Below, one piece after another: positions 1 through 64,000 of a stretch of DNA of 64,000 bases. Both the position numbers and the translations under genes were made by a program. The notes under the pieces are model-generated. The model did not search any database. It saw nothing but the letters and a program-made list of their open reading frames with translations, and was not told where the DNA came from. The DNA is taken from IMG/VR virus record IMGVR_UViG_3300031088_000645. One strand, 5' to 3'. This DNA is from an uncultured virus (IMG/VR IMGVR_UViG_3300031088_000645) (taxonomy: Duplodnaviria; Heunggongvirae; Uroviricota; Caudoviricetes). Within the stretch, counting starts at the first letter, position 1. The number at the start of each line of letters is the position of its first letter.

Positions 1-17
1 GTATTAGTCAAACACTA

Positions 18-281
18 CTAGAAAAGCCTCAGTTCGTCAAGTTTGACAATGACGGGAGTGGCTAGCTCTTGGATAGCTTCGACAAGGTTGGCATCTGAGA
101 GAACATCTCCCTCGCTGGCTTCCATGAGCAGCCATTCGATGTTTTGTTCGGGGATGGTATGTGAGACGACTTCGGCGTTATCGAAAGACAGGTAGCTGTA
201 CGGTGACTCTTCAAAACCGCCGCCGTCATGCTCGATAACAACCTTCACCTTGAATGTGATCTCTCCGAGTATCTCGCTCAT
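18..281 (-). CDS. hypothetical acidic protein
   Basis: ORF with upstream GGGGAAG RBS-like motif; no recognisable domain. Confidence 0.65.
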   Translation of the reverse strand: MSEILGEITFKVKVVIEHDGGGFEESPYSYLSFDNAEVVSHTIPEQNIEWLLMEASEGDVLSDANLVEAIQELATPVIVKLDELRLF

Positions 282-334
282 GTACTTCCCCTATGCTCGG
301 GGTCATTATCTATCACTAGGAGAGCGGAGTCAAA

Positions 335-688
335 TCAGGCGTTGACCGCCATGAACTCACCGAGGTACTCGCGCAGGTCGAGGTAGAGCGCGGCGAAGTC
401 GTTCCGGTCTTCGACGAACATCATCATGTTGATCGTGTTGAGGGCGCTGAGGATGTCGAGTTCGATGTCCGACATGTCGTCGATGTTGCCGAATGCCTCC
501 GTGTTGAGCGTGGACCATGCTGCAAGGGTCTGACGCATCTCAGCCGAGATGACCGACTTTATCTCTTCAGCGGCGTTCACCAGGGCGGTGAGGTCGAGAG
601 TCTGAGTGAGGTCGCTACGACCCAGGTCGTTCGTGGCGACGATGAGCTTGTTGATGGCGATGTTCTGCTCGAAGCTGAGGTCGTTCAT
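335..688 (-). CDS. hypothetical helical protein
   Basis: ORF, AGGGAGA RBS, high-GC3 codons. Confidence 0.75.
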   Translation of the reverse strand: MNDLSFEQNIAINKLIVATNDLGRSDLTQTLDLTALVNAAEEIKSVISAEMRQTLAAWSTLNTEAFGNIDDMSDIELDILSALNTINMMMFVEDRNDFAALYLDLREYLGEFMAVNA

Positions 689-817
689 GGTGTCTCCCTT
701 GGTCGTTTGCTGGTCTGTAGTTAGCCTACTCCTTGCTTGACGATGTTGTCACACCCAAACCGCAGAAAGATTAAACGACAACAGCCCCTCCGAATAAGGG
801 CTGCCATTCGCACTGTG

Positions 818-1195
818 TCAGCACATGTATTCGGTGAGTACGCCCATGTGGTCGTTGAGGTCGTGGGTTGCGCGAACGAACTCACCAATGGTCTTGGCTA
901 GGTCGATGTAGTGGAAGTAGATGTAGACGTAACCAACAAGCTGTTCGGCGTAGGTGAATTCACTCTCTTCGAGCAATTCGGGGTAGATGTCGTCGTTCTC
1001 GTTCTTCAACTCGCTGATGATGAGGTCGCAGAACGCCAGTAGCTCATCCGGGAAAGCACTCATCACTTCTGGCAGCACATCTTTGACTCTACGTGTGTCA
1101 GCAAGTTCGCTGACTGGCGCTTGGTTGTATGCATCGATGGCTTTTGAAAGCTCAAAGTAAGCTTTGCGCTGGTCGCTCGTGAACGCTTCAATCAT
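818..1195 (-). CDS. hypothetical helical protein
   Basis: ORF with GAGG RBS, followed by hairpin near 783-803. Confidence 0.75.
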   Translation of the reverse strand: MIEAFTSDQRKAYFELSKAIDAYNQAPVSELADTRRVKDVLPEVMSAFPDELLAFCDLIISELKNENDDIYPELLEESEFTYAEQLVGYVYIYFHYIDLAKTIGEFVRATHDLNDHMGVLTEYMC

Positions 1196-1203
1196 GATGC
1201 GCC

Positions 1204-1581
1204 TCAGGCGTTCTCGGTGTACGTCACGAGGTCGTGAACGGTATCGAGGAACTCTGCCAGGAACTCCGAGAACTGACGGTCGGTCACCCTGTCGAGTTCA
1301 TGCAGGCTGGCGACAACGTAGGAGATGTGTTCGGTGAAGCCTGCGTAGGTCAGGTAAAGCTCCGAAGTCGAGATCTTACCTCCCAGGAACTCGTCGGCAA
1401 CACGGCGGTTCACACCAGGCGCGGTGTCCAGAAGTCCGAACAGAGCGGCATGGACAAGCGAGGTGTCACGTGCCTGTGCAGAGTCACCGCTCAGGGTGAA
1501 CGACTCTCGAAGCTTCAGAGAGACCTCTTTGAGAGAAAGCACGAGTTCGGTGATGAAGGGCGTAACGTTAGCGTCAGTCAT
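1204..1581 (-). CDS. hypothetical helical protein
   Basis: ORF with AAGGA RBS, co-oriented with neighbours. Confidence 0.75.
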   Translation of the reverse strand: MTDANVTPFITELVLSLKEVSLKLRESFTLSGDSAQARDTSLVHAALFGLLDTAPGVNRRVADEFLGGKISTSELYLTYAGFTEHISYVVASLHELDRVTDRQFSEFLAEFLDTVHDLVTYTENA

Positions 1582-1610
1582 GATGGTGTCCTTGCGTAGG
1601 TGAAGACGGT

Positions 1611-2033
1611 TCAGTGGTTGGTGTTCTCGTCGGCGTACAGGTAGAGGAACCCGCCGCTCTGGCGAAGGTTCTGCATCGCGACGGAGAGTTCAGCGGCTGT
1701 CTTGGCGGAGAAGGTCTCCCACAGAGCCATCCAGGTCAGGATGAAGGCGAGATCGAATCCTTCGAATCCCTGACGACGAAGTTCAGCAGTGCATTCACCA
1801 TCGAGGTCGCCGTCTCCACGCTGAGCGAGAACGGGAAGCACCTCATCACGCATGGTGTTGGCGATGGCGTTGACTCGACCGATCAGGGGAATGGAGTGAG
1901 TCACGGCATTGAACACATCACCGCTTTCCAGCGACTTCTCGTACGTGTCGAGAAGATCGAAGTGGGCACGCTCGAACTGGTCGATGAGTTTGCGTTGTTC
2001 GGCGGTGGTCTTGGTCAGGATTGTCTCGGTCAT
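1611..2033 (-). CDS. hypothetical helical protein
   Basis: ORF downstream of TTGCAT-N17-TAGTGT promoter near 2070-2098. Confidence 0.75.
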   Translation of the reverse strand: MTETILTKTTAEQRKLIDQFERAHFDLLDTYEKSLESGDVFNAVTHSIPLIGRVNAIANTMRDEVLPVLAQRGDGDLDGECTAELRRQGFEGFDLAFILTWMALWETFSAKTAAELSVAMQNLRQSGGFLYLYADENTNH

Positions 2034-2107
2034 GTCTGCCCCTAGATGAAGTGAACTGCTCTATATCTACACACTATCAGCTACATGACCAAAATGCAAG
2101 ACGGTCC

Positions 2108-2473
2108 TTATGAGGCGCTGAGGTAATTGCTTCTGACGTTGGCGATAGCCTCTACCGAGTAGTTGATAGCGGTAGCGAACTCCGGTAGATTCTGTGCGTT
2201 GACAAGGCGACGAACAGCCGCAAGGATGACGATGATGCAGACCTCTTGTGGGCTAATACCCTGAGAGATGATATCGGCAGCGTCCTTGGAATCCTCAAAG
2301 AGGCTGTTGAACGCCTCGTGAGTCTTCTTACTCGCATGACGACTAAGTTGTGCGCCTTCGTTGGCTACAGCGGTGATGGCGATAGTACCCATCTTGCCGG
2401 GGTGCTTCTCAAGTAGGGACTCGATTGCCGTAATGGCGCTGATGATAGCTAGATCTGTGCTGTTGGTGGTCAT
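2108..2473 (-). CDS. hypothetical protein, leaderless start
   Basis: TAGGGT-N6-ATG. Confidence 0.7.
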   Translation of the reverse strand: MTTNSTDLAIISAITAIESLLEKHPGKMGTIAITAVANEGAQLSRHASKKTHEAFNSLFEDSKDAADIISQGISPQEVCIIVILAAVRRLVNAQNLPEFATAINYSVEAIANVRSNYLSAS

Positions 2474-2517
2474 GTGCGCACCCTAACAGAATGAGACTTT
2501 GCGCACAACACGACCAA

Positions 2518-2913
2518 TCACGACTTCTTGATGTGCTGCTCTTCTTTGTTCACGACATCGAGCGTGAGGGCGAGGGCGGGTAGTGTTGCCTTGATCCTTT
2601 CGGCTCGCCTGATGAACTCTTCGGCATCGCGAAGACGCATCTCAGCAATCTCTCGCTTCTTGCCAAGAACATAGAGACGGCGTTGGCGGATAAAAGCTTC
2701 GACACGTTTATGGACCTCAGGAGTCCAGTCCGACTCATCGACCGTTTTGCCGATCATGTCGTACGAGCCATTGAGGATAAAGGAGACGGTGACGCTGGGG
2801 TGAACAAGGTCTTGTCCCACCCACACCGTGTACTCACCCATGTCTGCGTAAAAAGACTCTCTGGGGAAGCCGTACTCCCAGCCGTACAGATCTGGGTTCA
2901 GAACATCAGTCAT
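2518..2913 (-). CDS. hypothetical protein
   Basis: ORF with GAGGA RBS. Confidence 0.7.
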   Translation of the reverse strand: MTDVLNPDLYGWEYGFPRESFYADMGEYTVWVGQDLVHPSVTVSFILNGSYDMIGKTVDESDWTPEVHKRVEAFIRQRRLYVLGKKREIAEMRLRDAEEFIRRAERIKATLPALALTLDVVNKEEQHIKKS

Positions 2914-2987
2914 GGCGGATTCCTCATCTCGTTGTCTATCTAGAGGCTAACTGGTGATAGACCATCTGTCAATCTAGACGATGCTAC

Positions 2988-3296
2988 TCAGAATAGTGTC
3001 GGGTGGGGGTCTGCTAGTTTGACTGTGCCTGACTCAAAGTGGATTTCGACTACCTGGCTTGCGTGTGCTGCGAGCAGGGCTGGCTTCATTTCTGCCGCGC
3101 CTACTCCACATGTAACCGCAGTATCGGCAAGGACATCCTTGATATCTCTACGCTCGTTATCAATGAGGTAGGTACGGATGACCTCTACCTGTCTTTCGAT
3201 GTATGCCGACTTCTTATTCGCTTCCATACTAAGAAGTCTACCGAAGGGGATTGCCTCATAGACGTTAACGACCAAACCGCCTTCACTGTGAGGCAA
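2988..3296 (-). CDS. hypothetical protein (start uncertain)
   Basis: ORF co-oriented with neighbours. Confidence 0.55.
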   Translation of the reverse strand: MPHSEGGLVVNVYEAIPFGRLLSMEANKKSAYIERQVEVIRTYLIDNERRDIKDVLADTAVTCGVGAAEMKPALLAAHASQVVEIHFESGTVKLADPHPTLF

Positions 3297-3313
3297 GGGC
3301 GGTTTGATGACTG

Positions 3314-3682
3314 TCAGTTCTTAGCTGAGTCCTTGATGCGCTCGGTGAGCTTCTGGACGCGCACACCAGAGATGCGTCGTGTGGTCTTGACGGGAAGTTC
3401 GATTCCCGTGTAGGTGGCGCGGCTGAGGCGGCGTTCCTCCACCTTCAGGCTCTGGATGAGCGGCTTGATGCTCTTCCAGTTCTTGTGATCGGGCGTGACG
3501 CGGAGACGGACTGCGAGCGGGTGGTTCTCCGGCTTACGCTGGTCGTTGCGCTCGATTTCCTCCAACTGGAAGAGAGCAAGGCTGACCTCGGTCAAGAACT
3601 CGCGAGCTTCCTTCGCCTTGTACTCGACACCGTTGATGCTGATCGTACGACGACGACGGCTGATGAGCTTGCTGATGCCCAT
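3314..3682 (-). CDS. hypothetical basic protein
   Basis: ORF with GGAAGG RBS, K/R-rich. Confidence 0.7.
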   Translation of the reverse strand: MGISKLISRRRRTISINGVEYKAKEAREFLTEVSLALFQLEEIERNDQRKPENHPLAVRLRVTPDHKNWKSIKPLIQSLKVEERRLSRATYTGIELPVKTTRRISGVRVQKLTERIKDSAKN

Positions 3683-3747
3683 GATGTTGACCTTCCGACT
3701 AAGAACTGTGATTGATACTTACATCGTAACAACCGAACGATTCAAAG

Positions 3748-4029
3748 TCAAGCAGTCTTCTCGGCATCAGTGCTGTAGAAGCGCTCTTCGAATCGGTACT
3801 TGCGGTTAAATGCGGCGTACCGAGCGCTCTTCAAACTGTCGGCAGTCAGCTTCTCTGCTGAACTCAGCATGGGTCGAGACAGCGCGGCGAACAGCACGAT
3901 GATTGCCGCCACCTCAGGGCTGATGATTCCCATGAGTCCGACGCAGATGGCGGCGACGATGACGTAGATGTTGGCGAAGGCGCGAAGGATGCGGATGAAA
4001 GCGATGAGTGCTGTCAGCATGGTGACCAT
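3748..4029 (-). CDS. small membrane protein
   Basis: two hydrophobic segments, GGAG RBS. Confidence 0.65.
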   Translation of the reverse strand: MVTMLTALIAFIRILRAFANIYVIVAAICVGLMGIISPEVAAIIVLFAALSRPMLSSAEKLTADSLKSARYAAFNRKYRFEERFYSTDAEKTA

Positions 4030-4059
4030 GATTGTGCTACTCCATTCTAGGTGTACTGC

Positions 4060-4206
4060 TTAGGCGGCGGTGACACCCGAGGTCGGGGTCGAGAGGTGGT
4101 GCTCAGGAAGAGTGCTACGACGCATCAGATCGTGGATGTTGGGGATGCTTCCGTGGCTAGACGCGGTGGGAAGCTCGTTGATCTGGGTTGCGGTGAGGTC
4201 GGACAT
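4060..4206 (-). CDS. small hypothetical protein (MSDLTATQ...)
   Basis: AAGGAAACC-ATG; upstream TTGACA near 4263-4268. Confidence 0.45.
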   Translation of the reverse strand: MSDLTATQINELPTASSHGSIPNIHDLMRRSTLPEHHLSTPTSGVTAA

Positions 4207-4392
4207 GGTTTCCTTGGTGGTGAGAGGTGGAATAGATACATCCAATCACAGCACTTTGGGATTGTCAACTTTGACACCCCAGTGTGTCGTGATTTGGTTG
4301 GCTCAATCATACGATATGCAGCAGACTTTCGCCAACGAAAAATGAAGACATGGGTCTCAACTACAATAGGTATAACAAAGGAGAGGTCCACT

Positions 4393-5187
4393 ATGTCAAA
4401 CGGCAAAATCGCTCAGACCAAGATGGTCACAAAGAACGGTAAGACGTTCGCTCAGCAGTTTTGGGTCAACCCAGACAATGCTTCTGCGGGCGCTCGTGCT
4501 CGTGCAGCAGGAATGCCCACCAGCAACGTCACAGTCGATGAACTAGAAGCATCAACCACCGAGAAGGCTATGACTTACCTCAAGGCTGATTCCTGGTCGA
4601 TGAGTCACCCCGAAGACTTCGTAAACGGCTTCGAGGCATCCTATGAATTCCAGTCTGATAGCGTAGATGATTCGCTCACTCAGTACCTCTCTGACAATGA
4701 CCCTGATGAGGTTCACAATATTGTCTACCGCAGTGGTTTCCGCGCAGGTCAGGTAGCTAAGCTCGCAGAGAACCCCGACAACCACCTTCGTCGTTCACAC
4801 GGTTACTACATCGCCAATGATGCAGACAGGCAGAAGCTCACCGATGCTCTAAAGGACAAGGTGTTCACACGCAATCCCTTCTCCCGAGGTGATGACGTTA
4901 TGGTCCCAGCAGGTACCCCATTCACTTCTACCGACCCCAATATCAAGGGTGTCCAGTTCACTAAGGTGAACAGGAAGTACAAGGTGCACGGTAACAACCA
5001 GGGCTATACACACGGTGGCATTGACAAGATGTTCATTGAGCCGGGTGAGATTACTTCGACCGGTACCGGAAGCTACTGGAAGAGGTTCGTTGTCACGCAC
5101 GAGATGGTCTCTGCAAACGGTATTGAGCCTGAGGGAGCAACACTAGGTGACTTCGGTGAAGAAATCGCCCGAGGAAGCCGCTGGTAA
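4393..5187 (+). CDS. hypothetical protein with N-terminal 'VTKNGKTF..FWV' tag-like motif
   Basis: AAAGGAGAGG RBS before ATG 4393; terminator follows. Confidence 0.8.
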   Translation: MSNGKIAQTKMVTKNGKTFAQQFWVNPDNASAGARARAAGMPTSNVTVDELEASTTEKAMTYLKADSWSMSHPEDFVNGFEASYEFQSDSVDDSLTQYLSDNDPDEVHNIVYRSGFRAGQVAKLAENPDNHLRRSHGYYIANDADRQKLTDALKDKVFTRNPFSRGDDVMVPAGTPFTSTDPNIKGVQFTKVNRKYKVHGNNQGYTHGGIDKMFIEPGEITSTGTGSYWKRFVVTHEMVSANGIEPEGATLGDFGEEIARGSRW

Positions 5188-5198
5188 GCTTCATACGC

Positions 5199-5233
5199 AA
5201 GAAAGCCCCGTCATTATCTGACGGGGCTTTCTT
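5199..5233. terminator. bidirectional intrinsic terminator
   Basis: AAGAAAGCCCCGTCA-ttatc-TGACGGGGCTTTCTT between convergent genes. Confidence 0.85.
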
Positions 5234-5238
5234 ACTTG

Positions 5239-5607
5239 CTAGGCGGCTTTACGCATTCTTCCCTTCCGGGTGCCACTTGCGTCCCGATAGGACTGTGGCA
5301 GGGTGGCGTAGCACTCGATGCTGTAGGTCATGCTCTTCAGGATGTCGAGATACGCGGTCCCATGCTCGGGCGCATTTCCCTCTTCCTTGGCAATCTCAGC
5401 AAGGAGAATGTTCATGACCGTGAGGTCGTAGATGTTCTCCAAAGCGGTGTGTACTACCTTAGCCGCCGCCGTCTCTTCGTTACTCTTGTCAACTGCGGTG
5501 ACCAGCTTAGGAGGGGCAGTTCCCTCCTGTGCCAGCAACTGAAGCTTCTCGTTCAGTTCGTTGTTCTTCTTGTAGATCTGGTAGATCTGCGAATAAATGT
5601 GTTGCAT
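5239..5607 (-). CDS. hypothetical helical protein
   Basis: ORF, AAGGAG RBS overlapping upstream gene end. Confidence 0.7.
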   Translation of the reverse strand: MQHIYSQIYQIYKKNNELNEKLQLLAQEGTAPPKLVTAVDKSNEETAAAKVVHTALENIYDLTVMNILLAEIAKEEGNAPEHGTAYLDILKSMTYSIECYATLPQSYRDASGTRKGRMRKAA

Positions 5608-5612
5608 GGTTA

Positions 5613-5972
5613 CTACTCCTTGATGTGGAGGGACAGTTTGATGTTGGCGGCTCGAAGAACCTCTACGAACTCCCGCGAAGGCATTGGCAGTTGGTAGTAC
5701 AGTTCCATGAGCCTCTGGTGGATCTCAGCGTAGACGGCGTTCAGGTCGTCGGGGCTGTTCTTGAAAGCGTCGATGACGAACACCGCACCTCGTGCCCGCG
5801 CGGCAACCTTGGTGAGGGTGTCGAGGGTCTCGGGGCTGGCAACGACCTCGAACTCGCGGTCGTTTTCGTGGATGGTGTTCAGGATGTCGCGGTAGTCCTG
5901 AACTAGGAACCCGTTCTCGCGGATAGCCTGCTCGGTGTATTCCTGGTCGCTGATCTCGTTCGTGCTGGGCAT
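5613..5972 (-). CDS. hypothetical helical protein
   Basis: ORF, AGGAG RBS. Confidence 0.75.
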   Translation of the reverse strand: MPSTNEISDQEYTEQAIRENGFLVQDYRDILNTIHENDREFEVVASPETLDTLTKVAARARGAVFVIDAFKNSPDDLNAVYAEIHQRLMELYYQLPMPSREFVEVLRAANIKLSLHIKE

Positions 5973-5985
5973 GATTACTCCTGGC

Positions 5986-6309
5986 TCAGTGGTTGATGGT
6001 GTCGCGGAAGATGCTGGTGAGTTCGACGAAGGTGTCGATGTAGTTCTTGTTGAACGTGCTGTCGGCGCTCTTGATCTCGACCTCCGACTTCTCCATCTCG
6101 CTCAGAAGACGGGTGTCGTCGAAGCGGTACAGGGTGACGAGGCGGTGCACTCGAAGGGCAGCGCTGTAACGAGCGTGGTCGCGACGAAAAGCCACGTCCA
6201 AGTCCGAACCACCCTGGTTGTAGTCCGTGGTCTCGATAAGAGCCTTCGAAGCTTCGTACTCATCGCGGATGACAAGCGTCTTCTGCGTGAGAATATCCGA
6301 GTGCCTCAT
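5986..6309 (-). CDS. hypothetical helical protein
   Basis: ORF, AAAGGA RBS, TTGCAA-N17-TAGTGT promoter near 6355-6383. Confidence 0.75.
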   Translation of the reverse strand: MRHSDILTQKTLVIRDEYEASKALIETTDYNQGGSDLDVAFRRDHARYSAALRVHRLVTLYRFDDTRLLSEMEKSEVEIKSADSTFNKNYIDTFVELTSIFRDTINH

Positions 6310-6401
6310 GACTAGTCCTTTGCTATCGAGAGCGTTTACAAGTTGATAACTAGAACACTACCGCATTTACCAGAGTTTTGCAAACATCTATCTTATTGCT
6401 C

Positions 6402-6794
6402 TCAGATATCGCTTCTGCCGTGAATCCTCAAGCTGTTCTGATAGTCCTCTTCCATGCTTGCCATCGTGTCAAGCTCAACTCCACTGCGGAGGTTCTTCAG
6501 GTATGCGATAACCCTTTGCTTGGCGGTCTCTTCGGGGTATCGCTCATGTGACCCGTCGTTGATGCGATAAATGACATAGGTCGTAGACCAGTACGACTCA
6601 AACCACCGCCAGATGTCATTGGAATCATCTTCGTCCTTGCCCATGTTGAATAGGTGACCAAAGAAGCAGTTCCTAGCTCCATCGCTTGAACGTACCGTGT
6701 CAACATTCCATGACTCATCAGATGTCGCCTCCATGTAGGAGATGACATCATCGAGACTGAACGTGTCTCGATCTGCTAGCTCGCGATACGCCAT
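6402..6794 (-). CDS. hypothetical protein
   Basis: ORF, GAGGA RBS; globular-looking sequence (NCFFGHL). Confidence 0.75.
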   Translation of the reverse strand: MAYRELADRDTFSLDDVISYMEATSDESWNVDTVRSSDGARNCFFGHLFNMGKDEDDSNDIWRWFESYWSTTYVIYRINDGSHERYPEETAKQRVIAYLKNLRSGVELDTMASMEEDYQNSLRIHGRSDI

Positions 6795-7198
6795 AGTGAG
6801 TCCTCTTGGTCCAGCTTATGCTCCTGCTCAAGCTTGTCGAACTCGTGCTTGACGAAGTAGATGGCTTCTTTGAAGAATCTCTTGCTGATAGTCTCCGGCT
6901 CATTCCCTCCATACGTGAGGTACAAGTTGAAGTGAGTCTTGAAATGCTCGAACATGAACTCGCCCGACTTGCTACCAAACGCGTAGAGGTAGTAACGACC
7001 CCGCTCAGCCGCCCCTCCAAACTCAGCCTTCTTGGTGAGTTCTAGTACCTTCTCCGGCGAGAGTTTAGGCTTCCGAAGCGCCTTGTCCTTATCGAGTTCA
7101 GCAGAGGCAGCATTGCCTTCATTCATCATGCTCAGGAACCGCAGGATGAGTTTACGTCGTGCTTCCATATTGATGGGCGCGGACTTGTTCATCGCCAT
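6776..7198 (-). CDS. hypothetical protein
   Basis: ORF overlapping both neighbours (translational coupling). Confidence 0.7.
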   Translation of the reverse strand: MAMNKSAPINMEARRKLILRFLSMMNEGNAASAELDKDKALRKPKLSPEKVLELTKKAEFGGAAERGRYYLYAFGSKSGEFMFEHFKTHFNLYLTYGGNEPETISKRFFKEAIYFVKHEFDKLEQEHKLDQEDSLWRIAS

Positions 7199-7563
7199 GC
7201 TCCTAGCGCTTCGAGAGTGTCACTGAACACTCGGGTGTAATCTTCGGGGAAGTCGCCATTACGCTGCATGATGAGCGCTTCCCGGAGTGAATCGATGATG
7301 GTGTCGGTATCGAACCAGTCACCCGAAGCGTTAGATGAAATGACACTCATGATGAACCATAGAGCGTGTGACTTGTTACTCGCCGTCTGTACCACGGTCG
7401 TCAAATTATTCGTCACGGCTGACAGGCGCGGTGCATCAGGAGCTTCGTCGATGAGCGGACCAACGGTCGTCACGATCAGGGCATTGTCAGCGTAGTCGGC
7501 ACGAAGCTTATCGTGGTGCCGCTTCATGCGAACCTGCGTTGCGTACTCGTCTGCTGCTGACAT
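7189..7563 (-). CDS. hypothetical protein
   Basis: ORF, AGGAGG RBS. Confidence 0.75.
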   Translation of the reverse strand: MSAADEYATQVRMKRHHDKLRADYADNALIVTTVGPLIDEAPDAPRLSAVTNNLTTVVQTASNKSHALWFIMSVISSNASGDWFDTDTIIDSLREALIMQRNGDFPEDYTRVFSDTLEALGAWR

Positions 7564-7597
7564 TGCGTTTGCCCTCCTAGGCTAGATAAGGTTGATT

Positions 7598-7990
7598 CTA
7601 CTGCTCTGTTGCGATGGAACGGTCTAGATCGTCCATCACTGCGCTAAGCAGGTTGATTGCCGAGACGTAGAGCGCACTGTACCCAAGCTTGCTTCCATCG
7701 TCCTTAGGCGCGTCGTAGTTGCGCAACTCAGCAAGTAGACCCTTCGGGTCTAAGAAACCATGCAGGGCTACCAGCTTCTTGATCTCCACTGCCTCCCGAG
7801 CGTACTCGACGTGCTTAGCGAAGTCTGACACAGCCTGGGTGCTAGGGATGACCGGAGCCGTGTTGAGCTCGAAGCTCTTGGCACTCTGCTCGAAGAGCTT
7901 GATGCCTCGTGTGTACTTGTCGATGTGCTCGTCACATGCAGCATCAATAGCCTTGAGGGCATTGAAGTAAGGTGCAGCGCTGGTCGCCAT
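7598..7990 (-). CDS. hypothetical helical protein
   Basis: ORF, AAGGAA RBS. Confidence 0.75.
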   Translation of the reverse strand: MATSAAPYFNALKAIDAACDEHIDKYTRGIKLFEQSAKSFELNTAPVIPSTQAVSDFAKHVEYAREAVEIKKLVALHGFLDPKGLLAELRNYDAPKDDGSKLGYSALYVSAINLLSAVMDDLDRSIATEQ

Positions 7991-8047
7991 GATTTCCTTG
8001 GTAGTGGTTGTGTGTAAACGGTATGTGTCGAATAAACCTAGACCCGA

Positions 8048-8395
8048 CTACGACTGAAGGGTGTTGAGCATCTCTCGGATGGGTCCGAGCGAAGTCTCGG
8101 AATCGGTGTCCCAGCGAGAAGAGTCGATGTGCCAGTTGCCCTTCTTGATAGCCTGCTCGACGGTGAACTTGTTGAACTCGAAGAAGTCGAGAACGATGCG
8201 GTAACCGCGAGCCTCCATCAACGACCTTTTGAGTTCGTCAAGCTCGAAGTTGTGAGGCAGAGAGGACTTGCTGCGTTCAGCTAGCTCCTGGATGCTGGCG
8301 GTGCACGCCGAGATGTTCTTGTGCGCCTCGGTGACGATCTGCTCGACCTTGCGAGCGTCATCGAGCGCTTTCTGGTTCTGCTCGTCCTCAGTCAT
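8048..8395 (-). CDS. hypothetical helical protein (start MTEDEQ)
   Basis: start overlaps stop of upstream gene. Confidence 0.7.
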   Translation of the reverse strand: MTEDEQNQKALDDARKVEQIVTEAHKNISACTASIQELAERSKSSLPHNFELDELKRSLMEARGYRIVLDFFEFNKFTVEQAIKKGNWHIDSSRWDTDSETSLGPIREMLNTLQS

Positions 8396-8777
8396 TGGTG
8401 GCGATCCGTCGTCGGATCTTGGCGAGCGCGATGTCGAAGGGCTGGTAGTACTCAGCGGGGTACTCACCGTAGTGGCGGTTCGCACGCTCGTTGTCGAGGA
8501 TCTGGATCTTCTTCTCCAGGGTGAGGTCGTCGCGAAGGGTATCGACTACGAACTCGGCACCCTCAGCACGGAATCGCTTAGCCGAGAGCACGTTGAACTC
8601 CTCAGCGGTGGGGATGATTTTGACGTTGGCGTAGTCCGCGATGTCGCGGAAGTAGTTGTCGATGTCCGACTGTGCAGCGGAGATGGCGTTCTCGACGTTA
8701 CGCTCGTCCTGAGTGATGCTCTGGCTCATGGTTTCGCTTTCGCTTAGTGGGATATGCGGGTGGTTTGTCCCGTACAT
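8388..8777 (-). CDS. hypothetical protein, leaderless start
   Basis: TTGACG-N17-TAGGGT-N6-ATG. Confidence 0.7.
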   Translation of the reverse strand: MYGTNHPHIPLSESETMSQSITQDERNVENAISAAQSDIDNYFRDIADYANVKIIPTAEEFNVLSAKRFRAEGAEFVVDTLRDDLTLEKKIQILDNERANRHYGEYPAEYYQPFDIALAKIRRRIATND

Positions 8778-8870
8778 ACTTTTACCCTATCGCATAAAGA
8801 CGCAAGCGTCAACCACCGAACCATTTCGCGCACTACACGCCGTGGTACTATCCTCGCGACAAGGAGAGCA

Positions 8871-9503
8871 ATGTCGAACCAGGAAGACTTCGAGAAAGCA
8901 GTACTCGCCCGCGCCGAGAAAAAGGGTGAGTCTCCCGAGATTGCGCGTCATGTTCTGACCCGTGCTACCGACCCACAACATGAGGTTTCTATCGAGTTCT
9001 CTGATGAGGATGGTGAGGACTACCGGTGGAGTTCGTTCAAGCCGCACGTACTCTTCCCGAGCCTTGCGGCAATGGATGCTTTCATCTACCGAGTGGTGCG
9101 TGGTTCTGAGTTCTCGTTCACGCTAGTGAGTCGTTTTCCTTACGAGACGTATCGGGTAATGGAGCATGAAGGTGAGACCTACGAGATACCAGTGAAGAAG
9201 ACTATCGCTGATGGTCTTCGAGCTATTCACCAGCTTGCTGATTACTGCCAGACCTCATCCCTTGTTGATACCGTGGGCTACATCGATATGGTGCAGATGA
9301 TCGCACTGGATCTTGATGCCTTCGTTCTCGATGGCTGTTTTGATGATGCCGATAACCCCGAAGCGCTAGAAGACCTGCTCCGCCTCATCGTCTCTGCGAG
9401 AACCAGGAATATCTACATCGTTGCATATGCCTCGGAAGTGTCGAGTGGTCATTTTGCGGCACAATTGTTCGACCATATCGAGACTGTCACGAATATAAGC
9501 TGA
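8871..9503 (+). CDS. hypothetical acidic protein (start MSNQEDF)
   Basis: AAGGAGAG RBS; C-terminal half loosely resembles a degenerate P-loop alpha/beta fold. Confidence 0.75.
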   Translation: MSNQEDFEKAVLARAEKKGESPEIARHVLTRATDPQHEVSIEFSDEDGEDYRWSSFKPHVLFPSLAAMDAFIYRVVRGSEFSFTLVSRFPYETYRVMEHEGETYEIPVKKTIADGLRAIHQLADYCQTSSLVDTVGYIDMVQMIALDLDAFVLDGCFDDADNPEALEDLLRLIVSARTRNIYIVAYASEVSSGHFAAQLFDHIETVTNIS

Positions 9504-9698
9504 CGGCTTATCAACGGGTTTCATAAGCCAGAGACTTATCAAACACCTGCCGCGCATATCGTTTTATCACCGAAACGCTGAGAAAATGATTTGACAGCGA
9601 ACCTTATTCTGTGATACATTCGAAGGAACTCGTGGACTGCATCTGATCGTAGTACGAGGCTCACGACTGACACCCGATTACTCTGACCACCGATTACC

Positions 9699-11045
9699 AA
9701 AATCGGAGCGTAACCCACGCCTTTATTCGTGGGTTGAATAACGACAAAATAGATCACAAGTAGATTTTATCACTCAGGATGATACAGTATAAATCATGAC
9801 CACCCAGACCGTGAAGCGGGCATTCAAGTACCGCTTTTATCCGACTGATGAGCAAGCTGCATTGCTTGCTCGGACGTTCGGATGTGCCCGGTTGGTCTAT
9901 AACAAAGCGCTCGATGCCAGAACCCAAGGTTGGACATTAGAGAACAAGCGCATTACCGGTTTCGATACCATGAAGATGCTTACCGAATGGAAGAAGACTG
10001 AGGAATTGGCGTTTCTCAGTGAGGTGAGTTCAGTAGCTCTTCAACAAAGCCTTCATCATCTTCAAGATGGATTCTCCAACTTCTTTGCTAAGAGGGCTAG
10101 GTACCCGAAATTTAAGTCACGACATGACAATAAGCAATCGGTGACATTCGTTGCCTCGGGTTTTAGATACGATGAGGCGGCTCAGTCCATAACTCTCGCT
10201 AAAATGAAGTTACCTCTTGACATCGCATGGTCACGAGATCTACCACTAGGCTCATCGCCTAGTTCAGTCACGGTTTCCCGAGATGCATCTAACCGGTGGC
10301 ATATTTCTATGCTGGTCGATGCTCCCGTTACCGCGCTACCAAAATCCGCCAAAGCGGTTGGAATTGATTTCGGAGTGACGACCCTCGCCGCCCTCTCGGA
10401 CGGCTCCATGTTCTCGAATCCGCGCAACGAAGCGAAGGATCGCAACAAGCTTTACCGCCTGCAAAAAGAGCTTGCTCGGAAGCAGAAGGGTTCAAGAAAC
10501 CGCGAGAAAGCGCGCGTGAAAGTCGCGCGCGTTCACGCACGAATCGCTGACCGAAGGCGAGACAATCTCCATAAAGTGACCACCAAAATCATCCGCGAAA
10601 ACCAAACGGTGATTCTGGAAGACCTGAATGTGCTGGGGATGCGCTCGAACGGTCGGAGCTTCAAAAAGGGACTCAACCGAGCTATTAGCGATGCTTCATT
10701 TGGTGAGTTCCGGAGCATGCTAGAGTACAAAGCTGGCTGGTTCGGTCGTGAGATGGTTGTCATTGACCGCTTCTACCCGTCCACAAAGATGTGCTCCAAC
10801 TGCGCCAACATCAAACCTATTGGTCTGGGAGACCGGGTTTATCACTGCGAGAAGTGCGGTCATAGCGAAAACCGCGACCTGAACGCAGCTAAGAACATCC
10901 GAGCCGCAGGACTTGCGGTCTTAGCCTATGGAGACGGCGTAAAACCTTCCCGCGTTAAAGCGCGGGTGGTAGCTGTTAGTGAAGTAGGAAGCCCTTCTGA
11001 GCAATCAGTGGGAATCTCACACCTTAAGCGTGGGAAAGATGTCAA
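9699..11045 (+). mobile_element. IS200/IS605-family (IS1341-type, tnpB-only) element; left boundary approximate
   Basis: similar subterminal hairpins at left (AACCCACG-cctttatt-CGTGGGTT, 9712-9735) and right (GAAT-CTCACACCTTAAGCGTGGGA, 11012-11035); right end ...GATGTCAA at 11045; no tnpA. Confidence 0.75.
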
Positions 11046-11079
11046 GGACTCATCCTCAAACCGATTGGATTTCCCGTGA
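9796..11079 (+). CDS. tnpB: TnpB RNA-guided endonuclease
   Basis: KRAFKYRFYPT HTH start, RuvC motifs GIDFG / ILEDL / NRDLNAA, Zn ribbon CSNC..CEKC. Confidence 0.95.
   Translation: MTTQTVKRAFKYRFYPTDEQAALLARTFGCARLVYNKALDARTQGWTLENKRITGFDTMKMLTEWKKTEELAFLSEVSSVALQQSLHHLQDGFSNFFAKRARYPKFKSRHDNKQSVTFVASGFRYDEAAQSITLAKMKLPLDIAWSRDLPLGSSPSSVTVSRDASNRWHISMLVDAPVTALPKSAKAVGIDFGVTTLAALSDGSMFSNPRNEAKDRNKLYRLQKELARKQKGSRNREKARVKVARVHARIADRRRDNLHKVTTKIIRENQTVILEDLNVLGMRSNGRSFKKGLNRAISDASFGEFRSMLEYKAGWFGREMVVIDRFYPSTKMCSNCANIKPIGLGDRVYHCEKCGHSENRDLNAAKNIRAAGLAVLAYGDGVKPSRVKARVVAVSEVGSPSEQSVGISHLKRGKDVKDSSSNRLDFP
10900..11065 (+). ncRNA. predicted omegaRNA/reRNA overlapping the tnpB 3' end, guide from right flank (GGACTCATCCTCAAACCGAT); 5' boundary approximate
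   Basis: established TnpB architecture applied to the right end seen at 11045. Confidence 0.55.
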
Positions 11080-11756
11080 AGCACTTCTTCCTCCCCATTG
11101 CCCAGATGTTCAACTTCTCTGGTCGCACCAACCGTAAGGGATACTTCCCCTACGCCATCACACAGACGCTGTTTGTCGCTCTCGCCACCTGCCTCGCAAT
11201 CGTCGTGTACGTGGTGCTTCCTGGTATCAACGTCGATGGGCTGCGCACTCTCGACTGGGCGCTGGACCCTGGTGACTTCTTCGTCATCATGTTCGTTGCC
11301 ATCACTCTCAGCCAGTTCCCGATGATTGCGCTGACCGTGCGTCGTCTTCGTGATGCGAACGCCCCGAAGCTCTCGCTTCTCTGGTTCTTCCTCCCCTACT
11401 TTGGTCCTGCCGTTCTGTTCGGTATGGCTTTCATGCCGACCTACGTGGACCGAATCGTTGCGTACGATGACAGTGTTGAGGTTTGGCACTCGCACATGCT
11501 CGCACAGCGTCGTAAGACTGGTCTTCTGATTGCTGGCGCTCTGGCTGCGTCTGGTCTGACTCAGATGCACGACTACGCTAACGCAGTGACAGTTGCCACT
11601 TACGGAGGCGGCAAGGTCAAGACGAATGCCAAGATGCGAGTACTGAACGGTAAGGGTGGCATCAACAAGAACAACACCATCTTCTCCGGCAACAAGGCTC
11701 ACACCCGCAAGGACGGAACCTTCGTCAAGCAGGGTCACAACAAGCGTACGTGGTAA
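11076..11756 (+). CDS. DUF805 (YhaH-like) membrane protein with basic C-terminal tail
   Basis: FNFSGRTNRKGY and ALTVRRLRD motifs, three TM segments. Confidence 0.85.
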   Translation: MKHFFLPIAQMFNFSGRTNRKGYFPYAITQTLFVALATCLAIVVYVVLPGINVDGLRTLDWALDPGDFFVIMFVAITLSQFPMIALTVRRLRDANAPKLSLLWFFLPYFGPAVLFGMAFMPTYVDRIVAYDDSVEVWHSHMLAQRRKTGLLIAGALAASGLTQMHDYANAVTVATYGGGKVKTNAKMRVLNGKGGINKNNTIFSGNKAHTRKDGTFVKQGHNKRTW

Positions 11757-11790
11757 CCAGTACGCTCAACCGATTATCAAGGAGAGACAA

Positions 11791-12096
11791 ATGAGCGACA
11801 AGCCCTTACTTCCTATGTACCTCAAGCCTGGTCAGGAGTGGAGTATCTCTGCGGCAAACAAGCCCATGCCTTATGACGTTATCAGCGGAAGTGACCTGTT
11901 CCACTTGAAGCTGGTTGAGAAGGTGGTGGTTCGTAAGCCGTTCATCACTCGCCTATTCAGCGCTGAGAAGACCAAGGTCGTCACCAAGGTGATTGCAAAG
12001 CGTCTGGTCGAGCGACGTGAACTGGGCGACCCGTACAAGTACGGTGTCATGATTCTGAAGTCGATAGGTCAGCCGGTGGTTGACCCGATTCCGTGA
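11791..12096 (+). CDS. hypothetical protein (start MSDKPL)
   Basis: AAGGAGAG RBS. Confidence 0.7.
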   Translation: MSDKPLLPMYLKPGQEWSISAANKPMPYDVISGSDLFHLKLVEKVVVRKPFITRLFSAEKTKVVTKVIAKRLVERRELGDPYKYGVMILKSIGQPVVDPIP

Positions 12097-12147
12097 GAGA
12101 TTCACTAGATAGATAGCCGGTCGTATTCAGATGCGACCGGCTATTTG

Positions 12148-13233
12148 CTATCCAAGAATTGTGTCAATGAAGCTGTGGAAGTCATCGTCGGATATTTCCA
12201 TACCGAACTTCTTTGATAGCTGGCTCTTGACTGGTTTACTGAGCTTGTCATCGGTCAAGATGTCAATGAGCCCAGATCTTGCTTTATCGAGTGGGACATC
12301 AAGTAGAGACTGCCTCTGGCTGACCTTGATTCGACCACTGGTGAGCGCCTTGGTCCAATCCGCCAACGAGATGATTGGGATATCCCACTTTTTCGCAGCC
12401 TGAACTTTGGTAGACATGCTGTATGGGTCTGCCGTGATAAGAACCTGTGTCGTGGATTTGCGTACCGATGTATGGGTGCCGAGACCTAGAGCCATCACTG
12501 TATGACTGAGCTTACCGAGCTTATCTTCCCACTCGGATGAATGATCTCCGGTGAAGACAACCTCGTCTCCCGCCTCCAAATTGATGATGGTGTCGTCGTC
12601 TATTTCAAGTAGGTCTGGGTTCTTTGGTCTCTTGGCTTCTAGCGATAGGTAGTTCTCTCGGGTAACTAGTTGAGCCGCACTGAGTGGTGCTTGTGAATAG
12701 AGGCTCCTGGTATTCCAAAGGCGCGCAGATGGGTGGCTGACACCGAGAGCTACGAGAAGGTTTGCTGTCGTTACAGCGTCATCTAGAGCCTTGTGAGCCT
12801 TGGTGTTCTTGGGAAGGTTCATCTGCGCCGTCATCTCTGAAAGATTGCCAGACAATCCCCTCGCTCGACCGACAGTCATGGTGCAGACGCATTGCTCGAT
12901 AGAGACGGGAATCCTCAGACCGAGGCGCTCATACTCTGATGCAAGGATGGCGATATCGTATTTGGCGTTGTGAGCCACGACAATTGAATTGTGGAAGAAG
13001 TCGCTGAGTTGTTGAGCTACGTCAGAAAAGCTCGGCGCTTGTGCAACATGTCGTTCGGTGATGCCGTGGATGAACGTGGCACCTACATTCCTGCCGGGGT
13101 TTACTAGCGTCTCAAAGCTGTTGATAATCTGCTGTCTGTCAGTGTCTACAAGCACGACACCTATCTCAACAATGCGGTCGGTACCGGTATTGAGACCTGT
13201 TGCCTCGAAATCTACGACGGCGTATTGGGGCAT
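12148..13233 (-). CDS. DEDDh 3'-5' exonuclease (DnaQ-like) with C-terminal BRCT-like domain
   Basis: VVDFEATG, VAHNAKYD, HKALDDA; VVFTG...STKVQAAKKWDIPII. Confidence 0.9.
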   Translation of the reverse strand: MPQYAVVDFEATGLNTGTDRIVEIGVVLVDTDRQQIINSFETLVNPGRNVGATFIHGITERHVAQAPSFSDVAQQLSDFFHNSIVVAHNAKYDIAILASEYERLGLRIPVSIEQCVCTMTVGRARGLSGNLSEMTAQMNLPKNTKAHKALDDAVTTANLLVALGVSHPSARLWNTRSLYSQAPLSAAQLVTRENYLSLEAKRPKNPDLLEIDDDTIINLEAGDEVVFTGDHSSEWEDKLGKLSHTVMALGLGTHTSVRKSTTQVLITADPYSMSTKVQAAKKWDIPIISLADWTKALTSGRIKVSQRQSLLDVPLDKARSGLIDILTDDKLSKPVKSQLSKKFGMEISDDDFHSFIDTILG

Positions 13234-13341
13234 GTTGAGCGCTCTCTGCTGGGTGTGATTTTAGTGTAACGGGAGAGCTTGTGCATTGTGGTTGTTTTAG
13301 GATATGATGCGACTATCAATCAAGAAAGAGAGGTCATTGTT

Positions 13342-13815
13342 ATGACCAGCATCAAGAAGACGCTCCGCGCCGATGCAATCACGTACCTCAAGTCTGGTGA
13401 CGAGCTTCGTCTAATGACCGTTCGTAACCTTCTCGGTGCTATCGAGAAGGCTGAGAAGAATGGACTGAGCGCCCCCATCGAGATCAATGAGGCTAAGTTC
13501 CTGTCTATCCTCAAGAGCGAGTCGGAGAGCCGCCGTACTGCTGCAAAGGCTTTCGCAAAGGGTGGTCGTACCGAGCGTGCCGACCGCGAGACCGCCGAGG
13601 CTGACTTCATCGACACCTACCGTCCGGTTGACCTTTCGCTGGCTGAGGTTGAGGCTATCGTGGACCGTGCGTTCGGGGAGTTCAAGACTGCCAACCCGGA
13701 CACCGTTCTCTCGATGAAGAGCATGGGTTCCATCATGAAGATCGCCAACGGCGAGATCAAGGGTCGCTTCGACGGCAAGACCGTCAGCGATTTGGTCAAG
13801 AGTAGACTGGTGTAA
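13342..13815 (+). CDS. GatB/YqeY domain protein
   Basis: YqeY pattern: LKSGD..RL..VR, RR.AA..F.KGGR.E.A..E..E, MGSIMK, GRFDGK.VS..VK..L. Confidence 0.9.
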   Translation: MTSIKKTLRADAITYLKSGDELRLMTVRNLLGAIEKAEKNGLSAPIEINEAKFLSILKSESESRRTAAKAFAKGGRTERADRETAEADFIDTYRPVDLSLAEVEAIVDRAFGEFKTANPDTVLSMKSMGSIMKIANGEIKGRFDGKTVSDLVKSRLV

Positions 13816-13830
13816 TTACCAGATGGATCA

Positions 13831-13865
13831 AGAAAGCCCCGACCACTAATCGGTCGGGGCTTTCT
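13831..13865. terminator. bidirectional intrinsic terminator
   Basis: AGAAAGCCCCGACC-actaatc-GGTCGGGGCTTTCT. Confidence 0.85.
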
Positions 13866-13890
13866 CCGTTCTCGCTCTCACCAAGCGGTC

Positions 13891-14154
13891 TTATGCGGCT
13901 ACCGTGTACTCCACAGTAGCCTTCTGGGTCTTCGTCTCCTTGGTGCCATGTCCGCACTCGGTGACGATAACACGTCGGTCAACTACTGTAGCTACCACGT
14001 CACCGCTCATCTCGTAGCCCTTGAAGTGGTCCTGCGCGAGCTTACGACCTCGCTCTACCAGCTTCTCGATGATGCGCTGCTCGTAGATGGGTGAGTTCAG
14101 CGGTTCGGAAAGTTCGAGGGTATACGTGTCAATGCCATGATTCAGGTTGTCCAT
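13891..14154 (-). CDS. hypothetical protein (start MDNLNHG)
   Basis: TATCGT-N6-ATG leaderless pattern. Confidence 0.6.
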   Translation of the reverse strand: MDNLNHGIDTYTLELSEPLNSPIYEQRIIEKLVERGRKLAQDHFKGYEMSGDVVATVVDRRVIVTECGHGTKETKTQKATVEYTVAA

Positions 14155-14284
14155 GCGGTAACGATAGCAACCCAGAGCCATTTTGTCGCCCGATTGCGGA
14201 ACATCTTGTACCCCTATCATCGATTACTCAGTTGTTGTCTAGTGCTGATTGTGCGATGACACTGAACTGTGTTAGATTGTGTTC

Positions 14285-14749
14285 ATGACTGATGACCAGA
14301 CCATTGCCTACGCCTACGCCGTTGAGGTTGTTGTGCTCGACAAGGAACTCACTGCTGAGCAGTTCGAGGAGACCTTCGATGCAACTCTCGGTCGTCACGT
14401 CGAAGCGCGCTATCCCGAACTCATCCCGACGCACATCTTGGAGATGCTGAAAGAAGTCGATGCCGAGTTCAAGCCCAAGAAGGGTATCGTCACCAAGGCT
14501 GGCAACAAGGTGTCGGGTGGATACATCGTCACCCACACGGACACCGTGGAGAACATCGTCGAGAGTGTCCGTGAGGACATCGCTGCCTCCGGTTTCACAA
14601 ACGACCTCTCGCTCATCCACATCTACACTGTGAAGGATGCCAACCCCACGCACAACTTCGTGATGCAGCGTGGAGAGGATGGCTTCACTGAGGTCAGCAC
14701 CGAGAAGAGCAACAAGCTCTACTCGAAGTACCACGGTTACACGTCCTGA
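14285..14749 (+). CDS. hypothetical protein
   Basis: TAGATT-N6-ATG; strong codon bias. Confidence 0.75.
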   Translation: MTDDQTIAYAYAVEVVVLDKELTAEQFEETFDATLGRHVEARYPELIPTHILEMLKEVDAEFKPKKGIVTKAGNKVSGGYIVTHTDTVENIVESVREDIAASGFTNDLSLIHIYTVKDANPTHNFVMQRGEDGFTEVSTEKSNKLYSKYHGYTS

Positions 14750-14845
14750 TAACGACCCTCTTGACTGCCTCTTTGTACCCTTGCAATGTGGGTAGTTCGC
14801 GATAGAATCATGTCGAGGCAATGGAGCCTCACGAAAGGAAACATC

Positions 14846-15064
14846 ATGTCGATTCTCGACCTCGCCCCTGCTGTCATCACCAAGGAAGTAACGGTGGGTG
14901 ACCTCTACGTTGGTTCGGTGATCTTCCATGAAGGTCGTTGGGTCAAGGTGACGAACATCTACTGGTCCGAGCGCTTCGCTGCTGACTCACGCGACATCTT
15001 CACTGCGCGCGGTGTCTATGGCACTCACCGTGTTGATGAGAAGATCCTCATTCAGACGGTATAA
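14846..15064 (+). CDS. small beta-rich hypothetical protein
   Basis: GAAAGGAA RBS; terminator follows. Confidence 0.75.
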   Translation: MSILDLAPAVITKEVTVGDLYVGSVIFHEGRWVKVTNIYWSERFAADSRDIFTARGVYGTHRVDEKILIQTV

Positions 15065-15130
15065 TCGAACACAACAAAGCCCCTACTGACAATGAAGACG
15101 GTAGGGGCTTTGTCGTGCGCTCAGAGCGAC

Positions 15131-15688
15131 TTACTTCTGGTAGTAGGACTTCCTGTATCCGCTGACGTGGAAGCCGTAGAGCGGGTCTCTGAGGGCTAGT
15201 GATTCACCAGCCTGAACGTCGATGAGAACGGGAGCTACCCTCTCTTCTGAGTGGATGTTGTTCTCGAATGCTTCGAGGATCGAGTTGAGGTTCAAGTCGG
15301 CATCGTTGACATCGAGCCAGAACACTCCAAATGAGCGTACATCCACGTCTTCAATGTGGTCTCCTTCTCGCCCGAAGGCAGGAACCCAGTTGGTTCCGTC
15401 ATAGAGGTATGGTCTGTCTGATGAGATACCTAGGCTTCCGGCATACGGTTCTACTGTGTCTTCATCCGTGGTAGTGAAGTAGGCGAGAGCATCCTGCGCG
15501 ATGGTGTCTGTGTCATATGCCGTGCCATCACGATCAACCCACACGTTGTTCTCCTTGTCACGCCAGTAGGTTCTTCCGCCGAACTCTTCTCCTGATTCGG
15601 AGACGATGAAGATGAAGTCTGAACTGACTCGGGTGCTTGCGAAGAACGTTTCAATTTTTGCTGCGATGTTGGTGCTGGTGAGTGACAT
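15131..15688 (-). CDS. hypothetical acidic protein
   Basis: ORF, AGAGG RBS. Confidence 0.75.
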   Translation of the reverse strand: MSLTSTNIAAKIETFFASTRVSSDFIFIVSESGEEFGGRTYWRDKENNVWVDRDGTAYDTDTIAQDALAYFTTTDEDTVEPYAGSLGISSDRPYLYDGTNWVPAFGREGDHIEDVDVRSFGVFWLDVNDADLNLNSILEAFENNIHSEERVAPVLIDVQAGESLALRDPLYGFHVSGYRKSYYQK

Positions 15689-15848
15689 GCCCTGCCTCTT
15701 TCTGTATGTATTCAGGAGGTTTCCTGTGACAACAAGGCTATCGGCATACCTACTGGATTCTTTCAGCTTTCAAGGGTTCCCACGGAATGCTAAGGTTGAC
15801 GCTTGTTCACTGTCACTGATAGGCTATAACCATCCCTAAGGAGTCATG

Positions 15849-16162
15849 ATGGCATCGCAAGACCACTCAGAAGATCTGGTGCTACACACCACTACTGCTG
15901 GTGCCCGCGACATCCTTGATCAGATTCAGTCGAGTCCCGTCCTCCACATTAGTGAGAGCTTCCGCGTCGGTGGTCAGGTCACGTCATACGCCGATATCCC
16001 GTCAGAGGGGCGAATGGTGATCTTCTTCGGTCCCATCAGGTTGACGGTCCACTACTCGACGAACGATCCTTCTTGACAGCGTTCTCGGTGGACTACCAGA
16101 ACGGTGTCGGTAACATCTTCTTCGACCGACTGCTCATCGTCGTCAGCTTCGGACAGCAGTAA
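15849..16162 (+). pseudogene. possibly frameshifted gene with two internal repeats
   Basis: ORF stops at 16076 but the -1 frame continues (LTAFSVDYQNGVGNIFFDRLLIVVSF) with similarity to VTSYADIPSEGRMVIFFGPIRLTVHY. Confidence 0.4.
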
Positions 16163-16270
16163 TCCCACCTCATCGTTAGTTCTAACCCCAATGCTTTGTA
16201 CCCCGCATTGGGGCTAGTGCTATATGTGGGTAATGAATAGCGCACCAAGTGAGTCCTCTATCATGAGGAC

Positions 16271-17143
16271 ATGCTAACCCCAGCCTACTTGCGCGATGAT
16301 AGTGCCGAGAACTCTATCATGCAGACCATTACCATTGCGGTTTCGGCTATCCTGATTGCTGCTGGTCTTGTGACTGCGCCTGGGCTTATCAACAATGCAC
16401 GCGATAACAACGCTCGTGGTGATCTTGCGAATATCGCCTATACAGAAGAGTTCTTGCTCTCTGATACCGGTAAGTACACCGCCAGCTTGACTGACATCAC
16501 GAAGTCGGAAAAGATTCGCACCACGCTCTCTTTGGGTAAGAACAGGCTCGGTCTATTCACCGGTTCTGATTGCTATGCCGTCTTCGGTATGAGCAAGTCA
16601 GGAAAGATGTTCTACAGGACTTCGGCATCTGCTGAGACGTTCAATATCTCCACTAGCAATTGGTCTACCACGAAGCCCACTGGATATCCCGTCAACTGCG
16701 AGTTCCCGACTAGCCCTAGCTTTGCGCTCAATGCCACTCCCAACCTGGCGGCAACTGGTTCGACTGTTGCACTGGGTAATGCGGCTATCACCCGCAACAT
16801 TGCCATCAACGGACAGACATGGACGCGGGTTGTTCCGGGCACCACCGGTCATGGTGTGCGCGGTCTCGTACCCCTCGATAAGCTCAAGGATGGTCAGTCT
16901 TATGATGGTTCGTTCATCGTATACAACGACGGAACCACCCCTGTAGATATCATCCTTGACTGGTCTGATAGGGAAATCCAGAACTACAGCATTGCACCCG
17001 GCGAGACTAAGTTCGTCAATGTCACTGGCTCCCGAGACACGTATAGCTCCACGTACCGATTCGTAGATATCGCGGTTGTCACCATGAATTCGACCGGTCT
17101 TCTCTTCAAGGACTTCACAGTCAAGGAAGCAATCGAAAACTAA
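16271..17143 (+). CDS. type IV pilin-like protein with C-terminal beta-sandwich (carbohydrate-binding-like) domain
   Basis: short acidic leader, hydrophobic helix, then ARDNNARGDLANIA..E.....GKY pilin-like alpha1-C pattern. Confidence 0.6.
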   Translation: MLTPAYLRDDSAENSIMQTITIAVSAILIAAGLVTAPGLINNARDNNARGDLANIAYTEEFLLSDTGKYTASLTDITKSEKIRTTLSLGKNRLGLFTGSDCYAVFGMSKSGKMFYRTSASAETFNISTSNWSTTKPTGYPVNCEFPTSPSFALNATPNLAATGSTVALGNAAITRNIAINGQTWTRVVPGTTGHGVRGLVPLDKLKDGQSYDGSFIVYNDGTTPVDIILDWSDREIQNYSIAPGETKFVNVTGSRDTYSSTYRFVDIAVVTMNSTGLLFKDFTVKEAIEN

Positions 17144-17216
17144 TACTTGCGTGTTTGTTTGAGATGTGGTTAGATAGAAGTAACCGAGAAACCAACTCAA
17201 ACAAAAGGAAACAAAA

Positions 17217-17540
17217 ATGGACACCTCCGTCATGGCTCCGACCACCGCCCGCATCATCACCATCCTCACCGGTCACATCTCCAGCATCGACCAGAGCATC
17301 ACCCACAGCATCACCGAAAGCCCCGATGGGCTTCCCTTCATCAAGACCGCTTCGCAGTACGACGCGCAGGGCACCGTCAACGTCAAGACGACCTTCACGG
17401 CGGAGAGCATGACGGTCGCAATCGGTTTCGATCACGCCAGCCCCGCCCGTGATGCTTCTGAGGTGACTCAGCGTTACATCTTCGACCGCCTCTTTGCCGA
17501 GAACACCCGGCAGATCGCTGAGGCTCTCGGCTTCGCCTGA
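17217..17540 (+). CDS. hypothetical protein, paralog 1
   Basis: AAAGGAAA RBS; clear homolog of 17688-18011. Confidence 0.85.
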   Translation: MDTSVMAPTTARIITILTGHISSIDQSITHSITESPDGLPFIKTASQYDAQGTVNVKTTFTAESMTVAIGFDHASPARDASEVTQRYIFDRLFAENTRQIAEALGFA

Positions 17541-17687
17541 TCCGAACTAGAACGAAACACCCCTGTCGCTATAGGCAGGGGTGTTTCGTCGTTTCAAAGA
17601 GATAATCGACGACTGATGCTTGCGCGTTTGTTTGGGATGTGGTTAGATGTAAGTAACCAAGAAACCAACCTAGACAAAGGAATGCAC

Positions 17688-18011
17688 ATGGACACCTCCA
17701 TTATGGCTCCGAACACCGCCCTGGCCGTCGCTTCCCTCACCAGCCAGCTCGCTGTCATCGAGAAGCAGATCGTCTCGACGCTCACCGACCGCCCCGAAGG
17801 TCTTCCTTTCATCAAGATGACCTCGCAGTACGACGCGCAGGGTGTCATCACTGCCAAGGCAACCCTCACTTCGGAGGGCATCACGGTGGACATCGCCTTC
17901 GTCCACGAGAACGTCATTCATGACGCTTCCGAGATCGCTCAGCGATTCATCTTCGAGAGCATCTTCGCTATGCACGTTCAGCGATTCGCTCAGAGCACCG
18001 GTCTCGCCTGA
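17688..18011 (+). CDS. hypothetical protein, paralog 2
   Basis: MDTS.MAP, GLPFIK..SQYDAQG and DASE..QR.IF shared with 17217-17540. Confidence 0.85.
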   Translation: MDTSIMAPNTALAVASLTSQLAVIEKQIVSTLTDRPEGLPFIKMTSQYDAQGVITAKATLTSEGITVDIAFVHENVIHDASEIAQRFIFESIFAMHVQRFAQSTGLA

Positions 18012-18261
18012 TCCAAGCTCGAACGAAACGCCTCTGCCTACCATGACAGGGGTGTTTCGTCGTTTGGGTAGCGCTAGTAATACCACCCCGAAGACACCCA
18101 TTGGATAGCTAACAAGATGCTGCGCGCAGGATATGTAAATCCTGAATGTTTGTTGGGTTTTTACCCAATCATGTCGAATCGAATGAGTGCCTTAGATACA
18201 GGTCTAGAATCGTTAAGCACATGGTCGGTAACACGACAAGCAGGAAAGAAGGTATCCCACC

Positions 18262-18873
18262 ATGAGCACAGCATTAGATGAACCAGTCCTAGACGACTAC
18301 TTCGACGTAGATGAATCGGACTTCACCTCGACAGCGGTAGATGGCGGTGAGACAAAAATCACGCTAGAACCTCTCTTCCAAACAGCGCTCGCTTCTGCGG
18401 GAATTGAGGTGGAAGTCACGGGGTCTGGATTGTCAGGGCAAGAGGATTACTCCTACCGGCTTCCCGTCACAGGAGGCGAGATTATCGATGAGCAATACGC
18501 TGCACTTTCAGGAGAACTGGAGCACTACGGCTCTGGTCTGTCCTTCCGCAAAGACGACATCACGGTGGACTTCAGCGACTTCATCCTCAATACGGCTACA
18601 GGGCAAGTATCTGGTGAGGTGATGGTACGAGGCATGGACACCCCAGACGCGCCCTACGACTCAGAGCCAGCCGTATTCTCGCTAGACGACTCATTCAGCG
18701 TAGGAGCTACTTCAGAGGCGGAGATGCAGTCTGACAACCTCGTGCTCGATGGAGTGCGGTTATGTCTCACGGATGAGGCGGCGGGTATTCTCAACCTTGC
18801 CTTCAAGTCCGCAGAGTTGAGCGCCGAAATGCTATGCGGCACGGCATCAGTCAGGGTCGATGTGGTGACCTGA
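18262..18873 (+). CDS. acidic protein, possible HtaA-like beta-barrel domain
   Basis: LPVTGG, GELEH.GSGLSF, LT.EAA..LN.AF pattern; no signal peptide. Confidence 0.45.
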   Translation: MSTALDEPVLDDYFDVDESDFTSTAVDGGETKITLEPLFQTALASAGIEVEVTGSGLSGQEDYSYRLPVTGGEIIDEQYAALSGELEHYGSGLSFRKDDITVDFSDFILNTATGQVSGEVMVRGMDTPDAPYDSEPAVFSLDDSFSVGATSEAEMQSDNLVLDGVRLCLTDEAAGILNLAFKSAELSAEMLCGTASVRVDVVT

Positions 18874-18941
18874 AAGTACGCGCTCTCACAAAGAAACGGT
18901 GGGTGTCATCTTTTGCTGATGACACCCACCGTTTTGTCTTC

Positions 18942-19643
18942 TTAGTCGCCCTTGGTGATCGTGTCAATCAGTGGCTCGCTACGCTGGATAGCGATAGGGA
19001 TGGTTGCCGGAGATGAGATCCTTCGAGGGTGCGGCATGACCGTATGGAGGTTGAATGCATAGCGCTCAGTGGACGGCGAGATGTCGTAGATGAGTTGCGT
19101 GTTCAACTGCGCTGTCTCCAAATAAACCGGCTCATGTGATGCCGTGCGGGGTAGCTTCAATATGCGTGACGCGCTTGCATCATCCAATTCACCAATCTGC
19201 ACCTCGTAGATGTCAGTCGGTCTCGGGAATGTTCTCGACACGAAGATGAGGTCTTCATAGAAGATCTTGATGGCTGCTGAAGTGAGTTCGGTAGCCATCT
19301 CTCGCATGAATACTTCTCCGCCCTTCTGGTCGGGGTCAGCAAACAGAATGCTCGACATCAGACCCTTGATGAAGTTGATGGCATCTCCCACAGTCTTCAT
19401 CTGGAATCCTGGTGTGCCATCACTGCTCGTGAAGAACTGCGGTACGTCAAGGACAGCCAGCGGAAGAACGCGCTCGGCATCATAGGCGGACGCGGCGGTG
19501 AGTTCAGACGGGTCGCCGTATCCTACGAGTCGTCGTCCGTGGAAGGCTTCGAGCTTGATGCCGGGGTGCCACGAAGAGAGCAGGGTTCTGTGGTACTCGA
19601 ACGCCATGTCTTCTCTACGTACTTCGAATGTTCCTTCATTCAT
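18942..19643 (-). CDS. hypothetical protein
   Basis: ORF, GAAGGGA RBS. Confidence 0.75.
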   Translation of the reverse strand: MNEGTFEVRREDMAFEYHRTLLSSWHPGIKLEAFHGRRLVGYGDPSELTAASAYDAERVLPLAVLDVPQFFTSSDGTPGFQMKTVGDAINFIKGLMSSILFADPDQKGGEVFMREMATELTSAAIKIFYEDLIFVSRTFPRPTDIYEVQIGELDDASASRILKLPRTASHEPVYLETAQLNTQLIYDISPSTERYAFNLHTVMPHPRRISSPATIPIAIQRSEPLIDTITKGD

Positions 19644-19666
19644 GATGTATCCCTTCTGTTGCGCAA

Positions 19667-19936
19667 TTACGCGCTCTGTGGTGTTCCGATTTCGCTTTCG
19701 CGACCGATAGCCCTAAAGACCGATTGCGTCACGAGGATTGCTTTAGCAGGAGGAACCAGAAGCGCTGTGAGCTTGCGAACGCCCACCCAGAAACCCTTCT
19801 TGTCGAGGGTGTCTATAGCGGTAATTTCCGTGATGTACTCGTGTAGCAGTGCGTCAGACATCTCGATCTTCTCGTCGAGCAATGCTGCTCTGACAATGAG
19901 TGGGTCGATGGTCTGCTTCGTATGGTGTGAGGGCAT
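19667..19936 (-). CDS. hypothetical protein
   Basis: ORF co-oriented with downstream gene. Confidence 0.5.
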   Translation of the reverse strand: MPSHHTKQTIDPLIVRAALLDEKIEMSDALLHEYITEITAIDTLDKKGFWVGVRKLTALLVPPAKAILVTQSVFRAIGRESEIGTPQSA

Positions 19937-20051
19937 GCAGACAGCATATCTCAACAAGGTTGGTCATTCTTTGGTTAGGAAGGTTGCATCTCGATTGGTT
20001 ATGTACTAAGCTGTAGTTATTCAACGACCAACCATTCAGCGAAAGCGAATC

Positions 20052-20312
20052 ATGCCTACTTACGAGATGCCCGTCACTCTTCCCGAGCACAACGCCACCC
20101 AGTTCATCGAGAAGCTCCAGGAGGTCGGAATGGTCATCCCCGGCTTCAAGACCCACACGTTCGTTCTCGAAGAGATCAACAAGGCAGAAGCCATCAAGAC
20201 CGCCGCGCTCGCCCTCGACGAGTTCTACAACACCGCCAACTCGCAGCACCCCTTCGGTGCTTCCGTTCCTCTCGTGGAGAACACCCTCATCCGCAGCCAC
20301 AGGAAGCTCTAA
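20052..20312 (+). CDS. small hypothetical protein
   Basis: strong codon bias, GAAAG RBS, hairpin downstream. Confidence 0.75.
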   Translation: MPTYEMPVTLPEHNATQFIEKLQEVGMVIPGFKTHTFVLEEINKAEAIKTAALALDEFYNTANSQHPFGASVPLVENTLIRSHRKL

Positions 20313-20460
20313 CCAAGCTCGTAACTTTGTAGCCGACAAGACGTATGCTTATGCGTCTTGTCGGCTACAATGCGTTGATGACCTACTCTGCTGGAACTGT
20401 CACGATTGTTCGCAGCGCGCATTTCTGGCGGGGTGTCTCGACCTTCGGGGTGATTGAATC

Positions 20461-21378
20461 GTGAGCGCGGTCACCAACGAGACGAATCCTATCGACCTTC
20501 CTGCGAGCCGATACTTCGAGCAGATGCGCAAGAAGGACAAGAAGCTTGTCAGCTTTGAGAAGACCATTCGAAAGTTACAGCTTCATGGTGCTCCGATGTA
20601 CCGCCTCTTCATTACGACCGAAGCGGAAAAGCTTCATCTAGAAATGATCGGCATCATGCTGCATCAGAAGCAGTTCCCTGTAGTTGATCTCCGCGAGATG
20701 GTTCTGTCTGCTACCAAGAAAGCTCCGCGATATGACTGGTCGGGGCGCAACCTCAATCTTTACGACATACGAAACCTTGTTGACTGGAACGAGTCTATAG
20801 CTCGCGCCATCTCAGTAGATGTTGACCGCAAGGTCGCCGCCGACCCGCAGCTATTTGAGGAATGTGCAACCAAGCGCCTGATCAAGAACGACTTCGATGC
20901 ACGCAACCTGTGGTTGGTTGTTCAGAGCAACCCCGCATATCGAGGCATCATGTCAAGCAAGCACGCGACTGTTCGGATGCTGATATCCGCCATCAAGTCG
21001 TACCCCAATCTACTCAACGCATCATACGCTTCAGAGGCTCACAAATGGGGAAGCGAAGAATGGAATCGCACCCTGTTCGACAAACTGTGCGAATCACGCT
21101 CGAACGCTTATGAGTCTCTACTGTGGATGATGTGGATGCACAACAAGCGTGCGGTTCGAGCCTCTTTGCTGACGTACAACACCGATGGTGAAGACGGATA
21201 CGTTGCTGAGCTTGGGTATGAAAGCGCAATGGAGCGCATGTCGCAGCGCTACACCATCAGCCAGATTGACCCTTACATCGAGCGGGGAATCATCAACATC
21301 AATGACATAGCGTCAGCCATTGATAACGACATCGACGCAGACCTGCTAATGCACATGAAGACAGGCTTTGCGTTCTAG
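20461..21378 (+). CDS. hypothetical protein, C-terminal 'I..(G/D)(I/V)D..L' family
   Basis: long ORF; shared C-terminal motif. Confidence 0.8.
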   Translation: MSAVTNETNPIDLPASRYFEQMRKKDKKLVSFEKTIRKLQLHGAPMYRLFITTEAEKLHLEMIGIMLHQKQFPVVDLREMVLSATKKAPRYDWSGRNLNLYDIRNLVDWNESIARAISVDVDRKVAADPQLFEECATKRLIKNDFDARNLWLVVQSNPAYRGIMSSKHATVRMLISAIKSYPNLLNASYASEAHKWGSEEWNRTLFDKLCESRSNAYESLLWMMWMHNKRAVRASLLTYNTDGEDGYVAELGYESAMERMSQRYTISQIDPYIERGIININDIASAIDNDIDADLLMHMKTGFAF

Positions 21379-22229
21379 CCGAATGCGATGACCCACCACG
21401 ACAAGTTGGTGAGAGAACCGAACGCGACAATTGCGGGGTTAAACACGACTGCAAGGGCTATGGTCGCTACAGCCCAGACCCGACCCTTCTTCTTGGTCGC
21501 GCCTACGATGCCAGTCACAAACGGGATGAGGCTGGACAGAACGACAGCGGTAATGAAGGCGTACCTGAACTCAACATAGCGCGCACCAAGGTCAAATGTG
21601 GATTGAAGGCTGCTGATGCTTCCGGCTAGCTTTTCGATGCTCCAGTCAAGTGAAGAGATGGTACTTGCTGCATCACCTACCGTATTACCAAGAGCAACGA
21701 GACCCGCTGTGAACACTGCTGGATATGCAAGGAGGTAGAGGGTGAATGCGAAGCCACCAATGCTGGTGTACCGCGTGTTCGTCTGCGCTCGGTCTCTGTC
21801 TTTCTTGACGGACTTGTAGGTCTCCTTGGAGATGTTGCCCGCTTTGTACTGGTAGCGAAGCTGAGTGCCTGTGAATCGGGAGAGGTCTCTCGTTTCCTCT
21901 ACTGGTAGCTGAGGCGCTGTACGCCTCTCTGCGGCTTTGACAGGCACAGGTGCTCTCGGTGTGTGATGTGCTGGTTTGGCGGCGGGAGCGAGGAATGTCA
22001 CCGGTTCTACGATGGATTCAAGGCGAGGTACTGGTGGTTCAGGTACCTCAATTACCTCTTCTAGTGCATAGGTGCTCTCACCATCAACCGTGATGGGAAT
22101 GATGGGGATAGGGTGCTGAGGCAGAGGCTGATACTGAACAGGCACCATCGGTGCTTCTTCAACGCCGTCCCAGTAGTCGTCTTCTGGATTAGCGCTAGGG
22201 TCTGATTGCCACAATAGTTGGTCACTCAC
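21375..22229 (-). CDS. membrane protein with Pro-rich N-terminus
   Basis: GGAG RBS, three C-terminal TM segments. Confidence 0.8.
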   Translation of the reverse strand: MSDQLLWQSDPSANPEDDYWDGVEEAPMVPVQYQPLPQHPIPIIPITVDGESTYALEEVIEVPEPPVPRLESIVEPVTFLAPAAKPAHHTPRAPVPVKAAERRTAPQLPVEETRDLSRFTGTQLRYQYKAGNISKETYKSVKKDRDRAQTNTRYTSIGGFAFTLYLLAYPAVFTAGLVALGNTVGDAASTISSLDWSIEKLAGSISSLQSTFDLGARYVEFRYAFITAVVLSSLIPFVTGIVGATKKKGRVWAVATIALAVVFNPAIVAFGSLTNLSWWVIAFG

Positions 22230-22343
22230 GGCTACTCCATCTGGTCTGTACCGAGGTTTCCAGTTTATCGGCTGGGGCTGTCACGACACGCAGTACTCAT
22301 GGATTGGTGATCGACTCGATGATGTGTTATCTTGGTTCTATCA

Positions 22344-22445
22344 GCGAAGCAAACGACCGAGAAGGTCATATTGAGTCGGCTCGAATCCTCCCAAGGGAAA
22401 CGAGCTAGTAATACAAGCTCATATGACCTTCTCGGTCAACTTCGT
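22344..22445 (+). ncRNA. candidate small structured RNA
   Basis: 16-bp perfect inverted repeat 22355-22370/22422-22437 enclosing nested stems, downstream of TGT-TATCTT -10-like box. Confidence 0.45.
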
Positions 22446-22507
22446 TAACACACTCAGTTTGATTCTGCTGACTATGACTGCTAGCTTCTTTGTAGGAGGG
22501 TACTCAC

Positions 22508-22873
22508 ATGACGAACCAGTCGGACACTAAGAGTAAGCGAGTGCGCCTGTTCACCCATCAGGGTATGAGCGACCAGATTGAGCTTAGTAAGCTCTTCGTC
22601 GCCGCCATTGGTCAGCGCCGTGAATCGGTTGGTTTCGCCTCCGACACCGCCCGCGACTGGATGAAGCTGGTCCGCATATTGACCAATGGAACATTCAGTC
22701 TCACTAAGTCCCGTCGAGACGATCTCATCGGTATTGCCAAGGACCATTCTGCTGATGTCGTCAGCCCGTTTGTCATCAATGGGTTCTCGGACTTTGGTGA
22801 CATCCGACTGTCCATCGAACGCGGTGTGGATGCCGAAGTGCTGGCTGCTCTTCGGTTGGGAGCTAGAGATTAG
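22508..22873 (+). CDS. hypothetical protein, C-terminal 'IERGVDAEVL' family
   Basis: AGGAGG RBS. Confidence 0.8.
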   Translation: MTNQSDTKSKRVRLFTHQGMSDQIELSKLFVAAIGQRRESVGFASDTARDWMKLVRILTNGTFSLTKSRRDDLIGIAKDHSADVVSPFVINGFSDFGDIRLSIERGVDAEVLAALRLGARD

Positions 22874-22905
22874 ACAGTCTAGCTAGGATCTGATAGTGTG
22901 TATAC

Positions 22906-23136
22906 ATGCCTAGTCCAGAGTCTGTTCATGTCGTGATTCAGATTGACGCTGACGGCTTCGAGAAGGTCATCGGAGTTGCGCACAGCATCGAGTCTGTTCA
23001 GTCGGTCATTGTTGCGTCACAGAACCTTCGTGAGGATGCATACCGTGTCGAACATGACATCGATGACGATGACTTCGACCTCGAAGACCTACCGGTAGTA
23101 ACCTACGCTTCTGAGGAACATGCGGTAGTGTCATAA
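22906..23136 (+). CDS. small acidic hypothetical protein
   Basis: TAGTGT-N6-ATG. Confidence 0.7.
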   Translation: MPSPESVHVVIQIDADGFEKVIGVAHSIESVQSVIVASQNLREDAYRVEHDIDDDDFDLEDLPVVTYASEEHAVVS

Positions 23137-23182
23137 ATTGACAACCGTGGGTTATGTCTACGGCATACGCTAGAATGACTAT

Positions 23183-23752
23183 ATGCCCCAAAGCCACCTT
23201 ATTGCTAAACCTATCACCGATATCAACGGTGTCCAGAAGACGGTTAGGGTAAAGCCAAGTGGTGTAGCTCCTGTCACTATCAGTCGTGTTTCCTCTGTGT
23301 CTGCACAAGAGGACATCCCTGTTCCGTCAAGAGACGAGCTAAGGCGCATTGACAGTCTCCCCGTAGACGAGAAGGCTCGCTACGCACGTCGTCTGACAAT
23401 TGCCCCTGAGGTCTTGGAGATGCTCGGCTCTTCCAAGAATCCCGCGATTCGCAATGAGATTTCCATGAACAAGAAATCCTCTCAGCGTGCGCTTATGAAC
23501 GTGGTTGATGCTGAGTCTTCTACGTCTCGGTTCAACAAGGGCGCTGAGAAGTACCGCGATGAGAACTTGATCAACGTGGCTATGCACCCCAACACATCTA
23601 CGTCCGCTTTGCGCAAGATAGCCTCCATCAAGAGAGGCAACGACAATGGTCGAGATATCGCTGAGAAGAGACTTCGTGGTGAGGATTATCTACCGAAGAA
23701 GCGTGTGAACTCGATGGCTACAAGGTCTTACCACACTGGGTTCTGGGAGTAG
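23183..23752 (+). CDS. protein with N-terminal 'PITDINGVQKTV' tag and LRV-like helical repeats
   Basis: TAGAAT-N6-ATG; repeats such as VAMHPNTSTSALRKIA. Confidence 0.7.
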   Translation: MPQSHLIAKPITDINGVQKTVRVKPSGVAPVTISRVSSVSAQEDIPVPSRDELRRIDSLPVDEKARYARRLTIAPEVLEMLGSSKNPAIRNEISMNKKSSQRALMNVVDAESSTSRFNKGAEKYRDENLINVAMHPNTSTSALRKIASIKRGNDNGRDIAEKRLRGEDYLPKKRVNSMATRSYHTGFWE

Positions 23753-23758
23753 ATCCTC

Positions 23759-23872
23759 TTGTAGGTCTCCTACTACGAAACGAGCATTTCTTTGTAGGGT
23801 TCCTACAAACGACAAATAGCGCTTGTAGGAAACCTACAAACGTCGAGTACCTCTGTTGGAGGGTTGCTACAA
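23759..23872. repeat. array of four 17-bp palindromes TTGTAGG-N3-CCTACAA
   Basis: copies start at 23759, 23792, 23823, 23856 (first and last imperfect). Confidence 0.85.
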
Positions 23873-24021
23873 CAACCTGCTCTCCAACCTTCTAGACATA
23901 CCCTATCAACGACCACCGACATTGGTGTCAACCTAATGCATGGTACGTAATCTGTACATGACATTTAATCTGATAGTTTGCTGTATAATTGGGGTACACC
24001 CTACCTTCCCGGAGATTCACC

Positions 24022-25599
24022 ATGCGTAAGCGTTCTGCTAGTTTTCTATCCCTATTCATGGCTGGAGCAATAGCTGCATCCCCTATCGTCGCCTCATCAG
24101 CAACCGCCGCTGAGACTGACACTTCATCATCCTCTTCAACCGCCGCTCACCCTGGTGCGCCTTCGGCAGTGAGAAATGCATCAGTAAACCTCAATGGTGC
24201 TGAGTACATCTCGGTGTTCTGGTCAGCACCGGCTAGCACTGGTAATGCGCGCATTCTCAGTTATGACATCAACGTCACTGACAGCGCAGGAAACACGTAC
24301 CAGGATTCGGTGAACGCCAACACCCGTTCTTCATCTATCTACGTTGGTGACCTTCCCGGACGTACCCTTACGGTCGTTGTTTCCGCCACCAACAAGTTCG
24401 GCTCCACCCCTCTCGAAGTGGGAACCGTAGAGCAGGTTCTTGAAGCTCCTGGTATGCCTCAGGGCTTCTCTGTAGAGCCGAACGGTAACCTCACATGGTT
24501 CGCTCCTGAGTCCACGATGCCTGTGACCTCATACGTCATTCACGCCACTGCTGATGGCGAAGCACTTGATGACGTTTACCTCTCTGCTGAGGACTTCAGC
24601 TACCAATACCCCACTACCCCAGGTGTTGACTATTCATTCTCCATCTCGGCATCTAACGATGCTGGTGAGGGCGAAGCTGCTGTTATCGATTCGTTCATCA
24701 TGGATTCCACCGTCTCTGATGCACCAAGTGATGTCTACGGTGTGACAACCGATAATGGCATCACAGTCAGATGGAACGCACCTGCATTCACTGGTGGTCA
24801 GGATGTCACCTACACCGTCTCGCTCAACGACAGCCTCGGAAACACCACTGTCCTGTCGGGACTCACTGAGACACAGGCAGAGTTCGCCATCAACGCCATT
24901 CCTGGTGTTTACTACACCGCAGCGGTATCAGCGGTCAACTCTGCTGGTGAGAGCGGTACCGTCTTCTCTGAATCGTTCTCTGGCGGCGCAGAACAGGCAG
25001 CGTCACCTAGTTACGTCGATGCATACACAAGCGGATACGCTAACCACTCCGTATTCGTTCGTTGGTCCCCACCTGAGACTGATGGTGGTTCGTCTGTGAC
25101 TGAGTATGTCGTGCAGCTAACCGACTTCAATGATCCAGAAGCTGCACCTATCGTCCAGCACGTCTCTGCCGACAACTTCAGCACCAACTTCACCGGTCTT
25201 GCTGCAAGCAAGTTCTATGAGGTCAAGGTGACGGCTATGAACTCCGTAGGCGAGTCAACGGCTTCCTACGCCTACACCACCACATATGGTGATGCTCCCT
25301 ACGTACCTATCGAGGAAGAGTTTGACAGCATCGACCCATCTGTTGTCAGCATCGATGGCGACAACCTCGTGTTCACCCTTGCGGGCTACAACGCAGGTGA
25401 TTCCTTCTACACCAGTGAGCTTCCTGACGGAGATCTCAAAGAAGGAACGGTTGTTCTTTCTGAGGACGGACAGACTCTTCTCGTCTCTGCTGCTGGATAC
25501 GAGGTAGGTTCACACCGCATTGGTGTCATCGACAACAACGGTAACGCTGTTGGAAGCGTCAACTTCACCGTCAATGAAGACTTGACCATCACCCTCTAA
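24022..25599 (+). CDS. secreted fibronectin type III repeat protein
   Basis: signal peptide MRKRSAS...; four FN3 units (W..P..GG...Y, V.A.N..G); no anchor motif. Confidence 0.9.
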   Translation: MRKRSASFLSLFMAGAIAASPIVASSATAAETDTSSSSSTAAHPGAPSAVRNASVNLNGAEYISVFWSAPASTGNARILSYDINVTDSAGNTYQDSVNANTRSSSIYVGDLPGRTLTVVVSATNKFGSTPLEVGTVEQVLEAPGMPQGFSVEPNGNLTWFAPESTMPVTSYVIHATADGEALDDVYLSAEDFSYQYPTTPGVDYSFSISASNDAGEGEAAVIDSFIMDSTVSDAPSDVYGVTTDNGITVRWNAPAFTGGQDVTYTVSLNDSLGNTTVLSGLTETQAEFAINAIPGVYYTAAVSAVNSAGESGTVFSESFSGGAEQAASPSYVDAYTSGYANHSVFVRWSPPETDGGSSVTEYVVQLTDFNDPEAAPIVQHVSADNFSTNFTGLAASKFYEVKVTAMNSVGESTASYAYTTTYGDAPYVPIEEEFDSIDPSVVSIDGDNLVFTLAGYNAGDSFYTSELPDGDLKEGTVVLSEDGQTLLVSAAGYEVGSHRIGVIDNNGNAVGSVNFTVNEDLTITL

Positions 25600-25611
25600 A
25601 CAGAGATACCA

Positions 25612-25644
25612 AAGAAGCCCGCACTGATTCAGTGCGGGCTTCTT
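25612..25644. terminator. bidirectional intrinsic terminator
   Basis: AAGAAGCCCGCACTGA-t-TCAGTGCGGGCTTCTT. Confidence 0.85.
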
Positions 25645-25659
25645 TGTGTACTGCGGTAG

Positions 25660-25968
25660 TTAGATGCACACGCAGGGCGGGAGGTCCATCGTGGCGATGT
25701 CCGCGAGGTAGTCAGCCTCTTCCTCTGCGGTCATGTAGGTGGCGACTCCATCAGGACCACCGGTCTCGATGAGCGCTCCACGCTCGGGGTTGTACACCGC
25801 GATGGCGCAGGAGAGCGATGCACCTGCGCAGTGGATGCAGAAGACCATGCCGTTGGGCACGTAGAAGAGGTGGGTTCCCTTGGGGTGGGTGTCTCGGAGG
25901 GTGTTCATCGACGTACGCATGCGCTCGATGTTCTCGTCGATGGTGGTGGTGGTGGCGGTCTTCGTCAT
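25660..25968 (-). CDS. small Cys-containing hypothetical protein
   Basis: AAGGAGA RBS; CIHC motif. Confidence 0.75.
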   Translation of the reverse strand: MTKTATTTTIDENIERMRTSMNTLRDTHPKGTHLFYVPNGMVFCIHCAGASLSCAIAVYNPERGALIETGGPDGVATYMTAEEEADYLADIATMDLPPCVCI

Positions 25969-26101
25969 GATTTCTCCTTGGTCGGTTATCTATATCTAAA
26001 CACTAACTCTAGTTTATCCTTAAGTCAACTGGTGTACTCGATTTGACTTTGTGTATGTGTTTCTGTACAGTCGTGATTACCTACCGAAAGAAAAGGTCTA
26101 T

Positions 26102-28525
26102 ATGCGCAAGCGCTCCACTGGTCTCGTCTCCCTGCTCGTTGCAGGCGCACTCGTGACTTCACCCGTCGTTGCCACCTCCGCCTTCGCGGACGATACCGCA
26201 ACCGAAGCCCCCATCGAGGCAGCACCCGCCGCCGATACCACACCCGAAGCTGCTCCTGTCGAGCCTGTTGCTGAGGCTCCTGCCGAGTCTCCTGCACCGG
26301 TTGAGACCGAGGCGGCTCCTGCACCCGCCCCCGTTCCTGCTGAGACTGCACCTGAGGCTGAGACTCCTGCTGACGCTCCCGTAGCCGAGGCTCCTGCCGC
26401 TGCACCTGCGGAGGCTGAGGCTCCTGTCGAGGCTGCTGCCGTACTGCCGCCCTCCGCCCCTCGCGTCACCAGCGCCGCGCCGACCGGTAATCGAGGGTTC
26501 TCGCTGAACTGGACTGCTTCGGTGGAGAACACCTCTGGTGGATTCGGTGCTGCTGAGTACTACGATGTCGTCCTCGATGGTCAGTCGGCGGGAACTACCA
26601 TTGATACCAACCTTCCTGTCGGTCCTCTAGAAGCTGGCAGTCACGAGGTGCGCGTGGTTGCGTACAACTCTGCTGGGTTTGCTTACGGTCCTGCCTTCAC
26701 CTTCTACTCGTATTCCAGCGTTCCTGACGCACCCAGCAACCTCACCATTTCTGATGGACCTACCCCTGACTCGGTGAAGGTCTCGTGGGAAACCCCTTAT
26801 GACGGTGGTGAAGAGGCTTACGGTTACTGGATCAATCTCTATACGAGCGACGGCGAGACTTTGAGCTTCTACTCCGACCGCGAGGCAACTTCCGACATCT
26901 TCTACGTTGGTAACAAGCCCGGTCGTGAGCTTACCGCCTCTATCTACACGGTCAACCGAATCGGTAACTCCCCGACAAGCACTAGCCCCACTTACGTCCA
27001 GCCTGTCAATGCTCCGTCTGCACCTCAGAACTTCGAGGCTGCTCGCACCGAGGGCAGCAATGCTGTGAACCTGACGTGGACGGCTCCTGCTGAGACCAAC
27101 GGCGGTGACATCGAGTCCTATGTGATTCGTTGGGAGGGTAACGGTCGTACCGATCAGGTTACTGTGCCCGCCAGCGAGCTTTCTCTTGTCGCTGATGTGA
27201 CCAACGTCTCTGTTGAGTACAACTTCACCATCACCGCTGTCAACAGCGCTGGTGAGGGTGAGGCTGCAATCATCGATGGCTACACGCCTGGTTACGTCCT
27301 CTCGACTGCTCCTGTCTCTGTCAAGGGTTACATCGAGGGCGACAACGCAATCATCAACTGGTCTGAGCCTGAGTACAACGGTGGTGACGCTAACGTTCTG
27401 TACCGTGTGGTTCTGAATGGTAGCGATGGATACTCGTACGAGGACACCTCGTTCACGCCCAACGTGTCCATCAAGGTCGGCAACAAGCCTGGTGTGAAGT
27501 ACACCGCTTATGTGTCCGTCATCAATGCCGCTGGTGAGAGCGAATCTTCTCCTGCTGGTGAGTTTAGTGCCGATGCAGTTGCTCCGAGCGCACCGCGATA
27601 CGTTTCGGTCAGCACTCGTGGCTACGCTTCGCACGACATTGTGGCGAACTGGTCCACCCCAGAGACTGATGGTGGCTCGGCTATCCTCAACTACCGCGTA
27701 GTCCTGACTGATGTTGCTACCGGTGCAACCTACGAGCAGATCGTCGATGCCAACACCTACTCCTACACCTTCCGCAACTTCGCTGGTGAGACTGAGTACA
27801 GCGTTCAGGTGTTCGCTGAGAACGGCTTCGGTGGTGCTACTAACGGCTCCGAGGCAAAGGTTGTCACGACCAACGGCAGCGTTCCCCCTGCCCCCGCTCC
27901 TGATGAGTACGTCGGTCTTCCTGCTGCAACTGCGGTTGTTCAGGATGGCTCGTTCATCGTGACCGTCGAGGGCGCTCAGCCTGGTGATGTCTTCCTTGGA
28001 TACATCTACCCTGATGGCAAGTACGTTGGTGGCGCTTCGGTTACCGCTGACGGTAAGCTGTTCTGGAGCTTCGATGGCTTCGAGCTTGCTGAGGGTCTCT
28101 ACCAGTTCGGTCTCGTTGACCTCAACGGAAACGCTGTGGGCTTCGTGAACTTCGCGGTTGGACCGGTCGTTGACCCCACCGACCCGACCACTCCGGTTGA
28201 TCCTACGGTCCCTACCGACCCTACGGTTCCTACCGTGCCGGTTACCCCTGGTACGACCCCCGCTGACGGCGGTATCGCTCCGGTAGACGCACCCGCTGCT
28301 ACTGACACGGGTGACAACACCATCACTGCTGGTGATGGCTCGGTCAAGGCTTTCAACGAGACCATCGCTCCGAATAACGACACCACTGCTGCAACTGACA
28401 AGTCGCTCGCCTACACGGGTGCTGACACTGCTGGTGCTGCACAGGGTGGACTTGCAGTCATGCTGCTCGGTGGTCTGCTCCTTGCAGTCGCCAAGGTCCG
28501 TCGTAAGGCTGTCATTAAGAAGTAA
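26102..28525 (+). CDS. sortase-anchored fibronectin type III surface protein
   Basis: signal peptide, P/A/E linker, five FN3 units, PT linker, LAYTG + TM + RRK tail; paralog of 24022-25599. Confidence 0.9.
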   Translation: MRKRSTGLVSLLVAGALVTSPVVATSAFADDTATEAPIEAAPAADTTPEAAPVEPVAEAPAESPAPVETEAAPAPAPVPAETAPEAETPADAPVAEAPAAAPAEAEAPVEAAAVLPPSAPRVTSAAPTGNRGFSLNWTASVENTSGGFGAAEYYDVVLDGQSAGTTIDTNLPVGPLEAGSHEVRVVAYNSAGFAYGPAFTFYSYSSVPDAPSNLTISDGPTPDSVKVSWETPYDGGEEAYGYWINLYTSDGETLSFYSDREATSDIFYVGNKPGRELTASIYTVNRIGNSPTSTSPTYVQPVNAPSAPQNFEAARTEGSNAVNLTWTAPAETNGGDIESYVIRWEGNGRTDQVTVPASELSLVADVTNVSVEYNFTITAVNSAGEGEAAIIDGYTPGYVLSTAPVSVKGYIEGDNAIINWSEPEYNGGDANVLYRVVLNGSDGYSYEDTSFTPNVSIKVGNKPGVKYTAYVSVINAAGESESSPAGEFSADAVAPSAPRYVSVSTRGYASHDIVANWSTPETDGGSAILNYRVVLTDVATGATYEQIVDANTYSYTFRNFAGETEYSVQVFAENGFGGATNGSEAKVVTTNGSVPPAPAPDEYVGLPAATAVVQDGSFIVTVEGAQPGDVFLGYIYPDGKYVGGASVTADGKLFWSFDGFELAEGLYQFGLVDLNGNAVGFVNFAVGPVVDPTDPTTPVDPTVPTDPTVPTVPVTPGTTPADGGIAPVDAPAATDTGDNTITAGDGSVKAFNETIAPNNDTTAATDKSLAYTGADTAGAAQGGLAVMLLGGLLLAVAKVRRKAVIKK

Positions 28526-28601
28526 CACAGCACCACAGAGAAACCCTCTTGCATATATCGGCAGGAGGGTTTCTCGCTTTGTAGGGGTGGTAACATCCAG
28601 C

Positions 28602-28919
28602 ATGGCTGAAATCGTATGGTGCATCGAAGTGAATCACGACACAACAATGTGGAATGAAGGGTTTGAACACGCTGATGAGCCGTGGGCTGTCTTCTATACC
28701 GATAATGAGGCGCTTGCTCACGATCTCCGCGTCATCATTTCGGAACAGTGGAATGACGGGGCTGACATGGACAAGATGTTCGAGGTCAGGAAGTACAAGA
28801 CGGAGAAGCCTGAGCTATCCGGCACGAGCGTCAGTAATGGTCAGCTAGGGTTCTTCTCGGATCAGGACATGGCTCTTAGCGCCCTGACCGCAAGGCTCCT
28901 GATGTGGGAAGGTATCTAA
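28602..28919 (+). CDS. hypothetical protein (start MAEIVW)
   Basis: TAACAT -10-like box just upstream. Confidence 0.6.
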   Translation: MAEIVWCIEVNHDTTMWNEGFEHADEPWAVFYTDNEALAHDLRVIISEQWNDGADMDKMFEVRKYKTEKPELSGTSVSNGQLGFFSDQDMALSALTARLLMWEGI

Positions 28920-29392
28920 ACGAGCTTCTTCATCTCAGGAAGGCTCGGCGGCGGAGGAATCACGCCATCAACGAGGTATGTGGCAGCGAACCTACGGATG
29001 ATATCTTCGCCCACTTTGCGGTCTCTCAGTGAGTCTCGATGCACCAATTCATCCACGTCAGCGTTGAAGTCGATGAACTCCACTGCATAGCCGTATCGGT
29101 TGGCAAGGATGAGCAGTTCGATGACGTAGAGATCTTGCAGGTTGGTTGCGTCGATGGTGATGTCTCGTTTGCCATCGCTCATGACCTGCTCGGTGACGTA
29201 CTTCTCGATTCGGGCAACCGCTAGCTCATCAACTGATTCGCCCCAGTATGAGTTGTAGTAGTTGGCTCGGATGAGGTCTCGATTGATACGAGTCCGGGTG
29301 GTAGGTGACACAGCAACCCATTCCTCAGAGAAGGTGCTCTTGCCTGAACCAGGGAGACCACGGAGGATGTTGAGGGTGCGCGTTTCGTCCAT
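28916..29392 (-). CDS. polynucleotide kinase-like P-loop protein (AAA_33)
   Basis: GLPGSGKST, RINRD.IR, IDATNL, R...R.R.V; phosphatase domain absent. Confidence 0.9.
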   Translation of the reverse strand: MDETRTLNILRGLPGSGKSTFSEEWVAVSPTTRTRINRDLIRANYYNSYWGESVDELAVARIEKYVTEQVMSDGKRDITIDATNLQDLYVIELLILANRYGYAVEFIDFNADVDELVHRDSLRDRKVGEDIIRRFAATYLVDGVIPPPPSLPEMKKLV

Positions 29393-29478
29393 GAGGTGAT
29401 GCTACTGACTGAGGACATTATTGTCAATGGAAGTGTCAGTGCAGAAGAGCGCTATCCTTGATGTAACAAAGGAGCAAG

Positions 29479-29730
29479 ATGTCTGACGCACTATCCAGTA
29501 GCGAACGAGCGGAACTCAATTCGTACCGTGAGAAGATTGCGCTCATTCGCGCCCTTGTTCGTTCACTGGATAGGGGTGTGGGGTACAGAAACCCACTAGA
29601 CCATGACACCTATGGCGAGTATGTCGAGGGTAAGTCGGACTTCGCTGGACAGATTGAAGAGTTGCTCGACGGTACTAATCGCGTCGAGGTGACAACGGAG
29701 TTCGTTGCTGACGCGGAAGAAGTCAAATAG
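29479..29730 (+). CDS. hypothetical protein
   Basis: AAAGGAG RBS. Confidence 0.75.
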   Translation: MSDALSSSERAELNSYREKIALIRALVRSLDRGVGYRNPLDHDTYGEYVEGKSDFAGQIEELLDGTNRVEVTTEFVADAEEVK

Positions 29731-29745
29731 TCCACACGAGGCTTT

Positions 29746-30039
29746 CTAACGCTCGTTGACTACCAGCTTCTCGAACACATCGCGCAAGTTGGCTGACGTT
29801 GAGAGGTGGCGTTTCAGTACCTTAGTGGAGTTCTCAACGGTGAGCGAGCGAGCGTTCCTGACGATCAGGATCTGATTGATGAGTTCGTCGGTGAACCCTT
29901 GCGCGGCGGACACTAGCTCGGAGGCATCGAGAACAACATCAACGTCCGTGCAATCACTCGACAGGGACTCTGTGATAACGATGGCGCTCGAACGCGCACC
30001 AATGAGTCTGGGGAGCTTGATGCTGCTGATGGTATTCAT
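29746..30039 (-). CDS. hypothetical protein, STAS-like/DUF4325-like pattern possible
   Basis: GAAAG RBS; promoter TTGACA-N17-TAGTCT; VVLDA....AQGF.DEL pattern. Confidence 0.55.
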   Translation of the reverse strand: MNTISSIKLPRLIGARSSAIVITESLSSDCTDVDVVLDASELVSAAQGFTDELINQILIVRNARSLTVENSTKVLKRHLSTSANLRDVFEKLVVNER

Positions 30040-30140
30040 GAGGGCGCTTTCTAACGGGGCGGTTCTTGTGTTGCTCAGACTAGTAAAGACCACAATCTCT
30101 GTCAACTTCAACACGCCGTGTAACCAAACATGAGTGATGG

Positions 30141-30512
30141 TTACTTGTTGGGGAAAGAGACTCCGTAAGTGGTGGTCACATGGTCTTCACCATGTGAATC
30201 GTGAGCATGCTTTTTGGCAAGGGCGCGAGCTTCGGCAAGTGACTCGATGTATCCCATTTTGTCATTGAACGGTACGGTGGTGGGTCCACTCGACCAGCGG
30301 TAAGGGGTGGACTTGGTGTAGAAGAAGCTCCCATGCTCTCCACCTACCGTGTTGAAAGCAGTTTCAGCCTCTAGGGTATCGACGAGAAGCGCGATGACTT
30401 CCGCCTTCTTCTCTTCGGTGATGTCATCACCGGACCACATTGCGACAAGCGTCTCACGTGCGTCCTGAATCAGGGCTGCGTTACGGTCGGGGTTCTCTAC
30501 GTTCTGCGTCAT
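30141..30512 (-). CDS. hypothetical protein
   Basis: GGAG RBS. Confidence 0.7.
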   Translation of the reverse strand: MTQNVENPDRNAALIQDARETLVAMWSGDDITEEKKAEVIALLVDTLEAETAFNTVGGEHGSFFYTKSTPYRWSSGPTTVPFNDKMGYIESLAEARALAKKHAHDSHGEDHVTTTYGVSFPNK

Positions 30513-30586
30513 ACTCCATCATATGACGGAGGCGCTTTAAAAGCAATGTGGATAATCCCCACTGCTGACCTCCCCAGAGGTAGTAT

Positions 30587-31150
30587 TTGCAGATGACGCA
30601 AGTGATGAACCTCGGTGTGCCTTCATGGGGCGGTCTGGGTCGAGATGACCTGACGATAGATGATGGCGAGTTACGAGAAGACTTCATCATTCCTACGCCT
30701 ACAGGTGACGTTGCAGACCACTACTTCACCCTCGATGAGTATGCACAGTTCGCTTGGTATTTCCCATCCACCATCTTCTTTTTCTCCGAAGGGCAGTTCA
30801 CGTATCGCGTCTTCACTCAGGTGATGAAGCCGCTTGGTTTTGTGGGTGAACTGGACTCGGTTGTCCAAGAGTTCGTGTCATCTGTTCATGATGAATCGCT
30901 TCTTCCTAAATCGGACAAAGCAACCAAGCTTGCCCGAGAATTGAAGCCGTTGAAGAACCTCGCTGCCGATGCCGGATTTGATGACCTCGACGCATGCCGA
31001 CTCATCTTGTCTCTCGTTCTACAATTCCCTGAGTGCCCTACACGGCAGTCAATGGATAGACTCGCTAAGATGATTGATGCAGCACACAGCGAGGGTGTCC
31101 ATTCGGTGTTGAGTCGTTCAATCAGTGAAGCTCATGAGAGATTGACTTGA
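30587..31150 (+). CDS. hypothetical protein (start uncertain)
   Basis: long ORF. Confidence 0.65.
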   Translation: MQMTQVMNLGVPSWGGLGRDDLTIDDGELREDFIIPTPTGDVADHYFTLDEYAQFAWYFPSTIFFFSEGQFTYRVFTQVMKPLGFVGELDSVVQEFVSSVHDESLLPKSDKATKLARELKPLKNLAADAGFDDLDACRLILSLVLQFPECPTRQSMDRLAKMIDAAHSEGVHSVLSRSISEAHERLT

Positions 31151-31176
31151 CACCTCGGCTGCGGTAGTGTGTTGAG

Positions 31177-32145
31177 ATGAGTAATAGGTCATCCATCCGA
31201 GGCACTAATGCCTTCGGAATCCCACTGCACCCTACTGTGGTGGCTAATTGGGATCGTACCTTTGCTAATGTCTTCAACGATACTACCCTCATTGAGGAAG
31301 ATGCATTCCTGAGCGATGAGGTCGCTCTGCCTACCATGCAGCAGATGGAAGGCTATGCTCAGACAAATGAGGCTATCGCTCTTCACGGCATCGAAGACCT
31401 TCAGCGGTTCTTCGAAGAGTCACTGTGGCTCGAAATGATCATTTCGCCAGAGCACATAGTCCCTTATGAGAAGAACAACACCATCAAGAGAGTTCTTAGC
31501 CCTCGTGAAACCATCTCCTTGTATACGCGAGAATTCTCGACGAGATATGAGATTGAGCGTAGCGCCATCTTGAGTCAGCACACCGATGCATCCGGAATGC
31601 ATCTTGTCTACCTGAGACCCAGAAGCACGGCTAATCAGACCCCTCTCACGATGTTCGACCTAAGTGCACAATGGCGTAAGATGCGTCACTACGCGATGTC
31701 TTTTGATATTGACATCACAGTTGGCGAGGCAGCCTACTTCCACCCCGAAGACTTCTCTATTGAGCACCTGTCGTATATGGCTGAATCACCCTCTGAGCTA
31801 TTCAGTGCGGTATCAAGCTATCGGTCGTACTTCGATGGAGGGGATGCGCTTATATGGGCTATGAGCATGTTGGCTCACACGTCTTCTCGTAAAGACAGTT
31901 CGTCACGAGGTAAGGAAGGTAGCGTGTACGAGGCGGTTGCTCTTTCGCAGAGACTTGCCGCTCGTGACCTCTACTACTTCACGAAGAACAAGATTGCTTT
32001 CGATGACATCCACTATCTTGCTGACCAAGGGCTGAACTGGGACATTGTGCGTCCGTTTGTCGAGAACGACATAAGGTCGTCTCAGTCCATCATTCAGTTC
32101 ATCAACAACGGCATTGACGCTTCCCTCGCAGGAGAGATTTCGTGA
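31177..32145 (+). CDS. hypothetical protein, 'INNGIDASL' family
   Basis: TTGACT-N17-TAGTGT-N6-ATG; paralog of 32142-33206. Confidence 0.8.
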   Translation: MSNRSSIRGTNAFGIPLHPTVVANWDRTFANVFNDTTLIEEDAFLSDEVALPTMQQMEGYAQTNEAIALHGIEDLQRFFEESLWLEMIISPEHIVPYEKNNTIKRVLSPRETISLYTREFSTRYEIERSAILSQHTDASGMHLVYLRPRSTANQTPLTMFDLSAQWRKMRHYAMSFDIDITVGEAAYFHPEDFSIEHLSYMAESPSELFSAVSSYRSYFDGGDALIWAMSMLAHTSSRKDSSSRGKEGSVYEAVALSQRLAARDLYYFTKNKIAFDDIHYLADQGLNWDIVRPFVENDIRSSQSIIQFINNGIDASLAGEIS

Positions 32146-33206
32146 CCACCACATCGTCTTACAAGTCGCCCTATGCATCACCTCGCCCTAAGAGCATTCG
32201 TCCGGGTGACAGGAACATCTTTGGGGTACAGCTAGACCAGTCCATCACCAAAGCTCAGTCGAAGAATCTGTACAAGTTCAGTATCTACTCGCCCACTCAC
32301 TACATCAATGGAGCGATACGAGGTACGCCGAGAGATATCTATGGCACTCGTAAGATGTACTCACCTATTGCTGAAGAGATCTATCTCTATTTGAAGAGCG
32401 AAGCAATCTTGCGCTTTCATACTCCCGAGGTAATCGAGAAGTTTAAAGCCAGTGAGCAGTGGGCATACATCAAGAATGAAGCGCGTGCTGCCGGTGCTGT
32501 GTCACAGACCCTACGGGCGGGTACAGGCTCTACCGTGCTGTCTCCACGAGATATGGTTGCCATCTTTGGTGATGAGATCGAATTCGTCAACATTGATGGG
32601 TTCAGTGTCTACCTTGATGACACTGCAATCATGGTGAGGATGCGTGCATGGCGTGAAGAAATCAACTACGAAGCGAGCCTAACGCTATTCGAATTATCAC
32701 TGTGGTGGAACACGGTGAAGCCTACGGAGTTCTATGTCGAGGCGCGTATGAACATCGTGGGAGAGATAGCCAACATCTACGGCATCCCCCGAAACGCTCG
32801 GGACGCATTGTTCCTGCCTGTCAGGTCTACCACGAAAGATAGCTACGTTGGGGATCACTCTCGCCACTTCAGGTTCGCCACCGTCAAGCGAGAGAGTTTG
32901 TTCTGGCTTTTCGTGCTCTACGCCAACGATGACCCACCTGAGAGCATAGAGCTTGGTTATCGAGCAGAGCATTTGAAGAGCGTTCAGCGGAAACTTGGTG
33001 CGCGGGCTGTTGCATCTATCCTGCATCGAACGCTTAACCCAGAGCAGCTATCTGTTTTGGCTGATGCAGAAATGGAAGACCTAGACAGCGCTGCCGCATT
33101 GGTCAAATTGGGATTCACTGACGGAGCAACACTGCGTAAGGCAATTGACGAAGGCGTAGATGGTTCGCTTTTGACCGACTTCTTTAGCTCGCAGCAACCC
33201 GACTGA
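32142..33206 (+). CDS. hypothetical protein, 'IDEGVDGSL' family
   Basis: GTGA overlap; shares N.FG..L, VLSPR, LT.F.LS..W with upstream gene. Confidence 0.8.
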   Translation: MTTTSSYKSPYASPRPKSIRPGDRNIFGVQLDQSITKAQSKNLYKFSIYSPTHYINGAIRGTPRDIYGTRKMYSPIAEEIYLYLKSEAILRFHTPEVIEKFKASEQWAYIKNEARAAGAVSQTLRAGTGSTVLSPRDMVAIFGDEIEFVNIDGFSVYLDDTAIMVRMRAWREEINYEASLTLFELSLWWNTVKPTEFYVEARMNIVGEIANIYGIPRNARDALFLPVRSTTKDSYVGDHSRHFRFATVKRESLFWLFVLYANDDPPESIELGYRAEHLKSVQRKLGARAVASILHRTLNPEQLSVLADAEMEDLDSAAALVKLGFTDGATLRKAIDEGVDGSLLTDFFSSQQPD

Positions 33207-33218
33207 TAACCTTGCTCG

Positions 33219-33908
33219 ATGGAACAATTCAAGGGTTATTCGGCGCTGGACGTATTACCGTTCCTTGCTGAGTCCAAGAAGCCCACAGTGTTCTGCGACT
33301 TCGATGGTGTGTTCAACGCCATGCCATTCCAGAAGATGTGGGTGGGCGATAAAGGCGCGTCCATGTGGGATAGCAGCAACTGGAAATGGGTGGAGGTAAC
33401 CCCCGATCCAAAGAAGCATTTCGTGTGGGACCGAACCGAGCATGTGCCGGTCGATAACGAGACTTACACGATCAGGTTCTCCACCGAACTTGTTGCGAAT
33501 TTCAACCGCTTGATAGCTGACGAGAGGATCAACTTCATCTGGTTGACTAGCTGGATGGAACACTCGGTATCCGTTTTGAACCCACTGCTAGGTCTACCCC
33601 TCGATACACCTTTCCTGCCGTGGCTGAGGCACCGTCAGGACTACGTTCACCGGGGCAAGTTCACGGCTTTGAAGAAGCTCATCACTGACATCCCACCAGA
33701 GGCTAGACAGCCGTTAGTGTGGATTGATGACGTAGCTACCGAGAGCTTCATCACGAACTCTCAGAAGTACATTCGATCAGAGTTCAGCTTTAAGTCCTCG
33801 CTCGGTGTTAAGAGTCTCGTCCTGCAAACTGAACCCGAGTACGGTATCAACCGCAACGAGTGGGGTCGTATCGAACGCTTTGTGCAGAGATTCGAAGAGG
33901 GTAATTGA
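33219..33908 (+). CDS. HAD-family phosphatase (Swiss-army-knife RNA-repair type)
   Basis: DFDGVFN, WLTSW, K, LVWIDD, GI motifs. Confidence 0.8.
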   Translation: MEQFKGYSALDVLPFLAESKKPTVFCDFDGVFNAMPFQKMWVGDKGASMWDSSNWKWVEVTPDPKKHFVWDRTEHVPVDNETYTIRFSTELVANFNRLIADERINFIWLTSWMEHSVSVLNPLLGLPLDTPFLPWLRHRQDYVHRGKFTALKKLITDIPPEARQPLVWIDDVATESFITNSQKYIRSEFSFKSSLGVKSLVLQTEPEYGINRNEWGRIERFVQRFEEGN

Positions 33909-33975
33909 CACCTACTTGGTCTTTTGATAGGATGTATAGAACCAGAAACATTTGCCTCTCAACCAGGAGAAAACC

Positions 33976-34419
33976 ATGCTTCAGCTTCACATCCTCATCT
34001 TCCTCATTCTGTCGGTTCCGGCGATCATCTTCATCACCGTGTTCATCGCTCGACCGAACTTCCGTTTCGATAGGCGTGGCAGCGAGTGGAGCATCGTCAA
34101 GGTCATCTTCCTGTTCTTCAGTGGTGTCGCGGTGATGGGCAGCATCATCTCCACATTCCCCTACAGCCCGAAGTACTGGACCATCACCAACTACTCGGGT
34201 GAGATCCAGTCGGTTGAGAACCTGGCGACAGATGTCAGCGATGATGGCACGACACTGACGGGCAGCTTCGTCATCGAGTTCGACGGTCTCGATGAGCCGG
34301 TCATCACCTATGACCAGCGTGTCCTCACCTACGAGAAGGGAGACACCATCGACCTCGCTTGCACGGTGGAGTTCATCTACGCCGGTCAGGACAAGATCAA
34401 CTGCGTCGTCAACAGCTAG
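33976..34419 (+). CDS. membrane protein
   Basis: AGGAGA RBS, two TM segments; promoter TTGACA-N17-TAGGAT near 33905. Confidence 0.8.
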   Translation: MLQLHILIFLILSVPAIIFITVFIARPNFRFDRRGSEWSIVKVIFLFFSGVAVMGSIISTFPYSPKYWTITNYSGEIQSVENLATDVSDDGTTLTGSFVIEFDGLDEPVITYDQRVLTYEKGDTIDLACTVEFIYAGQDKINCVVNS

Positions 34420-34517
34420 TCAGTCGTACAGGAAGACCCTTCATTCATGCGGATGAGGGGTCTTCCTATTTCAACAGTTATGTAGTAGGATGCAACTAAC
34501 AGAAAGAGGATCGAGCG

Positions 34518-34646
34518 ATGGCTCCCAGTATTGCTAGCTACAACGTCTACATCGACAGCACTCGTCAGAAGGAGTTCGTTGCTCTCGTCAGCGAGAAGTT
34601 TGGCGATGCCATCGAACTCGACTACCAGGACACCCAGGAGGTCTGA
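34518..34646 (+). CDS. 42-aa hypothetical protein (MAPSIASYNV...)
   Basis: GAGGA RBS; not in ORF track; coupled to next gene. Confidence 0.6.
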   Translation: MAPSIASYNVYIDSTRQKEFVALVSEKFGDAIELDYQDTQEV

Positions 34647-34649
34647 GCG

Positions 34650-35438
34650 ATGAGTGAGTCAACCATCAGCGACGATGTTCGTAAGGCTATCCTCCTCTCG
34701 CTTTCCGATACTGACAAGTTCGTGACGCAGAGCGCCAACGGTTCCGTCAGCATCGATTTCGATTCCATCGTCGATGCTGCCTTCTCGGCTGTAAAGAGCC
34801 AGGTTGAGTTCGAGAAGTTCGAGGAAACTGTCGCTCTCGCTGAGTTCTTTCCGGGTGAAGATCCGTCACTTGATGCTGATTTCTCGTACGCCATTCAGGC
34901 GCGTCAGGACATGGACAACATTCAGGAAACTCCTATCGGTGTTGTTACCTACAACGACCCCGTACTTCCTTCTGATCGCTACGATGAGTACACCGACCGC
35001 GAGACGCTTGCTGCACTCTCGGACAAGTGGCTCACTATTGAAGAGAACGAGAAGAACTGGATCATCAATGATGTAGTCAACGCCGGTTTCAGTCTCCATG
35101 CTCACTCGGTGTCGTATGAGTACGTCCTTGTCAACGATGACCTCGGTAGCGGCGATACGTTCGACTCGCTCCGTGACATTATGACGGCGTACCGCAAGCA
35201 CCCTGGCTGCCTTCCCATCACTCGCGCTGTAAGCGACTGGGTTGCCGTTGAGTCGCCGTCTGAGCGTACCTTCGTACGAGGTACCATCCGTGGTGTGCCC
35301 AACCAGACTGCCTACCTCAGCCGTGATGCTGATGAGCCGTCTGAGGACTCTGTGTGGATTACCCCCACTGCGGTCAACGGACACTTCTTTCACGTCAATT
35401 CGGACATCACTGATATCACGGGTGGTGGTCAGCCGTGA
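34650..35438 (+). CDS. hypothetical acidic protein
   Basis: GGAGG RBS. Confidence 0.8.
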   Translation: MSESTISDDVRKAILLSLSDTDKFVTQSANGSVSIDFDSIVDAAFSAVKSQVEFEKFEETVALAEFFPGEDPSLDADFSYAIQARQDMDNIQETPIGVVTYNDPVLPSDRYDEYTDRETLAALSDKWLTIEENEKNWIINDVVNAGFSLHAHSVSYEYVLVNDDLGSGDTFDSLRDIMTAYRKHPGCLPITRAVSDWVAVESPSERTFVRGTIRGVPNQTAYLSRDADEPSEDSVWITPTAVNGHFFHVNSDITDITGGGQP

Positions 35439-35845
35439 GCGCAGTAGTAGACGAGAGGGGTCTACAGGAGATTGTCATGAGGTTCTGGAGCGCTGAGCAA
35501 GCGCAGAACCCAGATACTAACGGCAAGTTCTCGTACGAAGAGTCCATGAGTCGTTTCCTGTCGGACTACGCTGACACTGAGAAGATTCAGCCCTTGGTTG
35601 ACATGGCTTTGAGCTACCTCGACGACAGTCTCGTGGTCACTAGCCTCGAAGAGCTTTCTCGCCTGCCTATCGGATCAGCCATTGTGGATAGTGATGGCTG
35701 GTTCGTGATGCAGTCGGACTATAAGGGTCCGAGCGTGGTCGGCGAGGCTCGTAATGTCGAATGGTCCTACCAGGACTCCTGGCAGTCTCCGTCCTTTATT
35801 GACCTCCCAGCCCGAGTCATCTTCATCCCCAGTTACTCAGCCTAG
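35435..35845 (+). CDS. hypothetical protein
   Basis: GTGA overlap; EEL..LP.GS.IVD..G motif reminiscent of actinophage small proteins. Confidence 0.75.
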   Translation: MSAVVDERGLQEIVMRFWSAEQAQNPDTNGKFSYEESMSRFLSDYADTEKIQPLVDMALSYLDDSLVVTSLEELSRLPIGSAIVDSDGWFVMQSDYKGPSVVGEARNVEWSYQDSWQSPSFIDLPARVIFIPSYSA

Positions 35846-35856
35846 AAAGGCATCTA

Positions 35857-36270
35857 TTGACCGCCGACAAGGACAAGCGCATCGCGCAACTAGAAAGCGA
35901 ATTGACGCTGCTCAAATCTTCCCTCGACGAAGAAAACCCGCTCAAGTCTTATCTTGACGGGGAGTTCCGTATGCAGATTGAGTACCTTGCGAATCACGAG
36001 AGCAAGCCATCGATGTATCTCGGATACCGCCAGCCTGGTGCCTCGCCTACGTTCTATGGTCCTGATGAAGTCGTGGTCGATGGTGACTGGTTGGAGATGA
36101 CTCTGCGGCAGAGTAAGAAGTACAAGGCTTCTATCCAGCGCTTCATCAACGAAGCAATCGTGCGTGTCATTAGCACGGTCGATGACACCCAGAAGCGTGA
36201 CGAGATTACCAAGTTCCTGTCTACCAAGCTGGTTGTTGAAGAGCCTGAAGATCCCGAAGAGACTGAATAG
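35857..36270 (+). CDS. hypothetical protein
   Basis: GAAAGG RBS, TTG start, terminator after. Confidence 0.7.
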   Translation: MTADKDKRIAQLESELTLLKSSLDEENPLKSYLDGEFRMQIEYLANHESKPSMYLGYRQPGASPTFYGPDEVVVDGDWLEMTLRQSKKYKASIQRFINEAIVRVISTVDDTQKRDEITKFLSTKLVVEEPEDPEETE

Positions 36271-36424
36271 TCATCGCGCACCCACCCCCTCCGAGCAGAT
36301 CGGAGGGGGTTTCTATATGTCGAAAGGGGTGCTATCGCACGGATTAGTTCGGTTTCATTAAATGATGTCTTGTGTCTCTCATATAATTAGATGTTGCAAA
36401 AGGCAACCTGCTACCAAGGAAACC

Positions 36425-37453
36425 ATGAACATCTCATCACTACATGATGACTCTGCTGAAAACAGCATCATGCAAACAATCACGATTGCAGTATCAGCAA
36501 TCCTCATCGCAGCGGGACTTGTCACCGCTCCTGGTCTCATCAATAACGCAAGAGACAACAACGCCACTACTGAACTGGCTAACATCGCCTACTCTCAGGA
36601 ATATCAACTAGGTAGTCAGGGTAAGTACCTTGACTATCCGGCACTTATCGCCGCTCAGGAAGCAACTAGCTCTGAGGGTATCCGTGGTGCCAAAATCACT
36701 CCGTCAGGCAGCGTCAAGAATCAGACGGTACTCACGTGCAATAGCCCGACCTCCTGGCTTGCAAGCGTCACTTCTAGCTCAGGTAAGACCTTCTACCGTT
36801 CGTCAAGCTCTGCTAACACAAGCACTAATCTGGCTGACATCAAATACGATGCTGACTGTATTGACGCATCTGGACTTGCACCCACTGACGAAACCACACC
36901 TGTCAACCCACCATTGACGGGAACCGCGCTTGATAACGCCATCTTCGCCAACCCCTCTGCCTACTGTCCATCTGTTGAACTGACTGATGACGAGAAGGAA
37001 TGGGTAAATCTCCGTATTGATAGCTACGGTACCATTGGCGGTCACTACAAGGGCGAGGAAGGCAATGTAGCCCCCGGTGGGTATGGTTGGGTTTCTTACG
37101 CTGACCGCTATGGTACGCAGGTAAAACAGTACCAGAAGAGTTCTAACGATAGAGTTCCACTAAGAACAGATGGTCCGACTAACATTCAGCGTAATGTCGC
37201 TGCCGACTACACCGAGTGTTTCTGGTCAACCCCAGATTACGTTTTTGATAGTGCAGTCAACAATGGAGGACCAAGTTCTATTGGGTTCGATTCGGAAACT
37301 ATCTCGATTAGCTACACCAACTCAGACGGTAACTATCACCGCACTGATGGTCCGGCTATCGTGACGTACGACGTGGCACAGAAGAAGATCATTGAGTCTG
37401 TTCACTACATCAATGGAAGATTTGACGATACGCAGGAAAACATCATCAGGTAA
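36425..37453 (+). CDS. type IV pilin-like protein with C-terminal 'HRTDGPA' repeats
   Basis: N-terminal segment identical to 16271 protein; LRTDGPT and YHRTDGPAI motifs. Confidence 0.6.
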   Translation: MNISSLHDDSAENSIMQTITIAVSAILIAAGLVTAPGLINNARDNNATTELANIAYSQEYQLGSQGKYLDYPALIAAQEATSSEGIRGAKITPSGSVKNQTVLTCNSPTSWLASVTSSSGKTFYRSSSSANTSTNLADIKYDADCIDASGLAPTDETTPVNPPLTGTALDNAIFANPSAYCPSVELTDDEKEWVNLRIDSYGTIGGHYKGEEGNVAPGGYGWVSYADRYGTQVKQYQKSSNDRVPLRTDGPTNIQRNVAADYTECFWSTPDYVFDSAVNNGGPSSIGFDSETISISYTNSDGNYHRTDGPAIVTYDVAQKKIIESVHYINGRFDDTQENIIR

Positions 37454-37631
37454 TCCCCTAATGACGAAAAGCCTCTCTGGTTCTACAACAGAGAGGCTTT
37501 TCGTGTATCCAAAGCGCACAATACGATTCTGTTCGGTTTCATGAAATGGTGTCTTGCGTCACTAGTACACTTGGGTGTTGCACATGCTGCGGGGTGTTGC
37601 TTTTGTATCTGTACTAGACTAGACTCAAAGT

Positions 37632-38525
37632 ATGTCAAACCGAATTGCAGCAGATGAGACCCTAGAGGCTCGGTACTTCGAGCGCATGGCGAAGAGCCTG
37701 AATGACAAGGCACGCTTGCTCGAATTCCTTCCTCCTGTGACTGACTCGTATGCACCTCGCGTACTCGATGTCGGAGCGGGTGGCGGAGAGCTTGCGGACA
37801 CTCTCTCGAAGTTCGGTTATGACGTGACTGCGCTGGACACCAACCGTGATGCGCTCGATAGGATTACCGAGCGCTTTCCTGACGTGGACACCCTGAACGC
37901 TCTCGCCAACCACGTCACCGACTTCAACGTGACGTTCGATGCGATCATCTGCTCGTCCATCCTCCACGAGGTTTACTCGTACGGTGATGACGTTCACCGC
38001 ATGGGGCACGTTTCGTCGCTAGGACGGGCGCTGACGGCTTTTCGTGCAGTCCTGAACCCAGGAGGTCGTCTGCTCGTCCGGGACGGCGTGAAGCCCGATG
38101 ACTGGAACAAGTTCGGATTCGTCGAGGTGCTCAATGACGATGAGACCGCTGTTACCGACTACCTGCGCATGTGCCCCTTCGCTAACGGTGATGCCTACGG
38201 CGACAACGGCTTCCTTCTTGGTCTGTCGCGAGTGGGTGACCGTAAGTTCGCGGGCACTCTCCGCTCGTGCATGGAGTGGTCGTACACCTACAACTGGAGC
38301 CGTGAGTCGTACCCTCGCGAGGCTAAGGAGTTGTACGGCGTTCTCACTCTCGATGAGTACGCTGAGTACGTCGAAGAGTTCGGTTTCACCACAATCCACA
38401 AGGAGGCGTACCTTCTCGACGGATACGTCAAGGGTCTTGCCGACAAGGTACGTCTACTCGACGCTGACGGTAACGAGCGACCGTGGTTCAACTCGAACGC
38501 CATCTGGGTATACGAAGTCAACTAG
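37632..38525 (+). CDS. class I SAM-dependent methyltransferase
   Basis: VLDVGAGGG, VTALD, FDAIICSSILHE, L.PGGRL..RD. Confidence 0.9.
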   Translation: MSNRIAADETLEARYFERMAKSLNDKARLLEFLPPVTDSYAPRVLDVGAGGGELADTLSKFGYDVTALDTNRDALDRITERFPDVDTLNALANHVTDFNVTFDAIICSSILHEVYSYGDDVHRMGHVSSLGRALTAFRAVLNPGGRLLVRDGVKPDDWNKFGFVEVLNDDETAVTDYLRMCPFANGDAYGDNGFLLGLSRVGDRKFAGTLRSCMEWSYTYNWSRESYPREAKELYGVLTLDEYAEYVEEFGFTTIHKEAYLLDGYVKGLADKVRLLDADGNERPWFNSNAIWVYEVN

Positions 38526-38573
38526 TCCACGAGAACGTGTCGTAGCTATCGACTTCATGTGTATCATGCAGCC

Positions 38574-38891
38574 ATGACTTATCAGCATTCGCAGGTCGGA
38601 AACATCTATGTCAAAATCATTGCCGCGAAAGGTCAGAGGGCTATCAAGCTTGTTGGCGTAGCCGAAGAAGATAAGCGTGGCGCTCCGGTCGTCTACAAGA
38701 CGAAGACGCTATTTGATACTATCAAGCCAGAGCGTGTGGGTGACACCGAAAGAACCCTCAGTGCTAGCAGCATACGCCTGCAAGGATGGATGCTTGTAAA
38801 GCAGAACCCTAAGTACACTGATGAAATTAACATCGAGATCGCTGCCGCATGGCAGAGGGGTTATCAGGATCGTCCTACATCATTCCATTGA
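38574..38891 (+). CDS. hypothetical protein, paralog of 39574-39996
   Basis: VG.IY, G.P..Y.TKT..D.IKPER.G shared. Confidence 0.75.
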   Translation: MTYQHSQVGNIYVKIIAAKGQRAIKLVGVAEEDKRGAPVVYKTKTLFDTIKPERVGDTERTLSASSIRLQGWMLVKQNPKYTDEINIEIAAAWQRGYQDRPTSFH

Positions 38892-38981
38892 GCGCCATTC
38901 GTGTCTCATGAGCGTCCTGTTCGGTCGTTGACTTTCTTCTACCGGTATGGCATTCTTCCTGCGTTCATATAGGAGGAAAAC

Positions 38982-39272
38982 ATGGCAACGAAGTACACGG
39001 CAGAGGAAAAGAAGGCTCTCCGGGGTCTCATCATCGCGGCTCTGGTGGGATCGGTAGTCATCTCTCTGGTGTATCTATTCGTGCCGTACATCGTCTCCGC
39101 AGCCCGCTTACTGAATAATTCGGGTAGCTCTTCGGTTCCATTTTTCACTGAGGTCAGACTCATTGCTGCCGCTGCGTGCTTTGGTATCTCATTCGCCCTT
39201 GGTGTTGGTCTGAGCTATGTTATGGTCAACAACACCCACAAGGCTATGGAAGAGGAGGACGAAATTGGCTAA
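38982..39272 (+). CDS. small membrane protein
   Basis: AGGAGG RBS, two TMs. Confidence 0.75.
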   Translation: MATKYTAEEKKALRGLIIAALVGSVVISLVYLFVPYIVSAARLLNNSGSSSVPFFTEVRLIAAAACFGISFALGVGLSYVMVNNTHKAMEEEDEIG

Positions 39273-39534
39273 GACTAAGGTACTCACGGAAGATCAACTC
39301 AATGAGCGAGCGGTCAAGGTCAAGACTATTCTTGTTGCTACCTCAATTCTGATTATGGTATCTGCCATGATCATTACGGTCCCCTCGCTTTGGGAGAATG
39401 CACAGGAGGTTGCGGCAGCGTCTGAACCAACACCGGCAGAGTCCTCGGACATTCCAGTAGGTAGTGGCGTGATAATCGGTATCCTCATCGCTGGCTACAT
39501 CTGGTTGATTTCTTCCGTTGCAAGAAGTCGGTAA
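39265..39534 (+). CDS. small membrane protein
   Basis: GAGGAGG RBS, TTG start, two TMs. Confidence 0.7.
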   Translation: MAKTKVLTEDQLNERAVKVKTILVATSILIMVSAMIITVPSLWENAQEVAAASEPTPAESSDIPVGSGVIIGILIAGYIWLISSVARSR

Positions 39535-39573
39535 TTCTTCGACCTTTTGCTTACTGGCGTGTACTATCTGCCC

Positions 39574-39996
39574 ATGACAAACAGAACAGCAGCAGTCGGA
39601 GACATCTACAGCCGTACGGTTGGTGGGGAGTTTCGGGTTATCGAGATCCTCGCAATTGTTGATGAGAATGACGCTAAGGGTAATCCCGAGTCATACATTA
39701 CGAAGACGGTGTACGACGATATCAAGCCAGAAAGGCTGGGTAGGGAAGGCACTATCAAGGCTAAGCGCCTCGATGGTAGGTCAAGTGAGTGGAGCTACAC
39801 ACCGCGAGACACCAACTACGACCTAGAAACGAATATCATTCTGTGGGAAGCTCGCACAAAGGGTGCCTACGGTAACTGGGAATCGTTCATCAAGAAGCAT
39901 GCTGATCGAGATATCGAGACACGATTCGCCATCCTCAGTGCATGGCTGGTTGGTGTCGAACGAAGAATTGCTAGTGTAGGTGGGACCGGAGGATAA
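39574..39996 (+). CDS. hypothetical protein, paralog of 38574-38891
   Basis: TACTAT-N6-ATG. Confidence 0.75.
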   Translation: MTNRTAAVGDIYSRTVGGEFRVIEILAIVDENDAKGNPESYITKTVYDDIKPERLGREGTIKAKRLDGRSSEWSYTPRDTNYDLETNIILWEARTKGAYGNWESFIKKHADRDIETRFAILSAWLVGVERRIASVGGTGG

Positions 39997-40026
39997 GGCG
40001 TAGGTGATAGTGAGGGAGAAGGTTTT

Positions 40027-40161
40027 ATGGCAACCAGATTACAGATAGCCCGTGCAAGGGCGCGAGTGTCCCTAGCTGAGCTTTCCGGCAAGGAGCTTCC
40101 CTCAGATGTCGTCGAAACAGCACTCATCGCTTTCTCTGACGCGGAAGATGCTAAGCGCTAG
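40027..40161 (+). CDS. 44-aa hypothetical protein (MATRLQIARARARV...)
   Basis: GGGAG RBS; followed by terminator; not in ORF track. Confidence 0.55.
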   Translation: MATRLQIARARARVSLAELSGKELPSDVVETALIAFSDAEDAKR

Positions 40162-40172
40162 TCGCACCAACA

Positions 40173-40210
40173 AAGAAACCCCCTGAGCTACAGACTCAGG
40201 GGGTTTTCTT
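40173..40210. terminator. bidirectional terminator closing the RNA cluster
   Basis: AAACCCCCTGAG-ctacaga-CTCAGGGGGTTT. Confidence 0.85.
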
Positions 40211-40216
40211 ATGTGT

Positions 40217-40311
40217 ACACATCCACGACGAAGACCACCTCGCAACTTGATGGACCCGACTCAGCCAGTCCACTAATCTTCGTACCTACCTGCCGATTCG
40301 GACAGATGTGT
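40217..40311 (-). ncRNA. candidate structured RNA module G
   Basis: closing stem ACACATCT/GGATGTGT, bulge CGAATCGGCAGGT, stem ACGAAGATTA/TGGTCTTCGT, inner hairpin. Confidence 0.6.
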
Positions 40312-40339
40312 TGTCCTCGCTTGAAGCGAGACTAGTTAG

Positions 40340-40447
40340 GGTTCATGCACTCAAAGCAACCCTGTCCATAGGGAAAGTTTTGAAGCCAGTTAGCTCTATT
40401 CGACCAAGCTATCACTTTGAGTCTGACCTGCCGACTCGACATGAACC
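40340..40447 (-). ncRNA. candidate structured RNA module F
   Basis: closing stem GGTTCATGT/GCATGAACC, bulge CGAGTCGGCAGGT, stem ACTCAAAG/CTTTGAGT, two inner hairpins. Confidence 0.6.
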
Positions 40448-40451
40448 TTTG

Positions 40452-40533
40452 TGCGGGTGAAGGGACTTGAACCCTCACGTCCGAAGACACAGGAACCTAA
40501 ATCCTGCGTGTCTGCCAATTTCACCACACCCGC
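40452..40533 (-). tRNA. tRNA-Leu (anticodon TAG), CCA not encoded
   Basis: acceptor GCGGGTG/CACCCGC, anticodon arm CAGGA-TTTAGGT-TCCTG, variable arm, T arm GAGGG-TTCAAGT-CCCTT. Confidence 0.95.
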
Positions 40534-40737
40534 ATGTGTGTTCCTCTTTGATGTTGTAGGTAAAGCGTATCTTGCTTTTTGGTCGTTAGAAAATCGGGGT
40601 GAAAGGGAAGGGTCTGGTTGAGATAGACAACGACCAAGAAACCATAACTCAACCAGACCCTTCGGTGATTATACATCACCCTATTTGACCCATAGTTGGG
40701 GACAGTTTGTACTTGGACCTTACTGCCAATCTACCAG

Positions 40738-40823
40738 TGCGCCTGATGGGACTCGAACCCATAAATCCTTGTGGACACCGATTACTCAAACCGGCGCGTC
40801 TGCCAAAATTCCGCCACAAGCGC
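40738..40823 (-). tRNA. tRNA-Leu (anticodon GAG), CCA not encoded
   Basis: acceptor GCGCTTG/CAGGCGC, anticodon arm CCGGT-TTGAGTA-ATCGG, T arm ATGGG-TTCGAGT-CCCAT. Confidence 0.93.
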
Positions 40824-40866
40824 ATGTTGTGGAGCGTCGTGCTCTGTGCTCCGTTGTTATATCTCA

Positions 40867-40895
40867 ACCCTATCATCACTCTACGTGGCTGTCAA
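40867..40895 (-). promoter_or_regulatory. SigA-type promoter of the tRNA unit
   Basis: TTGACA-N17-TAGGGT with TGn extension. Confidence 0.8.
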
Positions 40896-40902
40896 GTTGA
40901 TT

Positions 40903-41102
40903 CTTCATGAATCTGAAACCAGACACAAGCTGTTCGTGTCTTACCCAGTGACCCCGCTCCCGTCAGCCTAAGCTTCCTGTAAGAGCACCCGTAGGTTGTA
41001 TCCGCATGGCGGCAACACTCGGCGTATCAGCACAGACACCAGTGGTGAAGGCGGAGTATTCGGGGTGTGGTCGGGCTTGTGTCTAGATTCAGACTCATGA
41101 AG
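40903..41102 (-). ncRNA. candidate 200-nt structured RNA module E
   Basis: 28-position closing stem with one mismatch and two G-U pairs on the minus strand, asymmetric bubble, nested stems. Confidence 0.65.
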
Positions 41103-41103
41103 T

Positions 41104-41439
41104 ATGGAAAGAGGTCAGTCCGTAAGTTTCAACGATTCTTAGGGTGATTCAGGACCACCATTCACTTCGGACTCGTTACCGTATCGCTAGACTCTTATTC
41201 CATCCTGAGATGAGGACTATCACCAGACCCGCTGCTTACGCGGTGGGTGGAATCGACCACCCTCGTCCATTCGATGACGCAGCAACATGTCATCTCCTAT
41301 TGTTCATCTCAACCTGTTCGATAAGTGCGACACCGCGCCTCTGTACCACTGCTTGTACCATTTTGGGATTCGACCCTTCACTCGCCTCGCCCCTAGCATT
41401 GTGTATCAGTTCAGGGTTTGGCTTTTCGGTCGAACAGGT
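41104..41439 (-). ncRNA. candidate structured RNA modules D (41104-41203), C (41206-41311), B (41312-41439)
   Basis: each has its own closing stem (ATGGAA..AGAG/CTCTTTCCAT; TGAGATGA/TCATCTCA; ACCTGTTCGA/TCGAACAGGT); T-loop-like hairpins in B and C. Confidence 0.6.
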
Positions 41440-41494
41440 AATTGTTCTCTTTTGAGTTGGTAGCTGCGGGGTGTTTCTCCGTCGCTATGTTTAT

Positions 41495-41524
41495 ACCCTA
41501 TCAGCATCTCGCAGGCGATGTCAA
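41495..41524 (-). promoter_or_regulatory. SigA-type promoter firing into the RNA module array
   Basis: TTGACA-N18-TAGGGT with TGn; no credible ORF downstream. Confidence 0.75.
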
Positions 41525-41579
41525 ATTCAAGTCAAGAGTTTTTCACTGTACAGTGAAAAATGCCCGATCCTTGAAAAAC

Positions 41580-42323
41580 TTAGCCAGCGAGAGACACCAT
41601 CTCGGTGATGTTGCGGGCGTTGTGCTGGCGAAGCTCGGCTGCTGCCTTCAAGTGCATACCTGCGGTCTGCAAAGTTCCAACAGCCTGGTTCTTCAGCGAA
41701 TCAGCCCGACGTTCGTGCTGCTCGATGGTGGCGCTTCCCCACGGGATCTCAACACCATCGAGGGTGAATGTCGAGCCAAGAAGCTCTTCGGTCCACTCCA
41801 CTCGAATCTGGTGCTTCAGTTCCTCCATTGCGCGCTCCATGTTGTGACGGAACGAGGAAAGCACCTGAGCACTGCGTGCATCTCGCTCTTCGGCTCGTGC
41901 GAGAGTCTTCTTGCGACTACGTACCTGCTCGTAAGTGCGAGAGTGGTCACGCTTCCACTGAACCGCCTTCCCAGAGTTGAGCCAGTCCTGGGTCGGAAGC
42001 TTATCCTCACCAATGACTTCGGCAGGAACGCTCTCAGCCACCTTCTCTTCGACAGAGACGTAGACCACGGGGACGGGTTCATCACGAATCGCACTGGACT
42101 CGACCTGGCGGGTCTTGGCTCGCTGAGTGATGTTACGCCTCTCGTTCAGCCATGCCTCTGCGATGAGTTCGATGTTCTTGCGATTATCTTCGTCATGAAC
42201 CCACTTCCAGATGGCAATTGCATCGTCAGATTCCGTAAGGGCACGGATGTCGTCTTTCAGTCGCTTCGAGAAGTGAGTACGGTCTGCGCCGAACTCTTCT
42301 GCGGTGGTGAGGTGGTTGGTCAT
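41580..42323 (-). CDS. hypothetical charged helical protein
   Basis: AGGAG RBS, 247 aa ORF. Confidence 0.8.
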   Translation of the reverse strand: MTNHLTTAEEFGADRTHFSKRLKDDIRALTESDDAIAIWKWVHDEDNRKNIELIAEAWLNERRNITQRAKTRQVESSAIRDEPVPVVYVSVEEKVAESVPAEVIGEDKLPTQDWLNSGKAVQWKRDHSRTYEQVRSRKKTLARAEERDARSAQVLSSFRHNMERAMEELKHQIRVEWTEELLGSTFTLDGVEIPWGSATIEQHERRADSLKNQAVGTLQTAGMHLKAAAELRQHNARNITEMVSLAG

Positions 42324-42513
42324 TGACTACTCCTGTTATTGGTGCCCCTACGGTAAGTAGTATTCGGTGATATGTCAAACGGTATATCAGTCGGTCTATC
42401 GAGACAGAATCGGATTCACTCTTTTTGAGAATTGACTTGACATGTTCTACGAGAAGCGACTAGTGTTCTAATCACAAGGTAATCACCGCAACAACAACCC
42501 GGAGGTACACACC

Positions 42514-42780
42514 ATGAACGCCGTTCTCGACTTCGCAAAGCGCACCAACTTCTCGCGTCTCGGTCCCTTCATGACGTTCGCCAAGCCCGTCAGCCTGCTT
42601 CGTCTCGCTCTCGTCACCGTGTTCTTCTTCATCCAGTGGAACTGCTACGCCTTCGTCATCGACCTGCTCGGTGGCACGCACATCATCAACACGGCGCTCT
42701 CGCTCGCCGCTGCGCTGTTCATCACCTACAAGCTCTTCCCGTTCCTCAAGGCTGCTCCCCGCACCGAGGACGACAAGTAA
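42514..42780 (+). CDS. small membrane protein
   Basis: TTGACA-N18-TAGTGT promoter, GGAGG RBS, two TMs, hairpin after. Confidence 0.85.
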   Translation: MNAVLDFAKRTNFSRLGPFMTFAKPVSLLRLALVTVFFFIQWNCYAFVIDLLGGTHIINTALSLAAALFITYKLFPFLKAAPRTEDDK

Positions 42781-42869
42781 CACCAGCCGCACCGAGAACC
42801 GCCCCTGACAGAATGATTGTCAGGGGCGGTTCTTCTGTATCTACGGTGAAGAGGTGTTACCGTGCGTAC

Positions 42870-43115
42870 ATGTCTGAATCACTCAACTCACGCAACTGGA
42901 AGCTGATCGAAGCTGCGAATCTGAATCAAGCTAAGGACGCTGCTGACGCAGAACTGATCAAGAATCTACGTGCAGCCCTTGAAGAGACCAACTCTGAGTT
43001 ACACAAGCATCACGACAGTGACAAGGCTTCTGTGTGGAACGAGGCGTATGCCCTTGGTCGTTCACGCAAGCTTGTCGAGAACCCCTATCAGGACCAGAAC
43101 CTCTACGGTCAGTGA
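42870..43115 (+). CDS. hypothetical protein (start MSESLN)
   Basis: TACCGT-N6-ATG; W.E.Y..G.....NPY end motif. Confidence 0.7.
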   Translation: MSESLNSRNWKLIEAANLNQAKDAADAELIKNLRAALEETNSELHKHHDSDKASVWNEAYALGRSRKLVENPYQDQNLYGQ

Positions 43116-43180
43116 CAAACCAAAACCGCCCCTACTGATGAGTGAGGGGCGGTTTTGCGTTGTTTAGCAATCAGCCTAGA

Positions 43181-43867
43181 TCATGTGACGTAGTACTTAG
43201 TGTCGTCGATGTTGAAGTAAGGGTTGCCCTCAACGAGAGATTCTCCTGCCGCCTGCCAATCGATGTTGTTGGTGAGCCAAGACGGCATAGTGCTTTCGTT
43301 GAATGAGCCTGTCTGGAAGGCGTACTCTTCGGCGTTGCCAGCGACGTAGGACTCTTGGATAACGATGACACCGTGGTTGTCTCCTACAGCTTCCCATGCT
43401 GCGGCAATGTCCTCAGCGTACTGACGTAGGTTATCTGGTGTGTACTCTTCCGGCTTGTCTGGTGGCGGTAGAAGACCGATGTTCTCGATGATGTCGTGGT
43501 GCTTGTCAAGAAGCTCGATGAGGTCGCCTGACTCAGACTCGGACTCTTCGTCAAAGGTGACGCTTTCGTCGTCTTCAAGCTCTGGATGTGCGGTACGTGC
43601 GGATTCTAGATAAGACTCCAACTCACTACCAATGTCAGTGAAGACCTTAGCCATGTCGCGAACATCGAAGTAGTCGTGGTCGAAGAGTGCGGTTGTCTCG
43701 TCAGAGAACTCGTACGGCTCAATCTCTGCTCTCGTGGTTGCTGCGGGGGCTGGTGCAGCGATACCGGATGCGCGATTGCTTGCGCCGTTTCCTTTATCGA
43801 GGTTCTTGTGAACGGTTGTAGCCTTGCCGTTCTTGTCGATGATGTGGGTGGGTGTTAGGTTGCTCAT
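43181..43867 (-). CDS. acidic ArdA-like (antirestriction DNA-mimic-like) protein with N-terminal DKNGK tag
   Basis: very D/E-rich; C-terminus AEEYA..TG....MPSWL.NNIDW.AAG.SL resembles ArdA C-terminal domain; GGAGGA RBS. Confidence 0.55.
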   Translation of the reverse strand: MSNLTPTHIIDKNGKATTVHKNLDKGNGASNRASGIAAPAPAATTRAEIEPYEFSDETTALFDHDYFDVRDMAKVFTDIGSELESYLESARTAHPELEDDESVTFDEESESESGDLIELLDKHHDIIENIGLLPPPDKPEEYTPDNLRQYAEDIAAAWEAVGDNHGVIVIQESYVAGNAEEYAFQTGSFNESTMPSWLTNNIDWQAAGESLVEGNPYFNIDDTKYYVT

Positions 43868-43869
43868 GG

Positions 43870-44481
43870 TTAGTTTCCTCCTACGATGAAGTCTGAGACT
43901 CTGCCGCCGATTTTGCCGTCCCAGACGCTGAATGAATTCTCGGGTGATGGTCGTCCAAGTCCGCCCTCGCGCTCCTGTGCTACGGCGCGGTCTCCTACGT
44001 TGTAAGCGACGTTCTCCCATCCATCAGCGAGGATGTCGAGCCTATCGATGTAGTCCTGCACTTCGTCGGTGTCAAGCTCGTCGAGCGGCACATAGTTCTC
44101 TTCGTCAATGTTGGAAAGGCGTTCGTCCCACTTACGGATTTCCTCGGTGAGGTCATAGATGCTTGCGAGGTCGTCTTCGTTGGTGAACTCGACGGTATCC
44201 TCTTCTTCGACTGAATCCATGTGGTTGCGAAGCTCTTCAGCATAGGCGCGGAATGCACCGACAACATCGCGAAGGTCTACCTCTTTGGTATCGAGGTCTA
44301 CCGTGGGCATCTTGGACTCAAATCGGTACTGAACGCCGCCGTCTGATGTGCTGGGAGCAAGGGTGCTCGTTGCAGCACCCACCCTACCTGCGTTGACCCC
44401 GGAGCCATCGTCATCACGGGAGTAAACCGTAGTGTGCTTGCCGTTCTTATCGATGATTTGTTTGGGACTGACGTTACTCAT
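43870..44481 (-). CDS. acidic paralog with DKNGK tag, lacking the ArdA-like C-terminal domain
   Basis: shares D.RD....F.....EL and L..(A/G)W..V segments with flanking paralogs. Confidence 0.75.
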   Translation of the reverse strand: MSNVSPKQIIDKNGKHTTVYSRDDDGSGVNAGRVGAATSTLAPSTSDGGVQYRFESKMPTVDLDTKEVDLRDVVGAFRAYAEELRNHMDSVEEEDTVEFTNEDDLASIYDLTEEIRKWDERLSNIDEENYVPLDELDTDEVQDYIDRLDILADGWENVAYNVGDRAVAQEREGGLGRPSPENSFSVWDGKIGGRVSDFIVGGN

Positions 44482-44587
44482 CAAGGATTCCTTTCGATTA
44501 GCCCAATGGTATCAGTGACGCATGACTATAGATCTGATGGACAAACGAAAAGACCCCGACTGTACGCCGGGGTCTCATTCGCTCATC

Positions 44588-45268
44588 TTATGTGAGGTAG
44601 AAGGTGTCGCCATCTGCATCGAAGGTGGGGTTGTTGCCGATCAAGTCGTCAGCAACACCAGCCCAGTTGATGTTCTCTTTGAGCCAAGCTGGCATCTCAT
44701 CGGGGATAGATCCTGTGTCAGTGACGAACTCTTCTGCGTACTCTTCCTTGTAGTCATCCTTGATGATGGTTACGCCGTTCTCGTTCTGAATGTTGTCCCA
44801 TGCCTCAGAAAGCTCTTGTGCGTATCCAGCCATCGCATGAGGTGTCTCTTCGTCAGGCTTTTCGACTTCCTCCAAGCCCATCTCGCAGAGATATCCAGCG
44901 AATTTGTCAAGGTGGTCAACCAAAGCATCAACATCAGAGTCATCGTCGAACTGAACTTCTTCAGGCTCTTCGAAGCCGTAAGCTTCCTGGCTCTCATCGA
45001 CATATCCGCGTAGCTCCTGAGCGATGCCAGCAAAGTCCTCTCCGATGTCACGCACGTCGAAGAAGTCTCCCCTGAGCCTCGAAGTGGAGTTGTCGGTGAA
45101 CTCGTAGGACTCGATATCTGGACGCTCTACAGCGGCAGGCGTAGGTGCTGAGTTGGCAACGCTGCTGGCACGGTCTGACACACCGCCAGAACCCTTGTCG
45201 TTGTTCTTGTGAACAGTCGTCGTCTTGCCGTTCTTATCGACAATCGTGGTGGGCGTGAGGTTGCTCAT
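44588..45268 (-). CDS. acidic ArdA-like protein with N-terminal DKNGK tag
   Basis: full-length paralog of 43181-43867; YAEEFV.DTG.IP.EMPAWL.ENINW.GVADDL. Confidence 0.55.
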   Translation of the reverse strand: MSNLTPTTIVDKNGKTTTVHKNNDKGSGGVSDRASSVANSAPTPAAVERPDIESYEFTDNSTSRLRGDFFDVRDIGEDFAGIAQELRGYVDESQEAYGFEEPEEVQFDDDSDVDALVDHLDKFAGYLCEMGLEEVEKPDEETPHAMAGYAQELSEAWDNIQNENGVTIIKDDYKEEYAEEFVTDTGSIPDEMPAWLKENINWAGVADDLIGNNPTFDADGDTFYLT

Positions 45269-45372
45269 AGATGTTCCCTTTCGTTGTCTCAATGGTATCA
45301 GTGGGTAGCGACAGCCAGCTTCTTACGGTAGCGTCCGATGTTCTTGGTAACCTTGTATGAGAAAGGCTCACC

Positions 45373-46056
45373 ATGACAACTGTCCCCACGCCCATCGTCG
45401 ATAAGAACGGCAAGCTCACCACGGTACATAAGAAGTTTGGATACGGTGCTGCTACCCGTTTGCTACCTACGCCAGAGAAGAACTTCGTTCCCTCTGGTTC
45501 CAAGATAGAGACAAGTGCACTGGCTAAGCGTTTGGCTGCATTCGATTACGGCACTGACAGCTTCAACCATATCGAAGCTGGTCTCAAAGACCACTTCTAC
45601 GAGACGCATGGTAGCGGGGCATACAGTGAAGAATCAGGTGAGTTGATTGCCAACGCCGTCTTCCCCAAGGGTCACGCATCGTCATACGCAAGAGTTCAGA
45701 CCGACTACCGCGACTTGTCCGCCATCATGCTCGCTTCTCTTTACGACGACACCGAGCACAGTTCGCTACCGGCAGACCAGAAGCTTGATGCGGATATGGC
45801 ACTCAAAACACACGATGCCAACATCACTAACCGAGCGCCTCACCCCAACATCACTCGAACCATCGACTCTCAATTCGTCAACCATCTGATTGACGACAAG
45901 TCTCCTGGTGTTGGCGAACTAACCGCAAGACAGCTTGCGAGCTTCGTATTCAAGAACGGTGAGCAGAGTGGTCATACATACGATGCCATGAGCAAACAGT
46001 ATGACGTACTCATCTCCACTCTCAACAAGTTCAGGGAGAACGAGAAAGAGGACTAA
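45373..46056 (+). CDS. hypothetical protein with N-terminal DKNGK tag
   Basis: PTPIVDKNGKLTTVHKK then unrelated domain. Confidence 0.8.
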   Translation: MTTVPTPIVDKNGKLTTVHKKFGYGAATRLLPTPEKNFVPSGSKIETSALAKRLAAFDYGTDSFNHIEAGLKDHFYETHGSGAYSEESGELIANAVFPKGHASSYARVQTDYRDLSAIMLASLYDDTEHSSLPADQKLDADMALKTHDANITNRAPHPNITRTIDSQFVNHLIDDKSPGVGELTARQLASFVFKNGEQSGHTYDAMSKQYDVLISTLNKFRENEKED

Positions 46057-46573
46057 GCAGGGCATTCAGGCGGGTGTGGGATTTGATCTCATGCCCGCCT
46101 TTTACTTGCTAGTTTGAAGTCATCAGGTAGTCGAATGGTCCGTACTCGGAGCCAAGAATGGCGAGGGTGAAAATCCCAAGTCCAGTGAAGACGACGACCG
46201 AGGTGATCTTCCGAGCCATCTGTTGTCTCTTGCTGGGTTCTTCGACCATGCCGTCTTCTTTACTGTCGCTCATAGCTCTACTGCCGGAGTGAAGAGTGAT
46301 ATGACGTGAATGGTGCTCATTCCACCAACGAAGAACATGCTGTAGATGCTGGTGGCACGAAGAATCGTGAACACGTCTTTGCGAACCGAATCAGTGTTGA
46401 CAGTGATTGGCTGCGTGAGAGTGTCTTCGGCATTCATTATCGCTGCATCCTTGGGTTAGTGCTACCACAAGGTAGCGGGGTCTAGACGTAGCGTCATTGC
46501 TTGTCGGGAGTACCACGATAGCATCTGGTCGTTATCCGTTGCCTGTTCATTAGGTAAGTGTTACTCTTTCGCA

Positions 46574-47548
46574 ATGTCTGGTCGCCATATCAATGATTTG
46601 TTCCTCGCCTTCGGAGAAAGGGATGTCCGAAAGTTTGAGCGAGCCGGTCGCGCCATCATCCATGAGGAAGAGAGCAAGCGACACACTAACCTCGCTAAAT
46701 CGCTCTCTAAGAGCCTGGACACCTCCATTGGCAAGAGAGGCGGCACTGATGGCGTAGCGCCGCTTCCTGACCCGCCTGTGGACCGTGACACCCAAATCCC
46801 GCTTGCATCGGTCACGCAGCCAACCAGGCGGCTTGATAGCCTCATTCTCGATGAGACGGTCACCAGTCATCTGTCTGAGTTCATCTCCGAGGTGCAGCAG
46901 TGGCACAAGCTCGATGAGAAGGGTATCCCTCGTCGGAGCAGGATGCTGCTCTATGGTCCTCCCGGTTGTGGCAAGACCTCCATTGCCAGTGTCATTGCGG
47001 CAGAGCTAGAACGACCTCTCGTCACCGTCAAGGTAGAGAGCCTCATCTCCAGCTACCTAGGTCAGACGGCAAGTAACGTAGCGGCACTATTCGACTTCGC
47101 TCGTCAGGGTGAGTATGTGCTGTTCCTCGATGAGTTCGATAGCGTGGGAAAGAGCCGCGAGGACAGTAGAGACCACGGTGAGACCCGCCGTATCGTCAAT
47201 GCCATCCTCCAGCAGATTGATACCCCGATGGGCAACTCCATCGTCATCGCTGCAACTAATCACAGTGAAATCCTTGATGCGGCACTCTGGCGACGGTTCG
47301 ACCTCATCCACGAAATCTGTCTCCCTGACGCTAAGCAGATTACTGATGTCGTCAACCTCACTCTGGGTAGTCATGTCAAGAAGCGATTCGCTACGTCTGA
47401 TGTCGCAGAACTGGTTGGTCTCCCTCATTCCGCTGCCGAGTACATCGCCAACACCCTTCGTCGTCGATCCGCACTACTAGGTAGAGCAATCGACAATTCA
47501 GCCCTTCGTGATGCGGTCAAAGAGACTACCGACCGGCGCTGGTCATAA
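46574..47548 (+). CDS. AAA+ ATPase of the IetA-like (normally S8-peptidase-linked) type
   Basis: LLYGPPGCGKT, SSYLGQTA.N, LFLDEFD, AATNH..ILD.ALWRRFD; N-terminal F.....II.EE..K.H..LA..L. Confidence 0.8.
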   Translation: MSGRHINDLFLAFGERDVRKFERAGRAIIHEEESKRHTNLAKSLSKSLDTSIGKRGGTDGVAPLPDPPVDRDTQIPLASVTQPTRRLDSLILDETVTSHLSEFISEVQQWHKLDEKGIPRRSRMLLYGPPGCGKTSIASVIAAELERPLVTVKVESLISSYLGQTASNVAALFDFARQGEYVLFLDEFDSVGKSREDSRDHGETRRIVNAILQQIDTPMGNSIVIAATNHSEILDAALWRRFDLIHEICLPDAKQITDVVNLTLGSHVKKRFATSDVAELVGLPHSAAEYIANTLRRRSALLGRAIDNSALRDAVKETTDRRWS

Positions 47549-47562
47549 CAGCCCCGGCACAC

Positions 47563-47602
47563 AGAAACGCCCTCCGAGAGATGAATCCCGGAGGGCGTTT
47601 CC
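47563..47602. terminator. bidirectional terminator
   Basis: GAAACGCCCTCCG...CGGAGGGCGTTTC between convergent genes. Confidence 0.8.
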
Positions 47603-47615
47603 TATGCGCTAGTTC

Positions 47616-50600
47616 TTAGCTGAACTTCACAGTCTGCTTGTCATCCAAGTCAGTCGTGACGTTCGTGAATACGGCACCAGCAGGTCCAAGAAGACGTGCA
47701 TTGGCGATAACCGACTTGTTGTTCAAGGTGGTGTTCGCCTTGATGGTCAACGTGACGGTTCCGCTGGTAGCCGTGGGGCGGAATACCTTGTCCACGACAA
47801 CGCCGGTTCCAGCCTTGGTCTTTGCATCGAGTAGCTCGACGACCACAACGTAGTCCTGTCCAACCTTCAAGTTGTCATACTTGATGGTCTGAGTGAGGTC
47901 AGTGTTGTTCTTGGCTGAGTGGTCACCATCCTTGTCAGTAAGCTCCGAGATGTACTTCGGATCACCGGCAGGCACGGTAGGTGCTGGCGTGGTAACGGGA
48001 GGTACTGTCGGCTCTGTGACAGGAGGGGTGACTACCGGAGGTGTAACCACGGGAGGCGTGGTGGGAACGGTAGGTGCAGTCGAACCGCCACCAAAGGTGA
48101 CAGTCTGCTTGCTGTCGGTCACTGAAGCGAAGTTACCGTACAAGACTCCACCAGGACCGAGAAGACGGGTCTTAGCAACCACGGTCTTTCCGTCCAGTGC
48201 AGCAACGTAAGGCACGTTCAGCGTGACATCACCAGAATCAGTCTTGGCGTTGAATACCTTGTCCTTGACCGTACCTGCGATAGGTAGGTTGGTCTTGGCA
48301 TCCCACAGTTCGGTGACGATGGTGTAGTCATTACCTGCCGAGAAGCCGGTGTAGGAGAGCTTCTGTGTAACAGTGCTTCCGCTGGTTGCAGTGTGGTCTC
48401 CGTCAGCCGAGTCAACCAGTTCACCGATGACCTTGGGAGCACCAGGGTTGGTGGTCGGAGGGGTCACAACAGGAGGGGTGGTTGGCTCAGTCACTGGCGG
48501 TGTTACGGGAGGGGTAGTGACCGGAGGCGTGGTCGGCTCTGTTGGCTCAGGCTCGTTCGGGTCAGCAGGAATCGTTGGTGCTGATTCAACCGTACCGGCA
48601 GAGTGGATGAGCGCGTAGAGGTACGAGCGCGTGTTTCCGTTGTCGATGTCCGAGTCCTGGAGCTTGCTGTAGAGAAGCTCAGCACGCTTGGTGTCATTCA
48701 TCGCGGTGAGGGCAACATCCCAGTCAACCAAGGGCTGTCCAGATACGTTGTCGTTGTTCACGCCGAATACCGAGTCGGAGAGAACGTCAAGCTGCTCGTC
48801 TCCTACGCTCTTCAGGTATGCGATGTGAGCCGGTGCGACAGGGATGACCTGAATACCGGTGATGGCGGATGCGGAGCCGCTGAACCACGTAGCGTAGTCA
48901 GCCTTACCACCCCAGACCATCGAAAGCTGAGGGGAAGTGAATCCCGCGCGCTTCTTGGGGTCGAGGTAGTACTGAACGGCGGTGCGTGCCTCATTCGAGA
49001 ACATCCAGATTGCCTCATCAGCAAGCTCCTGGTTGCCCGATGCGGTTGCCCAAAGGTTCAGACCGATCCATGCGTTCGTTGCCTCAGAAGTGGACTCCTG
49101 GTTGTTACCGTCCTGGAACGGGGAGACACCAGATGCCCATGAGTGACCTGCGTAGTCGTCGAAGTTACGACGCTCGATAGCAGTTGCCGTGTCCTTGGTG
49201 TTGGCGATGTCTGCGGCAAGGAGGTCAGCGACTGTCTTGTACTTCGAGACTAGTGACGGGTCGTCAAGAGCCATAGCACCAGCGGCATACAGGAAGTAGC
49301 CGTAGTGGAAGTAGTGGTCGTTGAACTCGGTGTCAGAACCGTACTCAGCCTTCTGTCCGACGACACCCTTCAAGAGGTTGTCGTAGGTGAAGCACTTGGT
49401 GGATTCGGTCTCGCAACGCTCCGGGTCCATCCACATGTCGAGTTCAGCGACGATAGCCGTCTTCAACGTGGCGGTCTCGGTCTTCATGTCTAGCTGCTTG
49501 GCGAGACGGTATACCTGTACTGCTCGCTCCAAGTACTTGCCGCCGTAGTAGGAACCCTCAGCATCGAACTTCGTGACGGTGGGGATGTCCTTCTTGATCT
49601 GAGCCTTCAGAGTTGCCTTCTGGTCGTCGGTCATCTCAGAGAGGTCGAGGTCAAGCGGGGTGGAAAGAGCGGTGATACCGTAGGAGAACTTGTTGCCTGC
49701 GAGAAGCTTCTGGGTTCCCTGAATGTTCTCGTACGTTCCACCGAGCTTGCTGTCGGAAGAGATACCGTCCTGGTGAGGCATGGAGGCGAAGACGGTGGGC
49801 TTGTTGTCCTTGGTCTTCAAGGTGAAGTCCGTGGTTGCCTTACCGTCAGCTACTGCGTATGCCGTGGTTGCGCTCTGGAGTTCAACTGCTCCTGCATCAA
49901 GGGTCTTGATGTCGGCTGCGGATGCGTTCTTCGGCACAGCGTAGGTGTGAACAGTCTGTCCAGCACCAAGCGCGAGAGTGCCATTGGTGAGCTTGCCGGG
50001 GGTGATGACGTGGTAGGTCGTACCGTTGCCATCCTTGAAGGTGTAGCCGCCGTCGATTGCCGTGATGGCGCTCGGTGCGGTGACTTTGAGGTTCTGTGCT
50101 GTGGCAGCCTTGTACTGCACGTAGACCCAGCCCTCAGCGCTGGTCAGGGTTCCGAGGTCTTGCGAACCCTTCTTGTAGGTCAGGTCTGCGGAGAGGTCAT
50201 CAATGCGGGTCAACTGGTAACCCGATGCTCCCTCTGGTGCGAACTTGATCTGGTTGTCATCGGAGTACATTCCGAAGACGGTCTTAGGTGTAGCAACGAT
50301 GTTCGGTGAGAAGACACCGAAGCTGTCAGCGGCTGACTTGAATGAGATGGAACCGGTGAAGGTCGGCTTGTAGGTTCCATCTCCTACGAAGACAGCGCCA
50401 GAGATCCATGAGTTCGTGGGAGGGTTGATACCATCCTTGACTCGGATTCCCTTGTTACTGTAGGCGGAATCTCTGAGGGGTAGCTCAGAGGCGGAGGTGT
50501 TCGCTTGGTCGGACCACGAGGCAGCAGATGCGGACATAGCTGAGAATCCAACCACCGTTCCACATGCTAGAAGGGTGGTGAGTGTTCCTGCGACGAACTT

Positions 50601-50636
50601 GGTGCGCTTGTTCAGGCGCGGCTTAATTTCGGGCAT
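47616..50636 (-). CDS. secreted GH81 endo-1,3-beta-glucanase with PT linkers and two VaFE/TQ-like Ig domains
   Basis: signal peptide; PTNSW, YYGGK.L, FNDHYFHYGY, HSWASG, GNNQESTSEA motifs. Confidence 0.92.
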   Translation of the reverse strand: MPEIKPRLNKRTKFVAGTLTTLLACGTVVGFSAMSASAASWSDQANTSASELPLRDSAYSNKGIRVKDGINPPTNSWISGAVFVGDGTYKPTFTGSISFKSAADSFGVFSPNIVATPKTVFGMYSDDNQIKFAPEGASGYQLTRIDDLSADLTYKKGSQDLGTLTSAEGWVYVQYKAATAQNLKVTAPSAITAIDGGYTFKDGNGTTYHVITPGKLTNGTLALGAGQTVHTYAVPKNASAADIKTLDAGAVELQSATTAYAVADGKATTDFTLKTKDNKPTVFASMPHQDGISSDSKLGGTYENIQGTQKLLAGNKFSYGITALSTPLDLDLSEMTDDQKATLKAQIKKDIPTVTKFDAEGSYYGGKYLERAVQVYRLAKQLDMKTETATLKTAIVAELDMWMDPERCETESTKCFTYDNLLKGVVGQKAEYGSDTEFNDHYFHYGYFLYAAGAMALDDPSLVSKYKTVADLLAADIANTKDTATAIERRNFDDYAGHSWASGVSPFQDGNNQESTSEATNAWIGLNLWATASGNQELADEAIWMFSNEARTAVQYYLDPKKRAGFTSPQLSMVWGGKADYATWFSGSASAITGIQVIPVAPAHIAYLKSVGDEQLDVLSDSVFGVNNDNVSGQPLVDWDVALTAMNDTKRAELLYSKLQDSDIDNGNTRSYLYALIHSAGTVESAPTIPADPNEPEPTEPTTPPVTTPPVTPPVTEPTTPPVVTPPTTNPGAPKVIGELVDSADGDHTATSGSTVTQKLSYTGFSAGNDYTIVTELWDAKTNLPIAGTVKDKVFNAKTDSGDVTLNVPYVAALDGKTVVAKTRLLGPGGVLYGNFASVTDSKQTVTFGGGSTAPTVPTTPPVVTPPVVTPPVTEPTVPPVTTPAPTVPAGDPKYISELTDKDGDHSAKNNTDLTQTIKYDNLKVGQDYVVVVELLDAKTKAGTGVVVDKVFRPTATSGTVTLTIKANTTLNNKSVIANARLLGPAGAVFTNVTTDLDDKQTVKFS

Positions 50637-50803
50637 GTTTTCCTTGGGTGTGTATTACACCGAATCGGGGTGCAACCTGTGTGGCTGCAATCGGTGTACC
50701 TCAAGGTTAGGGCAAGAAACAGGATTTGTCACCTGTTATGGGGTGGATGGGAGATTGTGCGCACAATAGGAAAACATGGCTCTTGTTCTGACATACTTAA
50801 TCA

Positions 50804-52159
50804 ATGAAGATAGGTAAGATAGAGGACAATCCAGAACACAATAAGAGACCACCTCAATCATTCAAAAGGGTAGAGAGATCTTGTCAATATTTTCTTAGCC
50901 TGTGGGATCAATTGCTATGGGTAAGGTGGTTCAAACCAAGCAAGACTCGTCAGAAAGCTGCCGCTATAGGACTGCTTATCCTTGTTTTGCTTGGAGCACT
51001 TTGGTATTTCCTGGGCGGGGCTATAGCTGGGGTTCTGTTTGACACTTTGATATTCGTGGTACCACTATTCTTGGCATCGGTATGGCTGACCTATAGCATA
51101 GTTGCTACTATTACTCAAATAGAGAAGTCTGATGTTGCTTCAAATTTCTCTCTAAGATATATCAAAGCAAGACAGACTAAATGGTATCTCTGGTTTTGGT
51201 TTGTACCGATATTAGCAACCATGTTGAGTGGCGGAGTATTTTTGTTTCTTACTCTGGCTGGAATTCCATTGGGAAATGATAGTAAAACTCCCGTAGAGCA
51301 CTGGAATGACTCAATGAAACCTGTCCGTGAGGTGGTAGTGAACTCACCACTCAACATAGTTTACTTATTCCTCGCTATAGGAATATCGGTAATAACTTCT
51401 AGATATATATATAACATAATCAGAGTCGTTGTGTATGATTTTTCCGACTGGACTATGAGAATAACAAGAAACACAAAGATAGTAGATGCTATAAAAAGCA
51501 CTCCTAAATTGACAACACCTATAGGTATTGAAGAAGCCGATGTTGATATGGGGTTCTTCTTTACTATAGACAGAATAATACCAGAATTAGAGAGGTATCG
51601 ATTCATAGGAAGATTTATGCAATATCAACATGAACTTATCAAGGACTCGAATCACAACTACTATGATATCGAGGTTCTTGCCGAAGACTCTATGGGAATA
51701 GTGCATGCTACTAGTTTAGTGCCAGTAAGCAACGACAATAAATCAGTGGGGGTTTATATCACTAGTAGTCAGAAATTGGCTATTGCACACATTGACGGTA
51801 GATGGACACACTGGGGAACAAGATTGCCTATATATGAAGATGATGACAACGATGATAAAATATTGTCAGCATCATTTCACGATTCAATCCAGACTAAAAT
51901 GGGGAAACAAGGTGTAGACAGCAGGAGAGGATTCGAGGGTCGGGTAGTACTTCAGGAATACAATAACAACAATCAACTTGTATTTTCCGTTGATGCTACG
52001 TTCCCAAGAGTCATATTGAAGTGGCTTCATTACCCCAAACCTCAACAAGGTTTTAGGAATAAGGGTAAGACTTACGTACACAAGAAGAGATTCTGGAAGG
52101 TGGATAGCAAGCATGATCACAAGAGCAATATTGCCTCATTCTTCAAAAGCCTGAGGTAG
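50804..52159 (+). CDS. AT-rich membrane protein of unknown function
   Basis: 451 aa ORF, about four TMs, foreign codon usage. Confidence 0.8.
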   Translation: MKIGKIEDNPEHNKRPPQSFKRVERSCQYFLSLWDQLLWVRWFKPSKTRQKAAAIGLLILVLLGALWYFLGGAIAGVLFDTLIFVVPLFLASVWLTYSIVATITQIEKSDVASNFSLRYIKARQTKWYLWFWFVPILATMLSGGVFLFLTLAGIPLGNDSKTPVEHWNDSMKPVREVVVNSPLNIVYLFLAIGISVITSRYIYNIIRVVVYDFSDWTMRITRNTKIVDAIKSTPKLTTPIGIEEADVDMGFFFTIDRIIPELERYRFIGRFMQYQHELIKDSNHNYYDIEVLAEDSMGIVHATSLVPVSNDNKSVGVYITSSQKLAIAHIDGRWTHWGTRLPIYEDDDNDDKILSASFHDSIQTKMGKQGVDSRRGFEGRVVLQEYNNNNQLVFSVDATFPRVILKWLHYPKPQQGFRNKGKTYVHKKRFWKVDSKHDHKSNIASFFKSLR

Positions 52160-52166
52160 GTGAAGG

Positions 52167-52961
52167 CTAGATAGCGGTATTGACTACAAGCTGCAATATC
52201 GTTTCACCGGCAGTAACACCACTTCGCTCCGTGACCTTGATGTTCTGCGCCAGACCCTTGTCGAAAAGCTCACCATGAGCCGGACGAATGGCGAAGTCAG
52301 CCCAGTTCATCATCCCGAGGTCGAGGATGGAGTCACCGGCAGCGAAGGTTTTCGTAGCCCCTAGACGACGGGTGACCTCCTGTGCGGCAGCTTCCTTGGT
52401 GATGACGTTGGGGATCATGTAGATGGAGCGGCTCTGGACGCTAAACCGGTAGTTCCAGTCATCCATGTGCGCAGTGACGTACTCGATGAGGCGGTCGGGG
52501 ATGAACTCACGACCGATGACGGCAACGAACATGTCGGAGGTGATACGGATCTTCTCGAACCACTCTTCATCACCGAACTCTTCAGTGATGATGCCGTAGA
52601 TGTCGGCGGGGAGCTTCGAGGTGGCACTGATGTCGTTGAGCTTGTTCTGGGTCCACTCCACGTCTTCCTCGCCGTTCACGAGGATCTTGCCGCCGTTGTC
52701 GAGAATGACGTACTCGGTCTCAATGGGAAGACCGACACGGCTGAACTGCTCGGGGCTACGAGTGGAGCAAGGAACGAACGTCACCGTCTCCTGTAGCTCG
52801 ACCAGAGCGTTAGCAGCCTCGCGGGTCATGAAGGACCATGCAGCGCCCTTGTGGGTCTCTACGACAACGAGTCCGTTGTGGGTGCTACTGAACTTGTCGA
52901 TCTGACGATTGGAGTAGATCATCGTCTGGTCAAGGTCGCAGAAGAAAACAGGCTTGGTCAT
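52167..52961 (-). CDS. Ter-cluster-associated HAD hydrolase
   Basis: DLDQTMIYS, PCSTRS..QF.R, NGG.IL, TK..A, AAGDS.LD. Confidence 0.9.
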   Translation of the reverse strand: MTKPVFFCDLDQTMIYSNRQIDKFSSTHNGLVVVETHKGAAWSFMTREAANALVELQETVTFVPCSTRSPEQFSRVGLPIETEYVILDNGGKILVNGEEDVEWTQNKLNDISATSKLPADIYGIITEEFGDEEWFEKIRITSDMFVAVIGREFIPDRLIEYVTAHMDDWNYRFSVQSRSIYMIPNVITKEAAAQEVTRRLGATKTFAAGDSILDLGMMNWADFAIRPAHGELFDKGLAQNIKVTERSGVTAGETILQLVVNTAI

Positions 52962-53089
52962 GAGTCTCTTTCGATTTGTGTACTACGACCCTATCAGAAT
53001 CACCCGTATATTGCAAACTGAAACGCCCTGCCTATCACAGTGAGTGACAGGCAGGGCGCATGTTGTCGAAAGCGACCAATCAAACGAGG

Positions 53090-53266
53090 CTAATCAGTCT
53101 TTTCGTCAATCTTCCACGACAGCAAAACCTCAAAGCCGATAGCGGTCAACTGGTCACGGACTTCCTTGGCTCGCTCCAGTGTGCTGAAACGCGCAACAGT
53201 AACGACCTTCTTCGGCTTGACAGCCTTGATCTGAACATCGTAGAACTTGGCTTTTTCGCTGATCAT
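53090..53266 (-). CDS. 58-aa protein, SPOR-like pattern (V.RFST.ERA......L...GF)
   Basis: AGGAG RBS; not in ORF track. Confidence 0.55.
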   Translation of the reverse strand: MISEKAKFYDVQIKAVKPKKVVTVARFSTLERAKEVRDQLTAIGFEVLLSWKIDEKTD

Positions 53267-53447
53267 GAAACACTCCTAGTAGTTAGTCTCAGCGTACCAG
53301 CAGCCATCTCATAGTGAGTCAGAATCCGAAACCATAGGGGCGAGTACATAACACACAATGCTCCGTTTGCATCTCTGAGCGACAGTGCCTGATGGTAACT
53401 TTTAGTAACACGGAGTTGATGTTAGCTTTTAGTGACAAGGAGAGCGC

Positions 53448-54338
53448 ATGTTGTTGCATGGTACGAATCAACCACTGCCACTAGGCACAGCCATCACATC
53501 GTCTGGTTCGCGCAAGGCTAAGCCTTCTTTCAGTGGTTCGTGGGGCAATGCTGTCTACGCTGTTGATACCGAGTTTGTACCACCGTATGACGAGATAACG
53601 CTCTCCGAGAGCGACTTGCTCTTCTACGACGAGAACATTGCTGATGGTCTAACGCCAGCCACCCAAGCCCTTTCCTCAGCCATCTCCTATGCTGTGCAGG
53701 CTGCCTGGCACCAAAATGTTGTTCACCCTGAATCAAAGTACGCGGGTCGATCAAGCGAAGAGTTTTATGCGTCCTACACGGGCGTAGAGGAATTTGAAAG
53801 CATGGCGGATGACAGATGGGTAGAGAGGTGGAACAAGCAACGTACCGATGACATGCCCCTCATGCTCGACGATAACGATTGGCAGAACCTGAGCGAGGCT
53901 GACCAAGCGGCATACGATCAGAGGTGGGCTGACTATACGGAGAAGAAGAATGCCCCGCCACTTCGAGGTATCTGGGTCTATGAAGTAGAGCGAGTAGGCG
54001 GGTTCATCGAGAAGGATAGCGAAGGTCAGCACTACTCAGACATGCGTATCCGTCAGGGCTACCTCAAAGTGGTCAACTGTGTCATCTGGGATGGCGCTCT
54101 GGTCGATGACAGCTTCGGGCTTCCACCTATCTCCGGCACCTATGCTGATGTGACGGATGAAGACATCGAAGAGCTTGAAGAGTGGTATGAAAATGACGTA
54201 TCCGTACCCCATAACTCACTGACTCTTCCCCTAGAAACACGTACTGCCAGCAAGTCCCATAAGTGTATGTACCCCTTGCGTAACGGTGGGGCTTGTATTC
54301 GACCTACACTGAATGGAAGATGCTGGCAGCACGCCTGA
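53448..54338 (+). CDS. putative Arr-like ADP-ribosyltransferase with C-terminal C3H zinc finger
   Basis: LLHGT...L..G..I, VYA, A..YA..A, VYEVE..G..E.D; C-x7-C-x8-C-x2-H end. Confidence 0.55.
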   Translation: MLLHGTNQPLPLGTAITSSGSRKAKPSFSGSWGNAVYAVDTEFVPPYDEITLSESDLLFYDENIADGLTPATQALSSAISYAVQAAWHQNVVHPESKYAGRSSEEFYASYTGVEEFESMADDRWVERWNKQRTDDMPLMLDDNDWQNLSEADQAAYDQRWADYTEKKNAPPLRGIWVYEVERVGGFIEKDSEGQHYSDMRIRQGYLKVVNCVIWDGALVDDSFGLPPISGTYADVTDEDIEELEEWYENDVSVPHNSLTLPLETRTASKSHKCMYPLRNGGACIRPTLNGRCWQHA

Positions 54339-54345
54339 CTATCAG

Positions 54346-56832
54346 TTAGTCAGAGACCTTCTTGATGAGTCCGATGACCGCGTACGGCAGGTCTTCGACT
54401 AGCTCAATCTTGGTGCCACGCTCCTTGGAGAGCATGACGATGTGCTTTAGTTCGTCGTACTTGTCGGGACGAATCAGCACTCGCTCAGGTACACGACGAA
54501 GCAGGATGCGAAGCGTCTCGGGACCACCAGGCTTGATACGGTCGATGTTGTCAACGCCGTACTCCGCAGCAATCTTCTCGACAGCCTTCCAACCACTCCA
54601 GTCAGGCTGGACCGGAACGTGCCTGTTCACGAACTCCACGACCTGACCGATGAGGTCTTCGTCGAAGAGAGCATCGATGGTGTCGATGAAGTGGTTCGAG
54701 TAGTCACGCTCTGCAAGCTCCGAGTAGAACTTGGCACCGTGGTAGTCGTTCTCACCGATGTAGTTCTCGTTGAGGACAGTACGGGAGACCAGACCGGAGA
54801 CGGTCGAGTTCAGAGCAGCGCTAGCGATGAAGATGTCCTCACGTGTGCCGTAGAGGTCAGTCGAGCTAGCAGGGTCAGCCACGACCGCGAGTTCACGCGA
54901 GAAGTGGATTCCGGTCGCAGCCTCATACTCATCCAGAGCAGCGGTAAGCTCCTGCGTGATGCGTCCCTTACCGGACCAGCCGTCAACCAAGATGATCTGC
55001 TCGGGGTCGTGGTGCGCAGCGAGGTAATCAAGCGCACGGTAGTCAATTCCACGGTCACGTACGATGCTCACGGCGTAGTGGGGAACGTCGATGCCGTATG
55101 CCTTCTTGATGTAGCGCTTAGCGAGCACACCGATAGGCGTACCGGCACGGGCAAGCGAGACGAGCACCGGAGCGGCTGCACGGCGGCGGTAGACCTGCTC
55201 AGCCATGATGCCGACCGTCAGTGCCAACTCGTGCTTCGAGGTCTCCAGAGCGTCCAAGAACAACTGCTGGTACTCTTCGCTCGGCTGGTACTCGGTAGGC
55301 AGCGACTCAGCGTAGTGTGCCTCACCACTCTGGACAGCCTTCTCGCGGTCCTCGATGTTACCTTCCAGCGCAACGTCCGAGAGATCCTTCAGCAGCCACT
55401 GAACATCCTCAGGGCTGTAGGAGCCGAACTCCGGTCCTACCAAAGGCTCAGCTAGCTTCTGCTTCTCGATGACTGGTTCCATGATGAAGATGTTCCGTGT
55501 TCTCTCTGATAGTGCCTCGATGAGGCTGTTTGCGGGTGAGGTGAGACGCTCGGTCTCAGCCTTGCCATTGGAGACAATGACGATGTTGTTGAAGTCGGTT
55601 CCGATGTTGTAGGCGAATCGCTTCTCGGTGTCGCCAGCAACCTCAGGGACGCTGTACTTGATGCGGTCGCGGATAGCGTAGCCATCGTTGTCGTATGCCA
55701 GCACAGGCGAGCGAGTGGTGGTCGAGTAGGAGATATCGAGGCTACTGTCCTTCTCCAAGCGGTACGCAACCTGGAGCGCGAGGTACATGTCTTCCTCGAT
55801 ACCCAGGACAAGCGTCTTACCGCTCAGGGACTTGCGAATCTTCGTGGCGAGAGTGCGTGCCACATCCTTCAACTCATCGAAGTCAGTGAAGCCGTTGCGC
55901 GAGTTCGGAGCGCTCACAGCGTACTTACTCTTGATGACGGCAGCACGACGCTTCAATGAGAAAGCCTGCTCGGGAGCCTGCTTCTTGATTTCCGCGATGG
56001 CGGGTGCAGCAACCTCGACCGAGTTGGCGGGGATGTCAAGGTAGCCCGAGTACAGCGAGAACACCTTGATGTCGATGTCGTTCAGCGCCGCGAACTTCTC
56101 CATCGTGTCGTGCGACTCCTTGTTGCGGAGGTCAACGAGCGTGGCAACGTAGTACGTCTTTCGCTTTGCCTTCTCCTGCATCATGGTAATGGTGTTCATG
56201 ATGGTGCGACCGGTGGTCAGTTCGTCATCGACCAGGACAAGGATGGTCTTCTTGTCGTTCAGGTACGAGTCGTCCTTGGGAGTCAGGTGGTGCGAGGTTG
56301 CGTGCGAGTGCTCTTCCTCGAATCCGCCGTACTCCTGGGCATCAGCGTCAGGGTAGCGGGTCGAGTTGATGTAGTAGTCGGCATCAATGCTGTCAGCTAC
56401 GGCAGCACCCAGAGCGGTGGCAGTCTCGGCATAACCGAAGACGACGAGGTTTCGTCCGCCTAGGTTGTTCTCGGCAAGCTGCTGGTCGAGGTAGATGCTC
56501 TCGCCACGGTCGTTGTTGTGACGCAGGGTATGACGAAGACTACGGAAGGCATCGCCAACCGTAATGACATCACTTTCCTGCTGATTGAATGAACCGAATA
56601 GCTCGTTGCTGATCTGCAACGACAGGATTCCGGCTGCGTTCTTGATGACGAGTGGCGACTGAGGGTAGTGCTTACCGAGCACCTTGGACACGAGCAGGTG
56701 TGCACGCTTGGGGTTCTCGCGGAATGCAACACCAACCAGTTCGCTCAGTTCAGGCTTGCCACCCTCGCTCTTGCTTGCGGCGATGTTCAGGGTCTTGGTA
56801 ACTACCTCACCCTGCCAGTTCTGCTTAGTCAT
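54346..56832 (-). CDS. Ter-cluster fusion: phosphoribosyltransferase/TRSP + StiP-like cysteine protease + PELOTA-like domain
   Basis: R.NPKRAHLLVSKVLGKH.P, GYAETATALG, FEEEHSHAT.H, LVDDELTTG.T, GSY..EDV.WLL, VSLARAGTP, VDGWSGKG.I, IKPG..ET.R.LLRR.P. Confidence 0.9.
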   Translation of the reverse strand: MTKQNWQGEVVTKTLNIAASKSEGGKPELSELVGVAFRENPKRAHLLVSKVLGKHYPQSPLVIKNAAGILSLQISNELFGSFNQQESDVITVGDAFRSLRHTLRHNNDRGESIYLDQQLAENNLGGRNLVVFGYAETATALGAAVADSIDADYYINSTRYPDADAQEYGGFEEEHSHATSHHLTPKDDSYLNDKKTILVLVDDELTTGRTIMNTITMMQEKAKRKTYYVATLVDLRNKESHDTMEKFAALNDIDIKVFSLYSGYLDIPANSVEVAAPAIAEIKKQAPEQAFSLKRRAAVIKSKYAVSAPNSRNGFTDFDELKDVARTLATKIRKSLSGKTLVLGIEEDMYLALQVAYRLEKDSSLDISYSTTTRSPVLAYDNDGYAIRDRIKYSVPEVAGDTEKRFAYNIGTDFNNIVIVSNGKAETERLTSPANSLIEALSERTRNIFIMEPVIEKQKLAEPLVGPEFGSYSPEDVQWLLKDLSDVALEGNIEDREKAVQSGEAHYAESLPTEYQPSEEYQQLFLDALETSKHELALTVGIMAEQVYRRRAAAPVLVSLARAGTPIGVLAKRYIKKAYGIDVPHYAVSIVRDRGIDYRALDYLAAHHDPEQIILVDGWSGKGRITQELTAALDEYEAATGIHFSRELAVVADPASSTDLYGTREDIFIASAALNSTVSGLVSRTVLNENYIGENDYHGAKFYSELAERDYSNHFIDTIDALFDEDLIGQVVEFVNRHVPVQPDWSGWKAVEKIAAEYGVDNIDRIKPGGPETLRILLRRVPERVLIRPDKYDELKHIVMLSKERGTKIELVEDLPYAVIGLIKKVSD

Positions 56833-57994
56833 TCTTGCTACCTGCTTCCAAAAAGTCGATGAAGTCGATGTTCTCGTTGGCGACACCGAAAGCACGCGCA
56901 CGCAGGAGGGTCTTCTGTGCCCATGCGTAGTGCGGCTTGATCTCGTTCATCTTGTTGCGATAGAACGAAGACTGTGCGCCACCGGTTGCGCCGTCACCCT
57001 TGGTGATGTCGAGCGCGTCAGAGTATTCCTCGTGGGTAACGACCGCAAGGGAGTGGACGATGTTGATGTGTGAGGGGTGGATGACCGTCTTGCCGGTGAT
57101 GCCGTTCACGCGGTCAAGCTGTACCTCGCGGATGAAGGTGTCATCACCACGACTGAGCAGCTTGAAGCGCATAGCCTTGGCGGTACCGAAGATGCTCTCA
57201 CGAAGACGGGGCTTGAAGATGCGGTCCTTGGCGGTGAAGTGTTCCCAGACAGCGCCGGTCACGACCAGTCCGTCAGCGGCGCGACCGAAGAGGTTCACGA
57301 TGTCACTGATGGCAGAGGCGATGGGGTGAACGTCCCAGACCGTGAAGTCAGAGGTACGGCGGATACCGTAGACGCTCGACATGTCGGTAGCACCGATGCG
57401 TACGGCGAGTACAAGGTCAATGTTCTGCATGATGATGACCTTGATATCGTCAAGGATTTCGTTGCGCGACTCACGGTGCACGATGTTGGTAGATTCCAGT
57501 ACCGGCATGAAGTACAGAGGACGCTCGTAGCTCTTGTTGATGTGACGGAGGTTGGAGACGTAATTTGCCGCGTGTCCGGTGCTGTTCTCGAACTTGGGGA
57601 ATACGAACCCCGTCAGCACGTCGAGTAGACCCTCGTTCTGCTGGGCGATGCGCCACAGGTGGTCTGCCGTACGGATACGGACGAAGATGAGGGGAAGGTC
57701 ATCCACGGTCCCGCGAGCCTTTAGCTCCAGCAGGGTTGCGTGAAGGTTTGCCTCAGCCTCGGGGAGAGCAGAATCCGGGATGGAGTCTTCGAGGCAGATG
57801 ACGACGGACGTTGCGCCCTTCTTGCCCATCTTCTCGGTGGACTGGACGAGGTTCTTCTTCGTCGCAGGTGTATAGAGAGTCGCACCCAGGGCGGCAGAAA
57901 GCAGCTTGGGGTCGGAGGTTCTACTGAACTGCTCCGGCTCGACAAGGAACAGCTTCGCTCGCTGGTCCTGGCTCAAGAAGTCGTAATGACGCAT
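56825..57994 (-). CDS. HpcH/HpaI aldolase/citrate-lyase family protein (Ter cluster)
   Basis: LGATLY.PAT, CLEDS, GFVFPKF, MPVLE, RIGATD, GKTVIHPSH, NKMNE.KPH..WA. Confidence 0.92.
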   Translation of the reverse strand: MRHYDFLSQDQRAKLFLVEPEQFSRTSDPKLLSAALGATLYTPATKKNLVQSTEKMGKKGATSVVICLEDSIPDSALPEAEANLHATLLELKARGTVDDLPLIFVRIRTADHLWRIAQQNEGLLDVLTGFVFPKFENSTGHAANYVSNLRHINKSYERPLYFMPVLESTNIVHRESRNEILDDIKVIIMQNIDLVLAVRIGATDMSSVYGIRRTSDFTVWDVHPIASAISDIVNLFGRAADGLVVTGAVWEHFTAKDRIFKPRLRESIFGTAKAMRFKLLSRGDDTFIREVQLDRVNGITGKTVIHPSHINIVHSLAVVTHEEYSDALDITKGDGATGGAQSSFYRNKMNEIKPHYAWAQKTLLRARAFGVANENIDFIDFLEAGSKND

Positions 57995-58132
57995 TGAGGG
58001 TGTTTCCCTTCTTGTATTTAGGTATCGCGTGGCAAGCCACAGCAATACATGCAGGTTACTACAGGATCAAACTAAATGCAATTCCGACACGCCGGGGCTT
58101 TCATCCCCCAGCGTGTTCGGAAAGTAGGTGGG

Positions 58133-58744
58133 CTAGTGAGCGACAGGGCTGGTGATGCTGAACGTCTCATCGATGGTGCCGTAGAGCTTCTCTACCCGCA
58201 CCTCAATCTCACTGCCGATGACGGAGAGGTAGAGTGCTCGCTGTCCACCGTCAGTGTCAGCGCTAATCTCGGTTCCATCCAACAGGTTCAGACGCAGGAT
58301 GCCGTCATGACCGCCGATAACGAGACGACGTAGCTGATGGATGTGGCGAAGACCCAGCACGAACTTGCCTTCGTAGAACTCAGCAAGCTTACGGTTCGCG
58401 TTCACCGGCACCTCATGCATCTGAAGTGTGTTGTCTACCCGGGAAACGATACCGCTGTGCTGTTGCTTGTCCTGCCACCCGAAGACTTCCGCCCCAGAGA
58501 CCGTCAGCGACCCGATAGCGCTCTGTCTGGCGTTCAGCCGTACGACGGGAGCGTCCAGCGTCAAAACGACTCTACCGTCCGCCTGTGGCTTCTTGGGAAG
58601 CGAGTTGTCGTACGCTTCACCCGGAGCATCAAGGTTCAGACGTAGCGACACCTTCTTCACGGGCGCAGCAACCTGCTCACCAGGCTTCAAACGACGCTTG
58701 ATGTAGGTGATGTCGGGGCGAGGGTTGGTGAGGTTTGCTGCCAT
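58133..58744 (-). CDS. Ter-cluster hypothetical protein (degenerate TerD-like)
   Basis: coupled to upstream terD-like gene; L...QSAIGSL.V, LRH..QLRR motifs. Confidence 0.6.
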   Translation of the reverse strand: MAANLTNPRPDITYIKRRLKPGEQVAAPVKKVSLRLNLDAPGEAYDNSLPKKPQADGRVVLTLDAPVVRLNARQSAIGSLTVSGAEVFGWQDKQQHSGIVSRVDNTLQMHEVPVNANRKLAEFYEGKFVLGLRHIHQLRRLVIGGHDGILRLNLLDGTEISADTDGGQRALYLSVIGSEIEVRVEKLYGTIDETFSITSPVAH

Positions 58745-59301
58745 CAGAGGTTCACCTTGAAGCTATCCGCGACTCCCTTGATTCCGGTGGTGAATCCCTG
58801 ACCGATGGCGCGGAACTTCCAGTTGCCGTTGTGTCGGTAGAGTTCAGCGAAGATCATGGCGTTCACGTCACTGTTGGGCTGTACGAGGTCGAAGCGAACC
58901 ATGTCGTTGTCCTCACGGTCAGCAACGCGGATGTAGGCGTTACGGACGGCAGCGAACGTACCAGGCTTACGGATGTCAGGGTCAACGTAGACAACGAACA
59001 TGATCTTAGCCACGTTCTCCGGGATGAGGTTCAGGGCGATATCGATCTGCTCCTGGTCATCACCCGTGACGAACTTGACGCTACCGTCTGCGGTTGCAAG
59101 CTGGTTGAAGAACACCATGTGCTCATCCGACAAGGCGTTGCCGTTGGTGTCGCACATGATGGCAGAGGGAACGAGTTCCACCTTGGGTCCGTTACCGGAG
59201 ATGATGCTCCAACCGAAACCGATGGCTAGCTCGTCGAGTAGTGGGTTGTTCGCGGTGAGCGGGGTGTTCGCTCCTGCTTCTAGGCGAATGACGGAACTCA
59301 T
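58744..59301 (-). CDS. TerD-family protein
   Basis: G.GW, VFFNQ....GSV, D.EQI.I.L, F..V.NAYIR, AELYRHNG.WKFRAIGQG. Confidence 0.92.
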   Translation of the reverse strand: MSSVIRLEAGANTPLTANNPLLDELAIGFGWSIISGNGPKVELVPSAIMCDTNGNALSDEHMVFFNQLATADGSVKFVTGDDQEQIDIALNLIPENVAKIMFVVYVDPDIRKPGTFAAVRNAYIRVADREDNDMVRFDLVQPNSDVNAMIFAELYRHNGNWKFRAIGQGFTTGIKGVADSFKVNL

Positions 59302-59352
59302 ACTAGGTAGCCTTTCTGGTGATTTAGGTAGGTGATACTTGGTGATTCGAGA

Positions 59353-59835
59353 TTAGTCGCGGAACCGGGTGTCAACAAACCGGCTCTGGATTTCCAACTC
59401 ACTCATGGAGTCGGTGTAGATGCCCTTGCCGAGTTCGATGACGCTGCGTTCCAGCTTGTCGAACTGACTCAGGAGAAGTAGGTCAGCCTTGCCGCCGTCT
59501 GCACGCTCAGTAGGGGTGAGCTTCATGAAGATTTCTAGCGGGCGAGGGATGTAGGTGGTGAGTAGGTTCTCGACTTCGAGTTCCTTCTCAACGATGACAG
59601 GATGCGTCTCGATGTAGGCGACCAACGGCTGTACGAGGTCATCAATCGAGCGAAGACGGGAGTATGCAGCAGGGGAGATCTCGCGAGATACCGACTTGAT
59701 GTATCTCGCGAGATGCTCCGACTGCTCGTGAACACGCTCATGGAAAGTGGTGGTCGGGGTCGCGAAGTTACCGTCTGCTACAGCAGCGGCGACACTATCG
59801 TCTCGTCCTCCGAAGAGTGTGGAGATCCACGACAT
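59353..59835 (-). CDS. XpaC-like partner of TelA
   Basis: next to telA; Y.P..L..F..L, L..Q...L, L..Q..F...RF pattern. Confidence 0.65.
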   Translation of the reverse strand: MSWISTLFGGRDDSVAAAVADGNFATPTTTFHERVHEQSEHLARYIKSVSREISPAAYSRLRSIDDLVQPLVAYIETHPVIVEKELEVENLLTTYIPRPLEIFMKLTPTERADGGKADLLLLSQFDKLERSVIELGKGIYTDSMSELEIQSRFVDTRFRD

Positions 59836-59909
59836 TCGATTCCTCTTTCTTAGTTAGGTTCACAGTGTATTGCTGTTACCACTGAATTGCAATTCCGACA
59901 CGCGGAACC

Positions 59910-61139
59910 TTACGCGCCGAGAGCCTTCTGAGTCTCGGACTGGTCGGCACCATCGATTGCACGGGCACGCTCCAGGTAAGGGCGAGCCTTCTCGACCTGG
60001 GCACCGAGGTTGTCGATGGTGACCTTCATCGAGTCGTTAGCCTGGACGCGGAAGGTGTCAACCGACTCCATCGTGTCGTAGATGTTCTTGAAGGCGATCT
60101 CCAAGGTCTCAGCCGAAACGCCCGAGGTGGAAGCCTGAGCCTGAATCATCGCCGTCTGCTCCTTGAGCATCTCGGAGGTGGCAACGATGGTGCGGTTCGT
60201 GGTCTCGTTCAGAGCGTTGATCTGGTTGAGGACGAGCTTCTGGTTGTACAGAGCCTGAGCGACGACGACAGCGGTACGGAGAGCCGAAACCGTGGTCGTG
60301 AGAGCGCGGTCAACACCCTTGATGAGTTCCTCGTTGTTCTTGCGAATCAGACCCATCGCAAGGTAACCCTGAACAGCAACAGCAAGCTGCGTCAGGAGGT
60401 CGGTACGACGCTGACGGACGACGAACAGAAGGTCGGACTCTGCGGCACGGGCAGCCTCAGGGTTCGTGATCTTCAACTGCTCGATCTTCTTGACCAGTGC
60501 TGCGTCAATCTCAGCACCGAACTGGATGTAACCACGAAGGTCGGTCATCAATGCCCACTGGTTAGCCTCTTCCTGCTGGAGGGAGGCGTTGTCGAGGATG
60601 AGTTCATCCTTGCCAGCGGTCAGCGACTTGATGATGCCGTTGATCTGCTCCTGTGCCGACTCATACTTCTGGAAGTACTTACGGATGCGGTTACCACCGG
60701 GGATGAATCCAAGGATCTTCTGACCGGGGTTCAGGTCGGCAGCGTTCGGGGTGAGGTCTTCAACCGTGCTACGGAGGTCAGCCAGACCATTGGCAACCTT
60801 GACCGTGGTCGAGTCACCGCTCTTCTTGGCACCGGCAACGGACGAACCGCGCTGCTCCAGGAGTCGGTTGGGAGCCGAAGCGGCAGCCACAACCTCCTTG
60901 GCACCGAGTTCGTTGATGTCCTTGACCTTCTCCTGGAATGCGGGAGAGGAAGGCACGAGTTCGCCAACGTCAGCAACAAAGCCCGCAGCCTGCTGGTTCA
61001 TCTGCCGAACGAGATCCTGATTCAGGGGCTGCGACTTGAACATCGAGTCAACGTCGCTCTCCTGCACAACCTCTACTGGCTCGGGCTTGGCGAGGACAAG
61101 AGCCTGTTCCGGCTCGGGTGGGGTGAGAGTCATACTCAT
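59910..61139 (-). CDS. telA: toxic anion resistance protein (TelA/KlaA family)
   Basis: LG.IP.GN....YF.KYES, G.DEL..DN, RQR..DL.TQLAV..QG, NN.ELI.GVDRA..TT..ALR.AV. Confidence 0.9.
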   Translation of the reverse strand: MSMTLTPPEPEQALVLAKPEPVEVVQESDVDSMFKSQPLNQDLVRQMNQQAAGFVADVGELVPSSPAFQEKVKDINELGAKEVVAAASAPNRLLEQRGSSVAGAKKSGDSTTVKVANGLADLRSTVEDLTPNAADLNPGQKILGFIPGGNRIRKYFQKYESAQEQINGIIKSLTAGKDELILDNASLQQEEANQWALMTDLRGYIQFGAEIDAALVKKIEQLKITNPEAARAAESDLLFVVRQRRTDLLTQLAVAVQGYLAMGLIRKNNEELIKGVDRALTTTVSALRTAVVVAQALYNQKLVLNQINALNETTNRTIVATSEMLKEQTAMIQAQASTSGVSAETLEIAFKNIYDTMESVDTFRVQANDSMKVTIDNLGAQVEKARPYLERARAIDGADQSETQKALGA

Positions 61140-61181
61140 TGCGTATTGTTCCCTTTCGAGGAGTCTAGGTGGTGCATGAAA

Positions 61182-61221
61182 AGAGGGGTTGAGCCGAGAT
61201 ATTCTTCAGCCCAACCCCTCT
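61182..61221 (-). terminator. intrinsic terminator/attenuator between terD and telA
   Basis: GAGGGGTTGGGC...GCTCAACCCCTC followed by TTTT on minus strand. Confidence 0.7.
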
Positions 61222-61354
61222 CGGTATTGCTTGTGGTGTTGTTACCCATCCATCGCTCTAACAGTGGATGAGAAGGAGCCTCAGCGACTGGTCCAAACGG
61301 TCACTGTGGCATCTGGCTGGATGGTGCGCCGTGATAGTACACCATCCAACGAGA

Positions 61355-61936
61355 TTAGGAAAGACCGACGACTCCGAAGTCCTCAGCGATTCCGCGAAGA
61401 CCCGTGGTGTAACCCTGACCGACAGCCTTGAACTTCCAGCCGCCGCCGTTCTTGTACACCTCAGCGAAGACCATCGAAGTCTCGGAACCCGAGTCCTCCG
61501 AGAGGTCGTAACGAGCGATCTCGTGATCGTTGTCGTTGTTGATGGTGCGGACGTAGGCGTTGCGGACCTGACCGAAGGTCTGACCACGAGTGTCAGCCTG
61601 GTCAATCGAGACGGCGATGACGATGCGCTCGATGTCGTCCTCAACGTCGTTCAGCGAAATGAGGATAACCTCGTCGTCGCCGTCGCCGGAACCGGTGCGG
61701 TTGTCACCCTCGTGCTTGACCGAACCGTTAGCCGAAGCCGTCTGGTTGTAGAACACGAAGTCATCCGACGAGCGGACCTTGCCGTTGGCACCGATGAGCA
61801 GTGCGGATGCGTCGAGGTCGAACTGCTCACCAGCGGTGGCCCGAGCGTCCCAACCGAGACCGACGCGGACGTTGGTCAGACCAGGCTCTTCCTTGCTGAG
61901 CGAGAGGCTGTTTCCCTTGGAGAGGCTAAGTGACAT
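61355..61936 (-). CDS. terD: TerD-family protein
   Basis: SLSKG..LSL.K, VGLGWD, FDLDAS, FVFYN, GDNRTG.GDGDDE, WKFKAVGQG. Confidence 0.93.
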   Translation of the reverse strand: MSLSLSKGNSLSLSKEEPGLTNVRVGLGWDARATAGEQFDLDASALLIGANGKVRSSDDFVFYNQTASANGSVKHEGDNRTGSGDGDDEVILISLNDVEDDIERIVIAVSIDQADTRGQTFGQVRNAYVRTINNDNDHEIARYDLSEDSGSETSMVFAEVYKNGGGWKFKAVGQGYTTGLRGIAEDFGVVGLS

Positions 61937-62030
61937 AGTGTTTCCTGCTTTCTTATTTGGTAGTTGTGGAAGGTGTTGCGAGTTTGTGTTGGGTCAGGGT
62001 GACCCGGGGTGGTTCGTACCGGGCTACGGC

Positions 62031-62597
62031 TTAGAGGACACGCTGAGCGTCAGCGACGACCTTGGAAGCCTTGTGACCGTTGGCGGGGTTACCCACAGCG
62101 GTGAACTTCCAGCCAGCGCCGTCACGCTCGAACTTGGCGATGACCGAAGCGGTGTAGTCGCCGTTGTCGCCAGCGAGGTTGTAGCGAACGAGTTCGCTGT
62201 CACCACCTGCGGAAGCATCCACGACGCGAGCGTAGACGTTCTTGACCTGAGCGAACTTCTGCTTGGTGTAGCTCGTGATGACGACGACACCAGCGGTGAT
62301 GCGGGAGTCGATGCTGTCGAGGTCAACGCGAATCTGCTCGTCGTCACCGTCGCCAGCGCCGGTCAGGTTGTCACCGGAGTGAAGGACAGCGCGGTCCTTG
62401 CTCTTGGTGGAGCCGTACCAGACGGTATCGACGTTCTTGCCAGCGGCATCGAACAGGATGACGGAGGCATCGAGGTCGATCTCACGACCACCGAATGCTG
62501 GGTCCCAGCCGAGTCCGACGATGATGTTCTTCAGAGCGGAGCCGTCCGACTTGGTGAGCGAAAGGCTCTGACCCTTGCTGAGTGATAGTCCTACCAT
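62031..62597 (-). CDS. TerD/TerZ-family protein
   Basis: LSKGQSLSL.K, GLGWD, IDLDAS, HSGDNLTG.GDGDDEQI, WKF.AVG. Confidence 0.92.
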   Translation of the reverse strand: MVGLSLSKGQSLSLTKSDGSALKNIIVGLGWDPAFGGREIDLDASVILFDAAGKNVDTVWYGSTKSKDRAVLHSGDNLTGAGDGDDEQIRVDLDSIDSRITAGVVVITSYTKQKFAQVKNVYARVVDASAGGDSELVRYNLAGDNGDYTASVIAKFERDGAGWKFTAVGNPANGHKASKVVADAQRVL

Positions 62598-62699
62598 GTT
62601 GTTCTCTCAATCTTTTCGTTGTTGTGAGTTGGTGTGTTGCTGGGTTGCAGTGGTGTTACTGATGTTGCGGTTACTGCATGTTTCGTTTTGTGTCCGTAG

Positions 62700-62728
62700 A
62701 GGCTAGGTGGTGGGCGGGTAGATGTCAA
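62700..62728 (-). promoter_or_regulatory. SigA-type internal promoter for the terD genes
   Basis: TTGACA-N17-TAGCCT. Confidence 0.65.
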
Positions 62729-62829
62729 GCCGATTTCTGACTGTTTTCACTTACCCGCCCACAACGCATTTTGCCTTACTTGGTTGCTATCAAACGTATC
62801 GCTTTGGCAGCGGATGATAGCTGGATTCG

Positions 62830-63966
62830 TTACTTGATGGGGGTATTCACAGGAAGCTGTGAGCCGTCATCGATTGCCTTGTTTCGCTTGTTGTACGCCA
62901 GGGAGGACACGAACGCTGCGATGACCAGACCGATACCGATGAGACCGGTGACGACCTCGGGGACGTGAATGGCAATCGAGGTGATGAGCAGTGCTGCAAG
63001 AGCACCAATCGCCCAGTGTGCACCGTGGTCAAGGTAGACGTAATCGTTCAGCGTTCCCTTGTTCACGAGGTAGATGGTGATGGAACGGACGAACAGCGCA
63101 CCGGCACCCAGACCCAGCATGATGACGATGGGGTCAGTGGTCAGCGCCAGGGCACCGATAACACCATCGAACGAGAAGCTTGCGTCCAGAACCTCAAGGT
63201 AGAGGAATGCGACGAATCCAGCCTTACCAACGAGCATAGTAGCTCCGGCGACACCAGTGTGGTTCTCCTCATCAGAGTCCAGCTTTGCCTCGAAGAGGTT
63301 TCCGATGGAGTTGATGATGAGGTAGACGAGCATACCCGTGAGACCCGAGACCAGGACGGTGACGGCGTGGTGAGGGGCGATGGCAGCGATGACGAGAAGA
63401 GCGCTGATGCCGACGACGACAGAAGCAACGTCGAGCTTGCCGATCTTGGCGAGCGGCACTTCGAGCCACTTCAGCCACTTGATGTCACGGTCCTCGAAGA
63501 TGAAGTCGAGGAAGAGCATGAGCAGGAACATACCACCGAAGGAGGCGATCTGCGGGTGAGCTTCGTTCAGGATGAAGCCGTAGGTGCCGGGAGTCTCGGG
63601 GTCACCCTTCTCCATTGCGAGTCCGAATGCCTCCACGGGACCGAGACCGGTCGTGATTGCGACGATGACGATAGGGAAGAGAAGTCGCATGGCGACCACG
63701 GCGACCAGGATGCCCACCGTAAGGAAGATCTTCTGCCAGAAGGGCGACATCTTCTCGACGATTCTTGCATTAACAATAGCATTATCCATGCTAAGACTAA
63801 TTTCAAATACTACCAGAAGTCCGACGAGGAGTGCAACCTGCAATCCAGCCGAGGTTCCTGCTCCACCAGCGCTACCGTAGAAGTAGCCGACGATGATACA
63901 GATGATCGCGATTGCGATTGAGATGCCAAAGATGCGCAGCGGGTGCTTAGGCGCGTGGTAAGACAT
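62830..63966 (-). CDS. DUF475 (TerC-related) membrane protein
   Basis: EISLS.DNAIVNA, FLTVGILVAV..MRL.FP, FLYLEVLDASFSFDGVIGA, YL.HGAHWAIG.LA. Confidence 0.93.
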   Translation of the reverse strand: MSYHAPKHPLRIFGISIAIAIICIIVGYFYGSAGGAGTSAGLQVALLVGLLVVFEISLSMDNAIVNARIVEKMSPFWQKIFLTVGILVAVVAMRLLFPIVIVAITTGLGPVEAFGLAMEKGDPETPGTYGFILNEAHPQIASFGGMFLLMLFLDFIFEDRDIKWLKWLEVPLAKIGKLDVASVVVGISALLVIAAIAPHHAVTVLVSGLTGMLVYLIINSIGNLFEAKLDSDEENHTGVAGATMLVGKAGFVAFLYLEVLDASFSFDGVIGALALTTDPIVIMLGLGAGALFVRSITIYLVNKGTLNDYVYLDHGAHWAIGALAALLITSIAIHVPEVVTGLIGIGLVIAAFVSSLAYNKRNKAIDDGSQLPVNTPIK

Positions 63967-64000
63967 AGGACTCTTTCTGTTGTGATTTAGTGTTGCTTCT

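Follow-up and report, generated by a model that had tools for sequence, protein, structure and literature searches.

Small stable RNAs encoded in the tRNA gene clusters of phages have been known since T4 and are described as having no assigned function (PMC9697503). The T4 cluster encodes two such RNAs, rnaC (species 1) of 139 nt and rnaD (species 2) of 119 nt, and the layout checked here is tRNA-Arg, rnaD after 1 nt and rnaC after 6 nt; rnaC has paired ends and folds well (z -4.6). GOLLD and ROOL are phage- or prophage-encoded RNAs found near tRNA genes, whose function is given as unknown (PMC12286853). YrlA RNAs have a Ro60/Rsr (TROVE) gene within ~4 kb of them on their own strand, and have also been described in actinobacteriophages, beside tRNAs (PMC4201824).

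The locus analysed here lies in a window of 64,000 nucleotides, which is the whole stretch of DNA under study. It is best read as an operon of tRNAs and stable RNAs that would be akin to rnaC and rnaD of phage T4, rather than as one ornate RNA. As in T4, the non-tRNA RNAs lie on the strand of the tRNAs and in the same unit, here with a common terminator, and one of them, module F, starts 3 nt past tRNA-Leu(UAG). Unlike in T4, the locus has more and larger modules, is served by its own promoters and includes a block of modules swapped between strains. The T4 RNAs have no sequence similarity to it (blastn-short, no match at E ≤ 0.1), and the canonical 7-nt T loop found by the 3' end of rnaC has no counterpart at the 3' ends of the modules. 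GOLLD and ROOL each form a single fold of 580-800 nt, whereas this locus is modular, partly dispensable and without a model match. It resembles YrlA in having stem-closed small RNAs with tRNA-like hairpins and in a GUCCGAA string similar to the Ro60 contact motif, but it differs in that no model matches, the conserved T and D arms are missing and the ORFs scanned in the window include no Rsr gene.

Layout of the region and its folded modules

The ORF-free region is ~1.45 kb long and runs from the stop at 41580 to the convergent genes ending near 39996-40127. A sequence-only reading of the window had described ~1.3 kb without a credible ORF around two tRNA-Leu genes, and both observations were borne out. 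None of the 13 ORFs of at least 40 aa in the 1.45 kb had a Pfam match at E ≤ 0.1, a homologue search with the longest (103 aa, plus strand) returned none, and both tRNAs were recovered by ARAGORN and by the Rfam tRNA model (Table 1). The codons CTC, CTT and CTA together account for 70% of leucine codons in 29 ORFs. ARAGORN run at relaxed thresholds (80-85%) with introns allowed gave no further tRNA or pseudo-tRNA in the modules, and the tmRNA calls at a 70% threshold were rejected as spurious because they were built on the T arms of the tRNAs.

Table 1. Coordinates of the predicted features of the locus, in the order of minus-strand transcription.
Feature	Position	Strand	Remarks
Perfect 22-23-nt palindrome	41537-41559	none	7-8 nt upstream of the P1 -35 box
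Promoter P1	41495-41524	minus	TTGACA-N18-TAGGGT; pattern match
5' leader hairpin, P1 transcript	41461-41487	minus	z -3.4; 0/200 shuffles as good
B-C-D cassette	41104-41451	minus	12-nt lead-in, B 41312-41439, C 41206-41311, D 41104-41203
Module E	40903-41102	minus	200 nt; 27-pair closing stem
Promoter P2	40867-40895	minus	TTGACA-N17-TAGGGT; paralogue of P1
Leader hairpin, P2 transcript	40829-40854	minus	9-pair stem; listed as plus-strand image
tRNA-Leu, anticodon GAG (gag)	40737-40823	minus	ARAGORN; Rfam tRNA (RF00005) 44 bits
Inter-tRNA hairpin	40607-40663	minus	16 pairs, in 203-nt spacer
tRNA-Leu, anticodon UAG (tag)	40451-40533	minus	ARAGORN; Rfam tRNA (RF00005) 54.4 bits
Module F	40340-40447	minus	108 nt, stem-closed
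Region G	40225-40320	minus	hairpins; without own clean closing stem
Bidirectional intrinsic terminator	40173-40210	both	13 pairs, 7 G-C; hairpin 40176-40206

Both promoters proposed earlier are present as motifs, and the pattern TTGAC-N16-20-TAGGGT is enriched, the window holding 3 matches where 0.18 are expected; a strict sigma-70 scan, however, returned 0 promoters because TAGGGT is far from TATAAT. P1 and P2 have the GATAGGGT box and a similar leader sequence in common, giving two near-identical promoter-plus-hairpin units within 40217-41524. The P1 leader hairpin persists in the global fold and is kept in a DNA variant, X13. The predicted terminator was recovered as a hairpin, and it is common to the minus-strand operon and the convergent plus-strand genes. 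It is the tRNAs, the promoters and the terminator that place the operon on the minus strand.

The first transcript (595 nt) was folded without constraints, and the centroid domains fell at 41487-41461, 41439-41312, 41311-41206, 41203-41104 and 41102-40903. The borders of modules B to E were thus returned exactly as they had been drawn in the sequence-only reading, with closing-stem pair probabilities of 0.84-1.0 overall (0.84-0.99 for B-C-D and 0.97-1.0 for E). At these predicted borders the modules are spaced 0-2 nt apart, which gives three tight domain junctions in succession, a tight junction being ≤2 nt between domains of at least 80 nt. At least two such junctions were seen in 2 of 150 dinucleotide shuffles and in none of 103 native 595-nt windows. 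Of the two modules placed after the tRNAs, F closes robustly as a domain (40447-40340) in both the MFE and the centroid fold, and G is not cleanly closed.

Comparison with shuffled sequences upheld the structured character of the locus in part. The whole 595-nt transcript (z -3.3 against 150 dinucleotide shuffles), module E (z -5.67), the 203-nt inter-tRNA spacer (z -3.85; for both, 0 of 200 shuffles as good) and the 5' hairpin of the P1 transcript (z -3.4) beat their shuffles; module C was marginal (z -2.2), and B, D, F and G taken singly were no better than shuffles (z -1.0, -1.45, -0.8 and -0.5). The total folding energy is ordinary against native sequence from the same window (z -0.9; 103 windows). 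The proposed minus-strand bias of G-U pairs is not borne out overall: 19 of 270 pairs are G-U on the minus strand and 29 of 275 on the plus strand, and the plus strand of the region folds as well as the minus. Only E and G favour the minus strand, with energies of -86.5 vs -79.1 kcal/mol for E, in which two wobble pairs are strand-specific, and -29.1 vs -18.5 for G.

The ends of module E form an inverted repeat (I6) with 27-31-nt terminal inverted repeats. Module E as a 6S RNA, i.e. a rod with a central bubble, was rejected, as the 6S models gave no match at E ≤ 10 and its interior is multi-branched in the MFE fold. Modules B, C and F hold T-arm-like hairpins with a GGUCGAAU/GGUCGAUU core, 6-nt loops and a mid-module position, and D-loop-like GGCAG strings occur in the spacer and in F/G. 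The modules were rejected as mutual paralogues because their common words are only 7-9 nt long, and no second copy of D, E or B-C-D was found in the 64-kb window. The inter-tRNA hairpin is possibly a processing site or a U-poor terminator.

The modules had been left without a family, and Rfam 15 agreed with this: at E ≤ 10 the matches were the tRNAs only (1.9 kb searched, plus 396-nt and 221-nt sub-searches). A word from module B and patterns of the D motif had no match in viral, metagenome and genome contigs, and blastn against phages and plasmids returned tRNA matches only, or nothing. A word from the 3' part of tRNA-Leu retrieved nine unrelated loci from viral contigs, with the tRNA alone in common, and the AAA ATPase used as a query in viral contigs led to no relative. 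A 19-nt match of module C in phage L014 was taken as chance, as it lies in an ORF there.

Natural variants and RNA-library contigs

In variant X13 the B-C-D cassette is absent as a clean 348-nt block and E is kept; the deletion joint is 41103>41452, with one letter between. Sequence conservation in this variant is 2 to 10 times stronger in the RNA region than in the flanking genes, with a divergence of 0.9-1.6% (3 of 338 nt and 10 of 607 nt changed) against 3-11% in the neighbouring genes (16 in 540, 10 in 324, 69 in 615 and 44 in 754 nt). The sample of individual changes is small, 40 of 296 differences being listed. Among these, all are transitions, about half of which would be expected to keep a pair by chance, and three of three substitutions in predicted stems keep pairing. 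Two variant changes of this kind are at 40618 in the inter-tRNA hairpin (A-U to G-U, pair kept) and at 40250 in region G (G-U to G-C). Among the differences listed for module E in X13 and X14, four single-base insertions and one substitution are all interior, with none in the closing stem.

The RNA evidence consists of assembled contigs of depth 2-5 from runs selected for carrying the stretch; such contigs reveal neither strand, ends nor level, and DNA carry-over is possible. Words of the stretch were found in six RNA runs, with shares of 0.10-0.19 in runs X17-X20. In two metatranscriptome runs the region contains all four window-like contigs (40251-40474, 41165-41428, 40956-41102 and 41104-41476), and the 2.7 kb of flanks, with the flanking genes, contain none. 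The contig 41104-41476 (run X16) spans B-C-D, and both it and 41165-41428 (run X15) bridge the B|C and C|D junctions. Therefore, B-C-D appears to act as one ~350-nt unit and not as three beads, and cutting at every junction is not supported. The contigs do break at the D/E junction, where the contig covering part of module E (40956-41102) and 41104-41476 abut with depths of 2.1 and 5.1. The end at 41476 is ~12 nt below the expected P1 start, and the contig 40251-40474 covers F together with G down to 40251. The tRNAs, the spacer and the 3' half of E are without RNA-contig cover, which is not to be read as absence.

Run X16, a leaf-litter metatranscriptome, also contains D-like contigs from another organism at depths of 105 and 11, the former 20-fold above the window-like contig. 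Two D-like blocks lie 382 nt apart within one X16 contig, so relatives carry repeated D-like units. In a D-like relative, two identical flanks enclose 15 nt of which 10 are changed, and a hairpin of the same size still forms; as read by eye, one pair is altered on both sides and three on one side.

Readings of the locus

We consider it probable that a phage-like mobile element, found in plant-litter and leaf communities, carries at this locus a stable-RNA operon made of tRNAs and cassette-like stable RNAs. The sequence-only reading had offered either a polycistronic cassette beside tRNAs or a single large RNA, and it is the former that fits. It is very unlikely that all of the 1.3 kb forms a single large ornate RNA similar to GOLLD or ROOL in which a linker holds the tRNAs. 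The setting would suit it, since GOLLD and ROOL are phage- or prophage-encoded and often near tRNA islands, and phage tRNAs sometimes lie in the GOLLD linker (PMC12286853). But the models of both RNAs are unmatched even at E ≤ 10, promoter P2 is internal to the region, X13 does without the B-C-D block, the RNA contigs break at D/E, and the best pairing between the two halves (-135 against a shuffle mean of -139 kcal/mol) gives no long-range joining. The modules might instead be decayed remnants of a larger tRNA array, a neutral and functionless spacer transcribed within a tRNA operon. The T-arm-like hairpins of B, C and F, the GGCAG strings of the spacer and F/G and the ordinary single-module energies are consistent with this. 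However, the relaxed ARAGORN search found no further tRNA or pseudo-tRNA, the modules (100-200 nt, closing stems of 8-27 pairs) are unlike tRNAs of 75-90 nt, and both the better conservation of the region in X13 and the abundant D-like RNA of another organism, with its hairpin kept through altered pairs, argue against it; we regard such decay as rather unlikely.

B-C-D or E could also be a mobile insertion, such as a small intron, a MITE-like element or a recombination cassette, the fold being a by-product of its terminal repeats. The clean presence/absence polymorphism of B-C-D, the inverted repeats at the ends of E and the two D-like blocks in one X16 contig point in this direction. Group I introns follow U and end in G, whereas on the RNA strand B-C-D comes after an A and has U as its last letter. 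Group I and group II intron models are unmatched, B-C-D and E are both single-copy in the 64 kb, E lacks a visible target-site duplication at its borders, and its two wobble pairs are strand-specific, which together make an insertion highly improbable. Finally, some modules (D and G) might be Y-RNA-like partners of a Ro60/Rsr protein with a link to RNA quality control or repair, to which we give hardly any credence. The string GUCCGAA lies in the 5' helix strand of D (41166-41172, a bulged helix) and of G (40297-40303), and its two minus-strand hits in 1.3 kb compare, in a post hoc count, with ~0.1 expected at the rate of the whole window. It resembles the Ro60-contacted GGUCCGA and the bacterial GNCGAAN0-1G (PMC4201824), although it is a short motif found post hoc with an inexact fit to GNCGAA. 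The window also encodes RNA-repair-flavoured proteins, namely a polynucleotide-kinase-like protein and a HAD_SAK_2 protein. Against this, Y RNA and YrlA models are unmatched at E ≤ 10, no TROVE-domain protein was found among ~100 ORFs of the window scanned with Pfam, the near-invariant T and D arms of YrlA are absent, and the 7-mer is not enriched window-wide (9 found vs 10.2 expected).

In a stable-RNA operon, the P1 and P2 units and one terminator would frame a minus-strand transcript carrying the two tRNA-Leu, B-C-D (~350 nt), E (200 nt), the hairpin-bearing spacer, F and the looser G. Host enzymes that process densely spaced tRNA arrays, presumably RNase P and RNase Z or E, might cleave the precursor at the closing-stem bases, and RNase III might act on the long stem of E. 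Such cutting would free the tRNAs, which would read the commonest leucine codons of the element, along with stable by-standing RNAs that may act in trans as protein-binding decoys or scaffolds in infection. A specific function for the extra RNAs is the weakest step and is held to be far less probable than the operon itself. It is conceivable, but unlikely, that B-C-D and the D-like RNAs form an undescribed family of abundant RNA genes, cassette-exchanged among phages of plant-litter bacteria and released from tRNA-type precursors, which act in trans on a host RNA-handling protein, e.g. as decoys, either of defence nucleases that target tRNAs or of RNA surveillance of the Ro60 type.

If so, this family would add one more example to a general class of phage "stable-RNA operons" that has gone unrecognised. 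To the T4-type cases the locus adds promoters of its own, modules absent from Rfam 15 and signs of expression in natural communities, and the variant with and without B-C-D offers a ready-made natural genetic contrast. RNA cassettes, if a common phage tool, would point to a side of phage-host conflict that is still unexplored and would supply new RNA folds; if merely packing material of tRNA operons, they would provide a useful baseline for RNA-discovery scans.

Neighbouring genes and the upstream palindrome

The minus-strand gene upstream of the region (41580-42323) is real, with six metagenomic homologues. Its 247-aa product, used as a single query or as an alignment (A1), retrieved no relatives from the viral, genome and metagenome contigs searched. 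The predicted fold of this protein (pLDDT 75.5, pTM 0.39) had no match in the PDB at E ≤ 0.001 and therefore provides no functional link. The 64 kb yielded no phage hallmark gene, so the term phage is itself inferred for this element.

The palindrome upstream of P1 is a candidate operator or hairpin and occurs once in the window. Curtobacterium phage Yappy, the first 50 kb of which has no protein in common with the window, matches it exactly over 23 nt within its tRNA array, and the palindrome arms are also found inside the tRNA array of L014, a 165-kb IMG/VR phage. Alignment A1 is absent from the three IMG/VR records bearing the palindrome. In X13 the arms are retained, with a different central pair and diverged flanks.

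Gene-free stretch and its predicted transcripts

A stretch of ~1.45 kb between the stop of a minus-strand gene (41580) and convergent plus-strand genes ending near 39996 is free of credible ORFs; greedy ORF mapping shows every other gap in the window to be below 300 nt. The upstream gene (41580-42323, minus strand) is real, encodes 247 aa and has 6 metagenomic homologues. Pfam gave no match at E<=0.1 for any of the 13 ORFs of >=40 aa in the stretch, and no homologue was found for the longest (103 aa, opposite strand), which agrees with the sequence-only reading that ~1.3 kb holds no credible ORF. Across 29 ORFs in the left part of the window, the codons read by the two tRNA-Leu genes (CTC, CTT and CTA) account for 70% of leucine codons.

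Positions of the promoters, RNA features and RNA-library contigs
Feature	Position	Strand	Basis or content
Promoter P1	41495-41524	-	
P1 leader (5') hairpin	41461-41487	-	unconstrained fold
Module B	41312-41439	-	unconstrained fold
Module C	41206-41311	-	unconstrained fold
Module D	41104-41203	-	unconstrained fold
Module E	40903-41102	-	unconstrained fold
Promoter P2	40867-40895	-	
P2 leader hairpin	40829-40854	-	
tRNA-Leu, anticodon GAG	40737-40823	-	ARAGORN and Rfam
tRNA-Leu, anticodon UAG	40451-40533	-	ARAGORN and Rfam
Module F	40340-40447	-	
Module G	40225-40320	-	
Terminator, strong	40176-40206	both	predicted
Third TTGAC-N-GATAGGGT promoter motif	8784-8812	-	pattern search
X15 contig	40251-40474	not visible	G, F, tRNA 3' end
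X15 contig	41165-41428	not visible	D, C, B
X16 contigs	40956-41102 and 41104-41476	not visible	metatranscriptome assembly

In actinobacteria, housekeeping promoters are of the TTGACA/TANNNT type. P1 and P2 have in common TTGACA, a 17-18-nt spacer and GATAGGGT. The two promoters proposed earlier gained support from the enrichment of the motif pair TTGAC-N16-20-TAGGGT (3 in 64 kb against 0.18 expected) but not from a strict sigma-70 scan, which returned no promoters. A similar short hairpin directly follows both P1 and P2, and thus the promoter-leader unit looks duplicated. The terminator placed earlier at 40173-40210 was recovered as a strong hairpin.

Folded without constraints, the 595-nt P1 transcript reproduced to the base the proposed borders of the 5' hairpin and modules B, C, D and E, with closing-stem probabilities of 0.84-1.0. 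At least two tight junctions between large domains were found in 2 of 150 shuffles and in none of 103 native 595-nt windows. The folding energy of this transcript was low against 150 shuffles (z -3.3) but ordinary against native sequence (z -0.9), and its plus strand folds equally well. The shuffle comparison also set apart module E (z -5.67, with a 27-pair stem holding two wobble pairs readable on the minus strand only), the inter-tRNA hairpin (z -3.85) and the 5' hairpin (z -3.4), whereas C was marginal (z -2.2) and B, D, F and G taken singly were no better than shuffles. Among the modules proposed behind the tRNAs, F forms a stable closed domain beginning 3 nt past the tRNA, but G showed no clean closure in the predicted fold. 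The claim that G-U pairs fall on the minus strand did not hold overall (19/270 on minus vs 29/275 on plus).

At gathering score the two tRNAs were the sole matches in Rfam 15; E<=10 added only terminator-driven noise near 40170-40314, and B-C-D or E searched alone gave no match at all at that threshold. The modules are not paralogues of each other. The non-tRNA RNAs are new to Rfam. Searches of open-access full text found no description of this RNA set, and protein, pattern or blast searches found no homologous loci.

Natural variants and RNA-library contigs

Four public runs, two of DNA (X13, X14) and two metatranscriptomes (X15, X16), were compared with the window; the runs in which the stretch occurs derive from samples of phyllosphere, plants, straw and leaf litter. 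In X13, 41103 is joined to 41452 with one letter between, and the 12-nt lead-in, B, C and D are missing while the leader hairpin and E are kept. Because B-C-D is present in X14, it is a unit gained or lost cleanly. X13 differed from the window by 3/338 and 10/607 nt in the RNA region, and by 16/540, 10/324, 69/615 and 44/754 nt in flanking genes. Among the 40 differences listed out of 296, the three substitutions in predicted stems all leave pairing intact (41246, G-C to G-U; 40250, G-U to G-C; 40618, A-U to G-U). This support is weak, since a transition preserves pairing in about half of cases anyway; the remaining substitutions among these 40 are in loops or linkers. Four listed single-base insertions in E of X14 are all interior.

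All four window-like contigs of the metatranscriptome runs lie within the RNA region and none on 2.7 kb of flanking genes, at low depth, in runs chosen for containing the stretch, with neither strand nor ends shown and with DNA carry-over possible. The RNAs are probably expressed. In X16 the two contigs meet at the D/E junction, with depths of 2.1 and 5.1; since the second crosses 41452, the deletion variant does not explain the break as a graph branch, and the break is a weak hint of processing. At 41476 this second contig ends ~12 nt downstream of where the P1 transcript is expected to start. The B|C and C|D borders are bridged by contigs, and so processing there is unsupported. Other X16 contigs (depth 105 and 11) match two blocks of D only; in their loose ends, 15 nt between two identical flanks differ from the window at 10 positions. 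By eye, this segment still forms a hairpin of equal size, in which one pair has both partners changed, three have a single partner changed and none is broken. As D-like blocks recur 382 nt apart in a 412-nt X16 contig, relatives carry repeated D-like units. The modelled structure has good support for E and the hairpin of D, and thin support elsewhere.

Proposed stable-RNA operon and alternative readings

The row of structured RNA modules around two tRNA-Leu genes was largely rightly observed, and we consider it fairly probable that the locus is a stable-RNA operon. Its order would be P1, leader hairpin, B-C-D, E, P2, leader hairpin, tRNA-Leu(GAG), hairpin spacer, tRNA-Leu(UAG), F, G and terminator. 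The closest known case is rnaC/rnaD of T4, which has the same layout, with rnaD and rnaC closely packed behind tRNA-Arg; no homology to them was found, and PMC9697503 calls them 'RNAs of yet unknown functions'. In Curtobacterium phage Yappy, too, the array of tRNA genes is tightly packed. By analogy with phage tRNA arrays and T4, the 0-3-nt spacing of the stem-closed units suggests their release by tRNA-maturation nucleases, and RNase III would be a candidate for cutting the long stem of E. The RNAs might act in trans, in a protein-binding role.

That the modules are decayed remnants of a tRNA array appears unlikely; ARAGORN at relaxed thresholds found no additional tRNA. Of the two alternatives first offered, the cassette of small RNAs fits better than one ornate RNA, which is very improbable: the locus shares with GOLLD/ROOL the phage and tRNA neighbourhood described in PMC12286853, but neither the model match nor the architecture. 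A mobile insertion is equally improbable. Least probable are Y-RNA-like modules, for which GUCCGAA in D and G resembles the Ro60 contact motif of PMC4201824, but neither a model match nor an Rsr gene in the window was found.

Palindrome and gene content

A perfect palindrome (41537-41559, arms TTTTCACTG / CAGTGAAAA) lies just upstream of P1; its arms are kept in X13 while the flanks diverged. An exact copy occurs within the Yappy tRNA array (L001 3001-3023, L001 being a stretch of that phage), another occurrence between tRNA-Val and tRNA-Lys in the tRNA array of a complete IMG/VR phage of 165 kb (L014 2501-2520), and further ones in stretches L013/L015 and L016. Possible roles are an operator or a processing hairpin linked with stable-RNA genes in phages whose GC content is ~53-56%. 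The Yappy array also holds, between tRNA-Leu and tRNA-Ser, an unannotated unit (8797-8946; L001 2760-2909) of a promoter-like site, a ~110-nt hairpin RNA and a strong terminator (z -7.8), with no Rfam match at gathering score.

The window, a metagenome record, consists mostly of ORFans in both orientations over its 64 kb. Named proteins are polynucleotide-kinase-like, DnaQ-like exonuclease, YqeY, HAD_SAK_2, methyltransferase, IteA-like AAA ATPase and TnpB. The 64 kb yielded neither a capsid nor a portal or terminase gene, so the phage-like nature of the element is itself inferred. GC content and gene set shift from ~47.6 kb: 47616-64000 reaches 56-58% GC and has different genes (a GH81 glucanase of 1006 aa bearing T-Q ester domains, a StiP/PRTase_2/PELOTA protein, TerD, TelA and TerC/DUF475), and may be host or plasmid backbone adjoining the ORFan-rich part. 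The AAA ATPase (46574-47548) matches phrog_3757 (2e-87) and NCBIfam 'anti-phage ATPase IteA' (1.4e-75), the latter with 255 bits yet far below the 510-bit cut-off. The TnpB/IS605 OrfB-type gene (9796-11079) has HTH, OrfB_IS605 and Cas12f1-like TNB domains. Four adjacent genes at 43181-46056 (three minus, one plus) have a conserved N-terminal stretch in common (repeat family D2, inverted repeats I1-I3; phrog_25535 match in 2/4) and are a local paralogue family adjoining the RNA operon. Intergenic stretches duplicated at 81% identity each, 17121-17205 / 17594-17678 (85 nt, adjoining a matching pair of terminator-like hairpins, I4) and 36347-36398 / 37531-37582 (52 nt), look like copied regulatory regions.
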